A DNA stretch of 64,000 nucleotides from an uncultured Sphingosinicella sp. Its GTDB lineage: Bacteria > Pseudomonadota > Alphaproteobacteria > Sphingomonadales > Sphingomonadaceae. Under the pieces are notes generated by a model. The model made no database searches. It worked only from the letters and a program-made list of their open reading frames with translations, and was not told the origin of the DNA. The DNA is taken from contig CAYTMM010000005.1 of the NCBI GenBank assembly GCA_964438875.1, positions 14,968 to 78,967 on the forward strand, in the 5' to 3' direction. Positions 1 through 64,000 of this stretch are shown here, piece by piece (the stretch's first letter is position 1; the number at the start of each line of letters is the position of its first letter). Made by a program: the position numbers and the translations under genes.

Positions 1-183
1 GGAGAAGCCGCCATCATCATAAGCCTCTTTGACCAGCGTCCAGCCTTCGTGGCGCTGGCTCGTGATATAGGCGCCGCAGGCCTCGCGCTGCGCATCGAGA
101 CTGTTGAACGCCTGGTCCAGCCCTTCCTCGGTGGACTTGCGAGTGTAGATCGCGCAGCGAACCTTCCTGCCCGTCTCAGCCAT
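1..183 (-). CDS. Large serine recombinase (recombinase family protein), N-terminal part; runs off the window start
   Basis: Manual translation: [61 protein letters not shown]. Contains the resolvase catalytic Y-T-R-K-S motif, SLDAQR and YDDGGFSG. Start overlaps the DUF2924 stop. Confidence 0.9.
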
Positions 184-577
184 GGTTGTTGAGTCCGAAG
201 AAGCGTGGTCCCGACCAATGCACGCCGGTCACCTCGCGCGCGATCGCTGACAAGGAGCGATAGGTCCGGTCCTCGAACAAATAGCCGTCTTCGGTGATGG
301 TGACCGAGATGGTTCTGCCGTTCCAGCTTCGGATGAGCTGGGTGCCGGGCTTCGAGGTGCTGGCCGGAACACGACCTTCAAGGTTCATCAGCGCCGCGCG
401 AGCGCGCTTGGGCAATGCGCCATAGGCCCGTTCCTGCAGGCGATAGGCGATGCCGTGTCGGAGCAGGTCCGGGGACAGGCGTGGCGGCTCGGCCTTGTAG
501 ACCGAGGCCCACTCCTGCCTCAGCCCGGCCGGCGACAGGGTCGCCAGCCGGGCAAGCCGATCGTCGAGACCGGCCAT
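176..577 (-). CDS. DUF2924 domain protein
   Basis: LR-W-...-IAYRLQE-AYG, then [10 protein letters not shown] and [22 protein letters not shown]. Lies between DUF3489 and the recombinase, the usual arrangement. Confidence 0.88.
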
Positions 578-579
578 GA

Positions 580-1098
580 TCAGGCAGCCCGCGAGATATG
601 GTAGAAGGTGATGTCATCGCGCTTGTCGCGAACGATCATGTGGCCTTTCTTGCGAAGGCCGGTCAGCGCCGCCCGGGTCGTGTGCGGGAGCCAGCCGGTG
701 GCTTCGGTCAGCTCAGCCAAGGTCGCCCCATCCTTACGCCGGAGCAGGTCGATCACCGTGGCGATCTTCGAACCGGGCTTCGGGCGTGGGGATGCAGGGG
801 GTGATGCCGACTTCTTCGTTGCATCTGGCTCTTCCTCGCCGGCAATGAGCGCGCGCCCGGCATCGGTGATGACTACGCCGACATGCCGGTCATCCGCCTG
901 CCGCCACCGGCGCGTAGGGTCGCTGGTCTCGATCTCGACCGCCAAGGATCGTTTGATCAGGGCGGTGACCGCCGTGCGGATGCGATCGCCCTGTGCGCTG
1001 ATGCTGTCGGCGGGCGGGAACAGGCTACCATCGTCGCGTTGGCAGGCGGTAGCAAGCAGGATATGCTGCAGGTCGTTGAGCTTCGAAGTGCGGGTCAT
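580..1098 (-). CDS. DUF3489 domain protein
   Basis: C-terminal SKIATVIDLLRRKDGATLAELTEATGWLPHTTRAALTGLRKKG winged-helix motif. ATG at 1098 follows an AGGAG RBS. Confidence 0.88.
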   Translation of the reverse strand: MTRTSKLNDLQHILLATACQRDDGSLFPPADSISAQGDRIRTAVTALIKRSLAVEIETSDPTRRWRQADDRHVGVVITDAGRALIAGEEEPDATKKSASPPASPRPKPGSKIATVIDLLRRKDGATLAELTEATGWLPHTTRAALTGLRKKGHMIVRDKRDDITFYHISRAA

Positions 1099-1277
1099 GG
1101 TGGGTCTCCTTGTGGGGAGCGACACCTTCGCCTGTCCTGAGCGAAGTCGAAGGGCCGTCTCCCACCACCCACAGCCCCGCCGGTCAGCCGGTCGGGGCAG
1201 GCCGCCCGGTCTGTCTGGCGGCCGCGACTCGTCTCACCACCATGCTCGAACCGGCAGCGAAGTCGAATGGAAGTTTG

Positions 1278-1940
1278 CTATGCTCTGGGCTTCGGACCAC
1301 GTTTCCGGGGCTGAAGCTTGCGGCCGGTGCGCTGCTCGAGCGCCGCGAGCCATTGCGCGTTCCCGATCGGGCGCCCGGACGTTTCCGATTGCCGGAGCGC
1401 GCGCCATGCCTGCGCGTCGTCGGCGGACGCGCCCAGCAGGGCGGCGAAGTCGCCATAGCGCTCGCGCGCGGGCGCGACTTTCACCAGCTCGTCATCCGCG
1501 TTCGCCAGATGCGCGCGAACGCTGGACCATGGCCAGTCCTCGGCGCGATCGACCAGCCGCGCCCGGACCGGATTGAGCGAGACGTAGCGCATGGCGTGGA
1601 AGAGGTGCGTCTCGTCCATCACGACGGCGCCGAACCGGCCCTGCCACAGATGCCCGGTCCAGCGGTGTCGCGCGTTGATGAAGCCAGTGTAGCGCCGATG
1701 CGCGTCCGCGAAGGTGCGGCGCAGGCCATCCTCGTCCGCCGGCACGACGATGAGGTGGACATGATTGGGCATCAGGCAATAGCACCAGATCTCGCTGCCG
1801 GCGCGCTCGGCGGCCTCGGCGAGCAGATCCCGGTAGAGCGCGTAGTCGCCATCCTCGAAGAAGGTCCGCTCGCGCCGGTTGCCGCGCTGGGTCACGTGAT
1901 AGGGAAGACCGGGAAGAACCAAGCGATGCAGACGAACCAT
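1278..1940 (-). CDS. REP-associated tyrosine transposase (RAYT, Y1 HUH family)
   Basis: YHVTQRGNRR, YCLMPNHVHL (HUH motif), LWQGRF, YVSLNPVRA and WPWSS motifs. Confidence 0.9.
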   Translation of the reverse strand: MVRLHRLVLPGLPYHVTQRGNRRERTFFEDGDYALYRDLLAEAAERAGSEIWCYCLMPNHVHLIVVPADEDGLRRTFADAHRRYTGFINARHRWTGHLWQGRFGAVVMDETHLFHAMRYVSLNPVRARLVDRAEDWPWSSVRAHLANADDELVKVAPARERYGDFAALLGASADDAQAWRALRQSETSGRPIGNAQWLAALEQRTGRKLQPRKRGPKPRA

Positions 1941-1970
1941 TGCGTAGCCGTAGCGAATTTCGGGTATTTA

Positions 1971-2042
1971 GTGCACCGTCACCGTAATTCTACGCTGTAA
2001 GCTACACTAGCACCGTAATCTCATAATATCAACCGTAATCTC
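1971..2042. repeat. REP-like end GTGCACCGTCACCGTAATTC plus two further ACCGTAAT(C/T)TC-type copies
   Basis: ACCGTAAT occurs at 1981, 2012 and 2032, between the RAYT start and the immunity gene stop. Confidence 0.55.
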
Positions 2043-2475
2043 AAAATATATCTAAATCGTCAAATCTAGGATCATTAATTGTACTATTGAATTTATCCAA
2101 AATATCCTGAGGTAATTGAATGTCTTTTCTATTGTTTATGAAATTTAATGTAAAAATAAATTCATCATACCATTCATCAAAGAGATCTATATCAAGAAAA
2201 TATTCTAACGTGGGTAAATATCTATCCAAGTGGCCCCAATAGTCAATTGCAACTTTCATGCATTCCGCAGTCAAAGACGGAACCATGTTTATTATGTACT
2301 CATGACAAACTTCTAAAATATATTCATCTTCTTTGAACGAGTACCCATACATATAAATATACGATATTAACTTTGAAGAATCTTTTCTGTAGCGAATGAT
2401 TTGGCTTTTTAGCTCAGGCTCATCATTGATATCTAAGCCAGTGGAGCGAAATTTTTCCTCGATTGCTACTGACAT
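2041..2475 (-). CDS. Putative immunity protein for the Rhs toxin (144 aa, acidic)
   Basis: Very AT-rich ORF; its ATG (2475-2473) overlaps the last codons of the Rhs gene, the classic toxin-immunity coupling. No family recognised. Confidence 0.7.
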
Positions 2476-5400
2476 ATTCGAGATGCTCCCACACAATCTG
2501 TACGACCTATACGACGCAAAACTGATTCTGCTTCATTCAAAAGCCGTTGACCTCTCGCAGATGCCGACCGAAGCGAAGCTGCGCTTTCAGGGCTGAGATT
2601 TCCAGACCGAAGAAGCCTTTCCGATCTAATAAGATCACTTCTTAACGCTCGAGTGGCTTGGCGTACATCAGCGATGTGGTCGTATGGCCTGCCGTCGGGA
2701 CGTCTCGCAACCACCTCCCCCCGAGCTTCGCGTGCGGCAGCCTGATAGTGGCGACGGTTCAAGGTGTTGGCTCGACGGCCAATTCTATCCTCTAATTCGG
2801 GTGCGGGTATGTTTACATTTCGCCTCGGCTCGGGATCAAGTGGCGGGCCACCGTTATCGCTTCGAGACACGCTCCGATCAGAAGCTGGGATTTCGTTCCG
2901 TCCGGAATTATCCGACATAATCATCGCGCCGCCGGCGAGGATTACAAGACCCGAAACGATGAGATTTCCTGCAGCACAAGCCGGCGCGGCGGGACCGGTA
3001 AACGCGCAAAGTACGATTTCTGGTCCGTTGCCTGTGGAATCGACTAAGTTAATTGGATCATTGTTGACATAGGCATAGAGATTGATCCCACCTTCATATC
3101 CGACCGGATCAGTCTGCAGGAACCTTCCCAGGGTCGGCGAGTAGAGCCGCGCCTTGTAATGCCACATCCCGATCTCGGCGAGCCAGATTTGCCCGGTATA
3201 GCCGAACCGCCCCTGATTGGCGCTGTTGGGGATGCCCCACGCATCATAGGCATTGGTCGCGATCGACGTGCCGCCGGAGTCGGCAACCGCGACGATCGAG
3301 CCCTGATGATCACGGAACAGCGCGCGGCGGGTAGCGAGGTTGGCGCCTTCGTACCACAGCACCGGATCGTCATTGCCCAGCCCGTGGGCATAGCGGCGCA
3401 GCAAGGTGCCGGACGAGTTATACTCCGCGACCAGCTCGTCCCCATCGTACAGGAACCGCGTCGTGTTCCCGCCACTCACGACCTGGAACAGCCGGCCCAG
3501 CGGATCGTAGGTCAGAGTGGCGCTGCTGCCGCCCGTAGCCGACACTAGCCGGTTCTCCGCATCGTAGACGTAGTTGGTGGCCCCATCCGCCTTGAGGTTG
3601 CCGTTCGCGTCATAGGTGAACGACGCGCCACCGGCGGCGGTGTACTGGTTCAGCCCGTTCACCGTGTAGCTGCGCGTGACGTTGTACGCGGTGTCCGACG
3701 CATAGGCGTCATTGTCGCGCGTGCGCGTCACGATCTGGCTCGCCGGATTGTAGGCAAACGTCCAGGCGACGTCCCGGTTAGTCGCCGCCAAGTTGTGGCT
3801 GAGGCTGTTCAGCCGCGAGATCGCGTCATAGCCGAAGCTCGACGACGCGCCCGCATAGGTCTGCCCCGACGGCCGGGCCGCAGCATCATAGCTGAACGTC
3901 GCCACCGCCGTGCCGCCATTCTCGCGGATATCGGTGAGCTGCCCGTTCGCCGCCTGATCGTAGATGAAGTAGTTGCTGTCCGGGAACGTCAGCCGGGTAC
4001 GGCGGCTTCCCGCGTCGTGCTGGTAGGTCAGCGTCTGGCTCGTGCCGACCGTGTTGTTCGCCGATGACGCCAGTCGGCCGAACGCATCGTAGGTGTTGGT
4101 GATCCCCACTCCCGAGGTCGAGCCGAACCGCACGAACGTCTGCGCATTCCTGAGATCGTAGCCGTAATGGACCGTATAGGCCGCAGCACCGCTGGCCGAG
4201 GCCGGCACCGTCTTGGTGAGCATCCGGTTCAGATTGTCGTAGCTGTAGGTGATCGTCACCCCGTCGCGCTTGCGCAGGGTCAGGCGGTTGCCGACGGCGT
4301 CATATGTGTAGGCTTCGTAATCCGCCTCGTTCACCGAGCCGGCCGTGGTCAGATGCGGGAACACCCAGCGGATCAGCCGGTCATGCCCGTCATATCGCAG
4401 GTCCGCCCGGTTGCCGTTCGCGTCCGTCACCCGCGTGCGCTGGCCGTTCTGGCTGTAGAGATAGGTCGCATAGTCCTGCTGCAAGGATGTGCCGTAGGCC
4501 CGCTGCACCTTGAGGAGCTGGTTCGCCACGTCATAGGTGTTGCGCGTGATCCGGTCCGGACCCTGGCTCCCCTCCGTGCCCAAGGTGCAGGCGCTGCCGG
4601 GCAGCGAGGCGTAGATGGCCGGGTTCATCCGCTGCGTCTCGCACTCCAGCCGGTTGCGGTTATCGAATGTTCGCTGCACCAAGGTGTGCGTCGTGCTGCC
4701 CGAGATCGTCCGCTGCACGGCCGGGTTGCGCCGCGCGTCATAGGTGATCTCGGTGCGGCGGGTCTCCGACAGGGTGATGGAGGACTGAGGCGGAACGGTG
4801 GCGGGCACCGTCCCTTCCGCGGTCACGGTCGGCTTGTCGTCCGAGGCGCGGTAGGTGATCTGCCGCGCCGTGCGCACGCCGTTGGCGCCGACCGCGTCGA
4901 TCTCCCAGATCCGGCGGCCGTGCACGTCATAGTAGAAGTAGCGCGCGTCCGCGGTGCCGGCGAGCGGCCCGTCCTCGATCAGCACCCGCCCGGCCGTGTC
5001 ATAGGTATAGGTGGTCACCAGCTGCGTGCTGGTCGCCGGATCGACCTGGGCCACGGTCGCAGGCAGATTGGTGTTGTTCCAGTAAGTGTATTCGGTACGG
5101 ATCTCCTGGGTCGTTCCACAGGTGGTGGTGATCCCGCACACCCGCGTCACCGTGCGCCGGCTGAGCCCGGAGCTGACCGTATATTCGTGGATCGTGCGTC
5201 GGCGCACCCCATCTGCGTCGGCCGGGTCATCCTGCTGGGTCTGCTGGCCGGCGGCGTTGAACACATAGTCGGTCTGTCGACTCAGCCCGTCGCGCGACCA
5301 GACGGGGCGGTAGCAGGCAACGCTGTAGGTGGAGCAAGTATAGTGCGCGGTCTCCGTGATCGCGGCATCTCCAGAGCTGGGTTTCGCGGTCGCCGTGCGC

Positions 5401-6617
5401 GAGGTGACGTTGCCCGCCACGCCGTAGACCACGTCCACCCGGTTGCTCTCCGGATAGGTCGCCCGGTTCGGGCGGTAACTCAGATCATAGGTGTAACTGG
5501 TCTGCCGGCCGAGCGAATCGGTGACGCTGGAGACGACCCGGCGCGGGCCGCCGTCCAGCCCATTGACGTCCGTATAGGTGTAGACCTGATTGTAGCTGTT
5601 CGGCCCCGTCACGGTCAGCGCGTTCCAGATCCACGTCTTGTGCGTGGCGCTCCAGTGCAGGTTGGTATAGGCGTAGTTCCAGGTAACGCCGTCGCGCGTA
5701 ACCGAGCCGACCACGGGGCCGCCGGAGTGGGTCGTAACCTGGATGCTGTCCGTGCTCTCGCCGGGCAGCCGCAGCGAACCACTGGGGGTCTCCACCTCGC
5801 CGGCAAATTTGTTGGTACACCCGTTACAGGTGTATATTCGCCCGCCCAGATCCGTGATCGTCGTGCCATCCAGGCTGTAGGTGAGCTGGCCCAGCGGGGT
5901 CGAAGGCTCGGACGTGCGGTAGATCGTCGCCTGGGAGGGCGCGGCCCAGCCCGGGGTCCACATCGTGTTGGAATGGTAGGAGATGGTGATGTGGTAGCCG
6001 AGATTGCTGCTGATCGTGGTCGGCCGATGGTAGTTCACGCCCGAGTCCAGCGTGGTCGCATAGCTGTAGCTGATGACCTCGCCGGTCGGATAGACCACGG
6101 ACGACGCGTAATATTGGAGATACGTTATATCTCCCGACACGGTCTGATGCTGCAGTTGGTCGAACGTCCAGAACGCCCCCGTCCCCTCTTCCCGGAAGGT
6201 GAGCGCCCAGGGCGAGAAGCTGGAGCCGGTGCCCATGACGCTGGTGCAGACATCGTCGAAAGCGCACTGAAAGCTTTCGGAAGTTCCGCGGCCGGTGTGG
6301 ATCGCAAAATTGCCTTCTGAGTAGCTTCCGAACGGGCTTATCCGTTGCCCATTCACATAAGGCGCCATGTTCAGCACCCGGTCGAACCGCAGATTGGGCG
6401 CGCCCGGCACTGACAAGGTCGGTATCGGAAGTTGGGTCTTGCCGGTGATGAGGTTGACCCCATTCTGGTCCTCCTCGACCCGCAAAGGCGAGATCACCTG
6501 GGGCGGATCCTGCGCCAAAGCCGGCGCGCCGCACAGCATAAGGGCGATCATGCCCAAGATAAGCCGCAGGACAAACCCGCGACCCGCCGCGACCCGGGCA
6601 ATCGCACCAGATACCAT
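2466..6617 (-). CDS. Rhs/YD-repeat polymorphic toxin with Sec signal peptide and Ntox28-like C-terminal toxin domain
   Basis: Many YD repeats; Rhs core [33 protein letters not shown]; hydrophobic segment after the core; tip [19 protein letters not shown]; N-terminal [19 protein letters not shown] signal. Start placed after a GGGG RBS. Confidence 0.9.
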
Positions 6618-6703
6618 TCCATCCCCCTTGGACGTCGTCACGCTAAGATCGGTGAACAACGGCATCGCCTCGCCGAGCCCGGCGCCAAGCTGCGGCCGGG
6701 CCA

Positions 6704-7252
6704 TCACCAGCAGTCTCCAGGCAGGATGTAGACGCCCAATATACCGTGCGACGTCGCCCCCAAACTGTCCTGGACGATGTAGGTGACCTGGACCCCGCCG
6801 GGCGTCGCACCAGCCGTGAACCGCACATTGGTCGATGATTCCGCATAGGCCGATCCGTAGGCCGGAACGATGCTATGGATGCCGACCAGGGACAGCGGAT
6901 AATTTCCTTCCGGATCGGTGTCGTTTGCGACCACGTTGACCGAGATGCTGGTGCATACATCCATCGACCCGCCATCGTCCGAATTTGCCACCGGGGGCTG
7001 ATTAGGCGGCGGCGGAGGTGGCGTGCCGCCCCCACCGCCAGCACCATCCACCACATAAGAGGAACGATTTCCGGCGGCATCGTAGGAGACCGCCGTCACG
7101 ATCCCATCATTGACCGTGCCGCTGCTGCTGGTCGCCACCAACCGCCCGAGCGCATCGTAAGTGTAGGTAACCGTCTCGCTGGCAATGCCTGCGCCATGGA
7201 GGCCGAGGGCACCCGCTGCCACACCGAGCAGATAGGCGATCTTCTTGTTCAT
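6704..7252 (-). CDS. Small secreted YD-repeat protein with Gly/Pro linker and Ig/cadherin-like C-terminal domain
   Basis: Signal peptide, YTYDALGRL...[26 protein letters not shown] linker, [11 protein letters not shown] and YIVQDSLGA motifs. Confidence 0.75.
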
Positions 7253-7593
7253 TCGTCCCCCCGTGTAAAAATAGCGAATGCCGCCCCTAAAGGCGCGACA
7301 CAGCCCCGTATTTCTACTGTATGTCCACTATGATTTAAGCAATCAGGTCACGATTCACCCACATTATCGAGTCGAAACCTCTATATGGGGAACAATGGAA
7401 TCAACTTCTGTCAAGTGATCTTGTGGTTGTTACAAAATCATATCCAATCAATAAATTGCTGCGCTGCATCATTTCTGGTTCGTTATGGATGTTTCTGCTC
7501 TGTAGATTCCAGATATCCAATATTTACCTTGGCAATGCGCGTCCAACCCCACATTATCCTGGATCGAATCGTCGCCAGTAACGAGGTGGGTCG

Positions 7594-7914
7594 GTGCATC
7601 GATTGGGTGGCATAGGCGCGTGGGCCGCCATATGGCTGGTCACACTTTCATGGTCTGTGCCGGGGCGCACTGCCTATTCCGACCCCGCCGGCTCGGGCGT
7701 CATCGTCTCCGCCGTGCGCTGGCTGGAGGGCACCCTGCTCGGCACGATCGCGACCGTCGTGGCGGTCATCGCGGTCGCCTCAGTCGGCCTCCTCATGCTC
7801 ACCGGCCGGATCAACTGGCGCTATGGCGCGACCGTGATCCTGGGCTGCTTCATCCTGTTCGGCGCCGCCAGCATCGTCGCCGGCATCCAGTCCACCGCGA
7901 GCCTTGGCAGGTGA
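7594..7914 (+). CDS. virB2: TrbC/VirB2 family pilin
   Basis: WLEGTLLGTIATVVAVIAVASVGLLMLTGRINWR...ILGCFILFGA; first gene of the virB operon. Confidence 0.85.
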   Translation: MHRLGGIGAWAAIWLVTLSWSVPGRTAYSDPAGSGVIVSAVRWLEGTLLGTIATVVAVIAVASVGLLMLTGRINWRYGATVILGCFILFGAASIVAGIQSTASLGR

Positions 7915-7918
7915 TGGC

Positions 7919-8203
7919 GTGAACGGCCTCGAACGCGATACCCTGTTCGTCGCCCTGACCCGCCCGCAGATGTTCGCCGGCGTCACCTACTCCTATTTCA
8001 TCTTCAATCTGGTGCTGGCGACCGAGGGGTTCCTCATTTTCAAGTCAGTCTGGGTGCTGGTGCTGGCGGTGGTCGTCCATCTCGTCGGCATGCTCTTGTG
8101 CCTGCGCGAGCCGCGCTTCTTCGACCTGTGGCTGACCCGTGTCAGCCGCTGTCCCAGGGTCCGCAACCATGCGATCTGGCGGTGCAACTCCTACCGGCCC
8201 TGA
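7919..8203 (+). CDS. virB3: VirB3 family protein
   Basis: LFVALTRPQMFAGV and REPRFFDLW motifs. GTG start at 7919 is inferred. Confidence 0.88.
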   Translation: MNGLERDTLFVALTRPQMFAGVTYSYFIFNLVLATEGFLIFKSVWVLVLAVVVHLVGMLLCLREPRFFDLWLTRVSRCPRVRNHAIWRCNSYRP

Positions 8204-10557
8204 CCCGCGACCCCGCCGTTATCGCACGCGAACGGCCGGCCGGGCATCACCTTCCCTATGCGCATCATGTCGACGATCACACGGTCGCGACCAAAGACGG
8301 CCTGCTCCTGCAGTTCATCCAGCTGCGCGGCCTGCTGTTCGAGACCGCCGATACGGACGAGCTCAACTATAGGAAGCGCCTGCGCGATGCGATGCTGCAG
8401 GCGGTGGGATCCTCAAGGTTCGCGCTCTGCCATCATATCGTCCGGCGCCGGATCGATGCCGAGCTTTCGTCGGACTATCCCGATCCGTTCTCACGGCAGC
8501 TCGGCCAGAGCTGGAGCGACCGGCTCGCCACCCGCCAGCTCTATGTCAATGACCTCTTCCTCACCCTCATCCGCCGGCCATTGCCCGGCAAGCTCGGCGG
8601 GCTCGACCGCCTGCGCGCGTTCCTCGGCCGCGCCACCGGTCATGACGATGAGGCGCATGTCTCAGCGGAGCTGCGCCAGCTCGACGCGGCCCGCGATGCG
8701 CTGATCGCGTCGCTCGGCAGCTATGCCCCGCGCCTGCTCGGGGTCTACAAGACCCGTCAGGGTCATTGTTCCGAACCACTGGAGTTCCTCTCCAGCCTCT
8801 ACAATGGTGAGCTGCGCCCCGTATTGCTGCCCGAGCAGGATCTGGGCGCCTATCTCCCCTATCGGCGGATCAGTTTCGGGCAGGAGGCCATCGAGCTCGG
8901 CCGGGCCGGGGCATCACCACGTGCGTTCGTCGGGCTGGTCTCGATCAAGGATTATCCCGGCCAGACCGCGCCCGGCATGCTGGACGAGCTCTTACGCCTG
9001 CCGTTCGAGCTCAACGTCTCGCAAAGTTTCGCCTTTGTCGAACGGCAGGCGGCGCTTTCGCGGATGAACCTGGCGCTGCGGCGCATGCGCTCGGCCGAGG
9101 ACGAGGCGTTGAGCCTGCGCGCCGATCTTACCCATGCCAAGGACGATGTCGCGGCCGGACGCGCGGGGTTCGGCGAGCATCACATGACCATCGCGATCCG
9201 GTCGGACACGCCGCAGGGCGTCGATGACGGTGTGGCCGAAGCGCAGGCCGTGCTCTCAGATCTCGGCATCCTGTCGGTCCGCGAGGAGATCGCGCTGGAG
9301 CCGGCCTTCTGGGCGCAGTTCCCCGGCAACTTCAAATATATCGCGCGGCGCGGCCTCGTCTCGACCAGCAATTTCGCGAGCCTGGCGAGCGGGCATAATT
9401 TCCCGCAAGGGCTGGCCGACGGCAACCATTGGGGCGAGGCGGTCACCCTGCTGGAGACCACGGCGGCAGGGCCTTATTATTTCAATTTCCATCAGGGCGA
9501 TCTGGGCAACTTCACGATTATCGGCCCGTCGGGATCGGGCAAGACCGTAGTGCTCAACTTCCTCCTCGCCCAGGCCCGCAAATACCGTCCCCGCATCATC
9601 TTCTTCGACAAGGATCGCGGTGCCGAGCTCTTCATCCGCGCGATCGGCGGGCGCTATGACCGGCTCCATGCCGGCGCGCCTTCCGGGCTCAACCCACTCC
9701 AGCTGCCGGACAGCGCGCAAAATCGTGAGTTCCTGATCGACTGGCTGGGCCTGCTGGCCGGCGATCCCAGCATCGAAGAGGTCGGGCAGATCAAGGATGC
9801 GATCGACGCGAGCTTTGAACAGCCTCTCGAGCATCGCCGCCTGCGCCATCTGGTCGAGCTGTTCCGCGGCGGGCATCGCCCCCATGCGGGCGATCTCTGG
9901 TCGCGGCTGCGCCCCTGGTGGGGCGAGGGCGAGCGGGCCTGGCTGTTCGACAATGCGACAGACCGGACCGATCTCGATGCAGACGCGATCGGGTTCGACA
10001 TGACCCAGATCCTCGACCATCCGACCTTACGCACGCCCGCCATGATGTATCTGTTCCACCGGGTGGAGGAGCGGCTCGACGGGTCGCCCGCGATCATCGT
10101 GGTGGACGAAGGCTGGAAGGCGCTCGACGACGAGGTGTTCGTGCGCCGGATCAAGGACTGGGAGAAGACGATCCGCAAGCGCAACGGGATCGTCGGGTTC
10201 GCGACCCAGAGCGCGCAGGATGCGCTGGAGAGCCGGATCGCCAGCGCGATCATCGAACAGGCCGCGACCCAGATATTCATGGCGAACCCCAAAGCGCGCG
10301 CTGCCGACTATATGGACGGGTTCGGGCTGACCCAACACGAATATGATCTGGTGCGCACCCTTCCCGACAGCGCGCATTGCTTTCTCATCAAGCATGGCGC
10401 GGAGAGCGTGGTCGCACGGCTCGACCTCTCCAGCGAGCGCGACCTGCTCACCATCTTGTCGGGACGCGAACGCACGGTGCGGCTGCTCGACGAGATCCGC
10501 GCCGCCAATGGCGACGATCCCGCCGACTGGATCCCCCGGTTGCTGGAGGTCGCATGA
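8182..10557 (+). CDS. virB4: VirB4 ATPase
   Basis: Walker A GPSGSGKT, FDKDRG, Walker B IIVVDEGW, RKRNG...FATQS. GTG start overlapping virB3 is inferred. Confidence 0.95.
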   Translation: MQLLPALTRDPAVIARERPAGHHLPYAHHVDDHTVATKDGLLLQFIQLRGLLFETADTDELNYRKRLRDAMLQAVGSSRFALCHHIVRRRIDAELSSDYPDPFSRQLGQSWSDRLATRQLYVNDLFLTLIRRPLPGKLGGLDRLRAFLGRATGHDDEAHVSAELRQLDAARDALIASLGSYAPRLLGVYKTRQGHCSEPLEFLSSLYNGELRPVLLPEQDLGAYLPYRRISFGQEAIELGRAGASPRAFVGLVSIKDYPGQTAPGMLDELLRLPFELNVSQSFAFVERQAALSRMNLALRRMRSAEDEALSLRADLTHAKDDVAAGRAGFGEHHMTIAIRSDTPQGVDDGVAEAQAVLSDLGILSVREEIALEPAFWAQFPGNFKYIARRGLVSTSNFASLASGHNFPQGLADGNHWGEAVTLLETTAAGPYYFNFHQGDLGNFTIIGPSGSGKTVVLNFLLAQARKYRPRIIFFDKDRGAELFIRAIGGRYDRLHAGAPSGLNPLQLPDSAQNREFLIDWLGLLAGDPSIEEVGQIKDAIDASFEQPLEHRRLRHLVELFRGGHRPHAGDLWSRLRPWWGEGERAWLFDNATDRTDLDADAIGFDMTQILDHPTLRTPAMMYLFHRVEERLDGSPAIIVVDEGWKALDDEVFVRRIKDWEKTIRKRNGIVGFATQSAQDALESRIASAIIEQAATQIFMANPKARAADYMDGFGLTQHEYDLVRTLPDSAHCFLIKHGAESVVARLDLSSERDLLTILSGRERTVRLLDEIRAANGDDPADWIPRLLEVA

Positions 10558-11765
10558 TCGCCATGCCCTGCCAAGCTCCGCCGGGCGGCGGGTTCGTGAG
10601 CGGCGTGCTGGGGTTCGTCGACTGCCAGGCGCAGGCCATCGGCATGGGCGGATATCAGGCGCTGGCCGCGCCCGGCTCGGCGCTCTCGCTGGGCTTGAGC
10701 ATCCTGCTCACCTTGTTCATCGCGCTTTACGGCTACCGGTTGCTGCTCGGTGAGCGGCTGGGCCTGCGCGACAGCGTGCTCGCCATGATCAAGATCGGCA
10801 TCGTGTTCACGCTGGCGCTGAGTTGGCCGGCCTATCGCACGCTCATCTACGACGTGACATTGCGCGCGCCCGCAGAGATCGCCTCGGATATCGGCCGGCC
10901 TGCCGGTCTGCCGGGATCGGGCGGTGGGCTCGTCCAGCGGCTCGACCAGGCCGATCTTTTCTATGTGAGCCTCAACATGATGGGCACCGGCGCCGGACCA
11001 GTATCGCCCACCGCCACCTTGCAGGCCGATGTGGGTCGCCCCCAAAACGCATCCACGTTCGACCCGCTGGCGCTGGGCGGCGCGCGCGTGTTCTTCCTCA
11101 CCAGCGCGCTGGGTGCCTTTGCGGGCATGCGGCTGATCGCCGGGCTGATGCTGGCGCTGGGGCCGTTGTTCATCGCGTTCCTGCTGTTCCAGTCCACCCG
11201 CGGCCTGTTCGAGGGCTGGATCCGGGTGCTGGCCGGCGCCGCCTTGGGCGCACTGGGCACCGCCATCGTGCTGGGCGTGCAGCTGGCGCTGATCGAGCCC
11301 CGGCTGGCCGACCTGGTCGCCTGGCGCGGTGCGGGCTACGCGATCCCCGGCGCGCCGGTCGAGCTGCTGGTGATCAGCCTGACGTTCGCGCTGATCAACC
11401 TCGCCGTGCTCATCGCCGCCTGGCGGCTGACCGGCGCGTTCGCGTTCCCGGCGATCTGGCGCTCGACCCTGTCGCAGGTCGCGAGCACTATCGGCAGCCG
11501 GAGCGAGCGCGAACCGCTGCTGCGCACCAGCCCGGCAAGCGAGGCGGTGGAGCGTTCCCGCGCCGCCGCCATCGCCGACAGTGTTGCCACATTGCAGCGC
11601 CGGGAGAGTGCGGGTGGCCCTGACCTCGGCGCGCCCCAGCGTAGCACGCAGCCCCGTGCCGACAGATCGGACGCGCCATCCGCTCGCACCCAGCCGCTCG
11701 GCCAAAGCGGACGACGCACGCGCGGCCGGACATCGGCGAGCAGCGCGCGAAGGGATAGCCGATGA
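10554..11765 (+). CDS. virB6: VirB6/TrbL family polytopic membrane protein with hydrophilic C-terminal extension
   Basis: Multiple TM segments, LGPLFIAFLLFQSTRGLFEGW motif; ATGA overlap with virB4. Confidence 0.88.
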   Translation: MIAMPCQAPPGGGFVSGVLGFVDCQAQAIGMGGYQALAAPGSALSLGLSILLTLFIALYGYRLLLGERLGLRDSVLAMIKIGIVFTLALSWPAYRTLIYDVTLRAPAEIASDIGRPAGLPGSGGGLVQRLDQADLFYVSLNMMGTGAGPVSPTATLQADVGRPQNASTFDPLALGGARVFFLTSALGAFAGMRLIAGLMLALGPLFIAFLLFQSTRGLFEGWIRVLAGAALGALGTAIVLGVQLALIEPRLADLVAWRGAGYAIPGAPVELLVISLTFALINLAVLIAAWRLTGAFAFPAIWRSTLSQVASTIGSRSEREPLLRTSPASEAVERSRAAAIADSVATLQRRESAGGPDLGAPQRSTQPRADRSDAPSARTQPLGQSGRRTRGRTSASSARRDSR

Positions 11766-12517
11766 ACAAGCAGTCCCGCGAGGCACTCGACGCTTATTAT
11801 CGCGAGGCGGCAAGCTGGGGCCGCGACCGCGAAGATACGCTGAGGGCCTCGCGCCGGATCGCCTGGATCGTCGCCGGCATTGCGCTGCTGGTCGCGGTGT
11901 TGCTGGCGATCGCCCTGGTGGTGCTGATGCCGCTGAAACGGGTCGAGCCCTATACGATCCTGGTCGATCGCCAGACCGGGTTCGTGCAGGCGGTCGATCC
12001 GCTGCATCCCCAGCGGATCAGCGGCGATGCGGCGCTCACCCAGAGCTTCCTCGTCCAATATGTGATCGCGCGCGAAGGGTTCGACATCGCCGCGCTCCAG
12101 AGCAACTATCGCAAGGTCGCACTCTGGTCGGCCGAGAGCGCGCGCAGCTCCTATCTGGCGGGCATCCAGAACAGCAATCCGCAAAGTCCCCTCAACCTCT
12201 ACCCGCGCACCACCACGCTGGACGTGCGGGTGAAGAGCGTCTCGCCAGTCGCGGCCAATGTGGCGATGGTGCGGTTCGAGATCGTGCGCCGCGACATGAG
12301 CGGGCAGGCGCAGCCGGCCCAGCCGTTCGTCTCGATGATCCGCTATCATTATGCCGGCGAGCCGATGAGCGTCGAGGATAGGTTCATCAACCCCTTGGGG
12401 TTCCAGGTGCTGCGCTATCGGCGCGATCAGGAGGCATTGCCGGCGAATGCGGAAGAAGCGCCTGCACAGCCGCAGACCGCACCCCCGCCATCCGATCCCG
12501 CCGGGGTCAGGCAATGA
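11762..12517 (+). CDS. virB8: VirB8 family protein
   Basis: Single TM, PLKRVEPY, YVIAREG and NPLGFQVLRYR motifs. Confidence 0.92.
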   Translation: MNKQSREALDAYYREAASWGRDREDTLRASRRIAWIVAGIALLVAVLLAIALVVLMPLKRVEPYTILVDRQTGFVQAVDPLHPQRISGDAALTQSFLVQYVIAREGFDIAALQSNYRKVALWSAESARSSYLAGIQNSNPQSPLNLYPRTTTLDVRVKSVSPVAANVAMVRFEIVRRDMSGQAQPAQPFVSMIRYHYAGEPMSVEDRFINPLGFQVLRYRRDQEALPANAEEAPAQPQTAPPPSDPAGVRQ

Positions 12518-13209
12518 GGTCGCTCCTCCCCCTCCTGCTGCTCGGCGCCACTGTGCCGGCATTGGCGCAGATCGATCCGCGCCCTGGCGGCAGCGACCCA
12601 CGCATCCAAGTGATCGACTATCAAGACGACCAGGTGTTCCGCGTCCAGGCGGCACCGGGCTATCAGGTGACCCTGCAGCTCGGCCCCGACGAGCGGATCG
12701 AAAATGTCGCGGTCGGCGATGCCGGTGCCTGGCAGGTCGCCGCCAACGCTCGCGGCGATCTCCTGTTCGTCAAACCCTTGCGCGAAGGGGTGACCACCAA
12801 TCTCACCGTCGCCACGGACATCCGGCTTTACACGTTCGAGCTCGCCCCGCTTTACGACGGCGCGCCCAACATGGCCTACCGGATCCGGTTCAACTATCCC
12901 GCCGAGGCCGATGAGCGGCAAGAGCCCGAACAGGTCGCCGCGCTGGGTGATGGCCGCTACCGGCTGAGCGGCGCCCGTGCGCTGCGCCCCGCCGCGATCA
13001 GCGACGATGGCATGCGCACCTATATCGAATGGCCCGAAGACGCCGCATTGCCGGCGGTGTTCACGATCGACGCGCAGGGCCGTGAGGCTCTGGTCAACGG
13101 CAATATGCGTGGGCGGCTCTATGTGATCGATAGTGTGCCAGGCCGCCTGCTGTTCCGGATCGATCGCGGCGTCGCGCGCGCCGTGCGCATCACGCCGAGC
13201 GACTCCTGA
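12514..13209 (+). CDS. virB9: TrbG/VirB9 family protein
   Basis: Signal peptide, DPRIQVIDY, LFVKP, DDGMRTYIEWP and LPAVF motifs. Confidence 0.92.
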   Translation: MRSLLPLLLLGATVPALAQIDPRPGGSDPRIQVIDYQDDQVFRVQAAPGYQVTLQLGPDERIENVAVGDAGAWQVAANARGDLLFVKPLREGVTTNLTVATDIRLYTFELAPLYDGAPNMAYRIRFNYPAEADERQEPEQVAALGDGRYRLSGARALRPAAISDDGMRTYIEWPEDAALPAVFTIDAQGREALVNGNMRGRLYVIDSVPGRLLFRIDRGVARAVRITPSDS

Positions 13210-14324
13210 TGGCAGCGCGCGGCCAAGGCGGCGATCCGCGCCGCACGCTCCCCGAGATCGAGGAAGGCGATGTGCGTCCGGTGGTCGCCATGGGACGCGG
13301 CGGGGTGCCGACCTGGGCGCTGGTCGGGATCGCGGTGCTGATCGGGCTCATGCTGTTCGCTGTGCTGGATGCCCGGCGCCGTGCCGGGCAGGAGCCGGCC
13401 GAACCGGTCCGCGCCGATGCGTTCGCATTGCCGGCCCCGCCTCCACCATTGGTGCTTCCGCCACCGGCGGCGCCCATGATCGCACCGCCGGTAGTGGCGG
13501 AGGCGCCGGTTGCTGTGCCGCCGCCCGCCGCTGCGCCCGTGCCGGCGCCGCAAATGGTCTATGTGCCGCAGCCCGCGCCGATGTCGCAGCAGATGGAGGC
13601 GCCGCCGCCTCCGCCGCGGGTGTTGGCCGAGCCGGCCTTGGTGCTCGATATCAGCGGGACGCGGCGAAGTGCTGGCGCCCCGCCTGCTGAAGATGGCGGG
13701 GTGGTCAATGCCGCCCCGCCATCGACAGGATCATCGGTATCCGGAAGTCGCGCCCGTGCCGGCAGCCTCGCCAACCGCACCACCACCGTGCCGCAGGGCA
13801 CGCTGATCCCCGCCGTGCTGGAAAGCGCCCTGGACTCGACCCGGCCTGGGCTCGCGCGCGCCATCGTCTCGCGCGACGTGCGCGGATTCGACGGGACGCG
13901 CATCTTGATCCCGCGCGGCAGCCGCCTGATCGGTGAATATGCCTCCGAAGTGCAGCCCGGCCAGCGCCGCGCTCTGGTCAACTGGATCCGGCTGATCCGT
14001 CCCGACGGGGTGACGATCGAGATTGGTTCGCCGTCGGCCGATCCGGTCGGCCGCACCGGCATGCGTGCGCGGGTCAACAACCACTTCTTCGAGCGGTTCG
14101 CGGGCGCATTCCTGCAATCCGCCCTCAACCTGGGCGTGAACCTCGCCGCCTCGGAAGCCGGCAATGGCGCGGTGGTGATCCTGCCGGGCACACTCCAGAA
14201 CGGCGCGAGCCAGGCGATCCAGCCCCAGCAGATCACCCCGACGCTCTCGGTGCGGCAGGGCACCAGCATCAGCATCTTCGTCGCCCGCGATCTCGACTTT
14301 ACCGGCGCGGATGCGAGGCGGTGA
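13209..14324 (+). CDS. virB10: TrbI/VirB10 family protein
   Basis: TM plus Pro-rich linker; GTLIPAVLESALDS, LIPRGSRLIGEY, VNNHFFERF and IFVARDLDF motifs. Confidence 0.93.
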   Translation: MAARGQGGDPRRTLPEIEEGDVRPVVAMGRGGVPTWALVGIAVLIGLMLFAVLDARRRAGQEPAEPVRADAFALPAPPPPLVLPPPAAPMIAPPVVAEAPVAVPPPAAAPVPAPQMVYVPQPAPMSQQMEAPPPPPRVLAEPALVLDISGTRRSAGAPPAEDGGVVNAAPPSTGSSVSGSRARAGSLANRTTTVPQGTLIPAVLESALDSTRPGLARAIVSRDVRGFDGTRILIPRGSRLIGEYASEVQPGQRRALVNWIRLIRPDGVTIEIGSPSADPVGRTGMRARVNNHFFERFAGAFLQSALNLGVNLAASEAGNGAVVILPGTLQNGASQAIQPQQITPTLSVRQGTSISIFVARDLDFTGADARR

Positions 14325-15307
14325 GCGCGGCTGCCACGGCTCCGGTTTACCTCAGCGCCTATCTGGCGCCGCTGGGCGACCTGCTCGAACGTCCCGACAT
14401 CACCGACATCTATATCAACGCGCCGCGCGAGGTATGGATCGAGACCATCAAGGGCGAGGTCGAGCGGCTGGAGGTGCCGGCGCTGGATGCGGCGATGCTT
14501 AGCCGGCTGGCGCGCCAGATCGCGGCGATATCGCATCAGGGGATCAGCCGGGAACACCCGCTGCTGTCCGCGACCCTGCCGGACGGCGGGCGCGTGCAGA
14601 TCGTGATCCCGCCCGCCACGCGCGGACATCTGGCGCTGGCGATCCGCAAGCATATCGCGCCGGAGCTGTCACTGGAGGATTATGTGGCGGCGGGTGCGTT
14701 CGACGAGACCCGGCGCGGGGAGCTTGGCACCGACGATGAGGGCAAGCGGCAGATCGCCGCCTTGCTCGCCGCTGGTGACATGGCGGGCGCGATGCGGCTT
14801 GCCGTACGCCAGCGGCGCAACATCCTGGTGTCCGGGGGTACATCGACCGGCAAGACGACGTTCCTCAATGCGCTGCTGCGCGAGGTGCCGGCCGAGGTAC
14901 GGCTGATCCTGATCGAGGACACGCCGGAGCTGAAGGCGCCCCACGCCAATATGGTGGGGCTGCTGGCGGCGCGCTCGGCATTGGGCGAGGCGCAGGTGAG
15001 TGCGGACGATCTGGTGGCGGCAAGCCTGCGCATGCGACCCGACCGGATCATCCTGGGCGAGTTGCGCGGCCCCGAGGCGTTCGCGTTCCTGCGCGCGGTC
15101 AATACCGGCCACCCCGGCTCGATGACCACGGTCCATGCCGATAGCGCAAGCCGAGCGATCGAGCAGATCGTGTTGCTGGTGCTCCAGGCCGGCACCCAGC
15201 TCAGCCGGGACGATGTGCGTCACTATGTGCGCTCGACCATCGATCTCTACGTGCAGCTGACTCGCGAGGGTGGGCGGCGGCGGGTGGCGGAGGTGATCTG
15301 CCCGTGA
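14321..15307 (+). CDS. virB11: VirB11 traffic ATPase
   Basis: Walker A GGTSTGKTT, IEDTPEL, LRMRPDRIILGELRG and NTGHPGSMTTVHA motifs. Confidence 0.95.
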   Translation: MSAAATAPVYLSAYLAPLGDLLERPDITDIYINAPREVWIETIKGEVERLEVPALDAAMLSRLARQIAAISHQGISREHPLLSATLPDGGRVQIVIPPATRGHLALAIRKHIAPELSLEDYVAAGAFDETRRGELGTDDEGKRQIAALLAAGDMAGAMRLAVRQRRNILVSGGTSTGKTTFLNALLREVPAEVRLILIEDTPELKAPHANMVGLLAARSALGEAQVSADDLVAASLRMRPDRIILGELRGPEAFAFLRAVNTGHPGSMTTVHADSASRAIEQIVLLVLQAGTQLSRDDVRHYVRSTIDLYVQLTREGGRRRVAEVICP

Positions 15308-15678
15308 TGGGGGCTGCGCCGATGCTCGCCGATCCGGGCGGGTCCAGCAGCCTGGTCGCAGCTTTGACCTGGGTGCAGGGGACGTTGCTGGGCACGGTCG
15401 CGACATTGGTGGCGGTGATCGCCATTGCGTCGATCGGGCTGCTGATGCTCGCCGGGCGCGTGGATGTGCGGCACGGCGTGCGGATGGTGCTAGGATGCTT
15501 CATCCTGTTCGGGGCGGCCACGATCGCGGCCGGGATACAGGCGGGGTTTACGGTGGGGATAGGATCGTCGCGGCCGGTGATGGCTGAGGCACCCGAGGCA
15601 TCACCGCCACCGGCTCTGCCCGAGATGCCACCCGCCAATTACGATCCCTATGCCGGGGCATCGGTGCCGATACGGTGA
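15304..15678 (+). CDS. virB2: Second TrbC/VirB2 family pilin with Pro-rich C-terminal tail
   Basis: WVQGTLLGTVATLVAVIAIASIGLLMLAGR...LGCFILFGA, a paralogue of 7594-7914; tail PEASPPPALPEMPPANYDPYAGASVPIR. Confidence 0.8.
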   Translation: MMGAAPMLADPGGSSSLVAALTWVQGTLLGTVATLVAVIAIASIGLLMLAGRVDVRHGVRMVLGCFILFGAATIAAGIQAGFTVGIGSSRPVMAEAPEASPPPALPEMPPANYDPYAGASVPIR

Positions 15679-16127
15679 TTTGAAAAGCACGATAACAGGG
15701 CTGCAAGACGGGCGTATAGCGGATTTGCGCCCATAGCGGCCGTCTAGCGCCGGATCTGCCAATCGCGAGAGCTGACGTCCACCGGGCACACGCGATTGAC
15801 CGACATGCGCCCATCCCGGTCGCCACCATCGCCGACTCTGGCGTCCGCTTCGCGGTTCATGCTGGACCTTCAGGCCAGCCGACGGCTTCAACAACGGCAG
15901 ACATTTCAAACTGCAGGACCGTCAATCGAGATGAGTCCGAGCTCCAAGCTATGTTGCTTCTGAACTCGCCTTACCCCGCCGTTAATTAGTAGTACGGAAA
16001 CACCTGATCTCACTCTTGCCCGTCAATTGACACTTTGCATTGTCAAGGTACTTGTGGAAGCATGTTCTATCCGAGCTGGAGTGGGAGACTTCGGGCGTTC
16101 GGCAACGTGGGGACCGGAACATTGACT

Positions 16128-17768
16128 GTGAAGAAGCCTGCGAGCGTCGGCAGTGTGTCGGTGAGGCTCATTCGGGCCGATAAGACGGTCGACACCGCCA
16201 TTCGGTCCGAGAACAAATTTCATGAGGTGCCATCTGAATCCGGCCACCTGTTTGTGGGTCAAAGTCCAAGCAACCCGCCGCCATGGACGAGCTTCGTCAG
16301 GGAGGCGGCCGGCACGACCGCAGACGTCGAGCTGCAAAACAAGAGCTGCGGCGCCATCCTCTTCCTCACGGCCGAGCGAGCAGGACGACCCGACCGCATC
16401 TTTGCGTTCACTTTCGGTACGGGGCATCTGGCGCTAGATCCCGATGCGATTGAGCGCGGATTCGGCCTCAAGGTAACATTGAACAAGGTGGAGCGGTCCA
16501 AGCTGAGGACGCTGGATGTGGCGAGCCTCGATGCCACCGTCATCCAGCGGCGGACCCAGGCGAGTCGAGATATCGACATCGACGAGTTCGGGATGAACAA
16601 GCATCAGGATCTACTGCGTCTCGCGGCTGGCACGCCCGATGACACGGGCCTGGCGCGCACATTGAGCGGACGCGACTCCCTAACCTTGAACCGGCGCTAT
16701 TCTGCGGCTGAGCTTCAGGCGCTTTGCGAGCGGTTGCTGGCCCTCTACGAGGGCAAGGAATATCAGAAGCACTATAAGTTCATCGACAATGTTCGGCCTG
16801 TCCAGGATAGGCTGCTGCTCTCGGAGCTCGACGGCCTCGCATTTGCGGAAATCAACGCGCTCATCAGCGGCCAAACGTCCGACCTGCATCTGTCACTGCC
16901 GGAGATCCTTGATCCATCGCGCAGCCTAGAGGTCAGCTATTTTGGTGCCACGCTCAAGCCAGGCCGCAAGAGCGTCTATCCGGATATCGACATTGCCGAT
17001 TATGTCGAGGTGCTGAGGCTCGGCAAGTTTGCCGACCTCACGCTCGATGCATGGCGCGCCACTCACGAAATCCGTTTCAGCGAAGCCGGCGAGACGGACC
17101 GGGAAAAGCAGCACAGGATCCACAATTGCATCGTCTGGGAGGCGGTCCACAACGGCATCACCTATGTCGCTTTCGGCGGCGAGTGGTTTGCAATTGATAA
17201 GCTCTTCTACGAGGAGATCGAGGAGGATTTCCAACGGCTGATTACAGCCACGCCGGTGGTCGCCTCGACGGCGGCCAAAAATGAGCAGGAGCTGCTAGTA
17301 GAGCTCGACGCGAGGCCTGACCTCCTGCTGATGGACAAAACTAAGACCAATCCGAAGGGCGCGCCGCGGGCCAATATCGAATTTTGCGACTTTCTCGGCT
17401 TTGACCGTAAACTCATCCATCTCAAGGATGGCCATGCCTCCACTTCGATCAGTCACCTCTGGAGTCAGGGCGTGGTCGGTAGCGAGAGCTTCCTCCGCGA
17501 CGAAGGATTCAGGCGGCATCTACTCAAGCATGTCCGCTCCCGCCAGAGGGACGCCAAGAAGTCGGGCTTCGATAGACTGCTGCCGACGCCGGCCAAGCGT
17601 CCAACGACGCGGGATTTCACCGTCGCCTATGGCATCATGCGGACGCCACTGAAGCGGTCCGGCAAGCTCGACATTCCCTTCTTCAGCAAGGTTAGCCTGC
17701 GGGCGGCCGCGCAGCGACTCGAGGATCTGGGGTTCAACGTTGAAATCCAATTGATCAAGATGACGTGA
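16128..17768 (+). CDS. TIGR04141/DUF6119-like sporadically distributed protein with C-terminal PD-(D/E)xK-like region
   Basis: FAFTFGTGH...IERGFGLKVTLN N-terminal motif; IEFCDF...LIHLK...SISHLWSQG...PFFSKVSL C-terminal motif. Start uncertain (16035-16128). Confidence 0.75.
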   Translation: MKKPASVGSVSVRLIRADKTVDTAIRSENKFHEVPSESGHLFVGQSPSNPPPWTSFVREAAGTTADVELQNKSCGAILFLTAERAGRPDRIFAFTFGTGHLALDPDAIERGFGLKVTLNKVERSKLRTLDVASLDATVIQRRTQASRDIDIDEFGMNKHQDLLRLAAGTPDDTGLARTLSGRDSLTLNRRYSAAELQALCERLLALYEGKEYQKHYKFIDNVRPVQDRLLLSELDGLAFAEINALISGQTSDLHLSLPEILDPSRSLEVSYFGATLKPGRKSVYPDIDIADYVEVLRLGKFADLTLDAWRATHEIRFSEAGETDREKQHRIHNCIVWEAVHNGITYVAFGGEWFAIDKLFYEEIEEDFQRLITATPVVASTAAKNEQELLVELDARPDLLLMDKTKTNPKGAPRANIEFCDFLGFDRKLIHLKDGHASTSISHLWSQGVVGSESFLRDEGFRRHLLKHVRSRQRDAKKSGFDRLLPTPAKRPTTRDFTVAYGIMRTPLKRSGKLDIPFFSKVSLRAAAQRLEDLGFNVEIQLIKMT

Positions 17769-17899
17769 GGAAAGGGGGCGCGCACTATCCGGCCGGCCGA
17801 AATCGCTAGTGTGCCAAGGCCCGCGTCGCGCCCGTCCCCGCCATCTGCTTCGTGCGATGCGAACGCCGGCAATTGGCCGATCGCGGCCAGTCGGCTCTC

Positions 17900-17914
17900 G
17901 AACAGACATAGAAC
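17900..17914 (+). promoter_or_regulatory. Alphaproteobacterial LexA (SOS) box
   Basis: GAAC-AGACATA-GAAC, a perfect GAAC-N7-GAAC, about 135 bp upstream of the 18049 gene. Confidence 0.7.
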
Positions 17915-18048
17915 AGGCATCTCACATCCCGGTCCATTTTCGCCGCCGATGATAACAAATCGTAACGATCCTATAGGTCTGGCCTTGGGTCATCGCTCTG
18001 CTCTACCTTTTCGGAAGCGGCAGCCGTTTCAACAGGGGGTGTGCAGCG

Positions 18049-18828
18049 ATGGACTCGCTCGGTGAATTGATTCCCGACAAATATGAACTGAACGCCCGGT
18101 TGCGGCCGGCGCTGCTCCTGCTGCTGCCGGCGATCGCGGTCGCAGCCGTCTGGATACCCGAACTTCGAACAATGGGCGGGGCGATCCTGACGCTCGCTGT
18201 CACCTGTGGCGTGACCTATTTTCTTTCCCAGGTCGCGCGCCGGCGTGGGCGCGCACTGGAAGACAGCTGGGGCGACGCGATCGGTCGGCGCCACTCCGCG
18301 CGCCTGCTTCGGCATGACGACGACACGATCCGCGCCAGCGTCAAGCAAAGGGTCGTTGACCTCGTCAGTGAGTTTGGTCCGGGCTTTCCCTCCCCGGCAG
18401 ACGAGGCCGCCGATTCCAATGCCGCGGAGGACCGGAGGATCGACGCGGTCGAATGGCTGCTCGAGGTGACGCGCGCTGACGCGCAGGCGTCGTTGCTGCT
18501 CGGCGAGAACATCGCCTACGGTTTTTCGCGCAATCTTCGCGGGCTGAAGCCGATCGGCTTGCCGGTGGCGATCATCGCGCTCGGCATTGATGCCTGGTTG
18601 CTATTCCAGACGGGCGCGGCTGGCGACAACCGCGCCGGCATTGCCGCCGGCTTTTTTTGCCTGATCTTCATTCTGGTCTGGCTGTTTCAGGTCACCCGCC
18701 GCCAGGTCGAGCAATATTCGCTCATCTATGCGCAGCGTCTCTTTGCCCAGGCCGACAATCCGGCGTTGCGCGCGCGTCTTGCCGAGGGGCGCGTTCCGCT
18801 GCCGAGCAAGAAACAGAAGGGCAAGTAG
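18049..18828 (+). CDS. Membrane protein of unknown family, about 4 hydrophobic segments (two N-terminal, two C-terminal)
   Basis: YELNARLRPALLLLLP, LLRHDD and LLGENIAYGFSRN motifs around a soluble middle domain. Confidence 0.75.
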   Translation: MDSLGELIPDKYELNARLRPALLLLLPAIAVAAVWIPELRTMGGAILTLAVTCGVTYFLSQVARRRGRALEDSWGDAIGRRHSARLLRHDDDTIRASVKQRVVDLVSEFGPGFPSPADEAADSNAAEDRRIDAVEWLLEVTRADAQASLLLGENIAYGFSRNLRGLKPIGLPVAIIALGIDAWLLFQTGAAGDNRAGIAAGFFCLIFILVWLFQVTRRQVEQYSLIYAQRLFAQADNPALRARLAEGRVPLPSKKQKGK

Positions 18829-18871
18829 GCGACTTCGCCGACCCCGTGCGGAATGCCCTGGCCGGGCGAGT

Positions 18872-19687
18872 TCACCAGGTTCGGTCGGTCATTACCTTCC
18901 AGCCGTACGGATCGCGGCTGAACTCGATCATCCCGTCACGCCGGGTGGTCAGCACGCGCCGGGTGCGGCCATCAATGCTGATGCCCCGCGCATGGGTGCC
19001 GTAGGTCCGCACCGTCTCCTGGGTGGCGTACTGGATGCCGGCGTCAGAGATCACGATGAGTTGCGGCGACAGGCCGGTCAGCCGGAACAGGGGCTCGAAA
19101 TAGCCGCTCTCGCGGCCATGGTGGGAGGCCATGAACACCTGCACCCGTCCGATCGCGGCGCGAAAGGCGCGGTCCTGGAGGAGTCGAAGCCATCCCGCCT
19201 TTTCGATGTCGCCGGGAAAGCAAATCGAGAAGTCATTCCATTCGAGGATGACGACCAGACTGAGGTTGTTCTCATCCCGGAAGTGGCGCGGAAAGTCGTT
19301 CCAGAAGCAATGGATGCTGAGGCCGTCGAACCAGGGCGCCGCTGCGCTGCCGCCGAGGCCTTGAAGCAAGCGGCTGAGCGCGAATATCCCCGGGCCGCAA
19401 TTATCCTGCCCCTTAAGGTTCAGCAGAGCGGCACCCGAGATCGTCGGGTTTGTGTAGACCCGCGCGACACTGGCGGCGGCGAGGACATTGGCAAGGTCGC
19501 TCGCATGATCTTCGTCCTCATTGGTGACGACGAGCGCGTCGAGATGTCCGATCCCGCGGTAACGCAGCATTTGCGAGGGACGCCAGCCTGTACTGCTGTT
19601 GTGGCCACAGTCGATCAGCATATGCTCGTTCGCATGTTCGACGAGGGCGCATTGCCCATGCTCGACATCGAAGATCTTGATCCTCAT
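18872..19687 (-). CDS. ComEC/Rec2-like metallo-beta-lactamase-fold hydrolase, variant motif
   Basis: FDVEHGQCA, LIDCG, TNEDEDH (in place of HxHxDH), FPGDIE and ASHHG motifs. Confidence 0.85.
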   Translation of the reverse strand: MRIKIFDVEHGQCALVEHANEHMLIDCGHNSSTGWRPSQMLRYRGIGHLDALVVTNEDEDHASDLANVLAAASVARVYTNPTISGAALLNLKGQDNCGPGIFALSRLLQGLGGSAAAPWFDGLSIHCFWNDFPRHFRDENNLSLVVILEWNDFSICFPGDIEKAGWLRLLQDRAFRAAIGRVQVFMASHHGRESGYFEPLFRLTGLSPQLIVISDAGIQYATQETVRTYGTHARGISIDGRTRRVLTTRRDGMIEFSRDPYGWKVMTDRTW

Positions 19688-19781
19688 GGTGCAGTTAATC
19701 TGGGGTCTGGCCCCGACGCTGAAAAGTGCGTCGCGGATGTTCAGTCTTGATCTCCCGGACGATGGCCGCGGATATCGCGCG

Positions 19782-20882
19782 ATGGCCGACAACAAGAACC
19801 AGCATTATGTGGCGCGCTGCCATTTGCGGCGGTTCAGCAAGGAGGGCGAAGGCCGCGCGATCAATCTGTTCAATCTCGACCGCCAGCGGGCGATTCCGGA
19901 CGCCCCTCTCAAGAACCAGTGTTCGGGCGATTATTTCTACGGTGACGACAAGCGCCTCGACGACGCTATCAGATTTGTCGAGGACAGCTACGGGTCGATG
20001 ATGACCGACCTGGCGGCCCCAGGCAGGATCATCACTCCGAAAGACAGGGTGATCCTGCAACGCTTCCTTCTGCTCCAGCATTTGCGGACCGAGGCGGCCT
20101 CGGAGCGGGCCGCAAAGAGGCTGTTCGCTATGCATGACCTGCCCGGAGGGGATGAGCAGCTCCCCCCGCTCAAGGAGGCGGTCCGCGGTGCGGTTATCTC
20201 GGCAATGCGCGTCTATGCCGAGACAATGCGCATCGTCGATGATCTCAAGCTTTGCGTGGTGCGCAACCGCAGCGCACTCGCCTTCGTGACATCCGACAAT
20301 CCCGCCATCTTGACCAACCGGCTCAATCTCCAACGCCCAAACATGAAAGGCCGCGGTTTTGGCGTGAGGCATGCCGGAACGCTGCTACTGATGCCGTTGT
20401 CGCCCTGGCTCTACTGCATTCTCTATGATGGCGACGTCTATACGATCGGCCATTCCGGCGGGTGGATCGACATTGAGGATGTTGCCGACATCGCTGCGCT
20501 CAACGACCATCAGTTTCTCGGCTGTGCCGCCAATATCTACTTCAGGGACTGGACCGACCGGACCGGCGTTGCCTCCGCCGCCCGCCAGGCCTGTTCACGG
20601 CGGCCGGAGCAGCGTCATCGCGCAATCCATGCGGTGCTCGACCAAGAAACCGAATGGGGCAAGCGTTATGCTGTCATCGAGCGGGATGCGATCAGGCCCG
20701 GCGACGAGGTGTTGATCCACATCATCGCCAATCAGCCGGTCCCGCTCGGCTGGCCGTCCTTCCTGCGCTACCGGGCCGATCGCAGGGCTTATTCCAACAA
20801 TAGCGGCACCGGACTTGTGCGGCGCTGGTGCCTCGACCAGGGATTTGTGTCGGGAGCGGGTTATCGACGGATAAGGCCGTGA
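19782..20882 (+). CDS. DUF4238 domain protein
   Basis: N-terminal NQHYVARCHLRRF, and FVTSDNP...LMPLSP motifs. Confidence 0.82.
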   Translation: MADNKNQHYVARCHLRRFSKEGEGRAINLFNLDRQRAIPDAPLKNQCSGDYFYGDDKRLDDAIRFVEDSYGSMMTDLAAPGRIITPKDRVILQRFLLLQHLRTEAASERAAKRLFAMHDLPGGDEQLPPLKEAVRGAVISAMRVYAETMRIVDDLKLCVVRNRSALAFVTSDNPAILTNRLNLQRPNMKGRGFGVRHAGTLLLMPLSPWLYCILYDGDVYTIGHSGGWIDIEDVADIAALNDHQFLGCAANIYFRDWTDRTGVASAARQACSRRPEQRHRAIHAVLDQETEWGKRYAVIERDAIRPGDEVLIHIIANQPVPLGWPSFLRYRADRRAYSNNSGTGLVRRWCLDQGFVSGAGYRRIRP

Positions 20883-20922
20883 ACTGATCGCCCTGCGCAA
20901 CGCCAGTGTCGTGACGTCCCAG

Positions 20923-23208
20923 TCAGGCTTCCGCCGCCGGATCGTCTTCCATCGTTCCCTTGAGCACCGCTTCGGCGACCAGCATCGAATAGCCGGCCGG
21001 CGTGTGGATCAGCAGCAGCGCCGGCACGAACTGGCGCAGCGCCAGGATCGCGCCCGCAATCGCGTCGGTCGACGAGGGACCGCTCGGGGCGAGGTGACTA
21101 TGCCAGGTGCCGACGACCTGCAGCGCGCCGCCGGTTTCCACGGCGACCTTGCGGGCCGCAGCCCGCAGCCCATTGCGGCCGAGGACGAACTCCTCGGCGC
21201 TGCGCGTGCTGTCCGGTGGCGCCGGCAGCAGATCGACGATCTGGAAACAATTTCCGATGTGCGAGAAGCGGCCGACCAGCACGCCACCGGTCTCGACGCC
21301 TGGGTATTTGGCAATGTCCTCTTCGATGGCAGCATCGACCCTGGGATGAAGACGAACGCCCGGTGTCTGTGGACCGAGGGGGGACACAACGGTCCAGGGT
21401 GCCTCCTCGACCAGCGACCAGGACAGGCCACCCAAGTCATCGGTCACGCCGATCCGGAGCTGTCCGGTCTGCGGCAGATTGTCGCACACCCAGTCGACAA
21501 TCGGGCGCGCCAGTGCGGCGCTGAGCATCGAGAGCTCACTGTCAGGCATGGGAAAGGTCGCGGCCGAACAGCCCTGGCCGATCACGATCGCTTCGGCCTC
21601 GGCGCCAGAGGCTAGTTTCGCGAGGTCGGAAACCTCGGCCAGGCGCCGATAAGCTTCAGCGGCGAGGTCGCTCAAATTGGGATTGGCGTTCGCCCCCTCC
21701 AGCGCGAGATAGCCTAGCCGTCCCGCGCCCATCAGACAGGCCTCGACCGCGCGCGGGCGACCGGCCCAGTCCACATGGGCGAGCGCTTCGCGGGTGACGA
21801 TGCTCGCGGTGGTGTCGACGATCAGCGCCGTGCCAGGCGGGGCGAGTCTGCTTCGTCCCTCGTCGTCGGCGAGGAGGGTTATGGCATCGGCATTGACCGC
21901 GGCCGCCGTCTGGGCGAGCTTTTCGACCTGACCCGCGCTGACATCTGCCTTGGCGCGAAGGAACATGCGGTCGGCAGTGCCGAGCGGAAGCGCGGCATGC
22001 CGCGCATAATTGTGTGCATCGAGATTGCTGCGATCGACGAGGACCGCTGGCGCGCGGCCGGCACGCGCCGCGTGCAGCACGATTTTCGAGCCGACGCTGC
22101 CGCAGCCGATCATCGTCCACGGCCGCGTCGGCAGGCTGGACGTGTCCCGCGATGTTCGCCGGAGCAGGGTCGGATTGATCGTCTCACGATGCGCGGCCAG
22201 GCGGACTTTCGTTTCCGGGTCGGCGAAATCCTGGCCGGGCGCGGCCTCGATCAGATAGGGACAGATCTCGATCGGGCTGTCGGTGCCGATCAGATTATAG
22301 GGTCGTCGGGCGAGAAGGATGACCGCGATCGGCACAGGATCGGCGGGAGGGTCGGCGGCCAGCGCATCGCGCAAGGACGTCAGCGCGGCGCTCAGTTCCG
22401 TGCTGCAACCGTAGAGCGCAGCACGATCCAGGAGGTCGCCGACATTCTCCACCGTCTCCGGGAGATAGAGCGATGCCCCGGGCGCGCCGGTCGATCCGGC
22501 CCATACCAACAGACCAAGGCCGGCTCCGCTCGGTGTCCCTTCATCTTTGTCACGGCGTAGCACCTTGCCAAGATAAGGCCCGATTTCGACCGATTCGCTG
22601 CCGAGGAAGAGCTTGTAGAGGTCTGACTTTTCGTAGTGGAGATAGGTCGCGACTACGAACGCGGTTCCGCCTCCAGGCGTCACCATCGCCTGCGCACGGG
22701 GGGCGTTGATCACGACGATGTCGTCGATCGAATCGCGCCGCACCGGCTCCCAGCCATGGGCCGGGTCATTGAGTTCAAGCGCCGCAGCGCGCTCCAGCCA
22801 GAGAACGAGCTGCTCGATGAGGCCAATGAAACCACGCGCCTGGATCACCTCGCGCGGACTGCCCAATACGAGGCAGGGGCGAACCGGCTTGCTCTCCTTG
22901 TCCGGCTGGATGTGCGGATGGTACCGCGGGAAATCCGAGCGCAGCGCGATGTAGGGCGTGATCAGCGGGAAATTGTCGCTGAACGCGAAATTCACCGTCT
23001 CGAACTTGCGCACACCGAACGGGCTCTCACCGGCTGCACGCCACGCGGCCGGCAGCTCGGTGCGGATGGTGACCTCGGCGAAGGTCAAATCCTCCTGCCG
23101 CTTCCTAATCGTAACGGCCGTAACGGAGGGATGTGCCTGGGCCTGGCGCAAAGCGCGCGAAACCGCCACCGGCATGCCCGGTGGCGGCGGCGTCTCCTCG
23201 TCGCTCAC
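20923..23208 (-). CDS. Prokaryotic E2-E1(ThiF)-JAB fusion protein (6A-MBL-type)
   Basis: E2: FP...P...LRSDFP..HPHI...PCL. E1: GCGSVG, DRSNLDAHNYARH, GQGC. JAB: ETGGVLVG...GTWHSH...PSSTD. GTGA overlap with the upstream MBL gene. Confidence 0.9.
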   Translation of the reverse strand: MSDEETPPPPGMPVAVSRALRQAQAHPSVTAVTIRKRQEDLTFAEVTIRTELPAAWRAAGESPFGVRKFETVNFAFSDNFPLITPYIALRSDFPRYHPHIQPDKESKPVRPCLVLGSPREVIQARGFIGLIEQLVLWLERAAALELNDPAHGWEPVRRDSIDDIVVINAPRAQAMVTPGGGTAFVVATYLHYEKSDLYKLFLGSESVEIGPYLGKVLRRDKDEGTPSGAGLGLLVWAGSTGAPGASLYLPETVENVGDLLDRAALYGCSTELSAALTSLRDALAADPPADPVPIAVILLARRPYNLIGTDSPIEICPYLIEAAPGQDFADPETKVRLAAHRETINPTLLRRTSRDTSSLPTRPWTMIGCGSVGSKIVLHAARAGRAPAVLVDRSNLDAHNYARHAALPLGTADRMFLRAKADVSAGQVEKLAQTAAAVNADAITLLADDEGRSRLAPPGTALIVDTTASIVTREALAHVDWAGRPRAVEACLMGAGRLGYLALEGANANPNLSDLAAEAYRRLAEVSDLAKLASGAEAEAIVIGQGCSAATFPMPDSELSMLSAALARPIVDWVCDNLPQTGQLRIGVTDDLGGLSWSLVEEAPWTVVSPLGPQTPGVRLHPRVDAAIEEDIAKYPGVETGGVLVGRFSHIGNCFQIVDLLPAPPDSTRSAEEFVLGRNGLRAAARKVAVETGGALQVVGTWHSHLAPSGPSSTDAIAGAILALRQFVPALLLIHTPAGYSMLVAEAVLKGTMEDDPAAEA

Positions 23209-24347
23209 CCGTGCGCCAGCGCTTCGGTGCCGATCCCGGTGCTGGCGGCCGCAGCGGCGGCCAGCGGGGTGCGCACGAACTTCGTGCCCTTGCTGCCGAT
23301 CTCGAGGGTCAAAGGCTGATCGTCATCGCCATCGGCTACGCAGCGAAACTCGCCGCCGACCTCCTCGACGATCTCTTCATATTCGCGCTTCGCGCGAATG
23401 CAGGGCGGGTCATTGTCGTCATCGTCGATTGCGCAGGAGCTGGCGACGACGATCGCGCCGGAGCGCGCCTGCGACAGTGCGCTGCGCGCGTCGGACGACA
23501 CCTCGGCATCCTCGCCTTTCTCCGACCAGCTGTCCCAGGACAGGCTGTGCCAGGAGCAGTGATGAGGCGCGATCAGCACATCATATTCGAGATTGCCTGG
23601 CTCGTCCTCATGCGCGGCCCAGAGCCGCTCCCAGATCGCAACTTCGGCGTCGCCGCCGAATAGGTAGCGCGCCGCATCGTCATTGCCGTCGGCAGCGAGC
23701 GTCAGGTGGACGATCACGCTCGAGTTGTTCTTGCTGAGAACCTCTTCCTCTTCCTCGTTCGCCGGCGGCAGGGGCGCCAGCAGGAGCGCCGAGAAGCTAT
23801 CGTCCTCAATCCCGTCGATCGTCGAGAAGCGTTCGCCCGTGCAGACCAGAATCCCGTCGAGATCGTCGGTCTTGTCGTCGATATCCTCGCCCAGCACGAG
23901 GATCCTGTCGCCGTCGTCGAGCGAGCCCTGCTCACGGTAGAGCGCGACGCGCCGGCGCGCCTCACAGCCCCAGGCATGGGCATCGTTACACAATTTGTTT
24001 CCCGCAGACCGACGACGGAAGATCATCGGTGATGACCACATCTCGCGGATGATGATCTTGTCGTCATCCTCTTCCCAGTCATCGAGCGGACCGAGATGAA
24101 AATGGGTCTCGAGGCCCCGAATATGATCGGCATCGGGATGGGTCAGCAAGAACGCATCGACGAAGAGCCTTCCTTCCGCATCGCGCTCCAGCAGATCGCG
24201 GAGCTGCGCGGCGACGTCCGGCGTGTCATCGTCCTCATCGTCGGCGGCACATCGGATGTTGATGTCGAAGAGAATTCGCCGGCCGCTTTCAAGTTCGACC
24301 AGAGCCATATCGCCATTGTCGACCCGAAAATGATACGTCTTCACCAT
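23205..24347 (-). CDS. Acidic metallo-beta-lactamase-fold hydrolase, partner of the E2-E1-JAB fusion
   Basis: FRVDNGDM, LFDIN, THPDADH, FGGDAE and APHHCSW motifs; flexible tail ending in Gly (…GTEALAHG). Confidence 0.88.
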   Translation of the reverse strand: MVKTYHFRVDNGDMALVELESGRRILFDINIRCAADDEDDDTPDVAAQLRDLLERDAEGRLFVDAFLLTHPDADHIRGLETHFHLGPLDDWEEDDDKIIIREMWSSPMIFRRRSAGNKLCNDAHAWGCEARRRVALYREQGSLDDGDRILVLGEDIDDKTDDLDGILVCTGERFSTIDGIEDDSFSALLLAPLPPANEEEEEVLSKNNSSVIVHLTLAADGNDDAARYLFGGDAEVAIWERLWAAHEDEPGNLEYDVLIAPHHCSWHSLSWDSWSEKGEDAEVSSDARSALSQARSGAIVVASSCAIDDDDNDPPCIRAKREYEEIVEEVGGEFRCVADGDDDQPLTLEIGSKGTKFVRTPLAAAAAASTGIGTEALAHG

Positions 24348-24679
24348 AGCAGTCGCCTCGTCTGGACGGATGGTAAGTAGGAACCAAGAAAGACGTTACA
24401 AGACCGAAACAACTCATAGGGCGCGCTTTTACGGATGCTTGTGCGGGTGGTGCGCTTCCGCAAAAAAGACGGGTGGTTACCGAGCCCGAAGTTGTGTTCA
24501 TACCAACCATCGAAGCAACCATGTAGCTTCCTGAATTGAAGGCCATATCGGCCACTGCATTGCCCCGACGGTGGCTGTTCGCGGTCGCTAGTCCGTCGAC
24601 GGGACCGGTAGTGCGCAGAAAAGGTCGATTTGTCGGTGAGATCGCAGCATTCTCGCCGATTCGTACCATGCGAATATGA

Positions 24680-24694
24680 GAACAAACATAGAAC
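24680..24694. promoter_or_regulatory. Alphaproteobacterial LexA (SOS) box
   Basis: GAAC-AAACATA-GAAC, 14/15 identical to the box at 17900; about 330 bp upstream of the MBL start on the minus strand. Confidence 0.7.
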
Positions 24695-24862
24695 GAAAAG
24701 TCAACCGGCAATCGTTTCCTGACGACCTTAGCCTTACCAGGAGGACTCGGCCCGTGGCGGCTTTCGAGCATCCGCAGGTATCTCTTGAGCGGCCGACATG
24801 GGTGCATCCCGGAAAACAGCGCGAGCATCGCGGGATGTCCGGATTTACTTGATCTCCACTCC

Positions 24863-24886
24863 AGAGCGGACATTCTGCTTCCGGCC
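24863..24886. repeat. 24-bp junction repeat J1
   Basis: AGAGCGGAC-ATT-CTGCT-TC-CGGCC, 3 bp from the autotransporter stop; same pattern at 30344 and 32884. Confidence 0.55.
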
Positions 24887-24889
24887 AAT

Positions 24890-27800
24890 TCAGAATCCGA
24901 TCCGGACCCCTGCATTGGCTCTCAGGTTGGTGCTGTCGGCCAAATCCGAAAAGGGGCTATCGATCGCGGCCTCTCCGTAGAAGGTGACGCCATTTGACAA
25001 GCGAACGCTGGCACCGATGCCCAGTTCGCCCGACACCCGGTGGTCGGCGCGCACGATCGGCGTTCCCGCCACTTCGGTCCGGCTGCCGCCCAGCCATTCG
25101 ACGTTGACGTTGGCGATTGCATAGATGTGAGTTGCGATATCCCCCGAAGCGACGCGCCGGTCGACGGAGAGTCCCGTTCGCGAGCGCAGGCTGTCGCCGT
25201 CGGCGATCGAGATGTTGGCTCCCGAAGGATCAACGAAGGCGTCGAAGCGAACATTGCCGTAGAGGAGCTGGGCTTGCGGCGTCAGACTCCAGACTGAACC
25301 CAGGGGGATAATGTGGCCGACTTCAAGGCTGAACGCTTCGCCGGAGCCATCATTGCTGCGCACGAGTTCACCCAAAATGTCGGATCGCAGATTGCTGTCA
25401 TACCAGCTGAACTGGGCCTGCGCGTCGGCATAGAAGCCCCGAATGTCCCGCCATGTCAGCGAGAGGCCGAAGCCATAGCCGTTGGTGTCCATCCGTCCGT
25501 CTCCGAACACGGATTTCGTGCGGGCCCGAGCCTCGCCATAATGGCCAGAAATGCCGGCGACCAACTGATTGCCGCCGGGCGCGCCAACCAATGCACGATC
25601 GACGCCGATCTGGATGCGCCAGGCATCGATCCTTTGATCTGCTGCGCTGGTGGAACGTCTTGGTTCCGCGTTTTGGCGGAGACCTTCGAGGCGGCCCCAG
25701 ATGTCATTCCGGCCCGGTGTCAAGCTGCGTCCGGCGACGCGCTGCTGCAGCGTCGGCAAACCGTTCAGCGATTGCAGCACCGCGCCATAGCCCTCATAGA
25801 CCGGAACGCCCGGCTGATAGAGCGGCACAGGGGGCGTGGGCGCTGCCGGATCAATCAAAGCGGAGCGCAAATACCAGTCTCCATCGGACGGATCGGTCAC
25901 GCCATTCTGGACAAGCCGATAGGCATAGGCCCCGGCGATGATCGCTTGCTCTCCCTCGAACAGATAATCGCCGTTCAGGACGAAAATACCGTCGGAAGCC
26001 CCCGCAACTTCGATGATGCGGATGCCCTCCACAGTCTGGGCGCCGATCCCGTTTCGATTGACCACGGTGACCCTGCTGGTGCCGGAAGTGGCGCCGCCGA
26101 TGACGAGCCGGTCGGTCGTCGAACTGTCCCCGCCCAATATCGTCTCGATCTCGATGGTGCCGCCATTGCCGACATAGTCGCCCGTCACCGTCAGCGTGCC
26201 GAAGCCCGCATTTCCGGGAGCCACGACGCCGGCATTCGCCGCACTGCCCAGCGTGCCATCGCCTTCCAGGCGTCCGCTGGCGCTGACGATGACATTGCTG
26301 CCCAGTGTACCCGTCAGTGCGAGGGTGCCCGCTTCCACCGTCACCGGACCTGCGAAGGCGACATTGTCGCCGGACAATTGCAGGACGCCGCCGCCACTTT
26401 TGCCAAGCGGCCCGTTGCCGGAGACGAGTCCGTCGAACGAAAATGTCGTTCCCTCGGCAGTTTCGATCGCGCCCCCCGCCAGCACGCGCAAATCGCGCGA
26501 CGACGAGAAGCTGGCAGTCGTGCGCAGCACTCCGCCGTCAAGGTCGACGTCGCCGCCCGCATCGCCCAGATTGGCATCCGCCGTAATCTGGAGCGTGCCG
26601 GCGCCAATGACCGTTCCCCCTGTGTAGGTGTTGGCGCCGCTGAGAATGGTCACGCCGGGTCCGTCCTGACGAACCGCGCCGCTGCCGGAGATCACGCCCG
26701 CGAACGCGAAGCTGTCGGACCGATTGAATGCGAGTACGCCATCGTTTGCGACGTTGCCCGTGATCGCGCCGACGGTTCCGCCATCGCCGATCTGGAGGCT
26801 GCCGCCCGTTATCGTTGTCCCGCCTGCATAGGTGTTCGCGCCCGTAAGAACGAGCGTGCCGCTGCCGGCCTGACGCAGCCCACCCGTTCCTGAGACCGCC
26901 CCGTCAAAGGCGATATCGTCGGAGCGTTCGAATACCAGTGTGCCATTGTTCGAAACATCGCCGACGATCGATCCTGTTGTGCCGCCATTGCCGATTTGCA
27001 AAACGCCTGCAGCAATCGTCGTTCCCCCGGCATAGCTGCCGGTTCCGGTAAGGATCAGTGTGCCGGCTCCGAATTTCTCGAGAGAACCAGCCCCCGAGAG
27101 ACTACCGCCGAGGTTCAGCGAGGTTGCGGCATCCGTATCGACTCTTCCCGCAGAGAGCAGATTGACCGCGCGCGCCGAGGCAAAGCTCGCAGTGGAGTTC
27201 AGTGTGCCGCCATCGAATGTGAGGCTTCCCGCCGTATCGCCCAGACTGGCATCATCGGATATACGCAGCGTTCCTGCGCCGATGATCGTCCCGCCGGTAT
27301 AGCTGTTGGCGCCGGTCAGGATCAACGTGCCGAGATCGGTCTTGTTCAAAGCCGCGGCACCGGTCACTTCGGCATCGATCGTGGCGGTAACGCCCGCGCC
27401 GTTCGCCGTGCCGTCGCCAACGCGGATATCGGCGACCGCGCCGACCAGCGTGAGGGCATCTCCATTCAGCACATAACCATCGGTCGCGATCTGGAGCCCC
27501 GATGCCGTCACCGCGCCATTATTATTGGCGATATCGACCGTCCCGGCCGTGCCCTGGAATATCGCGAAACTGCCATTGGCATAGTCCGCGTTCACTTCTC
27601 CGTTGATCTCGGTCCAATGGTTCTCGCCACCGCCGAGCCGCCAGATGCCGTTCCCACCCGTGACATTCCTGTCATTGGCGGTGCCTGACGGCCCGTCCCA
27701 GACGTTGAGCGTGAGCCCGGCGGTGTTGACGAGGTTGATCTGCTGGGCGATCGACGTCTGGACGAACAGATCGCTGCCCGCCGGCGCAGCGCCGATCGAC

Positions 27801-30079
27801 AGCCCTCCGTCGATCAGCGTTCCGCCATAATTGAATACGCGATAGATGCCGGGTCCGAAGGTTCCCCCCGCACTTTCCGCAATGTTCAGCGTGCCGTCGA
27901 GGATGAGATCCCCGGCCACATTGACGAGGTCGTTGAATAGTCCCCCCGCCACACCGGCTTCGCCGAACTGGAAGTCAAGTTGGGCGCCGGCTCCCAGGGT
28001 GAGATCGCCGTTGATCGTCAGCGTTCCGACAGCAGCACCGGCGCTGCCGGGGGCCAATCGGCCGAGAATCCCGACATTGCCGCCGATCGTGCCATTCCCC
28101 CCAAGCGTGGCATTGGCTTGCACAGAGGTGGGCCCCGCGGCGGTCGACTGGTCGCCATCGATGATGAGCGTGCCCGCCAACGCGGAAGTCGGGCCGGCAT
28201 AGCTGTTGTCGCCGGTCAGAATGAGGGTGCCGCTTCCCACGTTACTGACGCCGCCGCTGCCCGAGATCAGCCCGCCGAACGTGCGCTCGTCAGCGCGACT
28301 GAAAATCAGTGTGCCGTCGTTCACTACGTCGCCGGTGATCGAGCCACCCGTGCCACCATCGCCCACGCGCAGAGCGCCGGCCGTAATCGTCGTTCCGCCC
28401 GAATAGCTGTTGGCGCCAGTTAAATTCAGAGTCCCTGCACCGGTCTTGATCAGCGCGCCTGGACCGGAGAGCACGCCACCAAGCGTCAGGGTCGTCGCTG
28501 CATCTGTGTCGATCACTGCGTCTTCGATCAGATTTGCCGCGCGCGCGGATGCGAAGCTCGCCGTGCTGTTGAGGGTGCCGCCGTTAAACGTCAGCCCGCC
28601 CGCCGCGTCGCCCAGATTGACGTCGGCCGACACCCGAAGCGTGCCGGCATTGAGGATCGTCCCGCCTGCATAGCTGTTCGCACCGCTCAGGATCGTTGTG
28701 CCGGTTCCGTCCTGGCGGACCGATCCGCTCCCCGAGATCACACTGTCGAATGTGACGCTGTCGGAACGATTGAATGCCAGAACGGCATTGTTGACGACAT
28801 TGCCGACGATGGAACCGGTTGTACCCCCGTTGCCGAGTTGCAGAATTCCTGCCGATATGGTCGTCCCGCCGGCATAGCTGTTGGTTGCGGTGAAGGTGAG
28901 CGTGCCCTGGCCGGTCTTTTCCAGCGCGCCCGTTCCGGAAAGGACGCTGGCGGCCGTGACGTCGAAACCGTTCGTGTCGATGATGAGGCCGCCCGTGTCG
29001 ATCACCAGATCATCGTCTTCGAAATTCGCAATGAAGGACGTCGTGTTCTGAATGGCGCGCAAGATGCCGCCGTCGAACAGCACCGAAGCATCTCCGTCGC
29101 CTTTGAACAGGCTGCCGATGGCAACAACGCCGCGCGCGCCTGCGGTTCCATTAAGGTTGAGGCTGCCGATGGAATCGATCCCGCCGCCACCGACTCGCAA
29201 GGCGCCGGCAGAGACAAGAGCGCCGTCTTCCACCGTGAGAGTTCCGTTGCCGGAGGCGCCGTTGAAGAAATCGCCGACGCTCAGAATGGCATTGTTGACC
29301 CGCAATTCCGAACCGGCACCGGTGACGATGAGGGCGCCCAGGCCGCCGCGCCCGATCTGGGCACCGCCGTCCACGTTGAGCAGACCGCCATTCTCGACGG
29401 TGATCCTGGCCTCCATGACGGTGTTGCCACCAAGCGACAGGAAGTTACCGGCATCCCATCGGGATCCCGGCCCCGTCACGCGCGCCGTCAGGCTGGTTGC
29501 CTGCACGGTGAGGCCACCCTCGCCGAAAAAGCTCCGGCCAGCCGAGAAATGCCCGCCATTCTCGACCGTGAACGTGAGTGTCCCGGAATCACGTCCGACA
29601 ATGAAATCACCGGCTACCTCGAACTCCGTTCCCGCATCGCGGACGGACAAAGTGCCGGAGTTGAAGAACAGAATATCCGTCCGAACGACTGCGCGGGCTT
29701 GCGCCGTCAGAATCCCACCCTCGATGAACAGAGTGGGCACAATCCATGATGTACCGGAATCGGTCACGGTAACCGATCCGAGAGATCGGATACTCGCGTC
29801 GCCCGCTTCCGCGCCGCCGCCCCTGATCGTCACCGCGCCATTGTCGATGTCCACACTGTCCGAGTCCGTAGGGACTGCGTTGCCGGACCAATTGTTCTGG
29901 TCAAACCAGTCATCGTCCACCGCACCCGTCCATTGAGCCTGCCCGAAAGCGGGACTGGCCATGCCTGCCAGCAGGATGCCCAACAAGGCGCTTCTCGAAA
30001 ACGGCCGGATGCCCGTCCAGCGGATACTGCATCGTGAACCCAGTAATTCGCGCTCAGCCGTCAGATTCAATCGCTGCAT
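24890..30079 (-). CDS. Type V autotransporter with passenger-associated beta-strand repeats
   Basis: Extended signal peptide; about 9 GxLxKxGxGTLxLTGxNSYxGGTxIxAG repeats; Pro-rich linker PLYQPGVPVYEGY; C-terminal beta-barrel ending in F. Confidence 0.92.
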   Translation of the reverse strand: MQRLNLTAERELLGSRCSIRWTGIRPFSRSALLGILLAGMASPAFGQAQWTGAVDDDWFDQNNWSGNAVPTDSDSVDIDNGAVTIRGGGAEAGDASIRSLGSVTVTDSGTSWIVPTLFIEGGILTAQARAVVRTDILFFNSGTLSVRDAGTEFEVAGDFIVGRDSGTLTFTVENGGHFSAGRSFFGEGGLTVQATSLTARVTGPGSRWDAGNFLSLGGNTVMEARITVENGGLLNVDGGAQIGRGGLGALIVTGAGSELRVNNAILSVGDFFNGASGNGTLTVEDGALVSAGALRVGGGGIDSIGSLNLNGTAGARGVVAIGSLFKGDGDASVLFDGGILRAIQNTTSFIANFEDDDLVIDTGGLIIDTNGFDVTAASVLSGTGALEKTGQGTLTFTATNSYAGGTTISAGILQLGNGGTTGSIVGNVVNNAVLAFNRSDSVTFDSVISGSGSVRQDGTGTTILSGANSYAGGTILNAGTLRVSADVNLGDAAGGLTFNGGTLNSTASFASARAANLIEDAVIDTDAATTLTLGGVLSGPGALIKTGAGTLNLTGANSYSGGTTITAGALRVGDGGTGGSITGDVVNDGTLIFSRADERTFGGLISGSGGVSNVGSGTLILTGDNSYAGPTSALAGTLIIDGDQSTAAGPTSVQANATLGGNGTIGGNVGILGRLAPGSAGAAVGTLTINGDLTLGAGAQLDFQFGEAGVAGGLFNDLVNVAGDLILDGTLNIAESAGGTFGPGIYRVFNYGGTLIDGGLSIGAAPAGSDLFVQTSIAQQINLVNTAGLTLNVWDGPSGTANDRNVTGGNGIWRLGGGENHWTEINGEVNADYANGSFAIFQGTAGTVDIANNNGAVTASGLQIATDGYVLNGDALTLVGAVADIRVGDGTANGAGVTATIDAEVTGAAALNKTDLGTLILTGANSYTGGTIIGAGTLRISDDASLGDTAGSLTFDGGTLNSTASFASARAVNLLSAGRVDTDAATSLNLGGSLSGAGSLEKFGAGTLILTGTGSYAGGTTIAAGVLQIGNGGTTGSIVGDVSNNGTLVFERSDDIAFDGAVSGTGGLRQAGSGTLVLTGANTYAGGTTITGGSLQIGDGGTVGAITGNVANDGVLAFNRSDSFAFAGVISGSGAVRQDGPGVTILSGANTYTGGTVIGAGTLQITADANLGDAGGDVDLDGGVLRTTASFSSSRDLRVLAGGAIETAEGTTFSFDGLVSGNGPLGKSGGGVLQLSGDNVAFAGPVTVEAGTLALTGTLGSNVIVSASGRLEGDGTLGSAANAGVVAPGNAGFGTLTVTGDYVGNGGTIEIETILGGDSSTTDRLVIGGATSGTSRVTVVNRNGIGAQTVEGIRIIEVAGASDGIFVLNGDYLFEGEQAIIAGAYAYRLVQNGVTDPSDGDWYLRSALIDPAAPTPPVPLYQPGVPVYEGYGAVLQSLNGLPTLQQRVAGRSLTPGRNDIWGRLEGLRQNAEPRRSTSAADQRIDAWRIQIGVDRALVGAPGGNQLVAGISGHYGEARARTKSVFGDGRMDTNGYGFGLSLTWRDIRGFYADAQAQFSWYDSNLRSDILGELVRSNDGSGEAFSLEVGHIIPLGSVWSLTPQAQLLYGNVRFDAFVDPSGANISIADGDSLRSRTGLSVDRRVASGDIATHIYAIANVNVEWLGGSRTEVAGTPIVRADHRVSGELGIGASVRLSNGVTFYGEAAIDSPFSDLADSTNLRANAGVRIGF

Positions 30080-30343
30080 GATCTGATCTCGCCACATTAT
30101 GATTCAGATTAAAATTGACGATTGTGATTAATAATGATTTAAATTCTGTGCATCGCTGTTGTCGGATGAGTCTTTTTGAAGCAGTTCTTTCATGCATGTT
30201 TGTGCAATGTTTGACTTCGTGGCGTCCGCAGAACGTATAGGGCCGCTCATGGGTATGGAATTGCCGAGCCAATCCTCGCAAACTGAGCGCCGCCCACACG
30301 CGCTTAAAACGCTGAATGGCAGAATTCGTCACCAGCCGGCTCA

Positions 30344-30367
30344 GAAGAGGTCAGTCTGCTTTCGGCC
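30344..30367. repeat. 24-bp junction repeat J2
   Basis: GAAGAGGTC-AGT-CTGCT-TT-CGGCC, 1 bp from the MerR gene stop. Confidence 0.5.
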
Positions 30368-30368
30368 A

Positions 30369-30785
30369 CTATCTGTCAAAATGCCGATACGGCTCGTCCC
30401 GGTCCGCCAAAGTCAGCAAGATGCGGCAATCGGCCACCTGGCCGCCACGACATTGCTCGAGCATGCGGGCCAGCTCTCCTCTCAGCAATTCGAGTTGCCC
30501 GATTTTGCGGTCCACGACAGTGAGATGGCTGGTGGTGATCCGATCGACTTCGCAGCAATCGCGCTCGGGATGTTCGCTGAGATCGAGCAGCGAGCGAATG
30601 TCCGCAATATCGAACCCGAGACCGCGCGCGTGCCGGATGAACTTGAGCCGGTCCACGTCGGGCGGCGCATAGCTGCGGTAATTGCCGCCGGTGCGGCTCG
30701 GTTTGGGCAGGAGCCCGATCCGTTCGTAATAGCGGATGGTTTCCACCTTCGTGCCGGTGATCCGCGAGACGTCCCCGATCTTCAT
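30369..30785 (-). CDS. MerR family metal-responsive regulator (CadR/PbrR/ZntR-like)
   Basis: MKIGDVS...ETIRYYERIGLL...NYRSY...FIRHARGLGF HTH; Cys set C(C)EVD...C...CRIL. Confidence 0.92.
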   Translation of the reverse strand: MKIGDVSRITGTKVETIRYYERIGLLPKPSRTGGNYRSYAPPDVDRLKFIRHARGLGFDIADIRSLLDLSEHPERDCCEVDRITTSHLTVVDRKIGQLELLRGELARMLEQCRGGQVADCRILLTLADRDEPYRHFDR

Positions 30786-30793
30786 CCGATGGC

Positions 30794-30824
30794 TTGACCC
30801 TGTAGTCGCTACAGACTCCATAGC
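30794..30824 (+). promoter_or_regulatory. MerR-type promoter/operator driving the TonB-dependent receptor
   Basis: -35 TTGACC, 19-bp spacer containing the dyad CTGTAG-TCG-CTACAG, -10-like CATAGC. Confidence 0.85.
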
Positions 30825-30852
30825 GCCGCCATTGCGATTCGGTCGAGGACAT

Positions 30853-32856
30853 ATGGCGCGCTCCAGTTTCAGCTCTTTTGCCGGCGTGCCGGCGCTGCTG
30901 GCTTTTTCGGTTCTGCCCTCTCCCGCATGGGCGCAGGAGGCGTCCGGCGCGGAGGATCATGCCGAAGCGCGCCATGAGGCCCATGACGACGACGAAGAGG
31001 ATATCGTCGTGCAGGCGACGCGCTCGCGCCGCCGGGTGCAGGACGAACCGATCCGGGTCGATGTCCTGAACCGCGAGGAGATCGAAGAGAAGCTGCTGAT
31101 GCGGCCCGGCAATATCGCGATGATGCTGAGCGAAACCGGCGGGGTGCGCGTGCAGGTCACATCTCCTGCGCTGGGATCGTCCAATGTGCGCGTGCAGGGA
31201 ATGAACGGCCGCTACACCCAGCTTCTCGCCGACGGGCTGCCGCTTTATGGTGGCCAGGCCTCGTCGCTGGGCCTGTTGCAAATCCCGCCGACCGATCTGG
31301 GACAAGTGGAGGTCATCAAGGGTGCCGCCTCGGCGCTCTATGGCCCTTCCGCCCTTGGCGGCGTGATCAACCTGGTGTCGCGCCGTCCGGGCGACGCGCC
31401 CGAAATCGAGGCGTTGCTGAACGTCACGAGCCGCGACGGTCAGGACCTCACCGCTTATGCCGCGTCGCCGCTCGGAGGGGGCTGGAGCGCGTCGCTGACC
31501 GGCGGGCTGCATCGGCAGGGGCGTCAGGACATCGACCGGGACGGCTGGAGCGATATCCCCGCCTATGAGCGCTGGACCGCCCGGCCCCGCCTGTTCTGGG
31601 AAGGCGGCGACGGCGCCTCGATCTTCGCTACGCTGGGCGCGATGGGCGAGGATCGCCTGGGCGGCACCGCGCCCGGGCGAACGACCCCCGACGGCCGGCC
31701 TTTCCCGCAGACCCAGGACACGAACCGGATCGACGCCGGCCTGGTCGCCGAAATGCCGCTGGAAAATATCGGCAGCTTGCATGTCCGGGCCTCCGGAATG
31801 CGACAGGATCACCGCCACGTCTTCGGCGACGTGACCGAGAATGACCGGCACGAGACGGGTTTTGCCGAGGTGTCGCTGGCCGGAGCGCCGGGGCGCACCT
31901 CCTGGGTCGCCGGGATCGCCTACCAGGCGGACGGCTATCGATCAGAGGCCTTTCCGGCGTTCGATTACGATTTTACCGTGCCGGGCGTCTTCGTTCAGGC
32001 CGAGCATGACCTCGACGACCGATTGACCCTGGCCGGCAGCGCGCGGATCGACGCGCACAGCGAATATGGCACGAAATTCAGCCCGCGCCTGTCGCTGCTC
32101 TATCGGCCCGGCTTCTGGACGGTCCGGGCTTCGGTCGGTCGGGGCTTTCATGCGCCGACCCCGTTCGTCGACGAAACCGAAGCGGCCGGTCTGTCACGGC
32201 TGGAGCCGCTGAACGGTCTTCGGGCGGAGACGGCGGAAAGCGCCTCGCTGGACATCGGCTATGCGCGCGGGGGCATCGAAGCGAATGTCACCTTGTTCGG
32301 ATCCGACATGCGCAACACGACGCGGTTGGAGGTGATCGATCCGTCGCCGGAAACGGGGCGGGTAAGGCTTGTCAGCATCGGCGAGGCGACGCGCATTCGC
32401 GGCGCCGAATTGCTGCTGCGCTATCGGTGGCAGGCCTTCACCGTCACGGGCAGCTATGTGTTCGTCGATTCATCGGAACCGGCCAGGGACGGTACCGGCC
32501 GGCGGCCGGTGCCGCTGACCCCGCGGCACACGGCCGGCATGGTCGCGATGTGGGAGGAGCATGGCGTTGGCCGGATCGGGTTCGAGGCCTATTATACCGG
32601 CCGGCAATCGCTGGACGACAATCCATATCGCGCGACGAGCCGTCCCTATGTCGAGCTCGGCATGATGGGCGAGATCGTGCTGGGCCATGTCCGCCTGTTC
32701 GTGAATGCCGAGAATCTGCTGAATGTCCGGCAGACGAAATACGATCCGCTGCTGCGCCCGGCGCGGGCGCCTGACGGGCGCTGGACGGTGGACGCGTGGG
32801 CGCCGACGGACGGGTTCACGGTGAACGGAGGCATTCGCCTTACGTTCGGCGGCTGA
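30853..32856 (+). CDS. TonB-dependent receptor with His/Asp-rich N-terminus
   Basis: Signal peptide, EDHAEARHEAHDDDEE, TonB box IVVQATR, plug QVEVIKGAASALYGPSALGGVINL, C-terminal NAENLLN. Confidence 0.92.
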   Translation: MARSSFSSFAGVPALLAFSVLPSPAWAQEASGAEDHAEARHEAHDDDEEDIVVQATRSRRRVQDEPIRVDVLNREEIEEKLLMRPGNIAMMLSETGGVRVQVTSPALGSSNVRVQGMNGRYTQLLADGLPLYGGQASSLGLLQIPPTDLGQVEVIKGAASALYGPSALGGVINLVSRRPGDAPEIEALLNVTSRDGQDLTAYAASPLGGGWSASLTGGLHRQGRQDIDRDGWSDIPAYERWTARPRLFWEGGDGASIFATLGAMGEDRLGGTAPGRTTPDGRPFPQTQDTNRIDAGLVAEMPLENIGSLHVRASGMRQDHRHVFGDVTENDRHETGFAEVSLAGAPGRTSWVAGIAYQADGYRSEAFPAFDYDFTVPGVFVQAEHDLDDRLTLAGSARIDAHSEYGTKFSPRLSLLYRPGFWTVRASVGRGFHAPTPFVDETEAAGLSRLEPLNGLRAETAESASLDIGYARGGIEANVTLFGSDMRNTTRLEVIDPSPETGRVRLVSIGEATRIRGAELLLRYRWQAFTVTGSYVFVDSSEPARDGTGRRPVPLTPRHTAGMVAMWEEHGVGRIGFEAYYTGRQSLDDNPYRATSRPYVELGMMGEIVLGHVRLFVNAENLLNVRQTKYDPLLRPARAPDGRWTVDAWAPTDGFTVNGGIRLTFGG

Positions 32857-32883
32857 TTGTCGCTTCTAACGTATTCGAAGCTC

Positions 32884-32907
32884 AAAGCGGACTGACCGCT
32901 ATCGGCC
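32884..32907. repeat. 24-bp junction repeat J3
   Basis: AAAGCGGAC-TGA-CCGCT-AT-CGGCC, 28 bp after the receptor stop. Confidence 0.55.
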
Positions 32908-32960
32908 ATATCTCGCCGCTCTACCGTTCGTTGTCACAGTAAGGAGTGAAGCAGAAATAG

Positions 32961-33917
32961 CTACACAGCGCCTATCCGGGATCTGGGCAACGACATGGCA
33001 GAGATATGCTCGTGCGCATTTTCAAAATGGGCCAGAGAACGATATCCAAACAGCTTGAGAGCCGGTTTCATAATCGCGTTTGTCTTGCGGTAAGTATCCT
33101 TGTCCAGTGCTGGTCGTGCCCCAGACGCTTCCAGGCGTTCAACCTCCGCTTTAGCAGCCTTCAAGCGCTTCTTAAGCTGCGTAAGGGTCTGCACGCTTAG
33201 CGAGAACAATGTACGGTCTTGCCACCTCTCCTCCTGAAGGCACTGCCACCGCCTTGGTAGTTGCACATCGTAAATCATCGTCGCCAGAAGCAGCAGTTCG
33301 GCGCCAGATTTCTTGGCCCGCACCTCGATTTCCCAGCGCAGCATCGTGACGTCGCGCATGGCCGCCATATATTCGTAGAGAGGAAGATCAGCCTCATCCC
33401 ATGGGCCGCGTATCCGCCATTTTTGATTGGCATGGTCTATGAAGATGTCGTCCGGGTGCGGCCAGGGGTGAACAGGCTCGGCACCACTTTCCCGGGCGGC
33501 TTCCCAGACTTCGCTCTGCTCCCCCCGCCTGGCGAGGATGTACGCAAAAGCTTGGCGATCTATCTCCTCGGCCAACAGTTTATTTTCCGCTTCGCGCACT
33601 TCCAGTTCGCGGGTCTGCCGCAATACGTCGCGCTGGGCGTGGACATTGCCCTTCGCCGCATTCGTAATCTGCGCCCGAACGATAACATGCTGCATCGGCA
33701 TCTTGTGCCGCCCGCTAGCGTCATTGACCACGATCTCCCGATCCAGTTCCGCACGCAGAAGAGCATCGAGCGCGCTGAGCGACGTCGGATCAGCATTTTT
33801 GCCTGGCCGACTCTTGGGAGGTCGACCTTTCGGATTTCCGGATTGCCCCTTGCGGAACTGTGTCCAGCGCGGCGGTTTCTTGTAGCCGACCGGCTCGTCG
33901 TCCCAGTCATGCGACAT
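32961..33917 (-). CDS. DUF5681 domain protein
   Basis: VGYKKPPRWTQFRKGQSGNPKGRP N-terminal motif; adjacent to the ParB-methyltransferase. Confidence 0.85.
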   Translation of the reverse strand: MSHDWDDEPVGYKKPPRWTQFRKGQSGNPKGRPPKSRPGKNADPTSLSALDALLRAELDREIVVNDASGRHKMPMQHVIVRAQITNAAKGNVHAQRDVLRQTRELEVREAENKLLAEEIDRQAFAYILARRGEQSEVWEAARESGAEPVHPWPHPDDIFIDHANQKWRIRGPWDEADLPLYEYMAAMRDVTMLRWEIEVRAKKSGAELLLLATMIYDVQLPRRWQCLQEERWQDRTLFSLSVQTLTQLKKRLKAAKAEVERLEASGARPALDKDTYRKTNAIMKPALKLFGYRSLAHFENAHEHISAMSLPRSRIGAV

Positions 33918-35274
33918 GGTGCGCGCTCCCCTGTTCGGAAGTTGCGCCGACGGCTTCTTCGCGCGCTTCGTAGCTCTGCCCGCTGGGGACATGCACGGCC
34001 GATTTCCCCGTAACTATCTCCCAGCGCCTGATCATCGTATCGCAATAGCCGGGATCATATTCGACAAGCCGGGCAGAACGGCCGGTTTTCTCTGCCGCAA
34101 TCAGCGTCGATCCAGAGCCAGCAAAACAGTCGAGCACGATTTCACCGCGCCGGGAGCAATCCCGGATCGCATCGGCAATGAGCGCAACGGGCTTTACAGT
34201 GGGATGCATGGCCAGTTCATCGCCGCGGCTCGCGCTCATCGAACTGATGCCGGCATAGTCCCAGACATTGGTTCGATACCGGCCCGTGTCACCCAGCCCG
34301 AAGCTGTTGGTGTGAGGCCCATCACCTTTCTTGAAGACGAAGATCAGCTCATGCTTCGAGCGATAGAACGAGCCCATCCCGCCATTGGTCTTGTTCCAGA
34401 CCACAAGGTTTTTGAGCTCATCGAAACAGATTCTGCCAGCCGCGAGAAGCTCGCCCATGTGTCGCCAGTCCATGCAAACGAAAGCGATCGCACCATTTGT
34501 CATAGTCGCGGCGGCATTGCCGAGGGTGACGGCGAGGAAGCGCGTGAACTCGTTCTCACTCATTTCACCGCTAGCGAAGGCAAATTCGCGATGGTGCACA
34601 CTTCCCAGCCCGCAGACATGGCCGTCAATCTTTACGTTGTAGGGTGGGTCTGTGAAAATGAGATCGGCACGCTCATCACGCATGAGCAGCTGGAACGTCT
34701 GCGCATCCTGCGCGTCACCGCAAATCAGGCGATGACGCCCCAACTGCCATATATCCCCACGAACCGCCACATGCGGTCCCGACCGATCCGGCACGAAATC
34801 ATCCGACGCATCTCTGACATCGGGTTTGGCTTCGCGCGCTTCGTCGAGTGTGAAGTCGATTTCAGCGAGACTGAACCCGGTCAATTCGACATCAAAATCA
34901 AGGTCGATGAGACCCTGCAGTTCCAGCGCCAGCAATTCCTTGTCCCAGCCGGCGTTGAGAGCGAGCTTATTGTCGGCGAGCACATAAGCGCGACGTTCGG
35001 TTTCGCTCAGATGTGACAGGGTAAGTGTCGGGACGCGTTCAAGCCCCATGATCCTCGCAGCTTCGACACGACCGTGCCCCGCGACGATCTCGCCTTCGTC
35101 GGAAATCAGAACTGGATTGACGAACCCAAATCGCTCGATGCTCGCGGCGATCTGACGGATCTGCTTCTTGGAGTGGGTGCGCGCATTGCGCGCATAGGGT
35201 TTCAGTGATGTGGTGGCGCGATCGGCGATGATGCCTGAGGTCTGTGCGCCAGCATAAAAACTTTGATCAGACAA
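33907..35274 (-). CDS. ParB-like N-terminal domain fused to N4/N6 DNA methyltransferase
   Basis: LKPYARNARTHS...GHGR...ADNKLALNAGWD (ParB); FTDPPYNV, HPTVKP and LDCFAGSGST (beta-class methyltransferase). TTG start after GGAG is inferred. Confidence 0.88.
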   Translation of the reverse strand: MSDQSFYAGAQTSGIIADRATTSLKPYARNARTHSKKQIRQIAASIERFGFVNPVLISDEGEIVAGHGRVEAARIMGLERVPTLTLSHLSETERRAYVLADNKLALNAGWDKELLALELQGLIDLDFDVELTGFSLAEIDFTLDEAREAKPDVRDASDDFVPDRSGPHVAVRGDIWQLGRHRLICGDAQDAQTFQLLMRDERADLIFTDPPYNVKIDGHVCGLGSVHHREFAFASGEMSENEFTRFLAVTLGNAAATMTNGAIAFVCMDWRHMGELLAAGRICFDELKNLVVWNKTNGGMGSFYRSKHELIFVFKKGDGPHTNSFGLGDTGRYRTNVWDYAGISSMSASRGDELAMHPTVKPVALIADAIRDCSRRGEIVLDCFAGSGSTLIAAEKTGRSARLVEYDPGYCDTMIRRWEIVTGKSAVHVPSGQSYEAREEAVGATSEQGSAHHVA

Positions 35275-35934
35275 TGCTCGTCTCCCTGAGTGACAAAAAA
35301 GTTGCACGTGGGAAGTTCGAGCATAAGCGGGCTCCTTAATTCTTGGTTTGTTCCGGATCACCTGAATAACCGATAATCCCGGTCGGGAAAATCCCCAGAG
35401 CCATCATTCTTGTGGATAGCGGGTGGACGACCCAATTTTTTTGGCGTGTTAGCGCGTCGGATGGGCGTTGAGTCCGTCCGCGAAGCAAGCTATCCGCTGA
35501 TCGAGGCGTAGCATCGGCGCGTCCGGCCCATAACCGGAAGACGTTCAGGACGTAAGCGCGGGGGACGTCTCACCATATCCCATTCAGAATGGGTGGGCCG
35601 ACCGCGACAAAATTCACTTTTTCTCGTGTGTCTCGTTAAAAGCTTCCCAATCGCCCGATCGGTTCGGGCTCAGCTCAAATCGCTGGCAAACGATAGCGCA
35701 TATCGTCCAAATGCAATGAAGGCAGCATGGCCTGTCAGCGACGCTTCGGCTTGCGATCAGTTGACTGGCCATGAAGCAAGCATAACAGTGTACTCGAGCC
35801 GCCGGTGTCTTGGGCGTATATCGGGTAAGGGCGAAAGCATTTACTCCCGGGGGCTCACCCTCATGACCGGCAACGTCTTGGAGTAAACCACGTTCGCTGA
35901 TGCGTCATGTTATGCCGTTAGCTCAGGATCGTTA

Positions 35935-36103
35935 TTCCCTGTTCCGACACTTCCACTTCCCTGTTCCTGTCCATGATTTTCCCTGTTCTCATTGACGGAA
36001 ATTCGGAGGATGGAGATTATTTTCCTCTTTTTTCAGATCTTTGCGGGACCGCCATCGTCCTGATCGGCCGTAATTTCCCGCTGGATTCCCATTTAACAGG
36101 GAT
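35935..36103. repeat. TTCCCTGTT x3 with 22-bp period plus an inverted AACAGGGA copy
   Basis: Copies at 35935, 35957 and 35979; inverted copy at 36095; downstream of the relic recombinase. Confidence 0.6.
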
Positions 36104-36317
36104 TTTTATCAGAGACTGGTTCGGGCAGGACTGCGTCGCGCACCACTCTTCCTAAAATATTGATATTATTCTATAATATGCGCTTGCGGCCGTAATTCTC
36201 CCCCGTATTCCGGAGCTTTGCGGGAGGTGGTTACGAAGGTGAGGCGAGAAGCGCCTCTCATTCCGACATGACCGGCGCGATATGAGTCCCCGTCTCAGTA
36301 GGCCTCTATTCCAGACC

Positions 36318-37280
36318 TCACATTGTGGGCTGCAGTGCCCCGGCGCGGCTCAGCCGATCCCCAAGACCGATCGGTGCGTCACACTGCTCGATGGCGATGC
36401 CCAGCCGGCGCAGCAGTGCGGCCAGGTCGATCGCGATCGTGATCCTGTCGTCATGGAGCTGGACCTGATTGACCAACGCGGTGACGATGCTGCGCTTGCC
36501 ATAGGGCGTGTCGAGATGCTCGGCGGACCCAAATGCCCGCGAGATAGCCATGGCGATAGAGGTGGCATCCGTTGCATGTTCACTGACCACATCGTGGATT
36601 CTACGCTTGTCGAGCAGCATCTCGCGGATACGCTCGACGATGAGCGACTCAAGATCATAAGCCGGCACCCGGGCCGCGGGTGGCTCGCCGTCGCGCAGTT
36701 CGGATGCATGGGTGATGTAATAGCGATAGCGCTTGCCCGACTTCATCGCATGGCTGGGCGACATGCGCCGGCCGTGTGCATCGTGAATGATTCCGGCGAG
36801 CAGGCTGGCATGCGCGGCATTGCTACGCGTGCGTCGTTCCACCCGGTTCGCGGCGATGATGGTCTGCGCCGCCTCCCATAGCCCGAGATCGACGATTGGC
36901 TGATGCTCACCGGGATGGGCAACACCCTTATGAACGATCTCGGCATCGGCTTCGTTGACCACCAGCTTGCGGTCCCGGACATAATAGCCGAGCGGCACGG
37001 GGCCGCCCATCCACATGCCCTTCTGCTTGGATGCCGCGATTTTGTCACGGATGCGCTCGCCGGTGATCTCGCGCTCGAACTGGGCGAAGGACAGGAGCAC
37101 GTTGAGGATCAGCCTGCCCATGCTGGTCGTGGTGTTGAACGACTGGGTGACACTGACGAAGCTGGCCTTGCGCCCATCCAGGATTTCCACGATCTTCGCG
37201 AAGTCCGACAGGCTGCGGGTGAGACGATCCACCTTGTAGACGACGATCACATCGACCTTGCCGGCTTCGACATCGGCGAG
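36318..37280 (-). pseudogene. Large serine recombinase relic (N-terminus and central recombinase domain deleted)
   Basis: Begins at LADVEAGKVDVIVVYKVDRLTRS with no catalytic N-terminus; ...NEADAEIV joins directly to HKGVAHPGEHQPIVD; aberrant C-terminus. Confidence 0.85.
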
Positions 37281-37285
37281 CGGGA

Positions 37286-37464
37286 TCGCTGGTCTCGATC
37301 TCGACTGCCAGTGATCTCTTGATCAGGGTGGCAACGGCCTTGCGGATGCGACCGCCCTGATCACTGATGCTGTCGACGGGCGGGGACAGGCTGCCGTCGT
37401 CGCGCTGGTAGGCGGTGGCGAGCAGGATACGCTGCAGGTCGTTGAGATTCGAAGTACGGGTCCT
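37286..37464 (-). pseudogene. DUF3489 5' fragment
   Basis: About 85% identical by manual alignment (26 mismatches in 179 nt) to 920-1098; start ATG replaced by AGG; fused to the recombinase relic. Confidence 0.85.
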
Positions 37465-37468
37465 GACC

Positions 37469-38542
37469 CTAGCCAATCCGCGTGAGGCGGGCCGCGAGAT
37501 CCGCCAGCCCACCAACCCGGGCCAACTTCATCATCAGCCCGCGCTCGACGCGATGCTCGGCCATGTGGCGCAGTGCTTCGGCGACCCGCACCGGCCGCGC
37601 CGTGCGTTTCGCGAAATCCTTCTGCCAGACGCGCGCGCCGGCGCCATCGCCGTGCAGGCAGGCCTGCGCCGCCGCCGCGCCGCTCGCCAGCGCCATCGCG
37701 ATGCCGCCGCCGGCAAGGCTGGCGATCACCGCCGCCTGATCGCCGATCCGATAGACACCGGGCGTTGTCGTCTTCGCCCGCCAGCCATAAGGCACGCCGG
37801 CAATCGCCTTCCAGTTCTCGGGCAGCGCGCCGGCCAGCCGCTCGGCCAGTGCCGGCGCTCGTTCTGCCAGCCCCGCGAGCCACGCATCGCGCCCCTCGCC
37901 CAGCCGCGCCTGCGTCACCGACAGGCACAGATTCGCCCGTCCGTCCTCCTGCAACAGCATCCCGGCATAGCCGCCGTCATAGAGATGCAGCTCGATCGTA
38001 CCGGCCAATGCCCGCGCCAGATCGGGCGCCGGATCGATGGCGGCACGCAGTCCGACGGACAGTCTGCGTCCGCCCAATTCCCGCGCGCAGCCGCGCGGCT
38101 CATGCTTTCCGGTCGCCACGAACAGAGCGTCGGCGTCCATCCGCGTGCCATTGTCCAGACGCACGCACCGGTCGTCGATTGCCCGCGCCGTGCACCCCCG
38201 CAGCACGGTCGCCCCGGCTTCCTCCGCGAGCCGCAGCAGGGTCGCGTCCAGCCGCCGCCGCGACAGCCCCGCCGCCACACCGGGCAGCGCGACCTCGACG
38301 CTCGTCGTCCCCGCCACGAGCCGCAGCCGGTGAATCGGCCGCGCGCCCAGCATCATCGGATCGAGCCCCAGCCGCCTGAGATGCGCCAGCGCGTCCCAGC
38401 CGAGGAAGCCACCGCACACCGGATCGCGCTCGCCCGCCGCGCGGTCGATCACCACCGGCATCGCGCCGGCACGGGCCAGACCGATCGCGGCGGTAGCGCC
38501 CGCCGGGCCGCCGCCGACGATCAGCGCAGCCGTTCGACGCAC
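37469..38542 (-). CDS. FAD-dependent monooxygenase/oxidoreductase
   Basis: ALIVGGGPAG, VCGGFL, ATGK, and IGDQAAVIASLAGGGIAMAL motifs. Confidence 0.88.
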   Translation of the reverse strand: MRRTAALIVGGGPAGATAAIGLARAGAMPVVIDRAAGERDPVCGGFLGWDALAHLRRLGLDPMMLGARPIHRLRLVAGTTSVEVALPGVAAGLSRRRLDATLLRLAEEAGATVLRGCTARAIDDRCVRLDNGTRMDADALFVATGKHEPRGCARELGGRRLSVGLRAAIDPAPDLARALAGTIELHLYDGGYAGMLLQEDGRANLCLSVTQARLGEGRDAWLAGLAERAPALAERLAGALPENWKAIAGVPYGWRAKTTTPGVYRIGDQAAVIASLAGGGIAMALASGAAAAQACLHGDGAGARVWQKDFAKRTARPVRVAEALRHMAEHRVERGLMMKLARVGGLADLAARLTRIG

Positions 38543-39216
38543 AACCGGAAAGGGAAGCGGCGGATGATCCGCACCGCGCCGGCGGGCACGCCCGCTTGTT
38601 CGAGAATGGCGCGCCATTCGGCAGGGCGGAAACCGCGGGCTATCGAAAGCTGCCCGTCCTCGCGCACGATGCGGTGTGCGCCGAGCAGCCAGGCGAGCCA
38701 GGGAAAGCCGTAATAAGCGAAACGGTGCCGGTGGAGATCGTTGATCAGCCAGCCGCGCGTCCCCATCCGCTCCATATAGCCGATGAAGTCGGTCAGTTCC
38801 TCGTCGGTCATGTGATGCGCGACCAGGCTGGAGACAACGAAGTCGAACGGCGTCGGCTGCCCCGCATAGTCCCCCGCGCGATATTCGATCGGCATGCCCA
38901 CCGGGGTAACGGCGCGCGCCACGCCCACGCTCGCCGCATTGAGATCGACCCCGACCAGATCGACTGCAATCCCCCTGCGCCGCGCCCAGCGCGCGATCCG
39001 GCGCAGCATGTCGCCCTGGCCGAAGCCGACATCGAGCAGCCGGAAGGCGGGCATGCCGCGCGACGCCCGCGCGAGGAAGCGAAGCGTCGGCCGCCCGGCC
39101 AGCGTCCAGCGATTGACCCGGGCGAGATCGGCCAGCACCGCCGCATAGGTCGCATCGTCCAGCGCCGGATCGTCCATCTGCTCGTCGGTCCGGAGGCGCT
39201 GGGCGAGGTCGATCAT
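38521..39216 (-). CDS. SAM-dependent methyltransferase
   Basis: EQMDDP, LLDVGFGQGD, SSLVAHH and INDLHR motifs. Confidence 0.88.
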   Translation of the reverse strand: MIDLAQRLRTDEQMDDPALDDATYAAVLADLARVNRWTLAGRPTLRFLARASRGMPAFRLLDVGFGQGDMLRRIARWARRRGIAVDLVGVDLNAASVGVARAVTPVGMPIEYRAGDYAGQPTPFDFVVSSLVAHHMTDEELTDFIGYMERMGTRGWLINDLHRHRFAYYGFPWLAWLLGAHRIVREDGQLSIARGFRPAEWRAILEQAGVPAGAVRIIRRFPFRLCVERLR

Positions 39217-40289
39217 CGGACGTGCCCGACCCGCTCGAAATGAAAACCCTCGGCGGCAAGGCCGGGGCCGAAGGCGATGGCCACGCCCTTCTGTGCGCCC
39301 GGCCGCTCCAGCATCAGCGCCAGCACGAACATCAAGGTCGCCGACGACATGTTGCCGTAGCGCGCCAGCACCTCGCGGGAGACGTTGAGCGCGCCCTGAT
39401 CCAGCTCCAGCCCGCGCTCGACCGCATCGAGGATCGAGCGCCCGCCGGCATGGACCGCCCAGGCGTCGATCTCGTCCCGCGCCCAGCCATTGCACAGGGC
39501 CGCGCGCGTCTCGTCATCCGCCAGCGCCTGGTGGATGCGGCCCGGCACTTCCCCGGACAGGGTCATCTGAAAGCCGGTGTCGCCGATCGCCCACTGGATC
39601 AGCTCGGCCGAATCCTCCAGCGCGCGCGAGAAGAGGTGGCTCATGCGGAAGCCGTCCGGCTCGGCCGTGACCAGCGCGGCCGCCGCGCCGTCGCTGAACT
39701 GGAGCATGGCCAGCAATGGCTCGAGCTGCTGCGCCTCCTGCAAATGCAGCGTGCACAGCTCGACCGTCACCACCAGCACCCGCGCCGCCGGCTCTGAACG
39801 GACGATATGATAGGCGGTGCGCAGCGCCGCGACAGCGGCATAACAGCCCATGAAGCCGACCAGTGTCCGCTCGACATGATCGAGACCGAGCGCCCGGGCG
39901 ATGATCTGGTCGATCCCCGGCGCGACGAAGCCGGTGCAGCTCGCCACCACGAGATGGGTGACGCCGTCCAGCGGCGCCTTGTCCTTCAGCGCGTCGATCG
40001 CGCGAAGGGCCAGCTTGGGCGCTTCCCCGGCATAACAGCCCATGCGCGCCGAAGTCGCCGGCATGGCCCCGTGATAGAAGCCGCCGGGCGCATCGTGCGG
40101 CTGGCCGCCGGGCGGCGGCAGCACCGACCAGCGATGTTCGATCCCGGACCGCTCGGCCATCCGGCCAAACACCTTGCGGGTGCGGGGGTCTTCGATCCGG
40201 CGCTCCGCCCAGTCGATGAAGAGCCGATGGACATCATGGTCCGGCACGGCGCCGGCGACGGCATTGATATAGGCCTCACTCGCGCGCAT
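39213..40289 (-). CDS. Type III polyketide synthase (chalcone synthase-like)
   Basis: Catalytic Cys (GFMGCYAA), His (WAVHAGG) and Asn (YGNMSS); AFGPGL. Confidence 0.95.
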   Translation of the reverse strand: MRASEAYINAVAGAVPDHDVHRLFIDWAERRIEDPRTRKVFGRMAERSGIEHRWSVLPPPGGQPHDAPGGFYHGAMPATSARMGCYAGEAPKLALRAIDALKDKAPLDGVTHLVVASCTGFVAPGIDQIIARALGLDHVERTLVGFMGCYAAVAALRTAYHIVRSEPAARVLVVTVELCTLHLQEAQQLEPLLAMLQFSDGAAAALVTAEPDGFRMSHLFSRALEDSAELIQWAIGDTGFQMTLSGEVPGRIHQALADDETRAALCNGWARDEIDAWAVHAGGRSILDAVERGLELDQGALNVSREVLARYGNMSSATLMFVLALMLERPGAQKGVAIAFGPGLAAEGFHFERVGHVR

Positions 40290-40355
40290 CGGCGGCCCTT
40301 CCGGCTTCGCACCCCTCCGCCCCAACGGCTACACCCGCACAAGGCTCCCGTGCAA

Positions 40356-41738
40356 TCAGCGACCGCCCAGTTCCAGCGCGAGATCGTGCGTATGCTCGAT
40401 CGCATCATAGAAGGCGGAGGCCGGAATCCGCTCGTCCAGGCCGTGGAAGCGCATATCCTCCGGCTTCATGAAGATGCCGGACGTGGCGAAGGTCGGGATG
40501 CCGGCGGCGCGATAGACCAACCCGTCCGTGCCGCCCGATTCCAGATAGGGGGTGATCGCAACGCCGGGATGGCGGCGGTGGATCGATTGGGTGATCGCGG
40601 CGGTCACATCCGCGCGCATCTCGGAAACCGGGCTCGCCTGCGGATTGCCAACCGTCTCAATCCGGATCGCGGAATCGCCGATCGCCTCAGCCAACGCCGC
40701 ACGCACCGTCTCCGCCTCGACGCCGGGAAAGATACGGCAGTTGACTGTGGCCGAAGCGCGCTGGGGCAATGCGTTCTCGGCATGACCGGCCTCCAGCATC
40801 GTCGCGACACACGTGGTCCGCGTGGTGCCGACATATTCGGGCGCCCCTCGCAGCGTCTCGGCGGCTTCGGCATCGTCCGGATCGGTGGCGAACCGGCGCA
40901 GCGCCTCGCCCTCGGCGCCCGGCACGATCCGGCCGAGCGTACCGAGATAGGCGCGGGTCAGATCATTGGCCATGACCGGGAAGCGATAGGCCTCGATCCG
41001 GAGCAAGGCGCGGGACAGGTCGTAGATCGCATTGTCGTCGCGCGGTCGGCTGGAATGGCCGCCAGGATTGGACGCGGTCAGGCGATATGACGCGAAAGTC
41101 TTCTCCGCACCCTGGATCAGATAGACCATCGGCCGCCCGTCCGGCGACAGCAGCCCACCGCCGGCATCGGTGTTGATCGCATATTCGGCATTGCGGACCC
41201 ACTCATGCGCGGCGGTCAGCCGGGTCGTTTCCATCCCCGTCTCCTCATCGCCGATGAAAGCGAAGACGAGGGTGCGGCGCGGCTGGTGCCCCGCGGCGCG
41301 CATGCGGAGGATCGTCGAGACCAATGCCGTAATGCCGGCCTTGTTATCGCCGGTGCCGCGCCCGAAGAAATAGCCGTTCTCTTCGATCAGGGTGAACGGA
41401 TCGCGTTCCCAATCCTCCGGTCGGGCATCGACCACATCCATATGGCCGGAAAACAGCAGCGGTCGCGCGGTCGCGTCACGACCCGGCAGGCGTACCAGAA
41501 GACCCACCGTTTCGTCATGGGGAAGCCGCACGATGTCGCTTTCCGGCACGCCGGCGGCACGCAGCGTCTCGACGATATAGTCCGTCATCGCCGGCACCTG
41601 ACCGTGGCTGGCGGCGCTGCGGAAGGAGATCAGCCGCTCGTAGATCGCCCGCGCCTCGCGCTGGTGCGGCGCGTCCTGCGCCACGGCCGGCGCGGCCAAC
41701 ATCGCCATCGCCAACCACGTCCACAATCCGCGCATCAT
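40356..41738 (-). CDS. M20/M25/M40 family metallopeptidase, secreted
   Basis: Signal peptide, GHMDVV, GRGTGDNK, GDEE, GGHSS, GGTDG and HGLDERI motifs. Confidence 0.92.
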   Translation of the reverse strand: MMRGLWTWLAMAMLAAPAVAQDAPHQREARAIYERLISFRSAASHGQVPAMTDYIVETLRAAGVPESDIVRLPHDETVGLLVRLPGRDATARPLLFSGHMDVVDARPEDWERDPFTLIEENGYFFGRGTGDNKAGITALVSTILRMRAAGHQPRRTLVFAFIGDEETGMETTRLTAAHEWVRNAEYAINTDAGGGLLSPDGRPMVYLIQGAEKTFASYRLTASNPGGHSSRPRDDNAIYDLSRALLRIEAYRFPVMANDLTRAYLGTLGRIVPGAEGEALRRFATDPDDAEAAETLRGAPEYVGTTRTTCVATMLEAGHAENALPQRASATVNCRIFPGVEAETVRAALAEAIGDSAIRIETVGNPQASPVSEMRADVTAAITQSIHRRHPGVAITPYLESGGTDGLVYRAAGIPTFATSGIFMKPEDMRFHGLDERIPASAFYDAIEHTHDLALELGGR

Positions 41739-41754
41739 GCCGTTTCTTCCTGTC

Positions 41755-43452
41755 TCATTGCGCCGCCGGGCAATTGTTCCAGCCCGGCCCGCGCACCACC
41801 CGGCCGGGCAGCGCGCCGGTCGGCTCGCCGTCGCTGAGCACCTGTGCACCGTTGACGAAGACATGGCGCATGCCGACCGCATATTGATGCGGCGCCTCGT
41901 AAGTCGCCCGATCGGCGATCGTCGCCGGATCGAAGATTGCGAGATCGGCGAAATAGCCCTCCGCAAGCGTGCCCCGATCGCGGATGCCGAGATTTGACGC
42001 TGGCAGCGACGTCAGCCGCCGCACCGCTTCTTCGAGCGGGATCAGCCCCTCGTCGCGTACATAGCGGCCGAGCAGCCGGGCGAAGGTGCCGTAAGTGCGC
42101 GGATGCGGATGGGCATTGGTGAAAGGTGGCTCGGCGGCGATGCTGCCGGAATCGGAGCCGAAGCTCATCCAGGGAAGCTGCACCTTCCGCCGCACATTGT
42201 CCTCGTCCATCAGGAAATAGATCGTGCCGACCCGGCTGCCGTCCTCGACGACCAGATCCATCGCCGTGTCCTCGGGATTCGTGCCGCGTTCACGGGCCAC
42301 GTCGGCCAGCGTGCGGCCAACATAATGGCGCAGCGCCGGATTGCGGAAATCGGTGAAGATCATCCCTTCCGCGCCGGCACCGTGATACAGATTCTCCCAG
42401 CCGTCGCCCGGCCGGCGCATCTCCTCGGCAACGCGCGCGCGGATCGCCGGATCGCGCAGCCGCGCGATCCAGGCATCGGTCCCGCCCTCCTGCACCCACA
42501 GCGGCATCGCGGCGGTGAGGCCGGTCGCGCCCGCTGTATAAGTGTACATGTTGGTGGTGATCCTGAGTCCCTCGGCCCGCGCTGCCTCGATCCGGCCGAC
42601 AATCTCGTCGAAACGGCCCCAATTGTCGCGGCCAGCCAGTTTCAAGTGATAGATTTCCGCCGGTGCGCCGGCGCGGCGGGAAATCTCGATCAGCTCGTCG
42701 ATCGAGTCCATGATCCGGTCGCCCTCGGACCGCATATGGCTGATATACATGCCGCCGCAGCGCCCGGCCTCGCTGACCAAAGCGACCAGTTCGTCGGTCT
42801 CGGCGAAATTGCCCGGCGCGTAGATGAGCGAGCTACCGACCCCCATCGCGCCCTCGTTCATCGCCTGGCGGACCAGCGCGCGCATCCGGTCGAGCTGCTC
42901 CGGCGAGGGATCGACATCGCTCTCGCCCAATTCGTGGATGCGTATTGTGGCAGCACCGACGAAACTGGCGACATTGGGGGCGATACCCCGCTGTTCCAGA
43001 TGCTCCAGATAACCGCCCAATGTGGTCCAGGTGATCGGGAAGCGGATATTGCTCTGCCGCGCCAGCGCGGTCTCGCGCATCGCCTCGTTGACCGGCCCCA
43101 TCGACCAGCCCTCGCCCATCACCTCCAGCGTCACGCCCTGACGGATATCGCTCTGGCTGCGGCCGTCCTGGATCAGCGATTCGGTCGCCCAGCTCAGCAT
43201 GTTGATGAAGCCGGGCGCCACGGCGAGGCCGGCGGCATCGATCTCGCGGGCGCCGTTCCCCTCTATGCGCGGCGCCACGGCGACGATCCGATCGCTCCGG
43301 ATGGCGACGTCGCCGGCATAAGGCGCGCCGCCGATCCCGTCATGGATCATGCCGCCGCGAATGACGATGTCGTAAGCCGGAGTCTCTTGGGCGACGGACG
43401 GCCCGGTGAGCAGCAGCGCAACCGCCGCAAGCAAGGTTCCGAAACGTCGCAT
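41755..43452 (-). CDS. N-acyl-D-amino-acid deacylase family amidohydrolase
   Basis: GVTLEVMGEG, YISHMRSEG, IYHLK, SFGSD, HPHPRTYGTFARLLG and ADLAIFDP motifs. Confidence 0.9.
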   Translation of the reverse strand: MRRFGTLLAAVALLLTGPSVAQETPAYDIVIRGGMIHDGIGGAPYAGDVAIRSDRIVAVAPRIEGNGAREIDAAGLAVAPGFINMLSWATESLIQDGRSQSDIRQGVTLEVMGEGWSMGPVNEAMRETALARQSNIRFPITWTTLGGYLEHLEQRGIAPNVASFVGAATIRIHELGESDVDPSPEQLDRMRALVRQAMNEGAMGVGSSLIYAPGNFAETDELVALVSEAGRCGGMYISHMRSEGDRIMDSIDELIEISRRAGAPAEIYHLKLAGRDNWGRFDEIVGRIEAARAEGLRITTNMYTYTAGATGLTAAMPLWVQEGGTDAWIARLRDPAIRARVAEEMRRPGDGWENLYHGAGAEGMIFTDFRNPALRHYVGRTLADVARERGTNPEDTAMDLVVEDGSRVGTIYFLMDEDNVRRKVQLPWMSFGSDSGSIAAEPPFTNAHPHPRTYGTFARLLGRYVRDEGLIPLEEAVRRLTSLPASNLGIRDRGTLAEGYFADLAIFDPATIADRATYEAPHQYAVGMRHVFVNGAQVLSDGEPTGALPGRVVRGPGWNNCPAAQ

Positions 43453-43596
43453 GAGCTTCCCCCGTCTTTCGACAATGCCGGGGGCCACCATGATGCGGTC
43501 GGCGTCGGTGCTCAAGCCGCCTTGCACAAAAAGAATGGCGAGCGCCTTGGGGTGCGCCCGCCATTCCTCCCGGGTCCCTCGCGGGATGGAAGTGCG

Positions 43597-45327
43597 TCAG
43601 GAATGGCCGGCGCGCATCCGGTCGGCCGCTTCGCGCATTTCGCGCGCGCCGTCGCGCATGCCGCGTGCGCCGTCGATCAACCCTTCGCCGGCCTCGATCA
43701 ATTCCTCGTGAGTCGTCGTCTCGCCGCGCCGGCGGGCGTGAGCGATCTTTTCTTCGCGATAGGCGGGATCGGTGCGCAGCCGGATACCGGTCTGCTCCAT
43801 CCTGTCCGCCCCATGCTCCATCTGGCGTGCGCCCTCTAACATGCCATCGGCACCACGCGCCATCGAGAGCCGGAGCGTGCGCCGCGAATCCGCCATCGCC
43901 CGCTCCGCATGGCGCATCGCGACGGCGACATCGGCGTGCTGGACAACGTGCGCGCGGGCGACCTGCTCGCGTGCCCGGCGCAGCTCGGCATCGATCCGGG
44001 CGCGGCTGTGGCCGGCGCGGCGCATCTCCGCTTCAGCGCGGCGCAGCGCTTCCTCGATATGCGCGGGATCGACCGCGACCTGCGCATTGGCGAGTGCGAC
44101 CGGAATGGCCGGCAGGGCCGCCGCCAGTGCGTCGCGCACGATCAGGCCAACGTCGGGGATCGGCGGAACGGGAGGAACGGGCGGAACACGGATATGGACC
44201 ATAGCCGGCGCATCGGGCGCGGCCAGGGCTTCGGGCGGGACCGGCGGCGCAGGAGCGACCGGGGCCTCGGGCGCCGCCGGCACTTCCGGGGCATCGGGCG
44301 CAGGCGGCACAGCGACGGGCGCAAGTGCCGGCGGGGCCTGTGTGGCGGCGACCAGCTTGGCGGTGGCGACCGGCGCGGCGATGCCGAGGCACAGCAGCAT
44401 GGCGATGCCGGTCCAGGCCGATCCGGCCGGCCGCTCGCGGCTGCGCCGGTCCAGGATGGCCCGCACCCGGCGGCCGAGCGCGCCGCCCCTGGGCGCAATG
44501 CTGTTCGCGGGGACCATCGCGTTGAACCGCGCCCAGGACAGGAGCGTCTCGGCATAACGAGCGGGATCGATCCGCTCGGCCGCTTCCAGATCGGCCGCTT
44601 CCTCGGCCTGCTGGACGATTTCGCGCTCCAACAGCCAGACCAGGGGATTGAACCAGAACAATGCCTTCACGGCGCGCGCCAGCATCAGCACCGGCCAGTC
44701 GCCGCGCGCGATATGGGCGACTTCATGGGCCAGGATCGCCTCCGCGTCGTCCGGCTCGCCGAGTGTGTCCGGATCGATCAGGATTACCGGCCGGCGCCAG
44801 CCCCAGCTGAGCGGCGAGCGCACCTCATCGGCCGCCAGCAGCCGGATCGCGTCCGGGTTTCCCGCCTGCCAGCGCACCCGGTCGAACGCGGCCAACCAGT
44901 CCGGGCAGGTCACATCTCGTCCGCTGCGCGTCCAGCGCCGCAGCGTCCACAGGCCCGCCAGCAGCCGGACGCCGATCATCGCCAGCCCACCCAGCCAGGC
45001 GAGGAGAATGAGCGGTGTCGGATCGTCCCAGATGGTCGGCGCCTCAGCGGGCGGCAGCCCGCCGGCGAGGGCGGCGAGCTGCCATTCGCTCATCGGTGCG
45101 GCCACGAATGCAGGTGGCGCCTCGGGCGCGGCGAATGCGACAATCTCGAGCGACGGCACGAACAGGACGATCAGCGGCAGCGCCAGCAGCATGACGACGC
45201 CGAGCTTCAGCACCATCGCGCGGTCGGCAGCGGCGCGCGAACGCAGCATCGTCGCCAGCATCAGCGCCGCACCCGCGATCAACGCGGATTTCCACGCCAT
45301 CTCGGCAAAGAAGGACATGTCCATCAC
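43597..45327 (-). CDS. M56 family (BlaR1-like) membrane metallopeptidase
   Basis: SPLSWG, LAHEVAHIARGDW, WFNPL and EEAAD motifs; Pro-rich linker and helical C-terminus. Confidence 0.92.
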   Translation of the reverse strand: MMDMSFFAEMAWKSALIAGAALMLATMLRSRAAADRAMVLKLGVVMLLALPLIVLFVPSLEIVAFAAPEAPPAFVAAPMSEWQLAALAGGLPPAEAPTIWDDPTPLILLAWLGGLAMIGVRLLAGLWTLRRWTRSGRDVTCPDWLAAFDRVRWQAGNPDAIRLLAADEVRSPLSWGWRRPVILIDPDTLGEPDDAEAILAHEVAHIARGDWPVLMLARAVKALFWFNPLVWLLEREIVQQAEEAADLEAAERIDPARYAETLLSWARFNAMVPANSIAPRGGALGRRVRAILDRRSRERPAGSAWTGIAMLLCLGIAAPVATAKLVAATQAPPALAPVAVPPAPDAPEVPAAPEAPVAPAPPVPPEALAAPDAPAMVHIRVPPVPPVPPIPDVGLIVRDALAAALPAIPVALANAQVAVDPAHIEEALRRAEAEMRRAGHSRARIDAELRRAREQVARAHVVQHADVAVAMRHAERAMADSRRTLRLSMARGADGMLEGARQMEHGADRMEQTGIRLRTDPAYREEKIAHARRRGETTTHEELIEAGEGLIDGARGMRDGAREMREAADRMRAGHS

Positions 45328-45695
45328 TCCCGCTCCTTGGCTTCGTCGATCGCCCGCTGCAGGGTTTCAGCCTCTTCCGGCGACAGGCTTCGCGTCAGGC
45401 CGAGCAGCGCTGTCGCCGCGTTCGCCGTCGAACCGTCGAAAAAGGTCTTCACCATCGATTTGAGCGCGGATTCGCGGACCTTCCCGGCCTGCGGAACGCT
45501 CTTGTAGACATAAGCGAGGCCCTCGGTCCGGTGCTTGATCATCCCACGCGCCTCCAGCCGGGTGAGCAGGGTGCGGACCGCCGAATAACTCGGCGCGTCG
45601 TCCATCGCCGCGCGGATATCCGCTGCTGTGCCTTCGCCCAGCCCCAGAAGAATATTGAAGATCTCGCGCTCGCGGCGCGGCAGCGAATCGATCAT
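45324..45695 (-). CDS. BlaI/MecI/CopY family repressor
   Basis: LPRREREIFNIL...YSAVRTLLTRLEARG...FFDGS motifs; overlaps the M56 start. Confidence 0.93.
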   Translation of the reverse strand: MIDSLPRREREIFNILLGLGEGTAADIRAAMDDAPSYSAVRTLLTRLEARGMIKHRTEGLAYVYKSVPQAGKVRESALKSMVKTFFDGSTANAATALLGLTRSLSPEEAETLQRAIDEAKERE

Positions 45696-45710
45696 GCAAG
45701 CCTCTTTCCT

Positions 45711-45740
45711 GCTACCTTTGTAGCATGTCACATTTGTAGC
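45711..45740. promoter_or_regulatory. Tandem BlaI/CopY-type operator
   Basis: GCTAC-CTTT-GTAGC (45711-45724) and GTCACA-TT-TGTAGC (45727-45740), similar to TACAnnTGTA. Confidence 0.7.
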
Positions 45741-45817
45741 AGGATGCAAGTGCGTTCCGTCGCGCGTACCGGTCGTTTCGGCGCCACGAGATGAAGCGGC
45801 GATGAACCGCGCGCGGC

Positions 45818-46243
45818 TCAGGCGCCTTCCGGATATGTCTCGCGCATATACGCCAGCGCCTCGACGATCAGCTCCTCGAGCACCGTCTCGTCCACATCGC
45901 TCAACCGCTTGATGTAGAGACAGGACTTGCCCGTCTTGTATTTGCCGAGCCGGTCCATCAGCGCCTGATGCCGGGGGAAGCCACCGATCAGGTAGAGCAC
46001 CATCTCCTTCGCGCGCGGCGAGAAGCCGATCCGCGCCGCATGCTCCTCCCGACCGCTATCATATTTGTAACGATAATGGCCGAAACCGACGATGCCGTAG
46101 GTCCACAATATCGCCGGCTCGCCCGACAGACGCTCCATCAGCGCACGCATCGTCTTCGCGTCCTCGCACCGACGCGGATCGGCCACAGCGTCCAGAAAAG
46201 CCTCCACGCTCTCCTGCGTCGGCTGCAGCTTGTTCTCGGCCAT
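45818..46243 (-). CDS. DUF1801 domain protein
   Basis: IVGFGHYRYKYDSGREE...GFSPRAK...LGKYKTGKSCLYIKRL motifs. Confidence 0.88.
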   Translation of the reverse strand: MAENKLQPTQESVEAFLDAVADPRRCEDAKTMRALMERLSGEPAILWTYGIVGFGHYRYKYDSGREEHAARIGFSPRAKEMVLYLIGGFPRHQALMDRLGKYKTGKSCLYIKRLSDVDETVLEELIVEALAYMRETYPEGA

Positions 46244-46327
46244 CTTGCCCTCTCCTTCCCGATCAAAGACTTTGATCGTTTCTTCCGCATCATGCTAACC
46301 GGTGCCGGTCTATCAGGGGGGATTGTC

Positions 46328-47017
46328 ATGCGTCAGGGGCTTTGTTTCGTTCTGTCCGCCATGTTCGCCATCGCCGTCGGGCTGACCATCTTGCCCGGCG
46401 CGGACAGCGCCCGCGCTCAGGGCAGCAGCAATGACTGCCCCTTCTCTATCGGCGGCGCGAATGCGCGCGAATGCTATTGCAGCGCGCAGGCGGCGACGCA
46501 GGGCTCCGTCTGGGGCACGGACGTCTACACTGCGGACAGCGGCATGTGCCGCGCCGCTGTCCATGCCGGCGTGATCGACGGACAAGGCGGCGTGATCCGG
46601 GTCCGCGCCGCGCCCGGCCAGTCCTCCTATCCGGCCAGCACGCGCAACGGTGTCGCGAGCAGCCGCTGGACGGCCTATGATCGCAGCTTCACGTTCGAAG
46701 GAATCGACGCAGCGCCGCAGGATGCAACCGTCGATGCCTGTCCGGCCACGCCCGGCAATATGGCGATCGGCACCAGCCTTACCTGCAATTGCGGCGTGGA
46801 CGCGACAGGATCGGGCAGCGTCTGGGGCAGCGGTCCCTACACCACCGATTCCTCGATCTGCCGCTCCGCCCGTCATGCCGGCGCGATCGGCGCAGGCGGC
46901 GGCACGGTGACGATCCATGTCGTCGTCGGTCGCGACAGTTATCCGCCCAGCCAGCGCAACGGCGTCGAGGCGGTGGCCTGGGCACGCTACGGCAGCTCGT
47001 TCATCGTCGAACGCTGA
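46328..47017 (+). CDS. Secreted protein with two LCCL domains
   Basis: Signal peptide; two repeats: VWGTDVYTADSGMCRAAVHAG and VWGSGPYTTDSSICRSARHAG. Confidence 0.88.
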   Translation: MRQGLCFVLSAMFAIAVGLTILPGADSARAQGSSNDCPFSIGGANARECYCSAQAATQGSVWGTDVYTADSGMCRAAVHAGVIDGQGGVIRVRAAPGQSSYPASTRNGVASSRWTAYDRSFTFEGIDAAPQDATVDACPATPGNMAIGTSLTCNCGVDATGSGSVWGSGPYTTDSSICRSARHAGAIGAGGGTVTIHVVVGRDSYPPSQRNGVEAVAWARYGSSFIVER

Positions 47018-47101
47018 TCGCCAAAGCGGACTTCGTTTCGGATCAGACTTAGCTTGAGCGGCTGAGTGCGCCATGCCCCCTTGCGGCCGGGGGAGAGGGG
47101 C

Positions 47102-48706
47102 ATGGCGAACCGGCTATTCTATGCCGACAATCTGGTCGCGCTGCGCGACCATGTCGCGAACGAGAGCGTCGATCTCGTCTATCTCGATCCGCCGTTCAAC
47201 TCGAACGCCAATTACAACATCCTCTTCCGCTCGCCCGCCGGCCATGCCGCCGAAAGCCAGATCCAGGCGTTCGAGGATAGCTGGCACTGGAACGACGCCG
47301 CCGAGGATGCCTTCGAGCAGGTGATGCGCTCCGGCCAGACCCGCGCCTTCGATCTGCTGCGGGCGATGCGTGCCTTTCTCGGCGAGAACGACATGATGGC
47401 GTATCTCTCCATGATGGCGATCCGCCTGATCGAGCTGCACCGCGTGCTCAAGCCCACCGGCAGCCTCTACCTCCACTGCGATCCCACCGCGTCGCACTAT
47501 CTGAAGCTGTTGCTCGATGCGGTGTTCGGACCGGTCAATTACCGCAACGAGATCATCTGGCGGCGGACCACCAGCCACAATTCAGCCCGGCGCTATGGCA
47601 AGATCGCGGACACGATCCTCTTCTACACGAAGTCGGACGAATATGTGTGGAATGACGTTCGCGCCGCCTTCAGCGATGCGCAGCTCAACCGCTATCGCGA
47701 GGATGAGGCGGGCCGCCTTTATCGCGCGGAAAATCTGACAGCGGACCGACGCAATTCGCAGTCCGGCAAATTCGAATGGCGGGGGACGATGCCGCCGCCG
47801 AGCCGCGGCTGGGCCTATACTTTGGAACAGCTCGAAGATTGGTGGCGCGAAGGACGGATACTCAAGCGGCGTGACGGATCGCCGCGCATGGACGGGTTGA
47901 AAATATATCTGGACGGGCTGGAAGGCCAGAAGCTCCAGTCAGTTTGGACGGACATTGCCCGGATCGGCAACACGGCGGCGGAGCGGCTCGGTTATCCGAC
48001 GCAGAAGCCAGTCGCTCTGCTGGAGCGGATCGTCGCCGTCTCGTCGAACGAGGGCGATCTGGTGCTCGATCCGTTCTGCGGCTGCGGCACGGCGATTCAC
48101 GCGGCCGAGAAACTGGGCCGGCGCTGGATCGGTATCGACGTCACACACCTGGCCATCTCGCTGATCGAGCGGCGGATGAAGGATGCCTTTCCGAATGTCG
48201 CCTTCACTGTCGAGGGCGTACCGCGCGATCTCGCCTCGGCACTCGATCTCGCCGCGCGCGACAAATATCAGTTCCAGTGGTGGGCAGTCTCGCTGGTCGA
48301 TGGCATGCCGCTCGACGGGCGCAAGAAGGGCGCCGACGGGGGGATCGACGGGCTTATCTATTTCAAACCGGACGGGAAGCGCACCGAGAAGGCGCTGATC
48401 TCGGTCAAGGGCGGCCAGAATGTCGGCGTCGGCATGGTACGCGACCTGCACAGCGCGATGGAGCGCGAAAAGGCGCCGATCGGTGTGCTCATCACCGCCG
48501 CGTTGCCCACCGGCCCGATGCAGCGCGAGGCCGCCGCTGTCGGCCGCTTCACCGACGAATTCAACCGCGGCTGGCCCCGCCTCCAGATCCTCACTCTCGC
48601 AGAGCTGTTCCGTAGCAAGCGCCCGGCCATCCCCTATCCCGATCCGCTCGCCGCAATTCGCAAGGCCCGCCGCGAGACGATGGAGAAGCAGGAGAGCCTG
48701 CTGTGA
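47102..48706 (+). CDS. Beta-class N4/N6 DNA methyltransferase with C-terminal Mrr-like endonuclease domain
   Basis: YLDPPFNSN, YPTQKP and LDPFCGCGT motifs; C-terminal GADGGIDG...ISVKGG. Confidence 0.88.
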   Translation: MANRLFYADNLVALRDHVANESVDLVYLDPPFNSNANYNILFRSPAGHAAESQIQAFEDSWHWNDAAEDAFEQVMRSGQTRAFDLLRAMRAFLGENDMMAYLSMMAIRLIELHRVLKPTGSLYLHCDPTASHYLKLLLDAVFGPVNYRNEIIWRRTTSHNSARRYGKIADTILFYTKSDEYVWNDVRAAFSDAQLNRYREDEAGRLYRAENLTADRRNSQSGKFEWRGTMPPPSRGWAYTLEQLEDWWREGRILKRRDGSPRMDGLKIYLDGLEGQKLQSVWTDIARIGNTAAERLGYPTQKPVALLERIVAVSSNEGDLVLDPFCGCGTAIHAAEKLGRRWIGIDVTHLAISLIERRMKDAFPNVAFTVEGVPRDLASALDLAARDKYQFQWWAVSLVDGMPLDGRKKGADGGIDGLIYFKPDGKRTEKALISVKGGQNVGVGMVRDLHSAMEREKAPIGVLITAALPTGPMQREAAAVGRFTDEFNRGWPRLQILTLAELFRSKRPAIPYPDPLAAIRKARRETMEKQESLL

Positions 48707-48862
48707 TCCGCGCCGCCGCCCGGCTGCTCGGCCTCGCGTGCGACGCGCTGGTCATACTGGTCACACTCGCCGCGCCCCTGCTCTCGCTCACGACCCTCAT
48801 CGCCGGCTGACCCCGTCCGCTTGCGTCCGCCGCGCCGCGCCCCCATTTCGGCGGCAACCGCG

Positions 48863-48908
48863 TTGACGCCCCGTGCGGGCGCGATTACCACAAGAACAAA
48901 TCTGGAAC
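48863..48908 (+). promoter_or_regulatory. uvrA promoter with LexA box
   Basis: -35 TTGACG at 48863; GAAC-AAATCTG-GAAC at 48894-48908, 10 bp before the ATG. Confidence 0.85.
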
Positions 48909-48918
48909 AGAGAGCTTC

Positions 48919-51983
<3,065 letters not shown>

Positions 51984-51987
<4 letters not shown>

Positions 51988-52601
51988 GCGATGAGGCAAA
52001 GCCGACTGAAGTTTCGGCGGATCGAGTAGAATTGTCTGCTCCAAAGCTTTTTGTTTCATATCGTTGGTCATCGCCTCAACATGAAGAGTGGGTGCTGTCA
52101 TTGGCGACCAATCTTCGTTCCAATGGAATTGAGGTGGTCCTCGACAAATGGCATCTCCAAGAAGGCCAAGATGCCTATGCTTTTATGGAACGCATGGCTA
52201 CCGACCCGGATGTGTCCAAAGTCTTGCTGATCTGCGACCGAGGCTATGTGGAGAGAGCAGACAAGCGCGAAGGGGGCGTCGGTACAGAAGCGCAAATTGT
52301 ATCGCCGCAGGTCTACGAAAAGAGTGACCAGACGAAATTTGCCGCAGCGGTTGTCGAATTTGACCCAGACGGCAAACCTTTCCTTCCTGTATATATGAGA
52401 AATCGGATTTACTTCGATCTTGCCTCGCACGAAGCCTTCTCAGAGAATTACGAAAAGGTTGTCCGATGGTCGTTTGGGAAGCCCTTTTATGCCGTGCCGC
52501 CGATTGGAAACGCACCGGAATTTCTCAATGAAACGCAGTCAATTATGTACTTAACTTCACCGAATCATCGTGATATCTCGATCACGACAGGCCGGTGCTA
52601 A
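51984..52601 (+). pseudogene. SEFIR/TIR domain protein, 3'-truncated by the IS1595 element
   Basis: FVSYRWSS...LDKWHL...GGVGTE...RIYFDL motifs; ATGA overlap with uvrA; the last ~20 codons lie inside the IS end (breakpoint 52538). Confidence 0.8.
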
Positions 52602-52644
52602 CCAAGTAAAATGATTGCCCTCCTCGCAACGAGGAGGAAAGACG

Positions 52645-52854
52645 ATGGCCGATCAGGCCGATACGAACGAAAGTGCAGCGATCCTCGGGGTGCTGAAGGA
52701 CGCCATCTGGGAGATGAATCCAGACGCTTTAGATCTGAGCAAGAACGAAGACCTGACGCATGTCGTCCTCTTTGGCCCGCTTGATCTCATGGCTTTGGGG
52801 CGGTCGATTTCCGATGCCTTTCCCGAGATTGGCGCAAGAGGCCCGGCGCCGTGA
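52645..52854 (+). CDS. Hypothetical passenger protein (69 aa)
   Basis: Strong GAGGAGG RBS before the ATG; no family recognised. Confidence 0.45.
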   Translation: MADQADTNESAAILGVLKDAIWEMNPDALDLSKNEDLTHVVLFGPLDLMALGRSISDAFPEIGARGPAP

Positions 52855-53416
52855 CAAGGTTGTCCGGAAGCGCGATCAGTTCCTCTTGCGTCATGCCGGC
52901 GAGCTGCTGATTCACCACGGCGGTTTGTGCTGCAATTTTCCCTTCGACGTACTCTCTCGCGATTGCGACGAGAAGCAGGACGTTGGGCGCCTGTTCTGGC
53001 GTGAACCCTGTCCAGACCAGGTTTATGTATCCTGCTTGCGGAGTTGATCCGGCCAGGAACCCAGCCAGGATATCGCACTGTCTGTCAGGGCCAAACCTAT
53101 GGGCCGCGAATGTGTCGCGCTTGTCTAGGATGGCGTCAAAAGCCATCTCCCAATTATCCCGACCCTTGAAGACTTCGTTCTTGTCGAGCTTGTACGGTTC
53201 GGATTTGCCGAAACACGCACAAAATTGAACGATGGCATCACGGAGGAGGCTAAGCACCACTACATGACCATCTTCGCCCTGCTCAGGCATGTTGAATGCG
53301 AGTTCCAGTGCGCGGTGGGCGTGATCAAGGTCGACTTTTAACAGGTGCAGTTCTGCCAGCTCTCGCGCCTCCGGCGTCTCTACCTTCTTGATGTAGACAG
53401 TGGTATCAGCGGCCAT
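52787..53416 (-). CDS. Passenger protein, possible HEPN-like domain
   Basis: Predominantly helical-looking protein; AIVQFCACF and RDTFAAH (R-x5-H) motifs. Confidence 0.6.
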   Translation of the reverse strand: MAADTTVYIKKVETPEARELAELHLLKVDLDHAHRALELAFNMPEQGEDGHVVVLSLLRDAIVQFCACFGKSEPYKLDKNEVFKGRDNWEMAFDAILDKRDTFAAHRFGPDRQCDILAGFLAGSTPQAGYINLVWTGFTPEQAPNVLLLVAIAREYVEGKIAAQTAVVNQQLAGMTQEELIALPDNLVTAPGLLRQSRERHRKSTAPKP

Positions 53417-53561
53417 GTCCAAAGCCCTTGAATCGAGCGAAACCTACTCCGAAGCGGAGACGGTGGCCCGTCGCGAGGCGGCGCTTAAGCGCGCGTTCGC
53501 CACCCCTCACAAGCCGCACAAGGCTAGCAGCGCGAAGGGTGGCGAGTCTCAATCGAAATAG
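53415..53561 (+). CDS. Small 48-aa protein MSKALESSETYSEAETVARREAALKRAFATPHKPHK…
   Basis: Manual translation; below the ORF-track cutoff; resembles small ORFs seen next to alphaproteobacterial IS1595 transposases (from memory). Confidence 0.45.
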   Translation: MSKALESSETYSEAETVARREAALKRAFATPHKPHKASSAKGGESQSK

Positions 53562-53603
53562 CGTTTGCGTGGTGTCCCGATCAGGCGCGGCGCGAACGTC
53601 ATC

Positions 53604-54518
53604 TTAGGCGGCGAGTTGACTAGGCCTGCGGTAGGTGAGGCGCTTGCCCTCGCCGCCCTTGAGCGCCAGCGCGGCGCGCTCGCCATCGGTCATTGAGCGG
53701 GTATTGTAGCGGAAATCGAACTCCCGGCAGTAGCGTCCGAGGTGCGCCTCGCTCATGTGGTGATAGGTGCCGATGACGCCGCGCTTGAAGATTGAGAAGA
53801 AGTTTTCGGCGGTGTTGCTATGCTTGAAGCCGCCAGTGGTGACGAACTCTTTCGCGCTGTGATTGACGACGCTGTGACCGTTAAACTCGCGGCCGAGCGC
53901 AGTGTAAACCGGGGCCTCGTCCGTCATTAGGTGCGAGGCGCGATCAACGTTCACGGTGATAAGGCCGCGAAGCTGCTTGGCGGTCACATTGGCGACGTGG
54001 AAGCTGCGCACATGGCCGTCGCGCTCTACCAGCGCCAGAACCGGCTTCTTGGGGGCAGGCTTGCGGGTGGCGCGGTTTTTGGCCTTGCCGCCGACATAGG
54101 TTTCATCGGCCTCCACAACGGCGTTAGGACCGCCCAGAGGATCGTTATCGGTCGCGCCGTCCATCGCCTCGCGGATGCGATGACAGAGGAACCACGCGGT
54201 CTTGTAGGTGACCCCCAACATGCGCTCGATCTGCTTGGCGCTCATGCCCTTCTTGGACGCGGCGAGCAGATGGAAAGCGAGCAGCCACTTATGCAGCGGA
54301 ACGTGCGAACGCTCCATGATTGAGCCGGTGCGGACGGTGAACTTGTCGCGGCAATCGTGGCAGAGGAAGTAGACCGTCTGCGTCTTGCCCGCGAGGCGAG
54401 CGACGCGGACCGATCCGCAATGCGGGCATGACGGCTCGCCGCCCCAACGTGACGCTTCGCAATGAACCTGTGCGGCGTCTTCGTTGTGGAAGATCGGGTC
54501 GGTGATGTTGACGGACAT
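53604..54518 (-). CDS. IS1595 family transposase
   Basis: Zn ribbon CPHC...CHDC; VEADETYVGG, MTDE, and NTAENFFSIFKRGVIGTYHH...EFDFRYN motifs. Confidence 0.95.
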   Translation of the reverse strand: MSVNITDPIFHNEDAAQVHCEASRWGGEPSCPHCGSVRVARLAGKTQTVYFLCHDCRDKFTVRTGSIMERSHVPLHKWLLAFHLLAASKKGMSAKQIERMLGVTYKTAWFLCHRIREAMDGATDNDPLGGPNAVVEADETYVGGKAKNRATRKPAPKKPVLALVERDGHVRSFHVANVTAKQLRGLITVNVDRASHLMTDEAPVYTALGREFNGHSVVNHSAKEFVTTGGFKHSNTAENFFSIFKRGVIGTYHHMSEAHLGRYCREFDFRYNTRSMTDGERAALALKGGEGKRLTYRRPSQLAA

Positions 54519-54588
54519 GTCGATTGTTTCCCTCTGTGCGGACACTTATGCCGCAAGAGGGATGTGAAGTAAAGTATATAATTGCCGC

Positions 54589-54807
54589 CCGATCGGTGAG
54601 GACCAGGCCGTCTTCCGCATCCTGCCGGTCGAGGACATGATCGCAGACCGGATGGGGCAGTATGCCAGCGGCTCCGCGCCGGACATGCGTCGGCAGGCGG
54701 CGGCGTTGCTTGCCCTTTATCCCGATCTCGATCGCGACTATCTTGAACGGCGCATCCGGGAAGAGACGTGTGGCGATCATGGCATCGAAGACATCGAAGA
54801 CGAATGA
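54589..54807 (+). pseudogene. 3' fragment of a gene (possible nucleotidyltransferase-like) whose 5' part was removed at the IS end
   Basis: Open frame from the IS boundary: PIGEDQAVFRILPVEDMIADRMGQYASGSAPDMRRQAAALLALYPDLDRDYLERRIREETCGDHGIEDIEDE*; no start codon region upstream. Confidence 0.55.
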
Positions 54808-54970
54808 GCGCAAGGACGAGGTGGTGGACATGGCCGCCTTCGGCCGCGACCTCGTCGCGCGCCGCGCCCAGCTCGGCAATCCCGAACTCCCTCGCAACAG
54901 CGGCAAGCGCAGGACTGCGTCCAAGCGCGCCCTCCTGAAAGCGATCGAGGAAGCCGGCGGCCGCTGGTAG
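54779..54970 (+). CDS. Small basic hypothetical protein (63 aa)
   Basis: LPRNSGKRRTASKRALLKAIEEAGGRW; overlaps the upstream fragment, suggesting a two-gene module. Confidence 0.6.
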   Translation: MASKTSKTNERKDEVVDMAAFGRDLVARRAQLGNPELPRNSGKRRTASKRALLKAIEEAGGRW

Positions 54971-55109
54971 GCCCCCTACAACCCCGGGCTTCCCTGCCCC
55001 GCGCCGGCGAGCCCGTACATCGCCGCGGCATGAATGTGCAGTTATGCCGCCCATTCATGCTATAGTCCCCCCGTCCACGTGAACCGGACGCACGAAGGGG
55101 GCATTGCAT

Positions 55110-55562
55110 ATGCGTCATTTCCTTCCGCTCCTGGCTCCTATCCTCTTTCTCGCGGCCTGCGGCGTCGGCGGCACGGGGAATGGCGGCAATTCCCAGAACG
55201 CCGGGTCTCTCGGCATCGGAGATATCGTCGAGATCGTCGGCAATGAGGGCTACCGGGATTACGAGCGCCCGGACGGCACCTTCGATCGCGACGATTATCG
55301 CCGGATCAACATGGAAGTCTGCCGGCGGGCGCTGAACGACCCAGAAGGCCCCGCCCCGCCAGAAGTGGCCGAGGATTTCTGCACCTGCATCGTCGATCAC
55401 TTGCTGATGGCCGACGACGATCAGCTCCGCGCGATCCGCAGCGATCGCGAATATGGGGATCGCGCGCACGGCATCGTGATGCGGGCCTGCACGCCGGTCC
55501 TTGAAGGCCTTCCCCCCGATCCGCTCGTCGCGCCGGAGGATGAGGCGGGCGGCGCTGGCTGA
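55110..55562 (+). CDS. Lipoprotein with C...CxC...C pattern
   Basis: Lipobox LAAC; VCRRAL...FCTCIVD...RACTP. Confidence 0.7.
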   Translation: MRHFLPLLAPILFLAACGVGGTGNGGNSQNAGSLGIGDIVEIVGNEGYRDYERPDGTFDRDDYRRINMEVCRRALNDPEGPAPPEVAEDFCTCIVDHLLMADDDQLRAIRSDREYGDRAHGIVMRACTPVLEGLPPDPLVAPEDEAGGAG

Positions 55563-55661
55563 GCCGCGACCGGAGTTAGGGTGCCGGGGTTATGGTGACA
55601 GCGCACGAAATGCTCGTTCGCACCCGGCCCCCGCCCCACCCCTTGCCCACCCCCTTGCAAT

Positions 55662-55682
55662 GTAGGATTTCCTCTGTCCTAC
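55662..55682. promoter_or_regulatory. Palindromic operator GTAGGA-N9-TCCTAC
   Basis: Lies just after TTGCAA (-35-like) and 8 bp before the 55691 ATG. Confidence 0.5.
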
Positions 55683-55690
55683 GCTCGTCG

Positions 55691-56560
55691 ATGAGCAGGA
55701 AACGCAAACGCCCCACCGAACCCGGCGGCATGTATCGGGATCCCGAAACCGGCTGTTTCGTGAAGATCAACGATAATGGCGAGCCGGAGCCGTTCGATCC
55801 CGGGCCCTATGATCCCTATCGCCCCGAACCGGAGCCGGAGCCGCACCGCAACATCCCGATCCGCGCCGATGGCAGCGTCTCGCCATTCTACACGCTCAAT
55901 CAGGACGAGCTGGAGCGATGGCGGCAGGATAATCCGCGCCGCGATGCGCGCCGGACGCGGCGGGACGGGTGGACGCTGGAGCGGCAGCAGCAGTTCATCG
56001 AAACGCTCGCCGCCACCGCCTCGGTCAGCGAATCGTGCCGCTATGTCGGCCTGTCGCGGCAAAGCGCGCACAAGCTCTATCAGCGCTCGCCTCAGTTCCG
56101 CGCCGCGTGGGACGAGGCGCTGAAGGCCGCTGTCGGCGTGCTCGCCGCCACGGCCTTCGATCGCGCCGTGAACGGCACGCAGGAACAGGTCTGGCATGAC
56201 GGCCGCATGGTCGGCTTCCGCGAGAAGCATCATGATCGGCTGCTCCTCTATCTGCTGCGCGTGCGCGATCCGCTCAATTATGCGCCGCTCGACGATCTGG
56301 TCGGCTGGCGGCATCGCCGCGCGGTCGAGGATCGCTCCGGCGGCATCGCCCCGGTGCTCGATCGCCTCGCCGAGGCCGAGCGCGCCTGGGCCGAAGCCGA
56401 TGCTCCGCCGCCCCAGCTCGCCGCGCCCGTGGACCGGCTGGAGGGCGCGCCGGATCCCTTCGCGCCGCCCGCCGCGCCCGCTCTGGAGGACGCCCGCCCG
56501 AACCGCCGTGCAACCTCCGAAGCTCCGGAAGGCGACCCGCCAGAACACCCCTCACCCTGA
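55691..56560 (+). CDS. HTH protein resembling the phage terminase small subunit
   Basis: RRDGWTLERQQQFIETLAATASVSESCRYVGLSRQSAH...FRAAWDEAL...RAVNG...VG...DRLLLYLL. Confidence 0.65.
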   Translation: MSRKRKRPTEPGGMYRDPETGCFVKINDNGEPEPFDPGPYDPYRPEPEPEPHRNIPIRADGSVSPFYTLNQDELERWRQDNPRRDARRTRRDGWTLERQQQFIETLAATASVSESCRYVGLSRQSAHKLYQRSPQFRAAWDEALKAAVGVLAATAFDRAVNGTQEQVWHDGRMVGFREKHHDRLLLYLLRVRDPLNYAPLDDLVGWRHRRAVEDRSGGIAPVLDRLAEAERAWAEADAPPPQLAAPVDRLEGAPDPFAPPAAPALEDARPNRRATSEAPEGDPPEHPSP

Positions 56561-56611
56561 CAACTTAGTAAACTTAACAGAGAGGCGGCGCGGCCGCCGA
56601 TCTCCGCCTGA

Positions 56612-56974
56612 TCAGGCGGCGCGCAGGAAATGCCGCGCTTCGGCCTGCGTCTCGAACACGCCGATATGGGGATAAGGCGTGCCGCGCCGGATCTGCATCA
56701 TGCCCAGCCCCGGCGGTGTGACGAAGGCGCCGCGTTTGGCCCGCCACAGCGGATTGACCGGGCTGCGCAGCAGATCGATCACCTCGCGGTTCTGCACGGC
56801 GAATTGCGATGCGTCGAACAGGATGCGGATCTGGTTCATCGGGACACCCAGATCGGCGATCGCGGCCAGTTCGGCGGCCAGATAGTCGCGCGCCGTGTCC
56901 GTGGTCCAGAAGCCCGTGCCGGTCGCCTCCAGGATTGCTTCGAACCGGTCCACCTCGATGTTGAAGGACGCCAT
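56612..56974 (-). CDS. STAS/SpoIIAA-like hypothetical protein
   Basis: GFWTTDT...ILFDASQFAVQ...KRGAFV...MQIRR...VFETQAEARHFL pattern. Confidence 0.6.
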   Translation of the reverse strand: MASFNIEVDRFEAILEATGTGFWTTDTARDYLAAELAAIADLGVPMNQIRILFDASQFAVQNREVIDLLRSPVNPLWRAKRGAFVTPPGLGMMQIRRGTPYPHIGVFETQAEARHFLRAA

Positions 56975-57166
56975 ACACCACATCCCCGCCCGCGCTCCGC
57001 CCGCATATCGTGGGTCGGCTCTCGCGCGCGAGTATCGCAGCATCCGCCAGCGCCCGCAATGCGGCCATATGTGGCCATTCCGCCGGCCAGCCCCGCATCC
57101 GCCTCCCGTTTCCCTTCTCTTTCCGTCCGCATCGGCTATTCTGCGCGTCATCGGGAGAGGGGGCGT

Positions 57167-58045
57167 ATGCAGGATTTCGGCGATCCGGGCGATGCCGCGC
57201 GAACGGGGAACTGGCCGGTGCGGTTCGCTTTGGGGGCCGCCCTGTTCGGCGCCGTCCTGACCTCCGTCCCGGCATCCGCGCACGCCCAGCCCGCCCCGGC
57301 CCGATCGTTCGAAACCCGGCCCGCCGCGCCGGCGCAATTGGCTGCGCGTCCCCGCCCGGTCGCCGACGCGCCCGCGCCCGGCACACGGTCGCTCCCCGGC
57401 GGTGGCATCGCCTATGTGCCTGCCACGATCGCGCAAGGGCAACCAACGCCCTTGCTGCTGCTGCTTCCCGGAACCGGTGGCACGGCACGCCAGATGATAG
57501 ATGCCGTGCGCGCAGAGGCGGATCGGCACGGCATTGTTCTACTGGCGCTGGCTGCGGGCGGGGAGAACTGGGACGCGGTCGATCATTTCTTCGATGCCTA
57601 TGAAGCCGGATCGGCGGAGGGACGGACGCGATGGCCGACGCCACGCTTCGGGCGTGACGTCCGCCGCATCGATACGGCCCTTGCAACCCTGTTCGCTCTT
57701 GTCGCCGTCGATCCGGACCGGATCGGTGTGCTCGGCTATTCGCACGGGGCCAGCTACGCGCTCGGCCTCGGCGCCGCCAATCCACGCCTGTTCTCGACGA
57801 TCATCGCGCTTTCACCCGGCATTTTGCTCCTGCCACCGCAGCCGGCGGGCGGGCAGATCGTCTATATCGCGCACGGCACGCGGGACGAGGTGCAGCCCTA
57901 TGCCCGATCGCGTGACGTCTTCGCGCCTCGTCTTGCCGAACTGGGCTTCCGGGTCACCTTTCAGCCATTCGATGGCGGCCATATTCTCCCGCTCGGGATC
58001 GTCGCGGCAGGCGTCGCGCGCTTCCTCGCGCCACCCGCGCAATAG
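57167..58045 (+). CDS. Secreted alpha/beta hydrolase (phospholipase/carboxylesterase-like)
   Basis: LLLPGTG, nucleophile GYSHG, HGTRD and FDGGH motifs. Confidence 0.85.
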   Translation: MQDFGDPGDAARTGNWPVRFALGAALFGAVLTSVPASAHAQPAPARSFETRPAAPAQLAARPRPVADAPAPGTRSLPGGGIAYVPATIAQGQPTPLLLLLPGTGGTARQMIDAVRAEADRHGIVLLALAAGGENWDAVDHFFDAYEAGSAEGRTRWPTPRFGRDVRRIDTALATLFALVAVDPDRIGVLGYSHGASYALGLGAANPRLFSTIIALSPGILLLPPQPAGGQIVYIAHGTRDEVQPYARSRDVFAPRLAELGFRVTFQPFDGGHILPLGIVAAGVARFLAPPAQ

Positions 58046-58088
58046 GTGAACGGCTGCATCGGCTGCGTTCCTGGTCTAAAAGGACGGA

Positions 58089-58901
58089 ATGTCGGCGGCA
58101 GGCTTCTCGAACAAGCGGACGCGGTTCGGCGCGGGAGCGGCGGCGTTGGGCGTGCACGGTCTGTTGGGTCTCGGCCTCGTCTGGGGCCTCGCCGCCCCGA
58201 CCGGCATGCCCGCGCCCGAAGCCGTGCTCGACATCTTCGATATCGCGCCGCCGCCCAGCGAGCCGCTCCGCGTCGATCTCCCGCCCCCGCCGCCCCGCGC
58301 GGAGGTGCGCGATGACGCTCGCGCCGGCGCGCCGGACCGCGAGGGGGCGGCCGCCCCGCCCCATCTGCGAAACGAAGCCACGCAGATTGTCGCGCCCGCG
58401 CCTGTCATCCCCCTGCCCGTCCCGCCTCCGATCACGGCCGCGCCGGTCGCCGGCACGGGCAGCGCGGCGGATCAGGGTGCAGCGCCGGTACGCGGCCCCG
58501 GTTTCGGCGCGGGCGGCATGGGCGACGGACGCGGTGCCGGCCGGGGCGGCGACGGGCGCGGCGGCGGCGGCGAAGGCGGACGTGGCGGGCTCGGCCGCCA
58601 ACCGCCGCCGCGCCATCTGTCGGGCCGCCTGTCGGACCGCGATTATCCGCGCGCGGCAGGCGAGGCGGGGGTGAGCGGCATCGTCTCCGTCCGCTTCACC
58701 GTCGGCGTCGCGGGCCGCGTCACCGATTGCTGGATCACCCGCTCCAGCGGGAGTCGACTGCTCGACATCACCACCTGCCAGCTCATCGAGCGGCGCTACC
58801 GCTACGCACCCTCGCGCGACGAACGCGGCAATCCCGTCCCCGCCGACGTGGTCGAGGATCACGAATGGCTAAGCTATGACGATCCGCACGACACGCGGTG
58901 A
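58089..58901 (+). CDS. tonB: Energy transducer TonB-like protein
   Basis: N-terminal TM, Pro/Gly-rich linker, DYPRAAGEAGVSGIVSVRFTV...SSGSRLLD...RYRYAPSRD. Confidence 0.8.
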   Translation: MSAAGFSNKRTRFGAGAAALGVHGLLGLGLVWGLAAPTGMPAPEAVLDIFDIAPPPSEPLRVDLPPPPPRAEVRDDARAGAPDREGAAAPPHLRNEATQIVAPAPVIPLPVPPPITAAPVAGTGSAADQGAAPVRGPGFGAGGMGDGRGAGRGGDGRGGGGEGGRGGLGRQPPPRHLSGRLSDRDYPRAAGEAGVSGIVSVRFTVGVAGRVTDCWITRSSGSRLLDITTCQLIERRYRYAPSRDERGNPVPADVVEDHEWLSYDDPHDTR

Positions 58902-58904
58902 GGC

Positions 58905-60128
58905 TCAGTGCAGCCCGCGCAATGCCGTAGGGCGATCGGACTCGATTGGGGTGATCCGGCCGGGCCGGGGCTGATCCGGCCGTCCGCGCGAGGTGATCGA
59001 TGTGACGACCCGATCGCGGCCGCCGGTCTTGGCGCGGTACAGCGCCGCGTCGGCCCGCGCGATCACGCCGTCCAACCCATCATCCGATCCCCGGCAGGAC
59101 GCGACGCCGAAGCTCATCGTCACACCGACGCCAGGATGGCCGGGCAGCGCGACCGTCGCCACTCCGGCGCGCAGCCGCTCGACGAAACGCTCGGCCCGCT
59201 CCAGCGCGAAGCCGGGCAGGAAGATAGCGAATTCCTCGCCGCCGATCCGCGCTACCAGCATGTCGTCATGCGCGCCGAGCCGCAGCGTGCGCGCCACGAG
59301 CCGCAACGCATGATCGCCGGCAGCGTGGCCATGCTGGTCGTTGATCCGCTTGAAATGGTCGATGTCACCGATCGCAATGCAGCCGGCATTGGACGCGCCG
59401 AGCCGCTCGGCAAGCGCTTCGCGGAAACCGCCGCGGTTGAGCAGGCCAGTCAGCGGATCGTGCCGCGCAAGACGGGACAAAGCTGTCGTCCGATCCGTCA
59501 TCAACAGGAACAAGCCGGACAGAGCGATGGCGAGGTAGAGAACGGGAACGCCGGTGATAAGCGCGGCGCGATAGGCCTCCCGCGCCGCCCCCTCGGCGAC
59601 CGGTCCGATCCGCAGCGCGAGCACCAGCAGAACCACTTCATAAACAATGAAGGCCAAAGCGATGCCGACGGACACTTTCTCCACCGTCGATCGGCGCCCC
59701 GGCCGGGCAAGAATGGCATGCGCCATCAAAGGCAGCATGATCAGCGCGCAGATCGGGATCAGCGCGAAGTAAAGCCCCATATGCGGCCACCAGATCCGCG
59801 TGGCGACCGCGCCGAGCATGACGGCGCCGACCAAAGCCGTCAGCAGGCCGGGATAGACGGGCAGGCCGCTGCGCTGGCGATAACCCGCCGTGCCAAGCAC
59901 GATCATCGCCGTGGCCGCCAGCGTCGATCCCGCCCACAATACCGGTGGCGCGCTGCCGATGAAGTTCGCAACGAGGTTGAGGCTCCACTGGACCGCACCC
60001 GCAGCGAAGCAGGCCGCCCAGGTCAGCGCATGGCTTGGTCGCGCCATCGTGGCCCAGGCCGCGAGAAACATCGCGCACATGACCGCGCTCAGCAGCATCA
60101 TGACGATCAGCAGGGACAATACGGCCAT
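58905..60128 (-). CDS. Membrane-anchored diguanylate cyclase
   Basis: Several N-terminal TM segments; DPLTGLLNR, DIDHFKRINDQHGHAAGD, GGEEF and ALYRAK motifs; no RxxD I-site seen. Confidence 0.92.
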   Translation of the reverse strand: MAVLSLLIVMMLLSAVMCAMFLAAWATMARPSHALTWAACFAAGAVQWSLNLVANFIGSAPPVLWAGSTLAATAMIVLGTAGYRQRSGLPVYPGLLTALVGAVMLGAVATRIWWPHMGLYFALIPICALIMLPLMAHAILARPGRRSTVEKVSVGIALAFIVYEVVLLVLALRIGPVAEGAAREAYRAALITGVPVLYLAIALSGLFLLMTDRTTALSRLARHDPLTGLLNRGGFREALAERLGASNAGCIAIGDIDHFKRINDQHGHAAGDHALRLVARTLRLGAHDDMLVARIGGEEFAIFLPGFALERAERFVERLRAGVATVALPGHPGVGVTMSFGVASCRGSDDGLDGVIARADAALYRAKTGGRDRVVTSITSRGRPDQPRPGRITPIESDRPTALRGLH

Positions 60129-60297
60129 CGCGCACCTATGCGGCGCGAAATCTTAGCAAAGCCTATACACCCGCGCGAAACGACCGCCTATTTCCATGCC
60201 GCGCGCGCCATTCTTTCATTGAGCATGCGGGTGCGGCGCAACCATCGGCGCCGCCGATCATTACGCTTCTGTCCCCAATCGAGGAGAGGAAGAGCTT

Positions 60298-60693
60298 ATG
60301 CGTATCGCATATCTCGCCGTCAGCCTGTCAGCCGCGGCACTGACCGCCGGATGCGCCACCTATGAAGGTGGGCGCAGTCATGGTTCCTATGACTGGAATC
60401 GGCCGGATCCCGCTTATGGCGGCTATTATGCCGATCGCTATTATCGAGACGATCGCCGCTATCAGGAACGCCGGCTCAGCCGCAACGACCGGATCTATCG
60501 CGGTCAGGACGGCCGATATTATTGCCGTCGCAGCGATGGCACGACGGGCTTGATCATCGGCGGGCTCGCCGGCGGCGTGCTCGGCAATGTGATCGCGCCG
60601 GGTGGATCGGAGACGCTGGGCACGATCATCGGCGCGGCCGCTGGTGCGGCGGTCGGGCGCGAGGTCGAGCGCGGCAACGCCCGCTGCCGCTAA
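60298..60693 (+). CDS. Glycine-zipper 2TM domain lipoprotein
   Basis: Lipobox LTAGC; YYCRRSDGTTGLIIGGLAGGVLG...GAAAGAAVGREV. Confidence 0.88.
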   Translation: MRIAYLAVSLSAAALTAGCATYEGGRSHGSYDWNRPDPAYGGYYADRYYRDDRRYQERRLSRNDRIYRGQDGRYYCRRSDGTTGLIIGGLAGGVLGNVIAPGGSETLGTIIGAAAGAAVGREVERGNARCR

Positions 60694-60781
60694 AATCTTG
60701 TCGTCCCCGCGTTAGCGGCTTGTAAACCATGACGGCCTAGAGTTCGCCTGTTGCCGTTTCATCCGGAGCGGGAGGTGGGAC

Positions 60782-60937
60782 ATGTCGAAGCTCAAGGCTT
60801 TCGCGGTACTGGTCATCGTCGCTTTCACGGTGGACATGGTGGCGTTCGACAGCGCTTATCGGCATAGCTGGACGCAAAGCGCCAGGCATGCGGCGCATCA
60901 GGTCGCAAACCTGCACTGGACCGGCTTCATCGGCTGA
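60782..60937 (+). CDS. Small membrane protein (51 aa) MSKLKAFAVLVIVAFTVDMVAFDSAYRHSW…
   Basis: GGAGG RBS, ATG, one hydrophobic segment; below the ORF-track cutoff. Confidence 0.55.
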   Translation: MSKLKAFAVLVIVAFTVDMVAFDSAYRHSWTQSARHAAHQVANLHWTGFIG

Positions 60938-61034
60938 CGCCGCCCGCCCCACGTTCGGTGCCGTTCGGCGGACTGCGCTTTACTCCTCCACAATCTGTGC
61001 GCTTTACAGACCGGCCGAGACAGGGGGGAGCGCC

Positions 61035-61415
61035 ATGACACGCCTGCCAACCGCCGCCACCATCGCATCGATTGCCCTTCTCGCCTCCTGCGGGCCGGGC
61101 AGCGCGTTCGACAACAGCTTCCGCGAATCCTATCGCGAAAAGGCGGTCGAGGGCTGCGTCCAGGGATCGCGCGCGGCCGCCGCGCCGCCCGGCGTCGATT
61201 TCCAGCGCATCTGCGAATGCGCCGTCGACCGGCATATGGAGGGCAAGAGCGCCACCGAGTTGATGGGCGAAGCCGACGATACCGCGCGCTCGGGCGCCCA
61301 GGACGCGACGATGCAGTGCGTCCGCGATCTGGTCCCGGGCGCAGCCGCCGCGTTGCCGGGCGGGAACGCGACGTCCGCCGCCGCGGACGCCCTCGGCGCG
61401 AAACCCGGCACCTGA
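61035..61415 (+). CDS. Lipoprotein with C...CxC...C pattern
   Basis: GGAG RBS; lipobox LASC; EGCVQG...ICECAVD...MQCVR. Confidence 0.72.
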   Translation: MTRLPTAATIASIALLASCGPGSAFDNSFRESYREKAVEGCVQGSRAAAAPPGVDFQRICECAVDRHMEGKSATELMGEADDTARSGAQDATMQCVRDLVPGAAAALPGGNATSAAADALGAKPGT

Positions 61416-61436
61416 ATCTTATCCTCGATATCCCCG

Positions 61437-61497
61437 CTATCCACAGGCCGGATTCGCAAGATTTCGCTTGGCGCGACTCGGATAACGGAGTCAGCCT
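61437..61497 (+). promoter_or_regulatory. Putative promoter of ncRNA candidate A
   Basis: TATCCACAGGC (61438) and TTGGCGCGACTC (61468), both shared with the ncRNA B upstream region; -10-like CAGCCT. Confidence 0.5.
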
Positions 61498-61503
61498 GCA
61501 ACT

Positions 61504-61950
61504 TCGCAGTCAGGAAGGATCGACCGGAAACGGACGATCGGAACTGAAAGCGGCCAGAGTGGAAATGGCGGACTTCCGCAAGGAAGAATGCCGAGAACGC
61601 GCTGGATGGAGGAGCGGAAAGAAGCGCGAGGCGCAAGCCGAACCCACTTTTCCAAATACTCCAGCGGACCGGATGTCCCCGGACGGAAGGAACGCACAAG
61701 GGATCATATCGAAGCTTCGACAGAGATTTGATCTCGGTCTGAAAGGCGATGAGGCAGCGATGCGTCGGAGCGTTTCAGGTCAGGGTACCGGACGGAGGTC
61801 GCAAGACCGTTCAGAAGGAACCCAAGGGACCGACCGGGGCCGCGAGGCCTCGGCCGGAACCTCTCCCGGGACGAGCCCAAGCCCTCACCGGCGCGGGATT
61901 CGGATTCGGGCGAAGTGGGGGCCGGCGGCGACGCCGGCCCTCATTTTCTT
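61504..61950 (+). ncRNA. Candidate long structured ncRNA A (~445 nt)
   Basis: GNRA-capped stems: CCG-GAAA-CGG, CTTCC-GCAA-GGAAG, GGC-GCAA-GCC, GGTC-GCAA-GACC, GGCC-GCGA-GGCC. 5' hairpin and terminator are shared with B. The 5' end is estimated. Confidence 0.6.
61914..61950 (+). terminator. Intrinsic terminator
   Basis: GGGCCGGCG-GCGA-CGCCGGCCC followed by TCATTTTCTT. Confidence 0.75.
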
Positions 61951-62072
61951 GAGGGGGCGTAACGTACGTTCCCTCGCGTCGCGAAATGTGACGCCGATGC
62001 CGACATCTGGTGCTGCGGTTATCAGGACGTAACGGGCGATTATGTCAAACTGACCCTGACGGGGCCTGTAGC

Positions 62073-62537
62073 TCAGGCGTCGCCAGGCGTTTCGACGACG
62101 ATCTCGCTCTTGAGCGAATTGGCGATGAAGCATTGCTCGTGCGCTTCGTGATGGAGATGCGCGAGTTCTTCCGCGGTCGGCGCGCGACCGGTGAAGACGA
62201 TCCGGGGCCGCAACACGATGCGGGTGACGCCCATGCGGCCCGGCGCGACCGCGCTCATGGTCCCTTCCGCATCGTCGCGATAGCTTGTGACCTCCAACCC
62301 CGCCTTGTGGGCGACCCAGAGGAAAGCGAGCATGTGGCAGGACGAGGCGGCGGCAACCAGCGCCTCTTCGGGATCGACCCCGGCCGGATCGGACAGCGGC
62401 ACGCGCACCACGTCGGGCGACGAGGAGCCGGGCACGATCGCGCCGCCGTCGAAGCGCCATTCGTGCCGCCGGCTGTAACGCCCGCTCGCGAAATTGCCGT
62501 CGGAAGACCAGTCGATCGTCGCGACATGCCTGACCAT
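62073..62537 (-). CDS. OsmC family protein
   Basis: DPEEALVAAASSCHML...HEQCFIANS two-Cys motif. Confidence 0.92.
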   Translation of the reverse strand: MVRHVATIDWSSDGNFASGRYSRRHEWRFDGGAIVPGSSSPDVVRVPLSDPAGVDPEEALVAAASSCHMLAFLWVAHKAGLEVTSYRDDAEGTMSAVAPGRMGVTRIVLRPRIVFTGRAPTAEELAHLHHEAHEQCFIANSLKSEIVVETPGDA

Positions 62538-63034
62538 CAGTCGACGACCAAGGCCTCGGCCTTGCGCCCCGCTGGAAAGAGATCGGCGCTGCTCGCCACC
62601 TTGCTCTTGGCGGGCGCCGAAGCGGCGGCCTTCGCGGTCAGCATATCGTTGGCCGCCGGCTCCGTGGCCAGCGCCGTGCGGCGCGCCAGACGCCCGTCGA
62701 TCCGTGCGCCGGCAGCGATACTAATCGTTTCATAGGTGACGTCGCCGGCAATCCGCCCGGTTGCCTCGACGATCAAGGTCGCCGCACTGACCGTGCCTTC
62801 GATCAGTCCGGCGATGCGCGCCTCACCCGAGGTGAGATCGCCGGCGATGATCCCGCTCTCTCCCTGACAGAGCTGGCCGCACCGGACATGCCCATCGATC
62901 CGCCCGTCGACATGGAGCTGCGCTGTTGTGGTGAGATCGCCGCTGATCACGACTTCCGGTCCAATGAAAGAGAGACCCGATGGGGACGATCTGCCGGTAC
63001 GCGGCGCCGACTTCGAATCCTTGCGTGAGAACAT
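62537..63034 (-). CDS. Polymer-forming cytoskeletal protein (bactofilin)
   Basis: SFIGPEVVISGDL...LHVDGRIDGHV...IAGDVTYETISIAAGARIDG; TGATG overlap with osmC. Confidence 0.9.
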   Translation of the reverse strand: MFSRKDSKSAPRTGRSSPSGLSFIGPEVVISGDLTTTAQLHVDGRIDGHVRCGQLCQGESGIIAGDLTSGEARIAGLIEGTVSAATLIVEATGRIAGDVTYETISIAAGARIDGRLARRTALATEPAANDMLTAKAAASAPAKSKVASSADLFPAGRKAEALVVD

Positions 63035-63134
63035 GCGGTCCCTCCTCGCTCGGGCGGGACTATTGCGCCTGCCTTACGACAGATCAAGCGCAAGGCGAGG
63101 AAATCGCGCGGCCTTTCAGGCAATAGCGTCCCCG

Positions 63135-63860
63135 ACAGCAATGGGGGCCGGCGTCGCCGCCGGCCCCCACTGTCCCGTCGCGGGTGGACACCAAGCCTGG
63201 GAGGCAAGGCAGTCCGCGAGGGCGGTTTCGAAACCCTGCCCGGACCGGGGGTCCTGGCGATGGCTTCCGGAGTCCCGTCGAAGCAGAACTTCGCAGGATT
63301 CCCCCGAGGCTCCCCGTCAAGGCCGAAGCCCTGGCGGTTCGCCGCTTGGCGGATTTGGAACTCGCGTTCCGCTTCTTGCCTTCCCGCCACCGCTGCCGAA
63401 GCTTTCGTGCCGGAGTGGCAAAATCCTTGGCCGAAGCCGCTGGTTCCGCCTGACGAGGCCATGAGCGAAGCTCCGGGTTCCCGTCGATTTCGCAGCTCCC
63501 GGGACAAGGCCCGGTCCTGCCCGACAATCCGTTCGGCCGAAGCCTCCCTTGTGCCGGTGGCGGTGCGTAAACCCGAAGGTCCCGCTTTCCGCCGAGCGGT
63601 TCCTGAACCCCGAAGGATTCCTGATCCCGCCTGTCCGGTCCCTTTCGCCCGAAGGCCTCCGGTTCCGGGTGGGCGCTTCACGAAGCCTGCCGCTTTCGCT
63701 TCCGCCAAAGGACAAGTCCGCAGCTTCCGCCTGGCGGCGGCTTCGTCAGCCGCCCCGCCTCCGCTCAGCACCTTCCGTCTGGTGGGACGCAAGGCCTCCT
63801 CGCTCGGGCTGTGGCCGGGAAGGCTCTCGTCCGTTGCCGGTCGATCGTCTCTGCCACGAA
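63135..63860 (-). ncRNA. Candidate long structured ncRNA B (~725 nt)
   Basis: Seven C-UUCG-G motifs on the minus strand only (CCGAAG at 63323, 63396, 63431, 63537, 63573, 63610, 63649). 5' hairpin and terminator are shared with A. Ends are estimated. Confidence 0.62.
63140..63171 (-). terminator. Terminator-like hairpin, 31/32 identical to 61914-61945
   Basis: AGTGGGGGCCGGCG-GCGA-CGCCGGCCCCCATT on the minus strand; weak U-tract. Confidence 0.65.
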
Positions 63861-63864
63861 TCGA

Positions 63865-63914
63865 AAGCTGTCATGAAAAGTGAGTCGCGCCAAACGGATT
63901 CAGCCTGTGGATAA
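63865..63914 (-). promoter_or_regulatory. Putative promoter of ncRNA candidate B with perfect DnaA box
   Basis: TTATCCACA (63914-63906), TTGGCGCGACTC (63893-63882), 17-bp spacer from TTGGCG to a -10-like CAGCTT. Confidence 0.5.
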
Positions 63915-64000
63915 TGAGGAAAACGGGAATAAGTGCGCCTGCCTGCATGCACATCCCTTACGCGCGCGGCTTGCGGCGCGCGTCGCGCCCGCATAAAGGA

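Follow-up and report, generated by a model that had tools for sequence, protein, structure and literature searches.

A chromosomal type IV secretion system (T4SS) without a coupling protein and a gene for an Rhs polymorphic toxin with a Sec signal lie side by side in an uncultured Sphingosinicella sp., and adjacency of this VirB4 clade to Sec-signal Rhs genes spans at least 25 genera in two orders and is seen in dozens of species of Sphingomonads and Brevundimonas. This is a real association, far from chance, and literature searches turned up no report that ties Rhs genes to a T4SS. Rhs toxins of diderms are known to travel by type VI secretion systems (T6SSs) or as Tc complexes. The pairing points to an undescribed way of deploying them, and bears on two questions, namely how Rhs proteins equipped with nothing but a signal peptide get past the outer membrane and what the numerous coupling-protein-free chromosomal T4SSs do; because it is conserved in harmless soil and plant bacteria that can be cultured, with carriers such as Sphingomonas panni DSM 15761 and Sphingomonas sp. 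JC676, both can be tested directly.

The operon in the window (the whole 64,000-nucleotide stretch analysed) codes for a P-type (VirB/Trw, MPF-T) T4SS with VirB4 and VirB2, B3, B6, B8, B9, B10, and B11, identified by Pfam and NCBIfam profile matches that all exceed their cut-offs, and all genes are on the plus strand. It begins with a first pilin gene, virB2a (7594..7914), a paralogue of the PF04956-positive virB2b with 68 to 96% tblastn identity in all relatives, followed by virB3 (7904..8203; PF05101, 3.3e-27; NF010474) and the virB4 ATPase gene (maximal ORF 8098..10557), whose product has a GPSGSGKT Walker A motif and matches PF03135 (1.3e-42), TIGR00929 (2.3e-227), and R388 TrwK (4.9e-150); the true virB4 start is probably near 8200, inside the maximal ORF. 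The virB6 product (10551..11765, with the start at ∼10551 predicted from the translation; PF04610, 3.3e-22) has an Arg/Ser-rich C-terminal tail of ∼100 aa, and VirB8 (11762..12517; PF04335, 8.4e-53) has Bartonella VirB8 and R388 TrwG as its nearest solved structures. There follow virB9, with a signal peptide (12514..13209; PF03524, 2.9e-49; TIGR02781), virB10 (13209..14324; PF03743, 7.1e-48; NF038091), whose product scores 1e-54 as VirB10 versus 1.2e-20 as ComB10 against NCBIfam profiles, the virB11 ATPase gene (14321..15307; PF00437, 4.1e-34; TIGR02788, 9.9e-107), and a second pilin gene, virB2b (15304..15678; PF04956, 2.3e-12), with a Pro-rich tail. Every junction overlaps by a few bases, and the genes are thus translationally coupled. 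Across genera, VirB4 of related operons is 72 to 82% identical, and a second virB2 lies 3' of virB11 in 12 of 20 Rhs-linked relatives versus 4 of 42 unlinked ones. A consensus scan predicts a sigma-70-like promoter on the plus strand at 7529..7557 (TTGGCA, 17 nt, CATTAT), and in 56 of 80 related loci an identical −35/−10 pair occupies the corresponding position 5' of virB2; it was the sole yield of a search for regulatory motifs common to these loci. ORFs at 7385-7615 and 7620-7922 were rejected as genes, the first pilin being in the 7594-7914 frame.

No VirD4 coupling protein is encoded in the window or in the island that contains the operon. The sole VirD4 of the source genome (G000) is on another contig (C26:20023-21372) with a TrbE-type VirB4, and the sole relaxase (C26:28620) belongs to the same Trb-type cluster; TrwC and MobA/MobL relaxases were not found in this genome. 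There is no PF07996 match to VirB5 on the operon contig (C5), and the only VirB5-like match in the genome is weak and located on C30. The operon contains no ORF with a VirB7-like lipobox in any frame and no unassigned ORF that could code for VirB1, although very divergent small proteins could escape both searches. Absences seen in G000 alone are provisional because the genome is 95% complete and in 167 contigs; VirD4 is absent genome-wide from 17 of 25 closed genomes carrying this T4SS clade. A relaxase is near the operon in just 1 to 2 of 80 related loci, with a MobA/MobL relaxase adjoining it in relative L081.

The Rhs unit is organized divergently from the operon, on the minus strand, and its first gene (6704..7252) codes for a small secreted protein of 182 aa with YD repeats and an Ig-like Big_9 domain (Big_9, 6.2e-11; RHS_repeat, 8.5e-07). 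The second codes for an Rhs polymorphic toxin of 1383 aa from the signal-peptide Met (2466..6617; RHS_repeat, 1.7e-21), with a YD shell directly after the signal peptide, a core with a cleavage motif (TIGR03696, Rhs_assc_core), and a variable C-terminal tip of ∼210 aa in which Pfam identifies an Ntox28 domain (∼2637-2789; 5.9e-16). By inspection, the Rhs and YD proteins each start with a signal peptide of n-h-c layout that terminates in AxA, the one on Rhs being Sec-type and ∼35 aa long (6513-6617), and signal peptides are also present on the Rhs proteins of ∼20 relatives. Overlapping the Rhs stop is a candidate immunity gene (2041..2475, also on the minus strand), assigned from position only, whose 144-aa product is acidic with neither a signal peptide nor a Pfam match; the gene is low in G+C, and G+C is 0.536 across 2001-4000 versus ∼0.66 around it. 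An AlphaFold model of Rhs residues 1-430 is all-beta, and its Foldseek matches are the shells of T6SS Rhs, teneurin, and Tc BC proteins; the shell runs from about residue 50 on, and an N-terminal outer-membrane barrel or adaptor domain was accordingly rejected. The protein contains no PAAR, VgrG, or barrel domain, and neither a T6SS sheath protein (TssC) nor PAAR was found anywhere in G000, which together with an N-terminus of signal peptide and then shell sets it apart from T6SS-dependent Rhs effectors. The toxin tips of 26 Rhs homologues are mutually unrelated and hypervariable, as in interbacterial polymorphic toxins, and a Pfam search of 10 tips from linked relatives gave no matches. Homologues of the YD and Big_9 protein adjoin Rhs genes in ∼10 relatives and at one locus without the T4SS.

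An earlier sequence-only reading had described an overlapping virB2-3-4-6-8-9-10-11 array with a second virB2, which the Pfam and NCBIfam matches and the overlapping junctions bear out, and had listed virB1, virB5, virB7, virD4, and a relaxase as missing beside it, in agreement with the profile and lipobox searches. Its near-Ptl gene order without VirB5 and VirD4 also stands, save that there is no VirB7 equivalent. The divergent YD protein, the 1383-aa Rhs toxin with Sec-type signals, and the immunity gene that it recognized are likewise retained (the signals by inspection and immunity from position), and the lack of T6SS markers that it noted extends to TssC and PAAR throughout the genome.

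An even sample of the family of the source genome contains 401 genomes, 70 with this T4SS clade (73 orthologous VirB4 loci) and 331 without. Of the 73 loci, ∼36 have an Rhs gene no farther than 10 kb away, often on both flanks, where chance would give an estimated ∼1% or less; the corresponding count is 24 of 81 species-level loci, and the Caulobacteraceae sampled show the Rhs pattern at every one of their five top-tier loci. Counting whole genomes, which are related and therefore non-independent as in all these counts, Rhs is present in 44 of 70 with the T4SS clade versus 40 of 331 without. The frequencies are 75% in T2SS-positive and 57% in T2SS-negative genomes with the clade versus 16% and 9% without it (odds ratio, 12). 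The gaps between Rhs and T4SS are 0.4 to 3.5 kb and all orientations occur, with the Rhs gene directly upstream of virB2 and co-directional in 11 relatives, and one genome (G189) has two T4SS copies, each with its own Rhs gene. Maps of small genes are approximate, since genes at related loci were called with a crude ORF picker based on GC3. The VirB4 tree largely tracks taxonomy, and Rhs adjacency occurs in all basal clades but has been lost in a large crown clade. Related tier-B T4SSs show no Rhs adjacency, and genera holding only these have Rhs in 0 of 12 genomes.

Each partner also occurs without the other. About 26 of the 70 genomes keep this T4SS without any Rhs homologue, which, with the loss of adjacency in the crown clade, implies that the machine has another role or other substrates. 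Conversely, intact signal-peptide Rhs genes that are sisters to that of the window are present in five genomes without VirB4 (G184 and G312, both closed, and G263, G041, and G279), so this Rhs lineage does not strictly require the T4SS. Both results count against an obligatory export of Rhs by the T4SS. Loci with Rhs but no T4SS have no conserved partners besides small secreted proteins. A complementarity of T2SS and T4SS for Rhs seemed present in a small set of closed genomes only; the proposal that Rhs needs one or the other was rejected by the family-wide table, in which both are missing from 17 Rhs-positive genomes and T2SS is not significantly associated with Rhs (odds ratio, 1.35). The co-occurrence of this virB subtype with signal-peptide Rhs genes that the sequence-only reading pointed to is thus strongly positive, with about half of the loci adjoining Rhs, and the accompanying absence of virD4 holds in 17 of 25 closed genomes. 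Its view that this is not a conjugation system is supported by those 17 genomes, and its proposal of a dedicated Rhs-exporting T4SS fits the adjacency and the missing VirD4, although "dedicated" sits poorly with partners that persist apart.

A close parallel in gene order and content is Bordetella Ptl, a system that has neither VirD4 nor VirB5 and secretes a toxin already translocated by Sec. The order virB2-3-4-6-8-9-10-11 is common to both, and genes for Sec-signal candidate substrates adjoin the operon, upstream and co-directional in the 11 relatives as in ptx-ptl. In contrast to Ptl, the operon has a second pilin gene and no equivalent of VirB7 (PtlI), its machine type also occurs without cargo, and in place of an AB5 toxin the candidate cargo is an Rhs cocoon of ∼150 kDa that comes with immunity genes and has polymorphic antibacterial tips; the nearest solved homologues are Bartonella VirB8 and R388 TrwG and TrwK. 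Another P-type T4SS that is chromosomal and goes with antibacterial toxin/immunity pairs is the bacteria-killing X-T4SS of Xanthomonadales; there, VirD4 recruits cytoplasmic effectors by their C-terminal XVIPCD domain, whereas the system described here has no VirD4, and the toxins beside it bear a Sec signal at the N-terminus and an Rhs shell. VirD4 is also missing from Bartonella Trw and Brucella VirB, neither of which is linked to Rhs toxins; Trw shares a duplicated pilin gene and the lineage closest to the VirB8 and VirB4 described here but has an amplified VirB5 and no VirB11, and Brucella has VirB1, VirB5, VirB7, and VirB12. ComB lacks both VirD4 and VirB11, the latter of which is present here. 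The Rhs/YD shell fold, a cleavage motif in the core, C-terminal toxins that are hypervariable, and neighbouring immunity genes also characterize T6SS Rhs, Tc BC, and WapA proteins; this Rhs protein differs from the T6SS and Tc forms in having no PAAR, VgrG, T6SS in the genome, or TcA partner. Gram-positive WapA is also Sec-dependent, but as the host here is a diderm, an outer-membrane step is still needed.

The best reading, which we hold tentatively, is that the chromosomal P-type, coupling-protein-free T4SS and the Rhs toxins form a functional module with a Ptl-like outer-membrane step. It is suggested by gene content, the absent VirD4, the Sec signals, an Rhs protein devoid of further trafficking domains, and the strong and repeated juxtaposition. 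Also in its favour are an intact, translationally coupled operon with a conserved promoter, the hypervariable toxin tips, the missing TssC and PAAR of G000, and 26 Rhs-positive genomes that carry this T4SS but no GspD-type T2SS. The conserved signal peptides suggest that Sec would carry Rhs and the small YD protein encoded with it into the periplasm. From there, by analogy with Ptl, the Rhs cocoon with its encapsulated tip may cross the outer membrane through a channel of VirB2/6/8/9/10 driven by VirB4 and VirB11, or the same route could display it on the cell surface or deliver it to an adjacent cell; a cytoplasmic immunity protein would shield sibling cells. A folded Rhs cocoon of ∼150 kDa is far wider than known T4SS outer-membrane pores, which speaks against passage, and the missing VirB7, which in known systems stabilises the outer-membrane complex, counts against Ptl-like export. 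Export of Rhs from the periplasm by this T4SS, if true, would overturn the assertion that no polymorphic toxin travels by a T4SS, generalise the Ptl mechanism beyond one pathogen, and add a new interbacterial weapon in abundant plant-associated Alphaproteobacteria. A stronger version, which we regard as unlikely, is that this Sphingomonadales/Caulobacterales clade is loaded from the periplasm like Ptl and delivers Rhs cocoons or tips into neighbouring bacteria like X-T4SSs and T6SSs; classical polymorphic toxins would thereby gain their first T4SS-dependent route, and two-step type IV secretion a second, widespread case.

The link could also be indirect, a somewhat doubtful explanation in which the T4SS builds a pilus or contact structure like Bartonella Trw, or takes up DNA like ComB, and is co-selected with Rhs because contact or the DNA of killed neighbours makes the pairing useful; Rhs would then leave by vesicles, lysis, T2SS, or an unknown system. 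Partners that each persist alone fit such a facultative partnership, as do the missing VirD4, the kinship to Bartonella VirB8 and R388 Trw proteins, and two pilin genes of which the second tracks Rhs adjacency. However, the system possesses the VirB11 that ComB lacks and shows none of the VirB5 amplification of Trw, no other exporter (including T2SS) correlates with Rhs, and the short-range, upstream co-directional linkage resembles an operon-level pair of substrate and machine.

That there is no functional link at all, with shared mobile islands or a recombination hot spot bringing the two together and Rhs/immunity perhaps acting as an island-stabilising addiction module, is quite unlikely, although the pair does sit, with unrelated cargo, in an island of ∼37.9 kb beside tRNA-Thr(CGT) (C5:13200-13275, ARAGORN). 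An exact-repeat search places the island boundaries at a 16-bp AT-rich direct repeat, with the left copy at C5:13287, just past the tRNA and 1.7 kb before the window, and the right copy at 36157..36172; a large serine recombinase with DUF2924 and DUF3489 (C5:13477-15150) lies inside. Synteny with congeners stops at the tRNA, the sequence past it is different in every relative so that no empty integration site was found, and the closest congener (G238) has neither T4SS nor Rhs. Patchy presence within genera and the known role of Rhs genes as recombination hot spots agree with this explanation. Against it, Rhs and YD alone of all the island cargo recur beside the operon (DUF6119, MBL, DUF4238, and E2/E1/JAB do so in 0 of 80 relatives) and the rest varies by locus, the recombinase module is present in just 3 of 80 relatives, and neither the mostly taxonomic VirB4 tree with its Rhs-adjacent basal clades nor the Rhs-free tier-B neighbourhoods are as expected. 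A decaying or trans-dependent conjugation system, using a VirD4 and relaxase from elsewhere such as the Trb-type element on C26, is highly improbable; that element and the relaxase beside the operon in L081 are in its favour, and it is countered by the closed genomes entirely without VirD4, by an intact operon with VirB4 conserved across genera, and by the conserved promoter 5' of the operon.

The type IV secretion system (T4SS) of the window is encoded by a plus-strand operon of nine translationally coupled genes, and ORF listing and profile searches bear out the tightly overlapping order given in the sequence-only reading: virB2a, coding for a pilin (7594-7914), virB3 (7904-8203), virB4 (8098-10557), virB6 (about 10551-11765), virB8 (11762-12517), virB9 (12514-13209), virB10 (13209-14324), virB11 (14321-15307), and virB2b, coding for a second pilin (15304-15678). 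A putative sigma-70-like promoter (TTGGCA - 17 nt - CATTAT; 7529-7557, plus strand) is located upstream of virB2a, and the operon promoter is kept in 56 of 80 related loci. Among solved structures, VirB8 and VirB4 come nearest to Bartonella VirB8 and R388 TrwG/TrwK, and the system is thus an ordinary P-type machine. Among related loci (L013 to L087), a second virB2 gene 3' of virB11 is present in 12 of 20 that are linked to Rhs but in only 4 of 42 unlinked ones, and retention or loss of the extra pilin gene seems to go along with that of Rhs.

Divergent from the operon, on the minus strand, are genes for a secreted 182-aa protein that combines YD repeats with a Big_9 Ig domain (6704-7252) and for a 1383-aa Rhs protein (2466-6617) with RHS repeats, an Rhs-associated core, a cleavage motif, and an Ntox28 tip, followed by a low-G+C ORF (2041-2475) that codes for an acidic, 144-aa candidate immunity protein, so named from its position. 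Profiles confirm this arrangement, and inspection agrees with Sec-type signal peptides on the YD and Rhs proteins. AlphaFold modelling of the first 430 Rhs residues (mean pLDDT 74) gives a disordered signal peptide that leads directly into an all-beta fold, which Foldseek matches to the shells of T6SS Rhs, teneurin, and Tc BC; since the signal peptide runs straight into the shell, it is predicted to be the protein's sole trafficking device. Almost all Rhs homologues have a Sec-type signal peptide (called by inspection) ending in AxAQ and then a conserved D-x-N-G-V-D-L motif, in T4SS-linked and unlinked Rhs alike. Among 26 C-terminal tips, no two are related at an E value below 1e-3, none of 10 tips has a Pfam match, and the homologues are, judged by sequence, classical polymorphic antibacterial toxins. 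A reference survey reports that T3SS and T4SS are seemingly unused by polymorphic toxins (PMC3482391), and full-text literature searches returned no description of T4SS-linked Rhs toxins.

A search with one genome per species, with gene maps drawn by a simple ORF picker, gives 80 loci whose VirB4 is 72 to 82% identical to that of the window, from Sphingomonas, Allosphingosinicella, Sphingomicrobium, Stakelama, Novosphingopyxis, Blastomonas, and Brevundimonas. In 24 of 81 loci, the flanking 10 kb contain an Rhs homologue, 0.4 to 3.5 kb away from the operon; the Rhs genes are placed upstream and co-directional (11), upstream and divergent, as in the window (7), downstream and convergent (4), or downstream and co-directional (2), and several loci have one on each side. 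In the VirB4 tree, all basal clades show Rhs adjacency, a large crown clade shows it in 7 of its 62 members, and at least eight changes are required.

The co-occurrence implied by the sequence-only reading is also found in an even sample of 401 Sphingomonadaceae genomes, about 70 of which carry the window-type VirB4 clade (identity of at least 60%). Approximately 36 of 73 loci, spanning at least 25 genera, have an Rhs match on their own contig no more than 10 kb away, and 44 of 70 carriers of the clade have Rhs homologues, versus 40 of 331 genomes without it (odds ratio 12; the naive p of 7e-18 is overstated, as relatives are not independent). In a Caulobacteraceae sample, all five loci with at least 68% VirB4 identity and one at 64% have Rhs within 7 kb, and lower tiers are without Rhs adjacency; adjacency in both families was compiled by hand from listed coordinates. 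In the 401-genome sample, a related and commoner VirB4 tier (54 to 57% identity) has no Rhs adjacency, and two genera with this tier only have Rhs in none of 12 genomes. Taking both families together, this second chromosomal tier spans 52 to 59% identity and occurs, again with no adjacent Rhs, in far more than 100 genomes per family.

The T4SS/Rhs unit is part of a ∼37.9-kb island inserted just 3' of a tRNA-Thr(CGT) gene (13200-13275 of the window's contig, C5) and its ends are marked by a 16-bp AT-rich direct repeat, with copies at C5:13287 (left) and window 36157-36172 (right); the left copy region (C5:13200-13302) is 1.7 kb before the window start. At the left end is a gene for a large serine recombinase, together with DUF2924 and DUF3489; a resolvase fragment (36318-37250) is found immediately outside the right end. 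An IS200/Y1-transposase-like gene (1278-1940, minus strand) sits between the recombinase module and the immunity gene, and copies also adjoin the T4SS in locus L068. Directly 3' of virB2b is a gene for a 577-aa DUF6119 protein (16035-17768, plus strand; E 3e-129), and other, likewise unrelated cargo comprises an MBL and E2/E1/JAB system, an autotransporter, a ParB-methylase, and MerR with a TonB receptor. None of the 80 relatives has DUF6119 beside the operon, and none shares the window's non-Rhs cargo. The closest congener (G238) has neither T4SS nor Rhs, so the pair arrived in the window's genome together.

A conjugative role is unlikely, with VirD4 mostly absent, relaxases rarely adjacent, and the promoter conserved. 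None of the 81 loci with their 10-kb flanks has a VirD4-like gene, and PF02534 has no match genome-wide in 17 of 25 carriers of the window-type T4SS whose genomes are closed or almost so, nor in two Brevundimonas carriers; a relaxase adjoins the operon in one relative only, with a fragment in a second. The window's genome, an assembly of 167 contigs in which absences are to be read accordingly, has a sole VirD4 (TraG/VirD4; C26:20023-21372) and a sole relaxase (C26:28620), both beside a TrbE-type VirB4 in a Trb-type cluster on contig C26 and not with the window operon. It has no TrwC or MobA/MobL relaxases, its sole VirB5-like match is weak and lies on contig C30 with a VirB4 fragment, in the second of two further T4SS-related clusters besides the window's (the first being that on C26), and the window operon contains no VirB7-type lipoprotein ORF, in keeping with the components first reported missing. 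TssC and PAAR are likewise not found in this genome, and a type II system (T2SS; GspD/GspL) is encoded on contig C65. That the operon is a conjugation remnant dependent on functions in trans is very improbable. In one Brevundimonas genome, a MobA/MobL-type relaxase with an N-terminal AIYHFSAKVISR motif is encoded just 3' of the T4SS (L081:17314-19710, minus strand), and a related 976-aa gene in locus L093 is near Rhs without a T4SS.

Because the association is clade-specific, tight at the gene level, and present in two orders, unlike that of other cargo, a functional link between T4SS and Rhs is likely. That the two are just carried together, by islands or within a hot spot of recombination, is rather unlikely. 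The best single mechanism is the two-step one proposed initially, in which Sec would move Rhs to the periplasm and the T4SS would then mediate an outer-membrane step or hand-over to a target cell. It would be an analogue of Bordetella Ptl, with which it would share the theme of Sec followed by a T4SS outer-membrane step, a likeness drawn from architecture. We favor it only tentatively, since each partner can persist alone and the Rhs cocoon is large. Five genomes (G184 and G312, both closed, G263, G041, and G279) have full-length Rhs yet no VirB4-family match, and their Rhs are nested among T4SS-adjacent ones in the Rhs tree, where the window and L076 Rhs are sister to those of G184 and G263 (support 100/99); conversely, about 26 of 70 T4SS carriers have no Rhs homologue. 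Both groups speak against obligatory T4SS-dependent export and against the description of the system as dedicated. Somewhat less probable than two-step export is an indirect partnership in which the T4SS would serve as a contact pilus or for DNA uptake.

Replacement of the T4SS by a T2SS for Rhs looked plausible in a small, seemingly complementary set of closed genomes, but the family-wide table gives no support: Rhs is present in 18 of 24 genomes with both systems, 26 of 46 with T4SS only, 23 of 148 with T2SS only, and 17 of 183 with neither, such that 26 Rhs-positive T4SS carriers are without a GspD-type T2SS. Other genes also border the operon in relatives. Six Rhs-less Sphingomonas and Stakelama loci (L055, L061, L065, L066, L069, and L021) have tandem ∼190-aa phage-tail-collar-domain genes upstream of virB2, and this set also holds sulfotransferase-like and Asn-synthase/PqqD (lasso-peptide-like) genes. 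In two metagenome-assembled genomes (L022:2796-8519 and L028:3120-8870), a ∼1900-aa bacterial alpha-2-macroglobulin is encoded directly upstream of the T4SS.

What the first reader, a model, noticed from the sequence alone, without database searches (positions are those of the whole stretch)
17900..24694. Near-identical LexA boxes at both ends of the defence-like cluster: SOS-inducible immunity?
Seen: GAACAGACATAGAAC (17900) precedes the membrane-protein gene (+), and GAACAAACATAGAAC (24680) precedes the MBL/E2-E1-JAB operon (-). Both match GAAC-N7-GAAC, like the box in front of uvrA (48894). Established: this is the alphaproteobacterial LexA motif. Inference: inward-facing SOS-controlled promoters couple this ubiquitin-like defence locus to DNA damage. 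The 24680 box could instead serve a short plus-strand ORF (AGGAGG then GTG at about 24753, 32 aa).
Basis: partly seen in the sequence, partly recalled or inferred. Interest (0 to 1): 0.7.

Follow-up and report, generated by a model that had tools for sequence, protein, structure and literature searches.

The report
LexA boxes flanking ubiquitin-like defence locus
Both DNA-damage (LexA) boxes are real: the right-hand one belongs to a conserved SOS promoter borrowed from a now-decayed mobile-element gene and most likely still drives the MBL/E2-E1-JAB operon, while the left-hand one is an unconserved, unproven match.

Summary
Observation confirmed; interpretation partly supported. GAAC-N7-GAAC is the working LexA motif in this Sphingomonadaceae genome: AT-rich intergenic copies precede lexA, recA, uvrA, imuA, recJ/dinB, nrdA and radA.

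**Box 2 (24680).** It is the operator of a conserved promoter, TTGAC-N5-GTTC-N7-GTTC-TCAT-N6-ATG. That promoter serves a roughly 80-aa, apparently leaderless small gene of sphingomonad conjugative elements. The same layout occurs in 19 of 19 loci with that region available.
- In the window the small gene has decayed (GC3 0.46, indels).
- All 20 functional promoter and operator positions are kept, although neutral sites are only 62% identical to the closest relative.
- In that relative the intact small gene sits 93 nt before the same MBL→E2-E1-JAB operon.
- SOS-driven transcription of MBL/E2-E1-JAB is therefore likely (about 0.65).

**Box 1 (17900).** It lies 134 nt before the membrane-protein gene, which is the system's third gene in orthologous operons and is split off here. 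The box is statistically plausible, but it is absent from the closest relative and has no promoter context (about 0.5).

**Other orthologues.** More distant 6a-MBL loci lack LexA boxes. Two lineages instead carry an M78-peptidase gene beside the operon (with an XRE partner in G113), the CapH/CapP layout.

The plus-strand 32-aa ORF and an att-site reading are rejected. No expression data could be obtained.

The parts
17900..17914 (+). Box 1, GAACAGACATAGAAC: a candidate LexA operator 134 nt upstream of the membrane-protein gene.
   Evidence: Exact match. It is intergenic with 5 of 7 A/T in the spacer, a class enriched about 7-fold over simulation. PWM score 13.7 bits, rank 54. It is not conserved: the flanks match nothing in 250 family genomes, and no box stands before the TM gene in the closest relative L186. 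No promoter was found around it.
18049..18828 (+). Gene for a 259-aa membrane protein with four predicted TM segments. It is the third component of the 6a-MBL system, here split off and inverted.
   Evidence: Homologues directly follow E2-E1-JAB in the same operon in G493 (46% identity, overlapping stop/start) and in the Bradyrhizobiaceae loci. In L186 it is 83% identical and in the same split position.
18872..19687 (-). Second MBL-fold gene (PADLOC PDC-M48B).
   Evidence: PDLC04674, 8.6e-85. A homologue lies next to the system in G113 as well and in L186 (89% identity).
19782..20882 (+). DUF4238 gene, convergent with E2-E1-JAB.
   Evidence: PF14022, 7.5e-33. It holds the same position in L186 (77% identity).
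20923..23208 (-). E2 (Prok-E2_A) - E1 (ThiF) - JAB triple-module protein, 761 aa.
   Evidence: Pfam and PADLOC hits. This is the '6a' architecture of Iyer et al. 2006.
23205..24347 (-). Specialised MBL protein of 380 aa ending in ...ALAHG. It overlaps the E2-E1-JAB start by 4 nt.
   Evidence: Orthologues are 55-89% identical. The C-terminal [AP]L[AI]HG is conserved in 6 of 6 orthologues read.
24440..24669 (-). Decayed remnant of the ~80-aa SOS small gene. It starts MVRIGEN, and the frame stays open to 24289.
   Evidence: The N-terminal 44 aa are homologous to intact copies (tblastn 2.6e-5). GC3 is 0.46, against 0.77-0.78 for neighbouring genes and for the intact copy on contig C48. It is 57% identical with 29 gap columns to the intact gene of L186.
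24667..24705 (-). SOS promoter of the small gene, in minus-strand order: -35 TTGAC (24704-24700), operator (24694-24680), TCAT (24679-24676), ATG (24669-24667). There is no Shine-Dalgarno sequence, so the mRNA is probably leaderless.
   Evidence: The same layout occurs in 19 of 19 loci. The DNA match is confined to 24653-24708 in two family genomes. All 20 functional positions are identical to L186, while 4-fold degenerate sites are 62.5% identical.
24680..24694 (-). Box 2. It reads GTTCTATGTTTGTTC on the functional (minus) strand and is the LexA operator between -35 and -10.
   Evidence: PWM score 18.3 bits, rank 22 genome-wide, beside recA at 19.5.
48894..48908 (+). LexA box of uvrA (positive control inside the window).
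   Evidence: It lies 10 nt before the UvrA start at 48919.
24820..24832 (-). Terminator-like hairpin after the autotransporter gene. It insulates the SOS promoter from upstream transcription and overlaps the proposed plus-strand 32-aa ORF.

Best explanation
**Box 2 (shown).** Box 2 is the LexA operator of a conserved promoter of conjugative elements (ICEs). This promoter originally expressed a leaderless ~80-aa SOS gene. In this lineage the 6a-type MBL -> E2-E1-JAB operon lies directly downstream on the same strand.

**The window copy (shown).** The small gene has decayed to a non-coding 5' leader, but the -35 element, the operator, the -10-like TCAT and the start codon are all preserved.

**Mechanism (inferred).** LexA bound between -35 and -10 keeps the promoter shut. 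RecA-stimulated LexA cleavage after DNA damage opens it. A transcript starting at about 24669 then runs through the ~320-nt remnant, which holds no recognisable terminator, into MBL and E2-E1-JAB.

**Box 1 (probable only).** It is probably a second, independent LexA site in front of the system's third gene. That membrane-protein gene is split off and inverted here, so both transcription units may be SOS-co-regulated. Box 1 rests on motif statistics alone.

**Scope.** The LexA link is a lineage-specific rewiring. Other 6a-MBL loci use different regulators, in two lineages with an M78 peptidase gene (plus an XRE gene in G113).
For: - The motif is valid in this genome: boxes precede lexA, recA, uvrA, imuA, recJ/dinB, nrdA, radA and others. 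It matches the published alphaproteobacterial GTTCN7GTTC box.
- AT-rich intergenic boxes number 13 observed against 1.75 expected.
- The box 2 promoter is conserved in 16 of 16 full-length small-gene loci from 15 other family genomes plus the own contig C48, and in G499, G579 and the window.
- The closest relative (L108, L186-188) has an intact 82-aa small gene 93 nt before MBL. It has the same MBL (89%), E2-E1-JAB (83%), DUF4238 (77%), M48B (89%) and TM (83%) arrangement and one LexA box at the same place.
- The window's small ORF has decayed: GC3 0.46, 57% identity and 29 gap columns.
- Yet 20 of 20 functional promoter positions are kept, against 62.5% identity at 4-fold sites. The chance of this is 0.625^20, about 1e-4.
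- No terminator or significant structure lies in the leader, and no consensus promoter lies nearer MBL.
- The TM gene is the third gene of the operon in orthologues.
- Orthologous operons in G113 and the Bradyrhizobiaceae carry an M78 peptidase gene next to them, with an XRE partner in G113. This is the layout of the DNA-damage-responsive CapH/CapP regulators, so damage-induced expression suits this system class.
Against:
- Read-through across 320 nt is assumed, and Rho-dependent termination cannot be excluded.
- A 20-nt block conserved with L186 about 50-70 nt before the MBL ATG could be an independent promoter.
- Box 1 is absent in the closest relative. It is 134 nt from the ATG, farther than any of the 12 training sites, and has a low PWM score.
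- About 13% of boxes of its class are expected to be chance matches.
- Ten genome-derived orthologous loci lack boxes.
Confidence: 0.6

Rival explanations
1. Box 2 is only a relic. The SOS promoter fires into a dead leader and terminates there, for instance through Rho. MBL/E2-E1-JAB would then be expressed from its own promoter within about 100 nt of its ATG, and box 1 would be a chance match. The locus would not be SOS-controlled.
For: Orthologous operons have their own short upstream regions of 120-190 nt without LexA boxes. A 20-nt block just upstream of MBL is conserved between the window and L186. Box 1 is not conserved. About 1.75 chance boxes of this class are expected per genome.
Against: A relic promoter should have decayed like its ORF. 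Instead, 20 of 20 functional positions are intact while the ORF is 57% identical with many indels. No terminator is seen, and no conserved promoter is shared with other orthologues.
Confidence: 0.27
2. Box 2 controls the short plus-strand ORF (GTG at 24754, 32 aa), or another plus-strand transcript.
For: An AGGAGG lies 8 nt before the GTG, and the frame is open for 32 codons.
Against: In 19 loci the box is fixed between a -35 TTGAC and an ATG that both read on the minus strand. Conservation with G499 and G579 stops at about 24708, before the ORF. L186 has unrelated sequence there (51% identity). The ORF overlaps the autotransporter's terminator-like hairpin.
Confidence: 0.03
3. The two near-identical 15-mers are direct repeats (att sites or a target duplication) left by insertion of the 6.8-kb cluster. 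They would not be regulatory sites.
For: The two are 14 of 15 identical, in direct orientation, and bracket the cluster.
Against: Similarity stops exactly at the 15 bp. Both native flanks of the promoter (-35 and ATG) sit at box 2, so nothing was split there. There is no integrase inside. In L186 the same cluster has only one box and ends at a tRNA-Gly. Spacer identity of 6 of 7 is common among LexA boxes of this genome.
Confidence: 0.03
4. Both boxes are chance occurrences in a GC-rich genome.
For: The bare pattern is no more frequent than expected.
Against: Box 2 is conserved in 19 loci. The AT-rich intergenic class is about 7-fold enriched and marks the core SOS genes.
Confidence: 0.02

Closest known systems
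Alphaproteobacterial SOS operators (Caulobacter GTTCN7GTTC direct repeat; da Rocha et al. 2008, as cited in PMC9578287 and PMC12700426)
   Same: Same tetranucleotide direct repeat with a 7-nt spacer. Box 2 lies between -35 and -10, the classical repressing position. The same motif precedes lexA, recA, uvrA and imuA in this genome.
   Different: The target is not a repair gene. It is a small gene of a mobile element and, downstream of it, a ubiquitin-like conjugation operon. Box 1 has no promoter context.
CapH/CapP (also CapW and CapK/CapS) DNA-damage-responsive regulators of anti-phage operons (10.1101/2022.04.27.489752; PMC11662680; PMC13373217)
   Same: Expression of an immune operon would be switched on by DNA damage. 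Orthologous 6a-MBL operons in G113 and the Bradyrhizobiaceae have an M78 peptidase gene beside them, paired with an XRE gene in G113.
   Different: The window has no dedicated regulator pair. Control would come from the host's global LexA through a captured promoter.
Operon type 6a of Iyer, Burroughs and Aravind 2006 (PMC1779556), called the 'MBL pathway' and related to type II CBASS Cap2/Cap3 (PMC11601596)
   Same: An E2-E1-JAB triple-module protein sits next to a specialised MBL. The MBL ends in a conserved C-terminal Gly, like the CD-NTase tail conjugated by Cap2.
   Different: This is an extended locus with a membrane protein, a second MBL (PDC-M48B) and DUF4238. The membrane gene is split from the operon. 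No function has been shown experimentally for this type.
SOS-inducible conjugative elements such as SXT/R391 (SetR autocleavage; from my own knowledge, not checked here)
   Same: ICE genes, and cargo next to them, are switched on by DNA damage.
   Different: Here the host LexA binds the element's promoters directly. Three boxes per element occur in L103-L105: before the coupling-protein/relaxase operon, before the small gene, and at the S24 repressor gene.

Membership tests
Alphaproteobacterial LexA operator | GAAC/GTTC direct repeat with an exactly 7-nt spacer | tested here: met
   Both boxes are exact matches.
Alphaproteobacterial LexA operator | The motif marks the core SOS genes of the same genome | tested here: met
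   lexA (two boxes), recA, uvrA, imuA, recJ/dinB, nrdA, radA and others. lexA operators are present in 29 of 30 family genomes.
Alphaproteobacterial LexA operator | Position overlapping a promoter (-35/-10) | tested here: inconclusive
   Box 2: met. It lies between the conserved TTGAC and TCAT, 10 nt before the ATG. Box 1: no promoter recognised.
Alphaproteobacterial LexA operator | Conservation at orthologous promoters | tested here: inconclusive
   Box 2: met, 19 of 19 small-gene loci plus L186-188. Box 1: not met.
Alphaproteobacterial LexA operator | LexA binding and damage induction | not testable with these tools
6a / MBL ubiquitin-like conjugation pathway | [quoted passage not shown] | tested here: met
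   PF14457 at 5.5e-25. PF00899 (ThiF, 20.5 bits) and PF14464 (Prok-JAB, 22.6 bits) fall below Pfam's cut-offs but are backed by PADLOC E1-E2 and JAB models.
6a / MBL ubiquitin-like conjugation pathway | Adjacent specialised metallo-beta-lactamase-fold gene | tested here: met
   The gene at 23205-24347 overlaps the E2-E1-JAB start. Orthologues were found.
6a / MBL ubiquitin-like conjugation pathway | Anti-phage activity, and conjugation of the MBL via its C-terminal Gly | not testable with these tools
   Only the conserved ...LAHG tail was seen. The literature treats the pathway as immune by analogy.
CapH/CapP-type regulator pair | An XRE-HTH gene plus an M78 (ImmA/IrrE) peptidase gene adjacent to the operon | tested here: not met
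   None is present in window 15000-25000. A pair is present in orthologue G113 (HTH_3 + Peptidase_M78). An M78 gene lies near the Bradyrhizobiaceae loci.
Beta-clamp-binding proteins (for the small SOS protein) | QL[SD]LF-like pentapeptide in a flexible region (consensus recalled from my own knowledge) | tested here: inconclusive
   Q67-x-x-L70-F71 is nearly invariant in a low-pLDDT tail and is kept in divergent members, including a QLSLF. Binding was not tested.

The most novel reading that the evidence does not exclude
The SOS promoter of the ICE small gene stands at the edge of the element's cargo region. It would act as a ready-made LexA-controlled driver for whatever defence operon lands behind it.

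In this lineage it has been fully taken over by a 6a-type MBL/E2-E1-JAB conjugation system, and the original gene was discarded. A second LexA box has then arisen in front of the split-off membrane component. The two halves of an uncharacterised ubiquitin-like immune system would thus be co-induced by the host SOS response.

This would be the first case of direct LexA control of such a system. It would also give a simple inducing condition for studying it.
Probability: 0.3. Interest if true: 0.6.

Novelty: new variant of a known kind. Interest (0 to 1): 0.5.

Why it matters
Damage-induced expression of anti-phage operons is known through dedicated regulators (CapH/CapP, CapW, CapK/CapS). Direct control by the host's LexA, gained by capturing a mobile-element promoter, would be another route to the same end.

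It would also give a practical handle for switching on the still uncharacterised 6a 'MBL' ubiquitin-like pathway, namely mitomycin C or UV.

The work also uncovers a small, unannotated, LexA-controlled gene family of sphingomonad conjugative elements. Its members carry a clamp-binding-like QxxLF tail. These elements carry three LexA boxes each, which suggests that host SOS directly licenses their transfer genes.

Tried and rejected
- Rfam on 15500-25500 found no family.
- Consensus promoter and terminator scans around both boxes found nothing useful, apart from a hairpin after the autotransporter gene.
- The RNA fold of the 331-nt leader is not better than shuffles (z = -0.45).
- A DNA search with the box 1 intergenic region in 250 family genomes gave only short GC-rich noise, none covering the box. 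The own genome gave nothing either.
- Box 1 flanks show no similarity to the three LexA-controlled ICE promoters.
- No promoter is shared among the MBL upstream regions of orthologues.
- The small protein has no Pfam, NCBIfam or PDB sequence match, and no Foldseek match with E below 1.
- Genes downstream of the small gene in other loci are heterogeneous: toxin-antitoxin genes, a primase-like gene and others. The small gene is therefore not generally the first gene of a fixed operon.
- The att-site reading and the plus-strand-ORF reading were rejected (see rival explanations).
- L116 and L118 carry a 'box' at -30 that overlaps the MBL start codon. L166 carries a GC-rich box. Both were judged chance matches.
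- The record behind L108 is not held for the genome search.
Full report
**1. Observation**

- Box 1 (17900-17914) lies between the stop of a DUF6119 gene (17768) and the ATG (18049) of a 259-aa membrane protein.
- Box 2 (24680-24694) lies between the ATG of the MBL gene (24347, minus strand) and the stop of a 1735-aa autotransporter gene (24890, minus strand).
- The box at 48894 is 10 nt before UvrA.

The gene content was confirmed by Pfam and PADLOC:

| Coordinates | Strand | Gene |
|---|---|---|
| 16035-17768 | + | DUF6119 |
| 18049-18828 | + | Membrane protein |
| 18872-19687 | - | MBL fold, PDC-M48B |
| 19782-20882 | + | DUF4238 |
| 20923-23208 | - | Prok-E2_A / ThiF / JAB fusion |
| 23205-24347 | - | MBL |

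**2. Is the motif meaningful in this genome?**

The window lies in a 3.28-Mb, 65% GC assembly. Names attached to homologues place it in the Sphingomonadaceae.

The bare pattern GAAC-N7-GAAC occurs 58 times, no more than base composition predicts. The copies fall into two classes.
- GC-rich-spacer copies lie inside genes.
- AT-rich-spacer copies lie in intergenic DNA.

The AT-rich intergenic copies stand directly before lexA (two overlapping boxes), recA, uvrA, imuA, recJ/dinB, nrdA, a PA0069-type radical SAM gene, an S24 repressor-like gene, pdeM, rmuC and radA.

In second-order Markov simulations of the intergenic DNA, 1.75 +/- 1.5 boxes with at least 5 of 7 A/T spacer positions are expected, and 13 are seen. 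One of these later proved intragenic.

The motif is the published alphaproteobacterial SOS box. lexA operators in 29 of 30 family genomes show that spacers vary widely, including C at spacer position 4 and occasional G at position 2, as in the two boxes.

A PWM built from 12 own-genome sites ranks box 2 22nd genome-wide (18.3 bits; recA scores 19.5). It ranks box 1 54th (13.7 bits).

**3. What box 2 really is**

A DNA search with the 542-bp intergenic region in 300 genomes of the order matched only positions 24653-24708, in two family members. In both, the box lies 10 nt before the ATG of an ~80-aa gene on the opposite strand.

A protein search for that gene in 250 family genomes found it in 15 of them, and on contig C48 of the window's own genome. 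All 16 full-length copies carry the box at -25.

The aligned promoters of 19 loci, including the window, read TTGAC-N5/6-GTTC-N7-GTTC-TCAT-N6/7-ATG, with no Shine-Dalgarno sequence. This is an operator between -35 and -10 of a probably leaderless mRNA. The leaderless start is an inference.

The protein has no Pfam, NCBIfam, PDB or Foldseek relative. Sources call it 'hypothetical protein'. It forms a small family of 67 clusters at 50% identity in 1.8 billion representatives.

In intact elements it follows the TrwC relaxase gene and faces a block that ends with an S24 repressor gene. Those elements carry three LexA boxes: before the coupling-protein/relaxase operon, before the small gene, and at the S24 gene.

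**4. The window's copy is a relic with a living promoter**

- The window's frame starting at 24669 (MVRIGEN...) is homologous to the family only over about 44 residues, and with frame disturbances.
- Its GC3 is 0.46. MBL, E2-E1-JAB, the membrane gene and the intact C48 copy have 0.77-0.78.
- A metagenome scan with an MBL alignment found a close relative, L108. Its larger records L186-L188 were then fetched.
- The relative's locus runs: trb type IV secretion operon, then divergently the SOS promoter, an intact 82-aa small gene, a 93-nt gap, MBL (89% aa identity), E2-E1-JAB (83%), DUF4238 (77%, opposite strand), PDC-M48B MBL (89%), the membrane protein (83%, opposite strand) and a tRNA-Gly.
- The order small gene -> MBL -> E2-E1-JAB behind one LexA-controlled promoter therefore predates the split of the two lineages.

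Identity between the window and L186, by segment:

| Segment | Identity |
|---|---|
| Upstream of -35 | 51% |
| Promoter (ungapped; 70%'s gapped alignment) | 74% |
| Small ORF | 57%, with 29 gap columns |
| Gap before MBL | 70% |
| MBL | 84% |
| E2-E1-JAB | 80% |
| 4-fold degenerate sites of MBL | 62.5% |

All 20 positions of TTGAC, GTTC, GTTC, TCAT and ATG are identical, whereas the other 19 promoter positions are 47% identical. At the neutral rate, 20 of 20 has a probability of about 1e-4.

A promoter kept under selection after its own gene has decayed is most simply explained by its use for the genes downstream. No terminator, significant RNA structure or consensus promoter lies between it and MBL. 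Read-through itself is inferred, not shown.

**5. Box 1**

The membrane protein is a genuine part of the system. In G493 (same family) its homologue overlaps the stop of E2-E1-JAB. In five Bradyrhizobiaceae loci, and in L107, it follows directly. In the window and in L186 it is separated from the operon and on the other strand, so it needs its own promoter.

- For box 1: it is an exact match of the enriched class. The chance of such a box in this particular 280-bp spacer is below 1e-3, or about 0.03 allowing for a scan of all intergenic DNA in the window (my calculation from composition).
- Against box 1: L186 has unrelated DNA and no box before its membrane gene. The flanks match nothing elsewhere. 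No promoter is recognisable. At 134 nt from the ATG, the distance exceeds that of all 12 training sites.
- The 14 of 15 identity to box 2 does not extend by a single base. Spacer identity of 6 of 7 is common among this genome's boxes.
- I put its being a functional LexA site at about 0.5.

**6. Orthologous loci**

- No GAAC-N7-GAAC box stands before MBL in G113, G270, G493 or the six Bradyrhizobiaceae loci.
- Among 78 metagenomic loci with enough upstream sequence, only L108 and L107 have an AT-rich box.
- L108 carries the window's own arrangement.
- In L107 the box sits 11 nt before the ATG of a divergent 133-aa gene.
- LexA control is therefore not a family trait of this system.
- G113 has a divergent HTH_3 + Peptidase_M78 pair, and the Bradyrhizobiaceae loci have an M78 gene upstream. 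This is the layout of the CapH/CapP damage-responsive regulators of immune operons.
- Damage-induced expression thus seems to suit this system class, reached here by another route.

**7. What the system is**

It is operon type 6a of Iyer et al. 2006, referred to as the 'MBL pathway' and related to type II CBASS. The MBL ends in [AP]L[AI]HG in all six orthologues read. This fits conjugation through the C-terminal Gly by analogy with Cap2 and the CD-NTase. That is an inference, also noted earlier by the scan.

**8. Rejected readings**

- Plus-strand 32-aa ORF: the conserved elements all read on the minus strand, conservation ends before the ORF, and the ORF overlaps the autotransporter's terminator-like hairpin.
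- Att sites or a duplication: similarity is only 15 bp, both native flanks are at box 2, and the relative has one box and ends at a tRNA.

**9. Limits**

My gene calls for the genome-wide statistics are crude (ORF length plus GC3).

**Verdict**

| Claim | Probability |
|---|---|
| Box 2 is a real, conserved LexA operator | ~0.95 |
| Box 2 controls MBL/E2-E1-JAB | ~0.65 |
| Box 1 is a functional LexA site | ~0.5 |

This would be a new variant of a known theme.

Noticed in passing
window 24440-24669 (-); intact copies at G000:C48:12960-13205 (-) and L186:9659-9907: An unannotated ~80-aa gene family of Sphingomonadaceae conjugative elements, always behind a LexA operator and apparently leaderless. 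The C-terminal tail carries a nearly invariant Q-x-x-L-F (one member has QLSLF), which resembles the beta-clamp-binding motif. AlphaFold gives three helices plus a disordered tail. It has no known relatives.
   Followed up: partly
L103-L105 (positions 2157, 7976, 9942): The ICEs that carry the intact small gene have three LexA boxes. One stands before the coupling-protein/TrwC relaxase operon, with TTGACA inside the spacer. One stands before the small gene, and one lies between the S24 repressor gene and a divergent 78-aa gene. This suggests direct host-LexA control of transfer genes.
   Followed up: partly
L028 (G113) 11275-12581; L033 4021-4785: Orthologous MBL/E2-E1-JAB operons are flanked by a divergent XRE-HTH + Peptidase_M78 pair in G113, or by an M78 peptidase gene in the Bradyrhizobiaceae MAGs. 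This is the CapH/CapP-like layout.
   Followed up: partly
window 18049-18828 versus L062 10647-11414 and L033-L037: The four-TM protein is the third gene of the 6a-MBL operon in several lineages, overlapping the E2-E1-JAB stop in G493. In the window and in L186 it is split off and inverted, with DUF4238 and a second MBL in between.
   Followed up: yes
window 23205-23240 (C-terminus of MBL): The C-terminal ...[AP]L[AI]HG-stop is conserved in all six MBL orthologues read, consistent with a conjugatable Gly tail.
   Followed up: partly
L186 16587-16661: In the closest relative the extended locus is the last cargo of a trb-type ICE and abuts a tRNA-Gly(GCC), the likely attachment site. The window has a DUF6119 gene and a VirB-type T4SS at that end instead.
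   Followed up: no
window 17949-18065 (+): A 38-codon ORF (MITNRNDPIG...) starts 34 nt after box 1 and overlaps the membrane gene start out of frame. It has no Shine-Dalgarno sequence and no counterpart in L186, so it is probably not a gene.
   Followed up: no
G000:C4:58216 (L020 917-931): A LexA box lies 5 nt before a 145-aa GFA-family (glutathione-dependent formaldehyde-activating-like) gene next to hslU. This is an unusual candidate SOS gene.
   Followed up: no
L107 2279-2706: Another 6a-MBL locus (60% identity) has a LexA box 11 nt before the ATG of a divergent 133-aa gene of unknown family, 309 nt from MBL. Bidirectional control was not assessed.
   Followed up: no

What the first reader, a model, noticed from the sequence alone, without database searches (positions are those of the whole stretch)
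18049..24347. Extended 6A-MBL-type locus: E2-E1-JAB + MBL joined by DUF4238, a second MBL and a membrane protein
Seen: five genes in alternating orientation; the fusion keeps candidate catalytic residues (E2 Cys in PCL, E1 GxGxxG and GQGC, JAB HSH..S..D). No ubiquitin-like or CD-NTase gene is nearby. Established: the MBL + E2-E1-JAB pair matches the described 6A-MBL anti-phage system. Inference: the three extra genes may be extra effectors or sensors of a larger system, or independent defence genes.
Basis: partly seen in the sequence, partly recalled or inferred. Interest (0 to 1): 0.6.

Follow-up and report, generated by a model that had tools for sequence, protein, structure and literature searches.

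The report
6A-MBL defence cassette with nested DUF4238
The five genes are real: two form the known 6A-MBL anti-phage system, the membrane protein and second nuclease-like enzyme are its frequent but uncatalogued partners, and the DUF4238 gene looks like a separate known defence gene lodged in the middle.

Summary

MBL1 and the E2-E1-JAB fusion pass NCBI's equivalog models for 6A-MBL (422 bits against a cut-off of 220; 566 against 320).

The reading is partly supported.
- **Membrane protein:** it is a regular partner. A family member lies within 4 kb of cap2_3 in 46 of 50 non-redundant related metagenome loci. This genome has only one copy.
- **Second MBL:** it is of the PADLOC PDC-M48B type and resembles the ComEC nuclease domain. 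It accompanies 13 of those 50 loci. It also occurs with a membrane partner but without cap2_3.
- **DUF4238:** it accompanies 1 of 50 loci, the closest relative. Elsewhere it stands alone, and a DUF4238 protein is a published single-gene defence.

The whole 6.4-kb block is colinear at 79% DNA identity with one metagenome contig. All five genes are under purifying selection there.

No ubiquitin-like gene is needed. MBL1 carries a conserved tail ending in His-Gly.

Near-identical LexA-type boxes precede MBL1 and the membrane gene.

This scan has reported the 6A-MBL, membrane-protein and second-MBL association before on other DNA. The title of a 2019 paper, and two papers that cite it, indicate the membrane-protein link was already described. 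Interest is modest.

The parts
24680..24694 (-). LexA-box-like direct repeat (GTTC-N7-GTTC) just downstream of a TTGACT hexamer (24699-24704), 333 bp upstream of MBL1. Probable SOS-controlled promoter of the MBL1/cap2_3 operon.
   Evidence: It is one of only 3 perfect matches in the 64-kb window. It lies in a roughly 30-nt island conserved with L051, where the box sits 350 bp upstream of MBL1. Perfect boxes lie within 400 bp upstream of MBL1 in 7 other loci, L051 included. The third window copy lies 11 bp before uvrA.
23205..24347 (-). MBL1, the 6A-MBL system's MBL-fold enzyme (380 aa), with an Ala-rich C-terminal tail ending in His-Gly. Predicted nuclease-like effector and the conjugated 'modifier'.
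   Evidence: NF058524 scores 422 bits against a cut-off of 220. It carries the H-P-D-x-D-H motif. All 54 distinct homologue tails carry x-H-G, mostly at the very end and otherwise a few residues before it. dN/dS is 0.074.
20923..23208 (-). cap2_3, the E2-E1-JAB triple fusion (761 aa). Predicted to adenylate, carry and ligate the MBL1 C-terminus, and to trim or reverse the linkage.
   Evidence: NF058523 scores 566 bits against a cut-off of 320. Pfam finds Prok-E2_A, ThiF and Prok-JAB. C112, the GxGxxGS motif, C547, E639, HxH, S712 and D715 are invariant. The best solved relative of its profile is CBASS Cap2, 7to3, E 1.4e-20. Its start overlaps the MBL1 stop.
19782..20882 (+). DUF4238 protein (366 aa). 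Most likely an independent single-gene anti-phage protein nested in the cassette; mechanism unknown.
   Evidence: PF14022 scores 114.6 bits against a cut-off of 27. More than 600 homologues of about 366 aa exist. It is present in 1 of 50 related 6A-MBL loci. It sits alone in a Novosphingobium plasmid defence island. A single DUF4238 protein protects E. coli from T7 (PMC9122126). The AF2 model has pLDDT 91 and no PDB match.
18872..19687 (-). MBL2, a second MBL-fold protein (271 aa) resembling the ComEC nuclease domain, of PADLOC PDC-M48B type, without a Gly tail. Predicted second nuclease that uses the same membrane partner.
   Evidence: PDLC04674 matches at 8.6e-85. The best solved relatives are ComEC beta-lactamase-like domains, 9ic4 at 3.4e-8. 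The motif is N-x-D-x-D-H, shared with a subfamily. Homologues lie beside 6A-MBL in 13 of 50 loci and beside a 2+2-TM gene without cap2_3 in 4 genomes.
18049..18828 (+). TM259, a four-helix inner-membrane protein (259 aa) with a cytoplasmic helical domain between TM2 and TM3. It belongs to the conserved but uncatalogued partner family of 6A-MBL and PDC-M48B enzymes (possibly Csx27-like).
   Evidence: Hydropathy shows a 2+2 TM pattern. The AF2 model has pLDDT 92.9 and is all-helical. The family is present in 46 of 50 related loci, in 36 of them directly after cap2_3. It is the only family member in this genome. No member passes any Pfam, NCBIfam or PADLOC model.
17900..17914 (-). Second LexA-box-like repeat, identical at 14 of 15 positions to the one before MBL1, 135 bp upstream of TM259.
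   Evidence: It is not conserved in L051.

Best explanation
The block 18047-24419 is a 6.4-kb defence cassette carried as cargo next to a VirB-type conjugation system. It holds two things.

(1) An extended 6A-MBL system of four genes. MBL1 is a nuclease-like metallo-hydrolase with a flexible tail ending in His-Gly. The E2-E1-JAB protein is inferred to work as CBASS Cap2/Cap3 does on the CD-NTase tail. Its E1 domain would adenylate the terminal Gly. The tail would pass as a thioester through Cys547 and Cys112 and be ligated to a target. The JAB domain would trim precursors or reverse the ligation.

The four-helix membrane protein TM259 is the system's usual third component. I infer that it docks the MBL enzyme(s) at the inner membrane, or forms a channel with them, so that DNA is attacked at the membrane. 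MBL2 is a second, tail-less nuclease resembling the ComEC nuclease domain. It shares that single membrane partner.

LexA-type boxes before MBL1 and before TM259 suggest both units are induced by DNA damage.

(2) A DUF4238 gene that acts on its own as a single-gene anti-phage protein. It landed at the position where the nearest relatives keep their membrane-protein gene.

Shown here: gene identities, motifs, tail conservation, neighbourhood frequencies, block conservation and purifying selection. Inferred: conjugation chemistry, nuclease activity, membrane docking, SOS control and anti-phage function.
For: Both 6A-MBL components pass NCBIfam equivalog cut-offs, and all catalytic residues are invariant. 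The profile of cap2_3 matches solved CBASS Cap2 best.

The MBL1 tail carries x-H-G in 54 of 54 distinct homologue tails, mostly at the extreme C-terminus and otherwise a few residues before it. MBL2-type proteins have no such tail.

The TM family lies within 4 kb in 46 of 50 non-redundant loci, and directly downstream on the same strand in 36. In a 401-genome sample, TM is found in 9 genomes, in 7 of them beside cap2_3. The genome holds only one TM family gene. Nearly all loci with two MBLs also have one TM gene.

MBL2-type genes occur in 13 of 50 loci and on a Sphingobium conjugative plasmid in the order MBL1, cap2_3, TM, MBL2.

DUF4238 occurs in 1 of 50 loci, on other plasmids without any MBL, and is published as a single-gene defence.

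The block is colinear with L051 at 79% nt identity, with different flanks. dN/dS is 0.07-0.13 and dS 0.8-1.3 for all five genes.

LexA-type boxes are documented. 6A-MBL is cited as a phage defence.
Against: TM259 and MBL2 are not co-transcribed with MBL1 and cap2_3 here. TM259 is on the opposite strand, convergent with MBL2, and DUF4238 separates them.

The nearest cap2_3 relatives (63% identity) carry a different TM cluster (III) directly after cap2_3, whereas TM259 is cluster I. So the TM and MBL2 pair may have arrived as a separate module. MBL2 plus TM pairs do work, or at least persist, without cap2_3 in 4 genomes.

MBL2 has Asn in place of the first motif His and may not be a normal hydrolase.

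The LexA-like box before TM259 is not kept in L051. Three perfect boxes in 64 kb is not above chance by count alone.

No activity, interaction or expression data could be obtained. The two key papers (van den Berg 2024; Makarova 2019) are not held, so I cannot say whether the tested P. aeruginosa system included a membrane gene.
Confidence: 0.55

Rival explanations
1. There are three independent systems that merely share an island: a two-gene 6A-MBL that lost its own membrane gene, a free-standing PDC-M48-like pair (MBL2 plus TM259), and DUF4238. TM259 serves only MBL2.
For: MBL2-type plus 2+2-TM pairs occur without cap2_3 in G060, G148, G219 and G239. TM259 belongs to TM cluster I, while the nearest cap2_3 relatives carry cluster III. 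The convergent arrangement of TM and MBL2 recurs in L065 and L109. The transcription units are separate. Three of 12 genome loci and 4 of 50 metagenome loci have 6A-MBL without a detectable TM gene.
Against: Ninety-two percent of related 6A-MBL loci keep a TM gene, and loci with two MBLs almost always have a single TM gene. MBL2-type genes are far commoner beside 6A-MBL (26%) than in genomes at large (8 of 401). Near-identical LexA-like boxes precede MBL1 and TM259. The block has been kept whole over dS of about 1.
Confidence: 0.3
2. All five genes, DUF4238 included, form one obligate system, with DUF4238 recruited as a sensor or regulator of the 6A-MBL machinery.
For: The five genes keep the same order and orientation in the window and in L051 at 79% nt identity, with similar dS and strong purifying selection. 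DUF4238 shares a 94-bp divergent control region with MBL2.
Against: DUF4238 is absent from 49 of 50 related metagenome loci and from all 12 genome loci. No plasmid holds both in one place. It stands in an unrelated defence island elsewhere and protects as a single gene (PMC9122126). The one co-occurrence is in a close relative and counts as a single evolutionary event.
Confidence: 0.07
3. The membrane protein is the killing effector, a pore or channel that depolarises the cell in abortive infection. The MBL proteins act upstream as sensors or activators and do not degrade DNA.
For: Four-helix membrane proteins are common abortive-infection effectors. The related type VI-B accessory Csx28 forms a pore (bioRxiv 2021.11.02.466367). 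Two partner-family members weakly match the Csx27 model. MBL2 has an altered metal motif.
Against: Both MBL families keep most metal-binding motifs (D-x-D-H, and H-H-G in the MBL2 type). They are closest to the ComEC nuclease domain. The AF2 model of TM259 gives no match to any solved pore or channel.
Confidence: 0.2

Closest known systems
6A-MBL anti-phage system (operon type 6a of Iyer, Burroughs & Aravind 2006, PMC1779556; named and phage-tested by van den Berg et al. 2024, Cell Host Microbe 32:1427, not held here; NCBIfam NF058523 and NF058524)
   Same: It has an MBL-fold gene directly upstream of, and overlapping, an E2-E1-JAB triple fusion. Both pass the curated equivalog cut-offs, and there is no separate ubiquitin-like gene.
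   Different: Iyer et al. describe it as 'usually two genes', and NCBIfam models only two proteins. Here, and in about 90% of related loci, a four-helix membrane protein goes with it. In about a quarter a second MBL goes with it too. In this locus those two genes are displaced and one is inverted, with DUF4238 in between.
Type II CBASS Cap2 (E2-E1) / Cap3 (JAB) acting on the CD-NTase C-terminus (structures 7to3, 7tqd)
   Same: Cap2 is the best solved relative of the cap2_3 profile (E 1.4e-20). The logic is the same: the enzyme's own C-terminal tail, ending in Gly, is the thing conjugated (PMC11601596).
   Different: No CD-NTase is present in the genome. E2-E1 and JAB are fused in one chain. 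The cargo is an MBL hydrolase and not a signalling cyclase.
PADLOC phage-defence candidate PDC-M48 (components A and B)
   Same: MBL2 matches PDC-M48B strongly (PDLC04674, 8.6e-85). Every strong PDC-M48B-type gene I examined has an adjacent 2+2-TM gene.
   Different: The PDC-M48A model PDLC04672 finds nothing in this genome or in seven others that carry the B component. Only one of 58 partner proteins weakly matches another A model (PDLC04670, E 0.0058). PDC-M48 is an untested candidate system. No paper in the library mentions it.
Csx27 family of four-helix membrane proteins (Makarova, Gao, Zhang & Koonin 2019, FEMS Microbiol Lett 366:fnz088; not held, known here from its title and from citing papers)
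   Same: The topology is four-helix, and so is the association with ComEC-type competence enzymes and ubiquitin-system multidomain proteins (title; summaries). Two partner proteins match the Csx27 model (1.2e-5 and 3.6e-3).
   Different: TM259 itself gives no Csx27 match at E up to 10. The link is only transitive: hhalign gives 87% probability over 77 columns. No Cas13b or CRISPR context is present.
Single-gene DUF4238 defence from the P2 hotspot (Rousset et al. 2022, PMC9122126)
   Same: It is one protein made of the DUF4238 domain (PF14022, 114.6 bits), found in varied defence-island contexts.
   Different: This is an alphaproteobacterial homologue, not tested. Here it is nested inside another system. 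The mechanism is unknown in both cases.
ComEC/Rec2 beta-lactamase-like nuclease domain
   Same: It provides the best solved relatives of MBL2 (9ic4, 30bt) and weak TIGR00361 matches for MBL2-type proteins.
   Different: MBL2 is a stand-alone soluble protein with a separate small membrane partner, not a domain of a large channel protein. The first motif His is Asn in MBL2.

Membership tests
6A-MBL anti-phage system | E2-E1-JAB triple-fusion protein matching NF058523 above its curated cut-off | tested here: met
   566.1 bits against a cut-off of 320, covering model positions 3-665 of 665. Pfam finds E2_A, ThiF and JAB domains.
6A-MBL anti-phage system | Specialised MBL-fold protein matching NF058524 above its cut-off | tested here: met
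   422.4 bits against a cut-off of 220, covering model positions 1-346 of 346.
6A-MBL anti-phage system | The two genes are adjacent in one operon | tested here: met
   Same strand, with the MBL1 stop overlapping the cap2_3 start at 23205-23208. The order is the same in all 12 genome loci and in the metagenome loci.
6A-MBL anti-phage system | Intact E2 Cys, E1 nucleotide loop and Cys, and JAB metal site | tested here: met
   C112, G368/G370/G373/S374, C547, E639, H703, H705, S712 and D715 are invariant in 11 homologues.
6A-MBL anti-phage system | Protection against phage | not testable with these tools
   Known only from citations of van den Berg et al. 2024.
Type II CBASS | CD-NTase (SMODS) signalling enzyme | tested here: not met
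   PF18144 has no match at E <= 0.01 in the 95%-complete genome.
PADLOC PDC-M48 | Component B (MBL-fold) | tested here: met
   PDLC04674 matches at 8.6e-85 over 258 of 270 model positions.
PADLOC PDC-M48 | Component A adjacent to B | tested here: inconclusive
   PDLC04672 has no match in the own genome. TM259 has no PADLOC match. One of 58 partner-family proteins matches PDLC04670 at E 0.0058. The other A models could not be tested one by one.
Csx27 family | Small protein with four transmembrane helices | tested here: met
   Hydropathy segments fall in a 2+2 pattern. The AF2 model has pLDDT 92.9.
Csx27 family | Sequence match to a Csx27 profile | tested here: inconclusive
   TM259 gives no match at E up to 10. 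Two other 6A-MBL/PDC-M48B partners match at 1.2e-5 and 3.6e-3. hhalign of TM259's cluster against theirs gives 87% probability, E 4e-6, over 77 columns.
Single-gene DUF4238 defence | Protein consisting of the DUF4238 domain | tested here: met
   PF14022 scores 114.6 bits against a cut-off of 27, covering model positions 1-279 of 281.
Single-gene DUF4238 defence | No conserved partner gene | tested here: met
   It is absent from 49 of 50 6A-MBL loci. It has different neighbours on the Novosphingobium plasmid.
Single-gene DUF4238 defence | Protection against phage | not testable with these tools
   Shown for an E. coli P2-hotspot homologue only (PMC9122126).

The most novel reading that the evidence does not exclude
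The conserved membrane protein is the missing target of the pathway. cap2_3 would ligate the His-Gly tail of MBL1 onto the cytoplasmic domain of the four-helix partner. This would tether an SOS-induced nuclease covalently and reversibly to the inner membrane, where phage or conjugative DNA enters. The tail-less MBL2 would be a constitutively docked second nuclease. On this reading 6A-MBL is at least a three-component system, and two-gene annotations and constructs miss a required part.
Probability: 0.15. Interest if true: 0.65.

Novelty: new variant of a known kind. Interest (0 to 1): 0.35.

Why it matters
NCBIfam annotates 6A-MBL as a two-gene system. PADLOC has no model of it, and none of its models matches the membrane protein here. 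In the clade sampled here, about nine loci in ten carry a conserved membrane protein that has no Pfam or PADLOC model and, for the copy tested, no NCBIfam model. About one in four carries a second nuclease resembling the ComEC nuclease domain.

If the membrane protein is required, cloning and mechanistic work on two-gene constructs could mislead. The unknown conjugation target might be encoded next door. The locus also gives a clean natural test set: four linked genes plus a nested independent gene. It further hints that a subset of these systems is under LexA control.

None of this changes the class of the system. The membrane-protein link appears to have been published in 2019 and has been seen repeatedly in this scan.

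Tried and rejected
- **PDC-M48A:** I searched model PDLC04672 in the own genome and in seven genomes carrying PDC-M48B. It gave no match, and the controls were silent at the stricter threshold, so this is uninformative.
- **Family models for TM259:** Pfam, NCBIfam and PADLOC gave nothing above cut-off. Pfam and PADLOC were also run on all 58 members and gave nothing above cut-off. The ESM Atlas returned only unnamed clusters.
- **Fold searches:** for TM259 the best Foldseek E was 0.07, and the best VIA Z of 7.8 was to designed helical bundles and GPCR-like folds, which is within noise for helical proteins. For DUF4238 the best Z was 2.7.
- **Block boundaries:** no terminal direct or inverted repeats mark the block ends.
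- **Promoters:** the sigma-70 consensus scan found none.
- **Scan yield:** the genome-contig scan with the single cap2_3 protein gave only 3 loci. Alignment A3 was too diverse for a metagenome scan, so I used A4.
- **Solved structures:** single-sequence PDB searches with cap2_3 and MBL1 found nothing.
- **Papers not held:** van den Berg 2024 and Makarova 2019 are not held.
- **Rejected idea:** I first treated the sharp blastn boundaries at 18047 and 24419 as evidence of a mobile cassette end. They coincide with gene ends at 79% identity and may only reflect faster intergenic divergence.

Full report
**What is there.** The region holds five intact genes.
- TM259: 18049-18828 (+), 259 aa.
- MBL2: 18872-19687 (-), 271 aa from the Met where homology begins.
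- DUF4238: 19782-20882 (+), 366 aa.
- E2-E1-JAB fusion ('cap2_3'): 20923-23208 (-), 761 aa.
- MBL1: 23205-24347 (-), 380 aa, whose stop overlaps the cap2_3 start.

Pfam finds Prok-E2_A, ThiF and Prok-JAB in the fusion, DUF4238 in the third gene and Lactamase_B in MBL2. NCBIfam equivalog models for the '6A-MBL system cap2_3 protein' (566 bits, cut-off 320) and the '6A-MBL system MBL-fold protein' (422 bits, cut-off 220) are both passed. They are Cys112 in P-C-L, the GxGxxGS loop at 368-374, Cys547 in G-Q-G-C, Glu639, His703-x-His705, Ser712 and Asp715. The two-gene core is a member of 6A-MBL. That system corresponds to row 6a of Iyer et al. 2006 and is cited as a phage defence.

**Why no ubiquitin-like gene is needed.** MBL1 ends in an Ala-rich linker followed by a tail ending in His-Gly. 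All 54 distinct homologue tails that I collected carry x-H-G. It lies at the extreme C-terminus in most and a few residues before it in the rest. This is the pattern expected of a protein whose own C-terminus is adenylated and conjugated, with a JAB peptidase to expose or release it. Type II CBASS Cap2/Cap3 works this way on the CD-NTase tail (PMC11601596). The cap2_3 profile matches solved Cap2 best (7to3, E 1.4e-20). No CD-NTase is present in the genome. MBL2-type proteins lack such a tail.

**The membrane protein.** In 9 of the 12 genome loci that I fetched, a 205-290-aa protein with two N-terminal and two C-terminal hydrophobic helices lies just downstream of cap2_3 on the same strand. In 8 it follows cap2_3 directly.

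In one evenly drawn sample of 401 genomes of the phylum, cap2_3 passes its cut-off in 10. A profile of the membrane family hits 9. Seven of those hits lie beside cap2_3. One lies beside a ComEC-like MBL without cap2_3, and one is weak and probably spurious.

A metagenome scan seeded with an alignment of cap2_3 gave 80 loci, which form 61 clusters at 90% identity. Fifty of these have at least 1 kb downstream of cap2_3. Of the 50, 48 have MBL1. A member of the membrane family lies within 4 kb in 46, and directly downstream in 36.

The own genome has exactly one member. The family has no Pfam or PADLOC model, and TM259, the only member tested, matches no NCBIfam model. Its AF2 model is confident (pLDDT 92.9) and all-helical. 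A roughly 100-residue helical domain sits between TM2 and TM3, and no solved structure matches it credibly. Conserved motifs include D-x-Y...A-R-x-x-P-A at the N-terminus and E-N-x-x-Y-G-F-R-R-N just before TM3.

**The second MBL.** MBL2 matches PADLOC's candidate-system component PDC-M48B (8.6e-85). Its best solved relatives are the beta-lactamase-like domains of ComEC. PDC-M48B-type genes lie beside 6A-MBL in 3 of 12 genome loci and in 13 of 50 metagenome loci. On a Sphingobium baderi conjugative plasmid the order is MBL1, cap2_3, TM, MBL2, next to virB11 and the coupling protein.

In the 401-genome sample, strong PDC-M48B-type hits occur in 8 genomes. Four lie beside 6A-MBL. The other four have no cap2_3, and each has an adjacent 2+2-TM gene. 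So 'MBL plus four-helix membrane protein' is the recurring unit, and cap2_3 looks like an added regulatory layer for the tailed MBL1 type. Nearly all loci with two MBLs have a single membrane gene, which argues that it is shared. The window's MBL2 subfamily has Asn in place of the first His of the H-P-D-x-D-H motif. What this means for activity is unknown.

**DUF4238.** It is absent from all 12 genome loci and from 49 of 50 metagenome loci. No plasmid record matches both it and 6A-MBL in one place. On a Novosphingobium plasmid it sits among toxin-antitoxin, restriction and HEPN genes with no MBL nearby. A single DUF4238 protein from the P2 hotspot protects E. coli from T7 (PMC9122126). I therefore read it as an independent defence gene. 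Its AF2 model is confident (pLDDT 91) yet has no structural match in the PDB (best Z 2.7).

**The one exception, and what it shows.** Locus L051 comes from a 2.48-Mb metagenome contig, and its cap2_3 is 83% identical. It has the same five genes in the same order and orientation. The window's 18047-24419 aligns with it as one colinear block of 6.4 kb at 79% nt identity, while the flanks differ. In L051 the block abuts a tRNA-Gly gene. In the window it lies between a VirB-type conjugation cluster with a DUF6119 gene on one side and an autotransporter on the other. All five genes show dN/dS of 0.07-0.13 with similar dS of 0.8-1.3. The cassette was therefore assembled before the two lineages split, and every gene has stayed functional. 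This is one evolutionary event. It does not show that DUF4238 is functionally wired in.

**How the arrangement arose (inference).** The next-nearest cap2_3 relatives (63-64% identical: L002, L004, L052, L053) carry a membrane gene of a different sequence cluster (III) directly after cap2_3. In the window, DUF4238 occupies that spot, and TM259 belongs to cluster I. A convergent pair of TM and MBL2 also occurs in L065 and L109. The simplest history is that the original membrane gene was replaced by a segment carrying DUF4238 and an MBL2/TM pair. This is the main support for the rival view that MBL2 plus TM259 is a separate module of PDC-M48 type.

**Regulation (partly followed).** The alphaproteobacterial LexA-box form GTTC-N7-GTTC occurs perfectly only three times in the window. 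That count alone is not above chance (1.66 expected). All three sites are in promoter regions, however. One lies 11 bp before uvrA, one 333 bp before MBL1 just after a TTGACT hexamer, and one 135 bp before TM259. The last two are identical at 14 of 15 positions. L051 keeps a box at the same distance before MBL1, inside a conserved 30-nt island. Six further loci have perfect boxes within 400 bp upstream of MBL1, against a background of 0.049 per kb. L051 has no box before its membrane gene. DNA-damage induction of at least the MBL1/cap2_3 operon is plausible.

**Relation to what is known.** Four known entities are involved.
- 6A-MBL: membership met.
- PDC-M48: the B component is met; the A component is inconclusive.
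- The single-gene DUF4238 defence: met by domain and by lack of a conserved partner.
- The Csx27 family.

The title of Makarova et al. 2019 (in the reference list seen) links Csx27-family membrane proteins to natural competence and the ubiquitin network. Two citing papers say the same. From memory, its abstract describes operons with competence components and ubiquitin-system multidomain proteins. I could not read it.

Here, two partner proteins match the Csx27 model (1.2e-5 and 3.6e-3). TM259 does not. The profile-profile link between its cluster and theirs is suggestive only (87% probability over 77 columns). Earlier agents of this scan reported the same membrane-protein and second-MBL associations on other genomes. 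My counts are independent of theirs and agree with them.

**Verdict.** The locus is a four-gene extended 6A-MBL system: tailed MBL, E2-E1-JAB, a shared four-helix membrane partner and a second nuclease resembling the ComEC nuclease domain. An independent DUF4238 gene is nested inside it, and the whole is carried as cargo of a conjugative element. It is a new variant of a known kind. The useful point is that current two-gene definitions of 6A-MBL leave out a partner present in about nine of ten related loci.

**Limits.**
- The 80 metagenome loci were seeded from the window's own clade.
- Kin are not independent.
- There are no expression or activity data.

Noticed in passing
window 17900-17914, 24680-24694, 48894-48908; L051:6495-6509: Perfect GTTC-N7-GTTC (LexA-box form) occurs only three times in the window: before TM259, before MBL1 (identical at 14 of 15 positions to the first) and 11 bp before uvrA. 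The MBL1 box is kept in L051 within a conserved island. Perfect boxes also lie within 400 bp upstream of MBL1 in L030, L056, L065, L074, L119 and L128.
   Followed up: partly
window 19782-20882: The AF2 model of the DUF4238 protein is confident (pLDDT 91, pTM 0.89) but matches nothing in the PDB (Foldseek E > 0.1; best VIA Z 2.7). The fold of this published defence protein appears to have no solved relative.
   Followed up: partly
window 16035-17768: A DUF6119/TIGR04141 'sporadically distributed' protein (577 aa; 432 bits) lies directly upstream of the cassette but outside the block shared with L051.
   Followed up: no
window 9000-15700; L131 (NZ_CP128179.1): A VirB-type type IV secretion cluster (VirB4, VirB8-VirB11, VirB2) lies just upstream. 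On a Sphingobium baderi conjugative plasmid a four-gene 6A-MBL locus also sits beside virB11 and the coupling protein. These systems seem to ride as cargo next to the transfer genes of sphingomonad conjugative elements.
   Followed up: partly
L051:13448-13522: In the closest relative the five-gene block ends about 290 bp from a tRNA-Gly(GCC) gene, a typical island integration site. The flanks otherwise differ from the window's.
   Followed up: partly
window 18872-19687; L030, L051, L109, L125: One subfamily of PDC-M48B-type MBL proteins has Asn in place of the first His of the H-P-D-x-D-H metal motif (T-N-x-D-x-D-H). The later D-H and H-H-G motifs are kept.
   Followed up: partly
window 24347-24440; L051:6760-6860: Short blocks in the long leader before MBL1, for example a 13-nt C-T-T-G-T-A-A-C-G-T-C-T-T stretch about 45 nt before the start codon, are conserved between the window and L051 although the rest of the leader has diverged. 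They could be a second promoter or a leader RNA element.
   Followed up: no
L087, L089, L091, L098: A few 6A-MBL loci have a PDC-M48B-type gene 0.8-1.8 kb after cap2_3 but no detectable member of the membrane family. The ORF in the gap was not examined and might be another partner family.
   Followed up: no
window 24890-30097: A 1735-aa autotransporter (nine PATR repeats, autochaperone and beta-barrel domains) lies immediately beyond the MBL1 promoter region, on the same strand.
   Followed up: no

Follow-up and report, generated by a model that had tools for sequence, protein, structure and literature searches.

Two paralogous loci in Sphingosinicella predicted to encode large structured non-coding RNAs behind DnaA-type boxes

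What is encoded by two long, hairpin-rich intergenic regions with nearly identical ends, found on either side of an osmC-bactofilin gene pair in an uncultured Sphingosinicella sp.? The window, that is, the whole stretch of 64,000 nucleotides that was analysed, contains the related loci A (approximately positions 61503-61950, forward strand) and B (approximately 63858-63132, reverse strand). An earlier note on this DNA had proposed that both are independently transcribed and belong to an undescribed family of large modular structured RNAs with conserved ends. The four pairs of sequence blocks on which this proposal was built were all located in A and B. They are TATCCACAGGC (61437-61447 on the forward strand in A, 63914-63904 on the reverse strand in B), TTGGCGCGACTC (61468-61479 and 63893-63882 on the respective strands), a 5' hairpin identical at 19 of 20 positions with a GAAA loop in A and a GCAA loop in B, and a terminator hairpin with a GCGA loop, for which the 32-nt segments 61914-61945 and 63140-63171 are 97% complementary and thus match at 31 of 32 positions when each is read on its own strand. 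The blocks are indeed shared by the two loci, but the two outermost ones are promoter DNA rather than RNA sequence. None of the four has a further occurrence in the 3.28-Mb assembly, and the interiors of A and B have no match elsewhere in this genome or among plasmids and phages. With just these two copies present, the genome contains neither additional copies nor a repeat family of this kind, and no match supports a plasmid or phage origin.

Comparison with the catalogue of known RNAs did not identify the pair. At the gathering threshold no match was found in the whole window for any of the 4227 models of Rfam 15, which include OLE, ROOL, GOLLD, raiA, 6S, SRP, RNase P, tmRNA and the group I/II introns. 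The models were searched in both gathering and E-value modes, and the only match with E < 1 within positions 60000-64000 was a single 15-bit chance match; 15 homologous loci from several genera were also without an Rfam match. A literature search found no description of the A/B RNA family. The lack of any rRNA, RNase P, tmRNA or 6S signature, reported previously from inspection, agrees with the absence of Rfam matches and with the presence of the last three RNAs elsewhere in the genome, where RNase P (301.6 bits, contig C20), alpha_tmRNA (208 bits, C130), SRP RNA (59.3 bits, C14) and a full-length 6S RNA (45.7 bits, C3, just under the gathering threshold of 46.4 bits) were detected. Since all four are accounted for, the possibility that A or B is a divergent form of one of these housekeeping RNAs was ruled out.

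Several features of the two loci point to RNA structure on one strand. The strand-specific tetraloops that had been described held up on counting: CUUCGG occurs seven times on the sense strand of B and not once on its antisense strand, and GNRA hairpins with a stem of at least 3 bp number seven on the sense strand of A, where at least five had been claimed, versus one on the antisense strand. Words of this kind are enriched (CUUCGG 9.5-fold, CGCAAG 5.6-fold), and the z-scores of the predicted folds against shuffled sequences are -4.79 for A and -3.89 for B on the sense strand versus -1.75 and -2.71 on the antisense strand. In the alignment of 24 A-type sequences, 96.1% of cells are paired, compared with 27-53% when the partners are slid, and compensatory changes affect 35 of 95 pairs, compared with 7-16 pairs when slid; the observed values were reached by none of 500 shuffles. 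The B-type alignment contains five sequences, with compensatory changes at 41 of 221 pairs.

The same alignments carry no signature of translation. Gap runs are multiples of three in only 9 of 69 cases for A and 5 of 41 for B, most indels are 1-2 nt long, and 88% of pairwise indels would shift a reading frame. Variability does not follow a 3-nt period, and none of the frames stays open across the sequences. The ORFs spanning the two regions (61217-62032 and 62947-63792) are present in the window as listed before. Long open frames arise over A and B because the sense strand contains only 12-13% U (A.23, C.29, G.36, U.12), and as judged from this composition the spanning ORFs are artefacts. The non-coding reading of the earlier note is thus borne out by indel lengths, lack of periodicity and unstable frames, and its claim of an undescribed RNA family by covariation in both types, the absence of Rfam matches and the rejection of coding. 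At the level of sequence comparison, it is established that the RNA structure is under selection, that the sequence is not coding and that the promoter architecture is conserved. On such evidence, and without transcript data, A and B are genes for large, heavily folded non-coding RNAs.

RNA A (61503-61950, forward strand) would be ~450 nt long, with a 5' end inferred to within a few nucleotides, and folds in prediction into ~12-14 hairpins, seven of which are GNRA-capped. Its 5' hairpin GATCGACCGG-A-AACGGACGA (61518-61537, forward strand), with the core CCG-GAAA-CGG, is helix 2 and has compensatory changes at three pairs. The block CGGAAACG, located ~10% along the length, is shared by 26 of the 51 non-redundant members. 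It is followed by the module GGAAAGAAGCGCGA-GGC-GCAA-GCC-GAACCCACUUUUCC (61616-61653, forward strand), in which a stem and a GNRA hairpin accompany a large conserved internal loop; it is invariant in 24/24 A-type sequences. AAGAAGCG and CCCACTTT are found in 20 and 18 of the 51 non-redundant members, respectively. The near-invariant hairpin GGGACCGACCGGGGCC-GCGA-GGCCUCGGCCGGAACC (61826-61860, forward strand), or helix 17, contains a 2x2 purine internal loop (GA/AA) and shows 91% identity across the genus. At the 3' end, the terminator hairpin (61914-61950, forward strand) is helix 20, a 14-bp stem with compensatory changes at 9 of 14 pairs, capped by GCGA and followed by UUUUCUU. RNA B (63132-63858, reverse strand; ~725 nt, 5' end inferred) has ~20 predicted hairpins, six of them UUCG-capped (from the seven CUUCGG words) and several GNRA-capped. 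It begins with the 5' hairpin GATCGACCGG-C-AACGGACGA (63827-63846, reverse strand) and ends with the terminator hairpin at 63140-63171 (reverse strand), after which the U tract is only AUUGCUGU, compared with UUUCGUUUU in most relatives. Neither of the two promoters and neither terminator was flagged by a strict scan of E. coli type. The transcripts probably start near 61503 in A and 63858 in B, the ends being inferred from promoter and terminator.

The family is present in 57 of the 61 sampled genomes of the same genus, mostly in two copies, and a family match was obtained in about 20-22 of 112 sampled genera of Sphingomonadaceae; as far as sampled, it is restricted to a subset of this bacterial family. 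Its members range from ~320 to 1050 nt in length and have the same ends.

A common promoter arrangement precedes both RNAs. In A, three abutting DnaA-box-like 9-mers, TTATCCTCG, ATATCCCCG and CTATCCACA (61419-61445, forward strand), lie ahead of a core at 61451-61479 (forward strand) that comprises GATTC (61451-61455), the -35-like TTGGCG (61468-61473) and GACTC (61475-61479), and the -10-like CAGCCT (61492-61497, forward strand) follows 18 nt after the -35 element. In B, the three abutting 9-mers are TTATTCCCG, TTTTCCTCA and TTATCCACA (63906-63932, reverse strand), and the core (63865-63901, reverse strand) consists of a GANTC site (63897-63901), the -35 element TTGGCG (63893-63888), GACTC (63886-63882) and the -10-like CAGCTT (63870-63865); here the box array is exactly 10 bp nearer to the -35 element than in A. 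The core block gattccgCTTGGcGCGACTCGG is conserved family-wide, the family core promoter is sigma-70-like (TTGGCG, 17-18 nt, cAnnTT), and the A in the second position of the -10-like hexamer is invariant in 36/36 aligned members. For 54 non-redundant members we obtained the box consensus TTATCCcCG-aTATCCnCg-TTATCCACA, in which every position of the third box is at least 91% conserved, and a bimodal distance between boxes and -35 element (19-20 or 28-30 bp). Each of the 54 members has one to three GANTC sites, with a varying central N, in the stretch from the third box to the end of the -35 block; the extraction favoured blocks ending in GANTC. Many family members were gathered with a pattern that contained the boxes, so that the universality of the boxes is partly a matter of construction; the box consensus and the third box also occur in homologues found only via their 3' halves. 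The TTAA-N7-TTAA box is absent from the A and B promoters.

These promoters share with DnaA-regulated promoters a conserved TTATNCACA-type box and the use of the same operator at replication genes, in the absence of binding data. At a distance of ~100 nt, the identical triple array was found in unrelated bacteria upstream of dnaB in five gut alphaproteobacterial MAGs, upstream of dnaG in a Rhodospirillaceae MAG, and upstream of DnaB_2/DnaD-type genes in Firmicutes. From these occurrences we infer that expression of A and B may be DnaA-dependent and replication-coupled, although neither DnaA binding nor a response has been shown. Both DnaA and GcrA are encoded in this genome. The third box of B is a perfect DnaA box, one of only seven in the assembly, and another perfect single box precedes dciA. 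Several observations speak against the involvement of DnaA: the seven perfect boxes genome-wide are not above chance (6.2 expected), boxes 1 and 2 carry 2-3 mismatches to the consensus, and one triple array elsewhere precedes ATP sulfurylase rather than a replication gene. The upstream region of dnaA in this genome has no canonical box and, within two mismatches, just one weak site. The possibility that the Firmicutes arrays adjoin dnaA was rejected, since tblastn with the DnaA of this genome gave only weak AAA+ matches at four loci and the arrays precede DnaD-type genes.

Our preferred reading, to which we assign a probability of about 0.6, is that A and B are paralogous free-standing genes for large, stable structured ncRNAs that have a DnaA-type operator and act in trans, with neither transcript nor DnaA-binding data available. 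The operator would consist of three head-to-tail DnaA-type 9-mers, two degenerate and one consensus, positioned one or two helical turns upstream of a sigma-70-like core promoter with one to three GANTC sites, which are CcrM methylation sites. DnaA is presumed to bind the array and to activate transcription from this upstream position in a manner dependent on the face of the helix; the RNA would then be made at high DnaA activity, alongside replication genes, and the methylation state of GANTC or GcrA could modulate its expression. The predicted product is a chain of GNRA- or UUCG-capped hairpins and purine internal loops enclosed between the conserved 5' hairpin and the 14-bp terminator hairpin, and being U-poor, G-rich and capped at both ends, it seems to be an RNA built to persist. 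Its action may be in trans, as a scaffold that binds protein or self-assembles, rather than by base-pairing or as a leader. Our best guess, a stable ribonucleoprotein or scaffold RNA working in trans, relies on anatomy and on analogy; no partner protein or target has been identified.

Alternatively, the pair may represent a sponge of the CsrB/RsmZ or CrcZ type, in which repeated GGA or GGAACC would titrate a global RNA-binding protein, a possibility that we regard as unlikely but worth keeping in mind. It would fit with the strand bias of GGA (27 sense versus 5 antisense in A, 33 versus 13 in B), the 4.9-fold enrichment of GGAACC, the variation in length between conserved ends and the two paralogues in most genomes, as paralogues and a variable number of modules are typical of sponge RNAs. 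However, no CsrA gene (PF02599) was found in the 95%-complete assembly, in which positive controls were detected, and a sponge for CsrA itself was ruled out on this ground. The hairpins are capped by GNRA or UUCG loops and not by GGA, and GGAACC/GGGACC is placed in stems, 2x2 purine internal loops or linkers, as examined in helix 17 and the projected A fold. In addition, several long blocks are invariant and unrepeated, more in keeping with a specific fold than with an array of repeats.

The genomic neighbourhood suggests another explanation, namely that both are cis elements, B serving as a long 5' leader or attenuator of bactofilin-osmC and A forming a structured 3' UTR for the lipoprotein gene that precedes it. 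B is located upstream of, and on the same strand as, the genes for bactofilin (62537-63034, reverse strand; Pfam PF04519, E = 4.4e-21) and an OsmC-like protein (62073-62537, reverse strand; PF02566, E = 2.4e-16), which are neighbours outside the RNA, and the order RNA, bactofilin, osmC is retained in eight related loci. The weak U tract of the B terminator makes some read-through plausible, and the promoter boxes of A start 4 nt past the lipoprotein stop codon. The placement of the pair around osmC-bactofilin that had been pointed out is, however, true in this genus and not beyond it. In other genera the RNA is followed by genes unrelated to one another, by tandem RNA genes or by convergent genes; from reading the sequences, with no Pfam check, we take the downstream genes to include an SDR, GTP cyclohydrolase, CorA and transporters. 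Two RNA genes stand in tandem in some genomes (L078, L139), and the RNA keeps its own conserved promoter behind different upstream genes. A and osmC are convergent, with no gene after A on its own strand, and the B terminator is separated from the bactofilin start by CTTGATC (63082-63088, reverse strand), an element conserved in a nine-locus alignment that resembles a promoter and is probably the -35 element of bactofilin's own promoter. Both of these features support free-standing genes, and we find a role in cis improbable. The independent transcription claimed before gains comparative support from the differing downstream genes, without discrete transcripts having been shown. A conserved ORF downstream of A-type loci was also considered, but its 16-member cluster probably reads a convergent gene in an antisense frame.

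The boxes might instead function as DNA, either as a datA- or DARS-like titration or reactivation site or as part of oriC, the hairpins being incidental. DnaA-type boxes are clustered at both loci, and the DARS sites of E. coli also contain three boxes. Yet RNA base pairs are under selection hundreds of nucleotides away from the boxes, and in some genomes (G007, G447) the copies are 0.8-1.8 Mb apart, so that oriC cannot hold both. The region lacks AT-richness, and no GC-skew switch is seen along the contig; oriC was rejected on the distance between copies and the missing skew switch, and a DNA-level element in general appears very improbable. Finally, we give next to no credence to protein-coding ORFs or to arrays of repetitive extragenic palindromes or MITEs, for although long open frames cover A, B and most of their homologues and hairpins are many, the open frame follows from the low U content and switches strand and phase between homologues, and the interiors are unmatched elsewhere.

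If A and B are free-standing genes for stable trans-acting RNAs, as we prefer to think, one may speculate, without much confidence, that this DnaA-activated, methylation-sensitive and long-lived RNA pair is part of the replication or cell-cycle circuitry. The RNA could be co-regulated with the helicase, its loader and primase, and a ribonucleoprotein or RNA-only assembly might report on, or feed back on, replication initiation. Such a pair, if real, would bring a large structured RNA into a DnaA regulon for the first time. Bacterial RNAs of >400 nt that are supported by covariation and lack a catalogue entry are rare, and OLE, GOLLD, ROOL and raiA each opened new RNA biology. To these the A/B family adds a testable regulatory handle that they are missing, an operator like those that precede replication genes, which predicts the timing of the RNA and suggests phenotypes in initiation timing, cell cycle and cell division. 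Because the family has cultured carriers, among them Sphingosinicella soli DSM 17328, Sphingomonas yantingensis DSM 27244 and S. pituitosa NBRC 102491, these predictions are directly testable.

Among known systems, Caulobacter CcnA, attributed to Beroual et al. in 2022, is reportedly a ~180-nt RNA located at the origin that depends on CtrA and base-pairs with the ctrA and gcrA leaders. CcnA, too, is an ncRNA from Alphaproteobacteria, and its promoter is under a master cell-cycle regulator, as is inferred for A and B; the A/B family, at 450-1050 nt, has no fixed chromosomal place and carries DnaA-type boxes in place of a TTAA-N7-TTAA box. Parallels with CsrB/RsmZ and CrcZ are the multiple paralogues, the differing numbers of hairpin modules and the enrichment of a short purine motif; the A/B family differs in the lack of a CsrA gene from this genome, in the position of the motif outside apical loops and in its long invariant unrepeated blocks. 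DnaA-regulated replication promoters of the dnaA, nrd and dnaB type resemble the A and B promoters in having arrays of such boxes adjoining a sigma-70 promoter, but the product here would be a large ncRNA and not a replication protein. The OLE, ROOL, GOLLD and raiA-motif RNAs are similar in being free-standing and several hundred nucleotides long, with intricate folds, GNRA tetraloops and conserved internal loops; they too came to light through covariation, and what they do is at best partly known. ROOL, GOLLD and OLE form homo-oligomeric complexes (PMC12286853), and raiA is abundant and has knockout phenotypes (PMC12968392, PMC10861870). In contrast to these RNAs, A and B match none of their Rfam models, belong to a different host lineage, the Sphingomonadaceae, occur as two paralogues per genome with a strongly modular, length-variable interior, and are preceded by an operator of the DnaA-box type.

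The two stretches A and B are conserved RNA genes, neither coding sequences nor repeats. A, on the plus strand, is flanked by a small lipoprotein gene (61035-61415, +) and by an OsmC-like gene (62073-62537, -); B, on the minus strand, is flanked by a bactofilin gene (62537-63034, -) and by a cytochrome c gene, which is divergent from B and starts just beyond the window end. Without expression data, the transcript of A is predicted to run from about 61503 to about 61950, and that of B from about 63858 to about 63132. Several blocks follow one another in the same order on both sense strands: a block of ~60 nt in which both TATCCACAGGC and TTGGCGCGACTC are found, a hairpin of the form GATCGACCGG-N-AACGGACGA (match 19/20), and a 32-nt GC-rich terminator hairpin with a GCGA loop (31/32). 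The two short motifs and the two hairpins agree with those reported in the earlier note; no further copies of the blocks were found elsewhere in the 3.28-Mb assembly. The tetraloops counted in that note are indeed strand-specific, with CUUCGG occurring seven times on the sense strand of B and never on the antisense strand, and GNRA hairpins seven times against one in A. The ends that it described as conserved belong to the RNA as far as the hairpins are concerned, whereas the two outermost shared blocks are promoter DNA. Sense strands also exceed antisense strands in GGA counts (27 vs 5 in A, 33 vs 13 in B) and in fold stability relative to dinucleotide shuffles (z-scores of -4.79 vs -1.75 for A and -3.89 vs -2.71 for B).

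In a BLAST search of 40 relatives, A had homologues in 21 of the 24 genomes from its own genus; several of them matched via the 3' half only, and the promoter block was present at the expected upstream distance in all. With members added by a pattern scan, using one genome per species, ~80 family members of 320 to 1050 nt were extracted. The RNAalifold structure of the A-type alignment (24 sequences, 547 columns) contains 95 pairs, 35 of which show compensatory double changes, compared with 7-16 after a shift of the 3' partners by 1-3 columns. The same displacement reduces the share of paired cells from 96.1% to 27-53%, and 500 column shuffles never attained any of the observed values. Only five sequences make up the B-type alignment, with compensatory changes in 41 of 221 pairs. 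These comparative data support the initial reading of A and B as two members of an undescribed family of structured RNAs. Open frames spanning both genes had been a worry, and long frames do exist in most family members, but their strand and phase change, and they are explained by the low U content (12%) of the sense strand. Coding is ruled out for both genes by the gap runs (9 of 69 distinct runs divisible by three in A, 5 of 41 in B), by flat variability across codon phases (0.178/0.193/0.166 in A, 0.152/0.153/0.136 in B), and by stops in every alignment-anchored frame across the homologues.

A short conserved hairpin, CCG-GNRA-CGG, marks the 5' end of both types. Their 3' end is formed by a 14-bp hairpin, (R)CAGUGGGGGCYGGYRGCRAYRCCRGCCCCCAUU, which has compensatory changes in 9 of 14 pairs of the A-type alignment and in most cases precedes a U-rich tail. 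The interior is a variable chain of hairpins capped preferentially by GNRA loops in the A type and by UUCG loops in the B type; among 51 non-redundant members, CUUCGG, CGCAAG and GGAACC are enriched 9.5-, 5.6- and 4.9-fold over dinucleotide expectation. The words GGAACC and GGGACC pair with each other and thereby form 2x2 purine internal loops, exemplified by GG-GA-CCG over CGG-AA-CC in the hairpin at 61826-61860 (+). This near-invariant hairpin is the second of two conserved blocks found in all A-type sequences; the other, GGAAGAAGCGCGAGGCG...AAGCCGAACCCACUUUCC (61616-61653, +), is invariant, and its words occupy the same relative position in ~40% of the non-redundant members, distant ones included. 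Low U content, tight folding and end hairpins should confer resistance to RNase E, Rho and 3' exonucleases. The family RNA combines these properties, a hairpin at both ends included, with a high G content, from which we infer that it is built to persist.

Upstream of every member lies an array of three abutting 9-mers of DnaA-box type with the consensus TTATCCcCG, aTATCCnCg and TTATCCACA, the third of which is the classical DnaA box; within the window, B has a perfect copy of it and A a copy that matches at 8/9 positions. The block gattccgCTTGGcGCGACTCGG, located 3' of the array, provides a -35-like TTGGCG together with GANTC sites, one to three in number and varying in their central base, and is followed after 17-18 nt by a cAnnTT hexamer, the A of which is invariant in all 36 aligned members. 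The distance between the array and the -35 block is bimodal (19-20 bp, as in B, or 28-30 bp, as in A), the two forms being one helical turn apart, as expected for an upstream activator that must face polymerase. We propose with moderate confidence, by inference and without binding data, that DnaA would bind the array and activate transcription of the RNAs. They may thus be made together with replication functions, and GANTC methylation or GcrA could add cell-cycle timing, a suggestion held with similarly moderate confidence. Genes for both DnaA and GcrA are present in the genome.

Non-sphingomonad matches from a global scan provide an independent comparison of such arrays. Three head-to-tail copies of TTATCCNCN are located ~100 nt upstream of the dnaB helicase gene in five gut alphaproteobacterial MAGs; this triple array also precedes the dnaG primase gene in a Rhodospirillaceae MAG and DnaB_2/DnaD-type replication-initiation genes at three loci in Lachnospiraceae and other Firmicutes, a single exception being an array that precedes ATP sulfurylase. 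This placement before replication genes lends independent support to the inferred role of DnaA as the regulator. The genome itself contains seven perfect TTATCCACA boxes compared with 6.2 expected by chance, so that the count proves nothing, and their placement before genes is merely suggestive. These boxes are found in the promoter of RNA B (-), upstream of the helicase loader gene dciA (C95:5329, -; Pfam E = 7.5e-14), a putative mraZ (C104:1986-2125, -; two boxes nearby, gene read from sequence without Pfam support), rpsB (C57:2723), a UPF0262 gene (C154:946) and a YbjN-proC pair (C55:7111), and at a contig end (C85:10909). Of the seven, with that of RNA B counted among them, six have G directly 3'. 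The rpsT-dnaA spacer on contig C16, upstream of dnaA, is strikingly AT-rich (e.g. TGTGTAAATATTTGATTACAAAGATAAAAAATGC, TTTTTATTTTTTATGATGC), and canonical DnaA boxes are almost absent from it.

Among 61 same-genus genomes, 57 carry the terminator signature, mostly twice and with a range of one to three copies; its reversed control gave no match in these genomes. The two copies either converge at a distance of 2-7 kb, as in the window, or are separated by 0.8-1.8 Mb, a spread that excludes an origin-bound element; GC skew shows no switch along the contig. Of the 112 genera sampled within the family, 22 matched a sequence profile of the promoter and 5' region (~20 of them strongly and over the full length), and a strict promoter pattern was matched by 15 of 96 genera sampled across the order, nearly all from the same family. 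Carriers include Allosphingosinicella, with most matches, Sphingosinicella, Sphingomonas, Sandarakinorhabdus, Polymorphobacter and Sphingomicrobium. A typical 412-nt member adjoining osmC was found in NZ_JBHTDC010000001.1, labelled Enterovirga sp. (a Methylobacteriaceae genus); it groups with two sphingomonad copies and could reflect a naming problem, contamination or transfer. Overall, the data establish structured, non-coding, independently promoted genes, usually two paralogues, with a conserved promoter architecture.

Within the genus, the B-type RNA, bactofilin and osmC follow in this order on one strand in eight loci, and the A-type RNA is often convergent on osmC. A role of B as a cis-acting leader cannot be fully excluded because the U tract after its terminator is weak. 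Downstream genes are unrelated in other genera, and in some Sphingomonas genomes two RNA genes are arranged in tandem; these observations identify the family as a free-standing gene rather than a leader. These tandem paralogues (6231-7024 in locus L078 and 6612-7397 in L139; ~350-365 nt each, ~75 nt apart) are in direct orientation and both carry a box array and a terminator of their own, in contrast to the convergent pair in the window. Between the B terminator and bactofilin, 40-60 nt before the bactofilin start, lies CTTGATC (63082-63088, -), which is kept at the aligned position in five related loci and is probably the -35 element of a separate alphaproteobacterial sigma-70 promoter of bactofilin-osmC. 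Just upstream of the RNA locus (58905-60693) are genes for a GGDEF diguanylate cyclase, which has a membrane domain at its N-terminus, and for a glycine-zipper lipoprotein; no link of either to the RNAs was found.

A and B may encode RNAs that act in trans as stable scaffolds, a proposal made with low confidence. Its weaker variant, a CsrB-like sponge, is disfavoured by the lack of a CsrA gene in the 95%-complete assembly and, for the helices examined, by the location of the enriched motif in helices, not loops.

The Rfam comparison suggested in the earlier note revealed no known family: with Rfam 15, neither the complete window, searched at gathering thresholds, nor any of 15 homologous loci, drawn from several genera, gave a match, and nothing meaningful emerged at E < 1 in the A/B region. 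RNase P, tmRNA, SRP RNA and full-length 6S RNA are encoded elsewhere in the genome, nothing similar to A or B was found in plasmid and phage collections, and the literature searched contains no description of the family. It is best filed as a new class beside the orphan large structured RNAs, with an inferred link to DnaA that is unusual and testable. ROOL, GOLLD and OLE are self-assembling, and the RNAs described here may possibly behave alike, or else be protein-bound.
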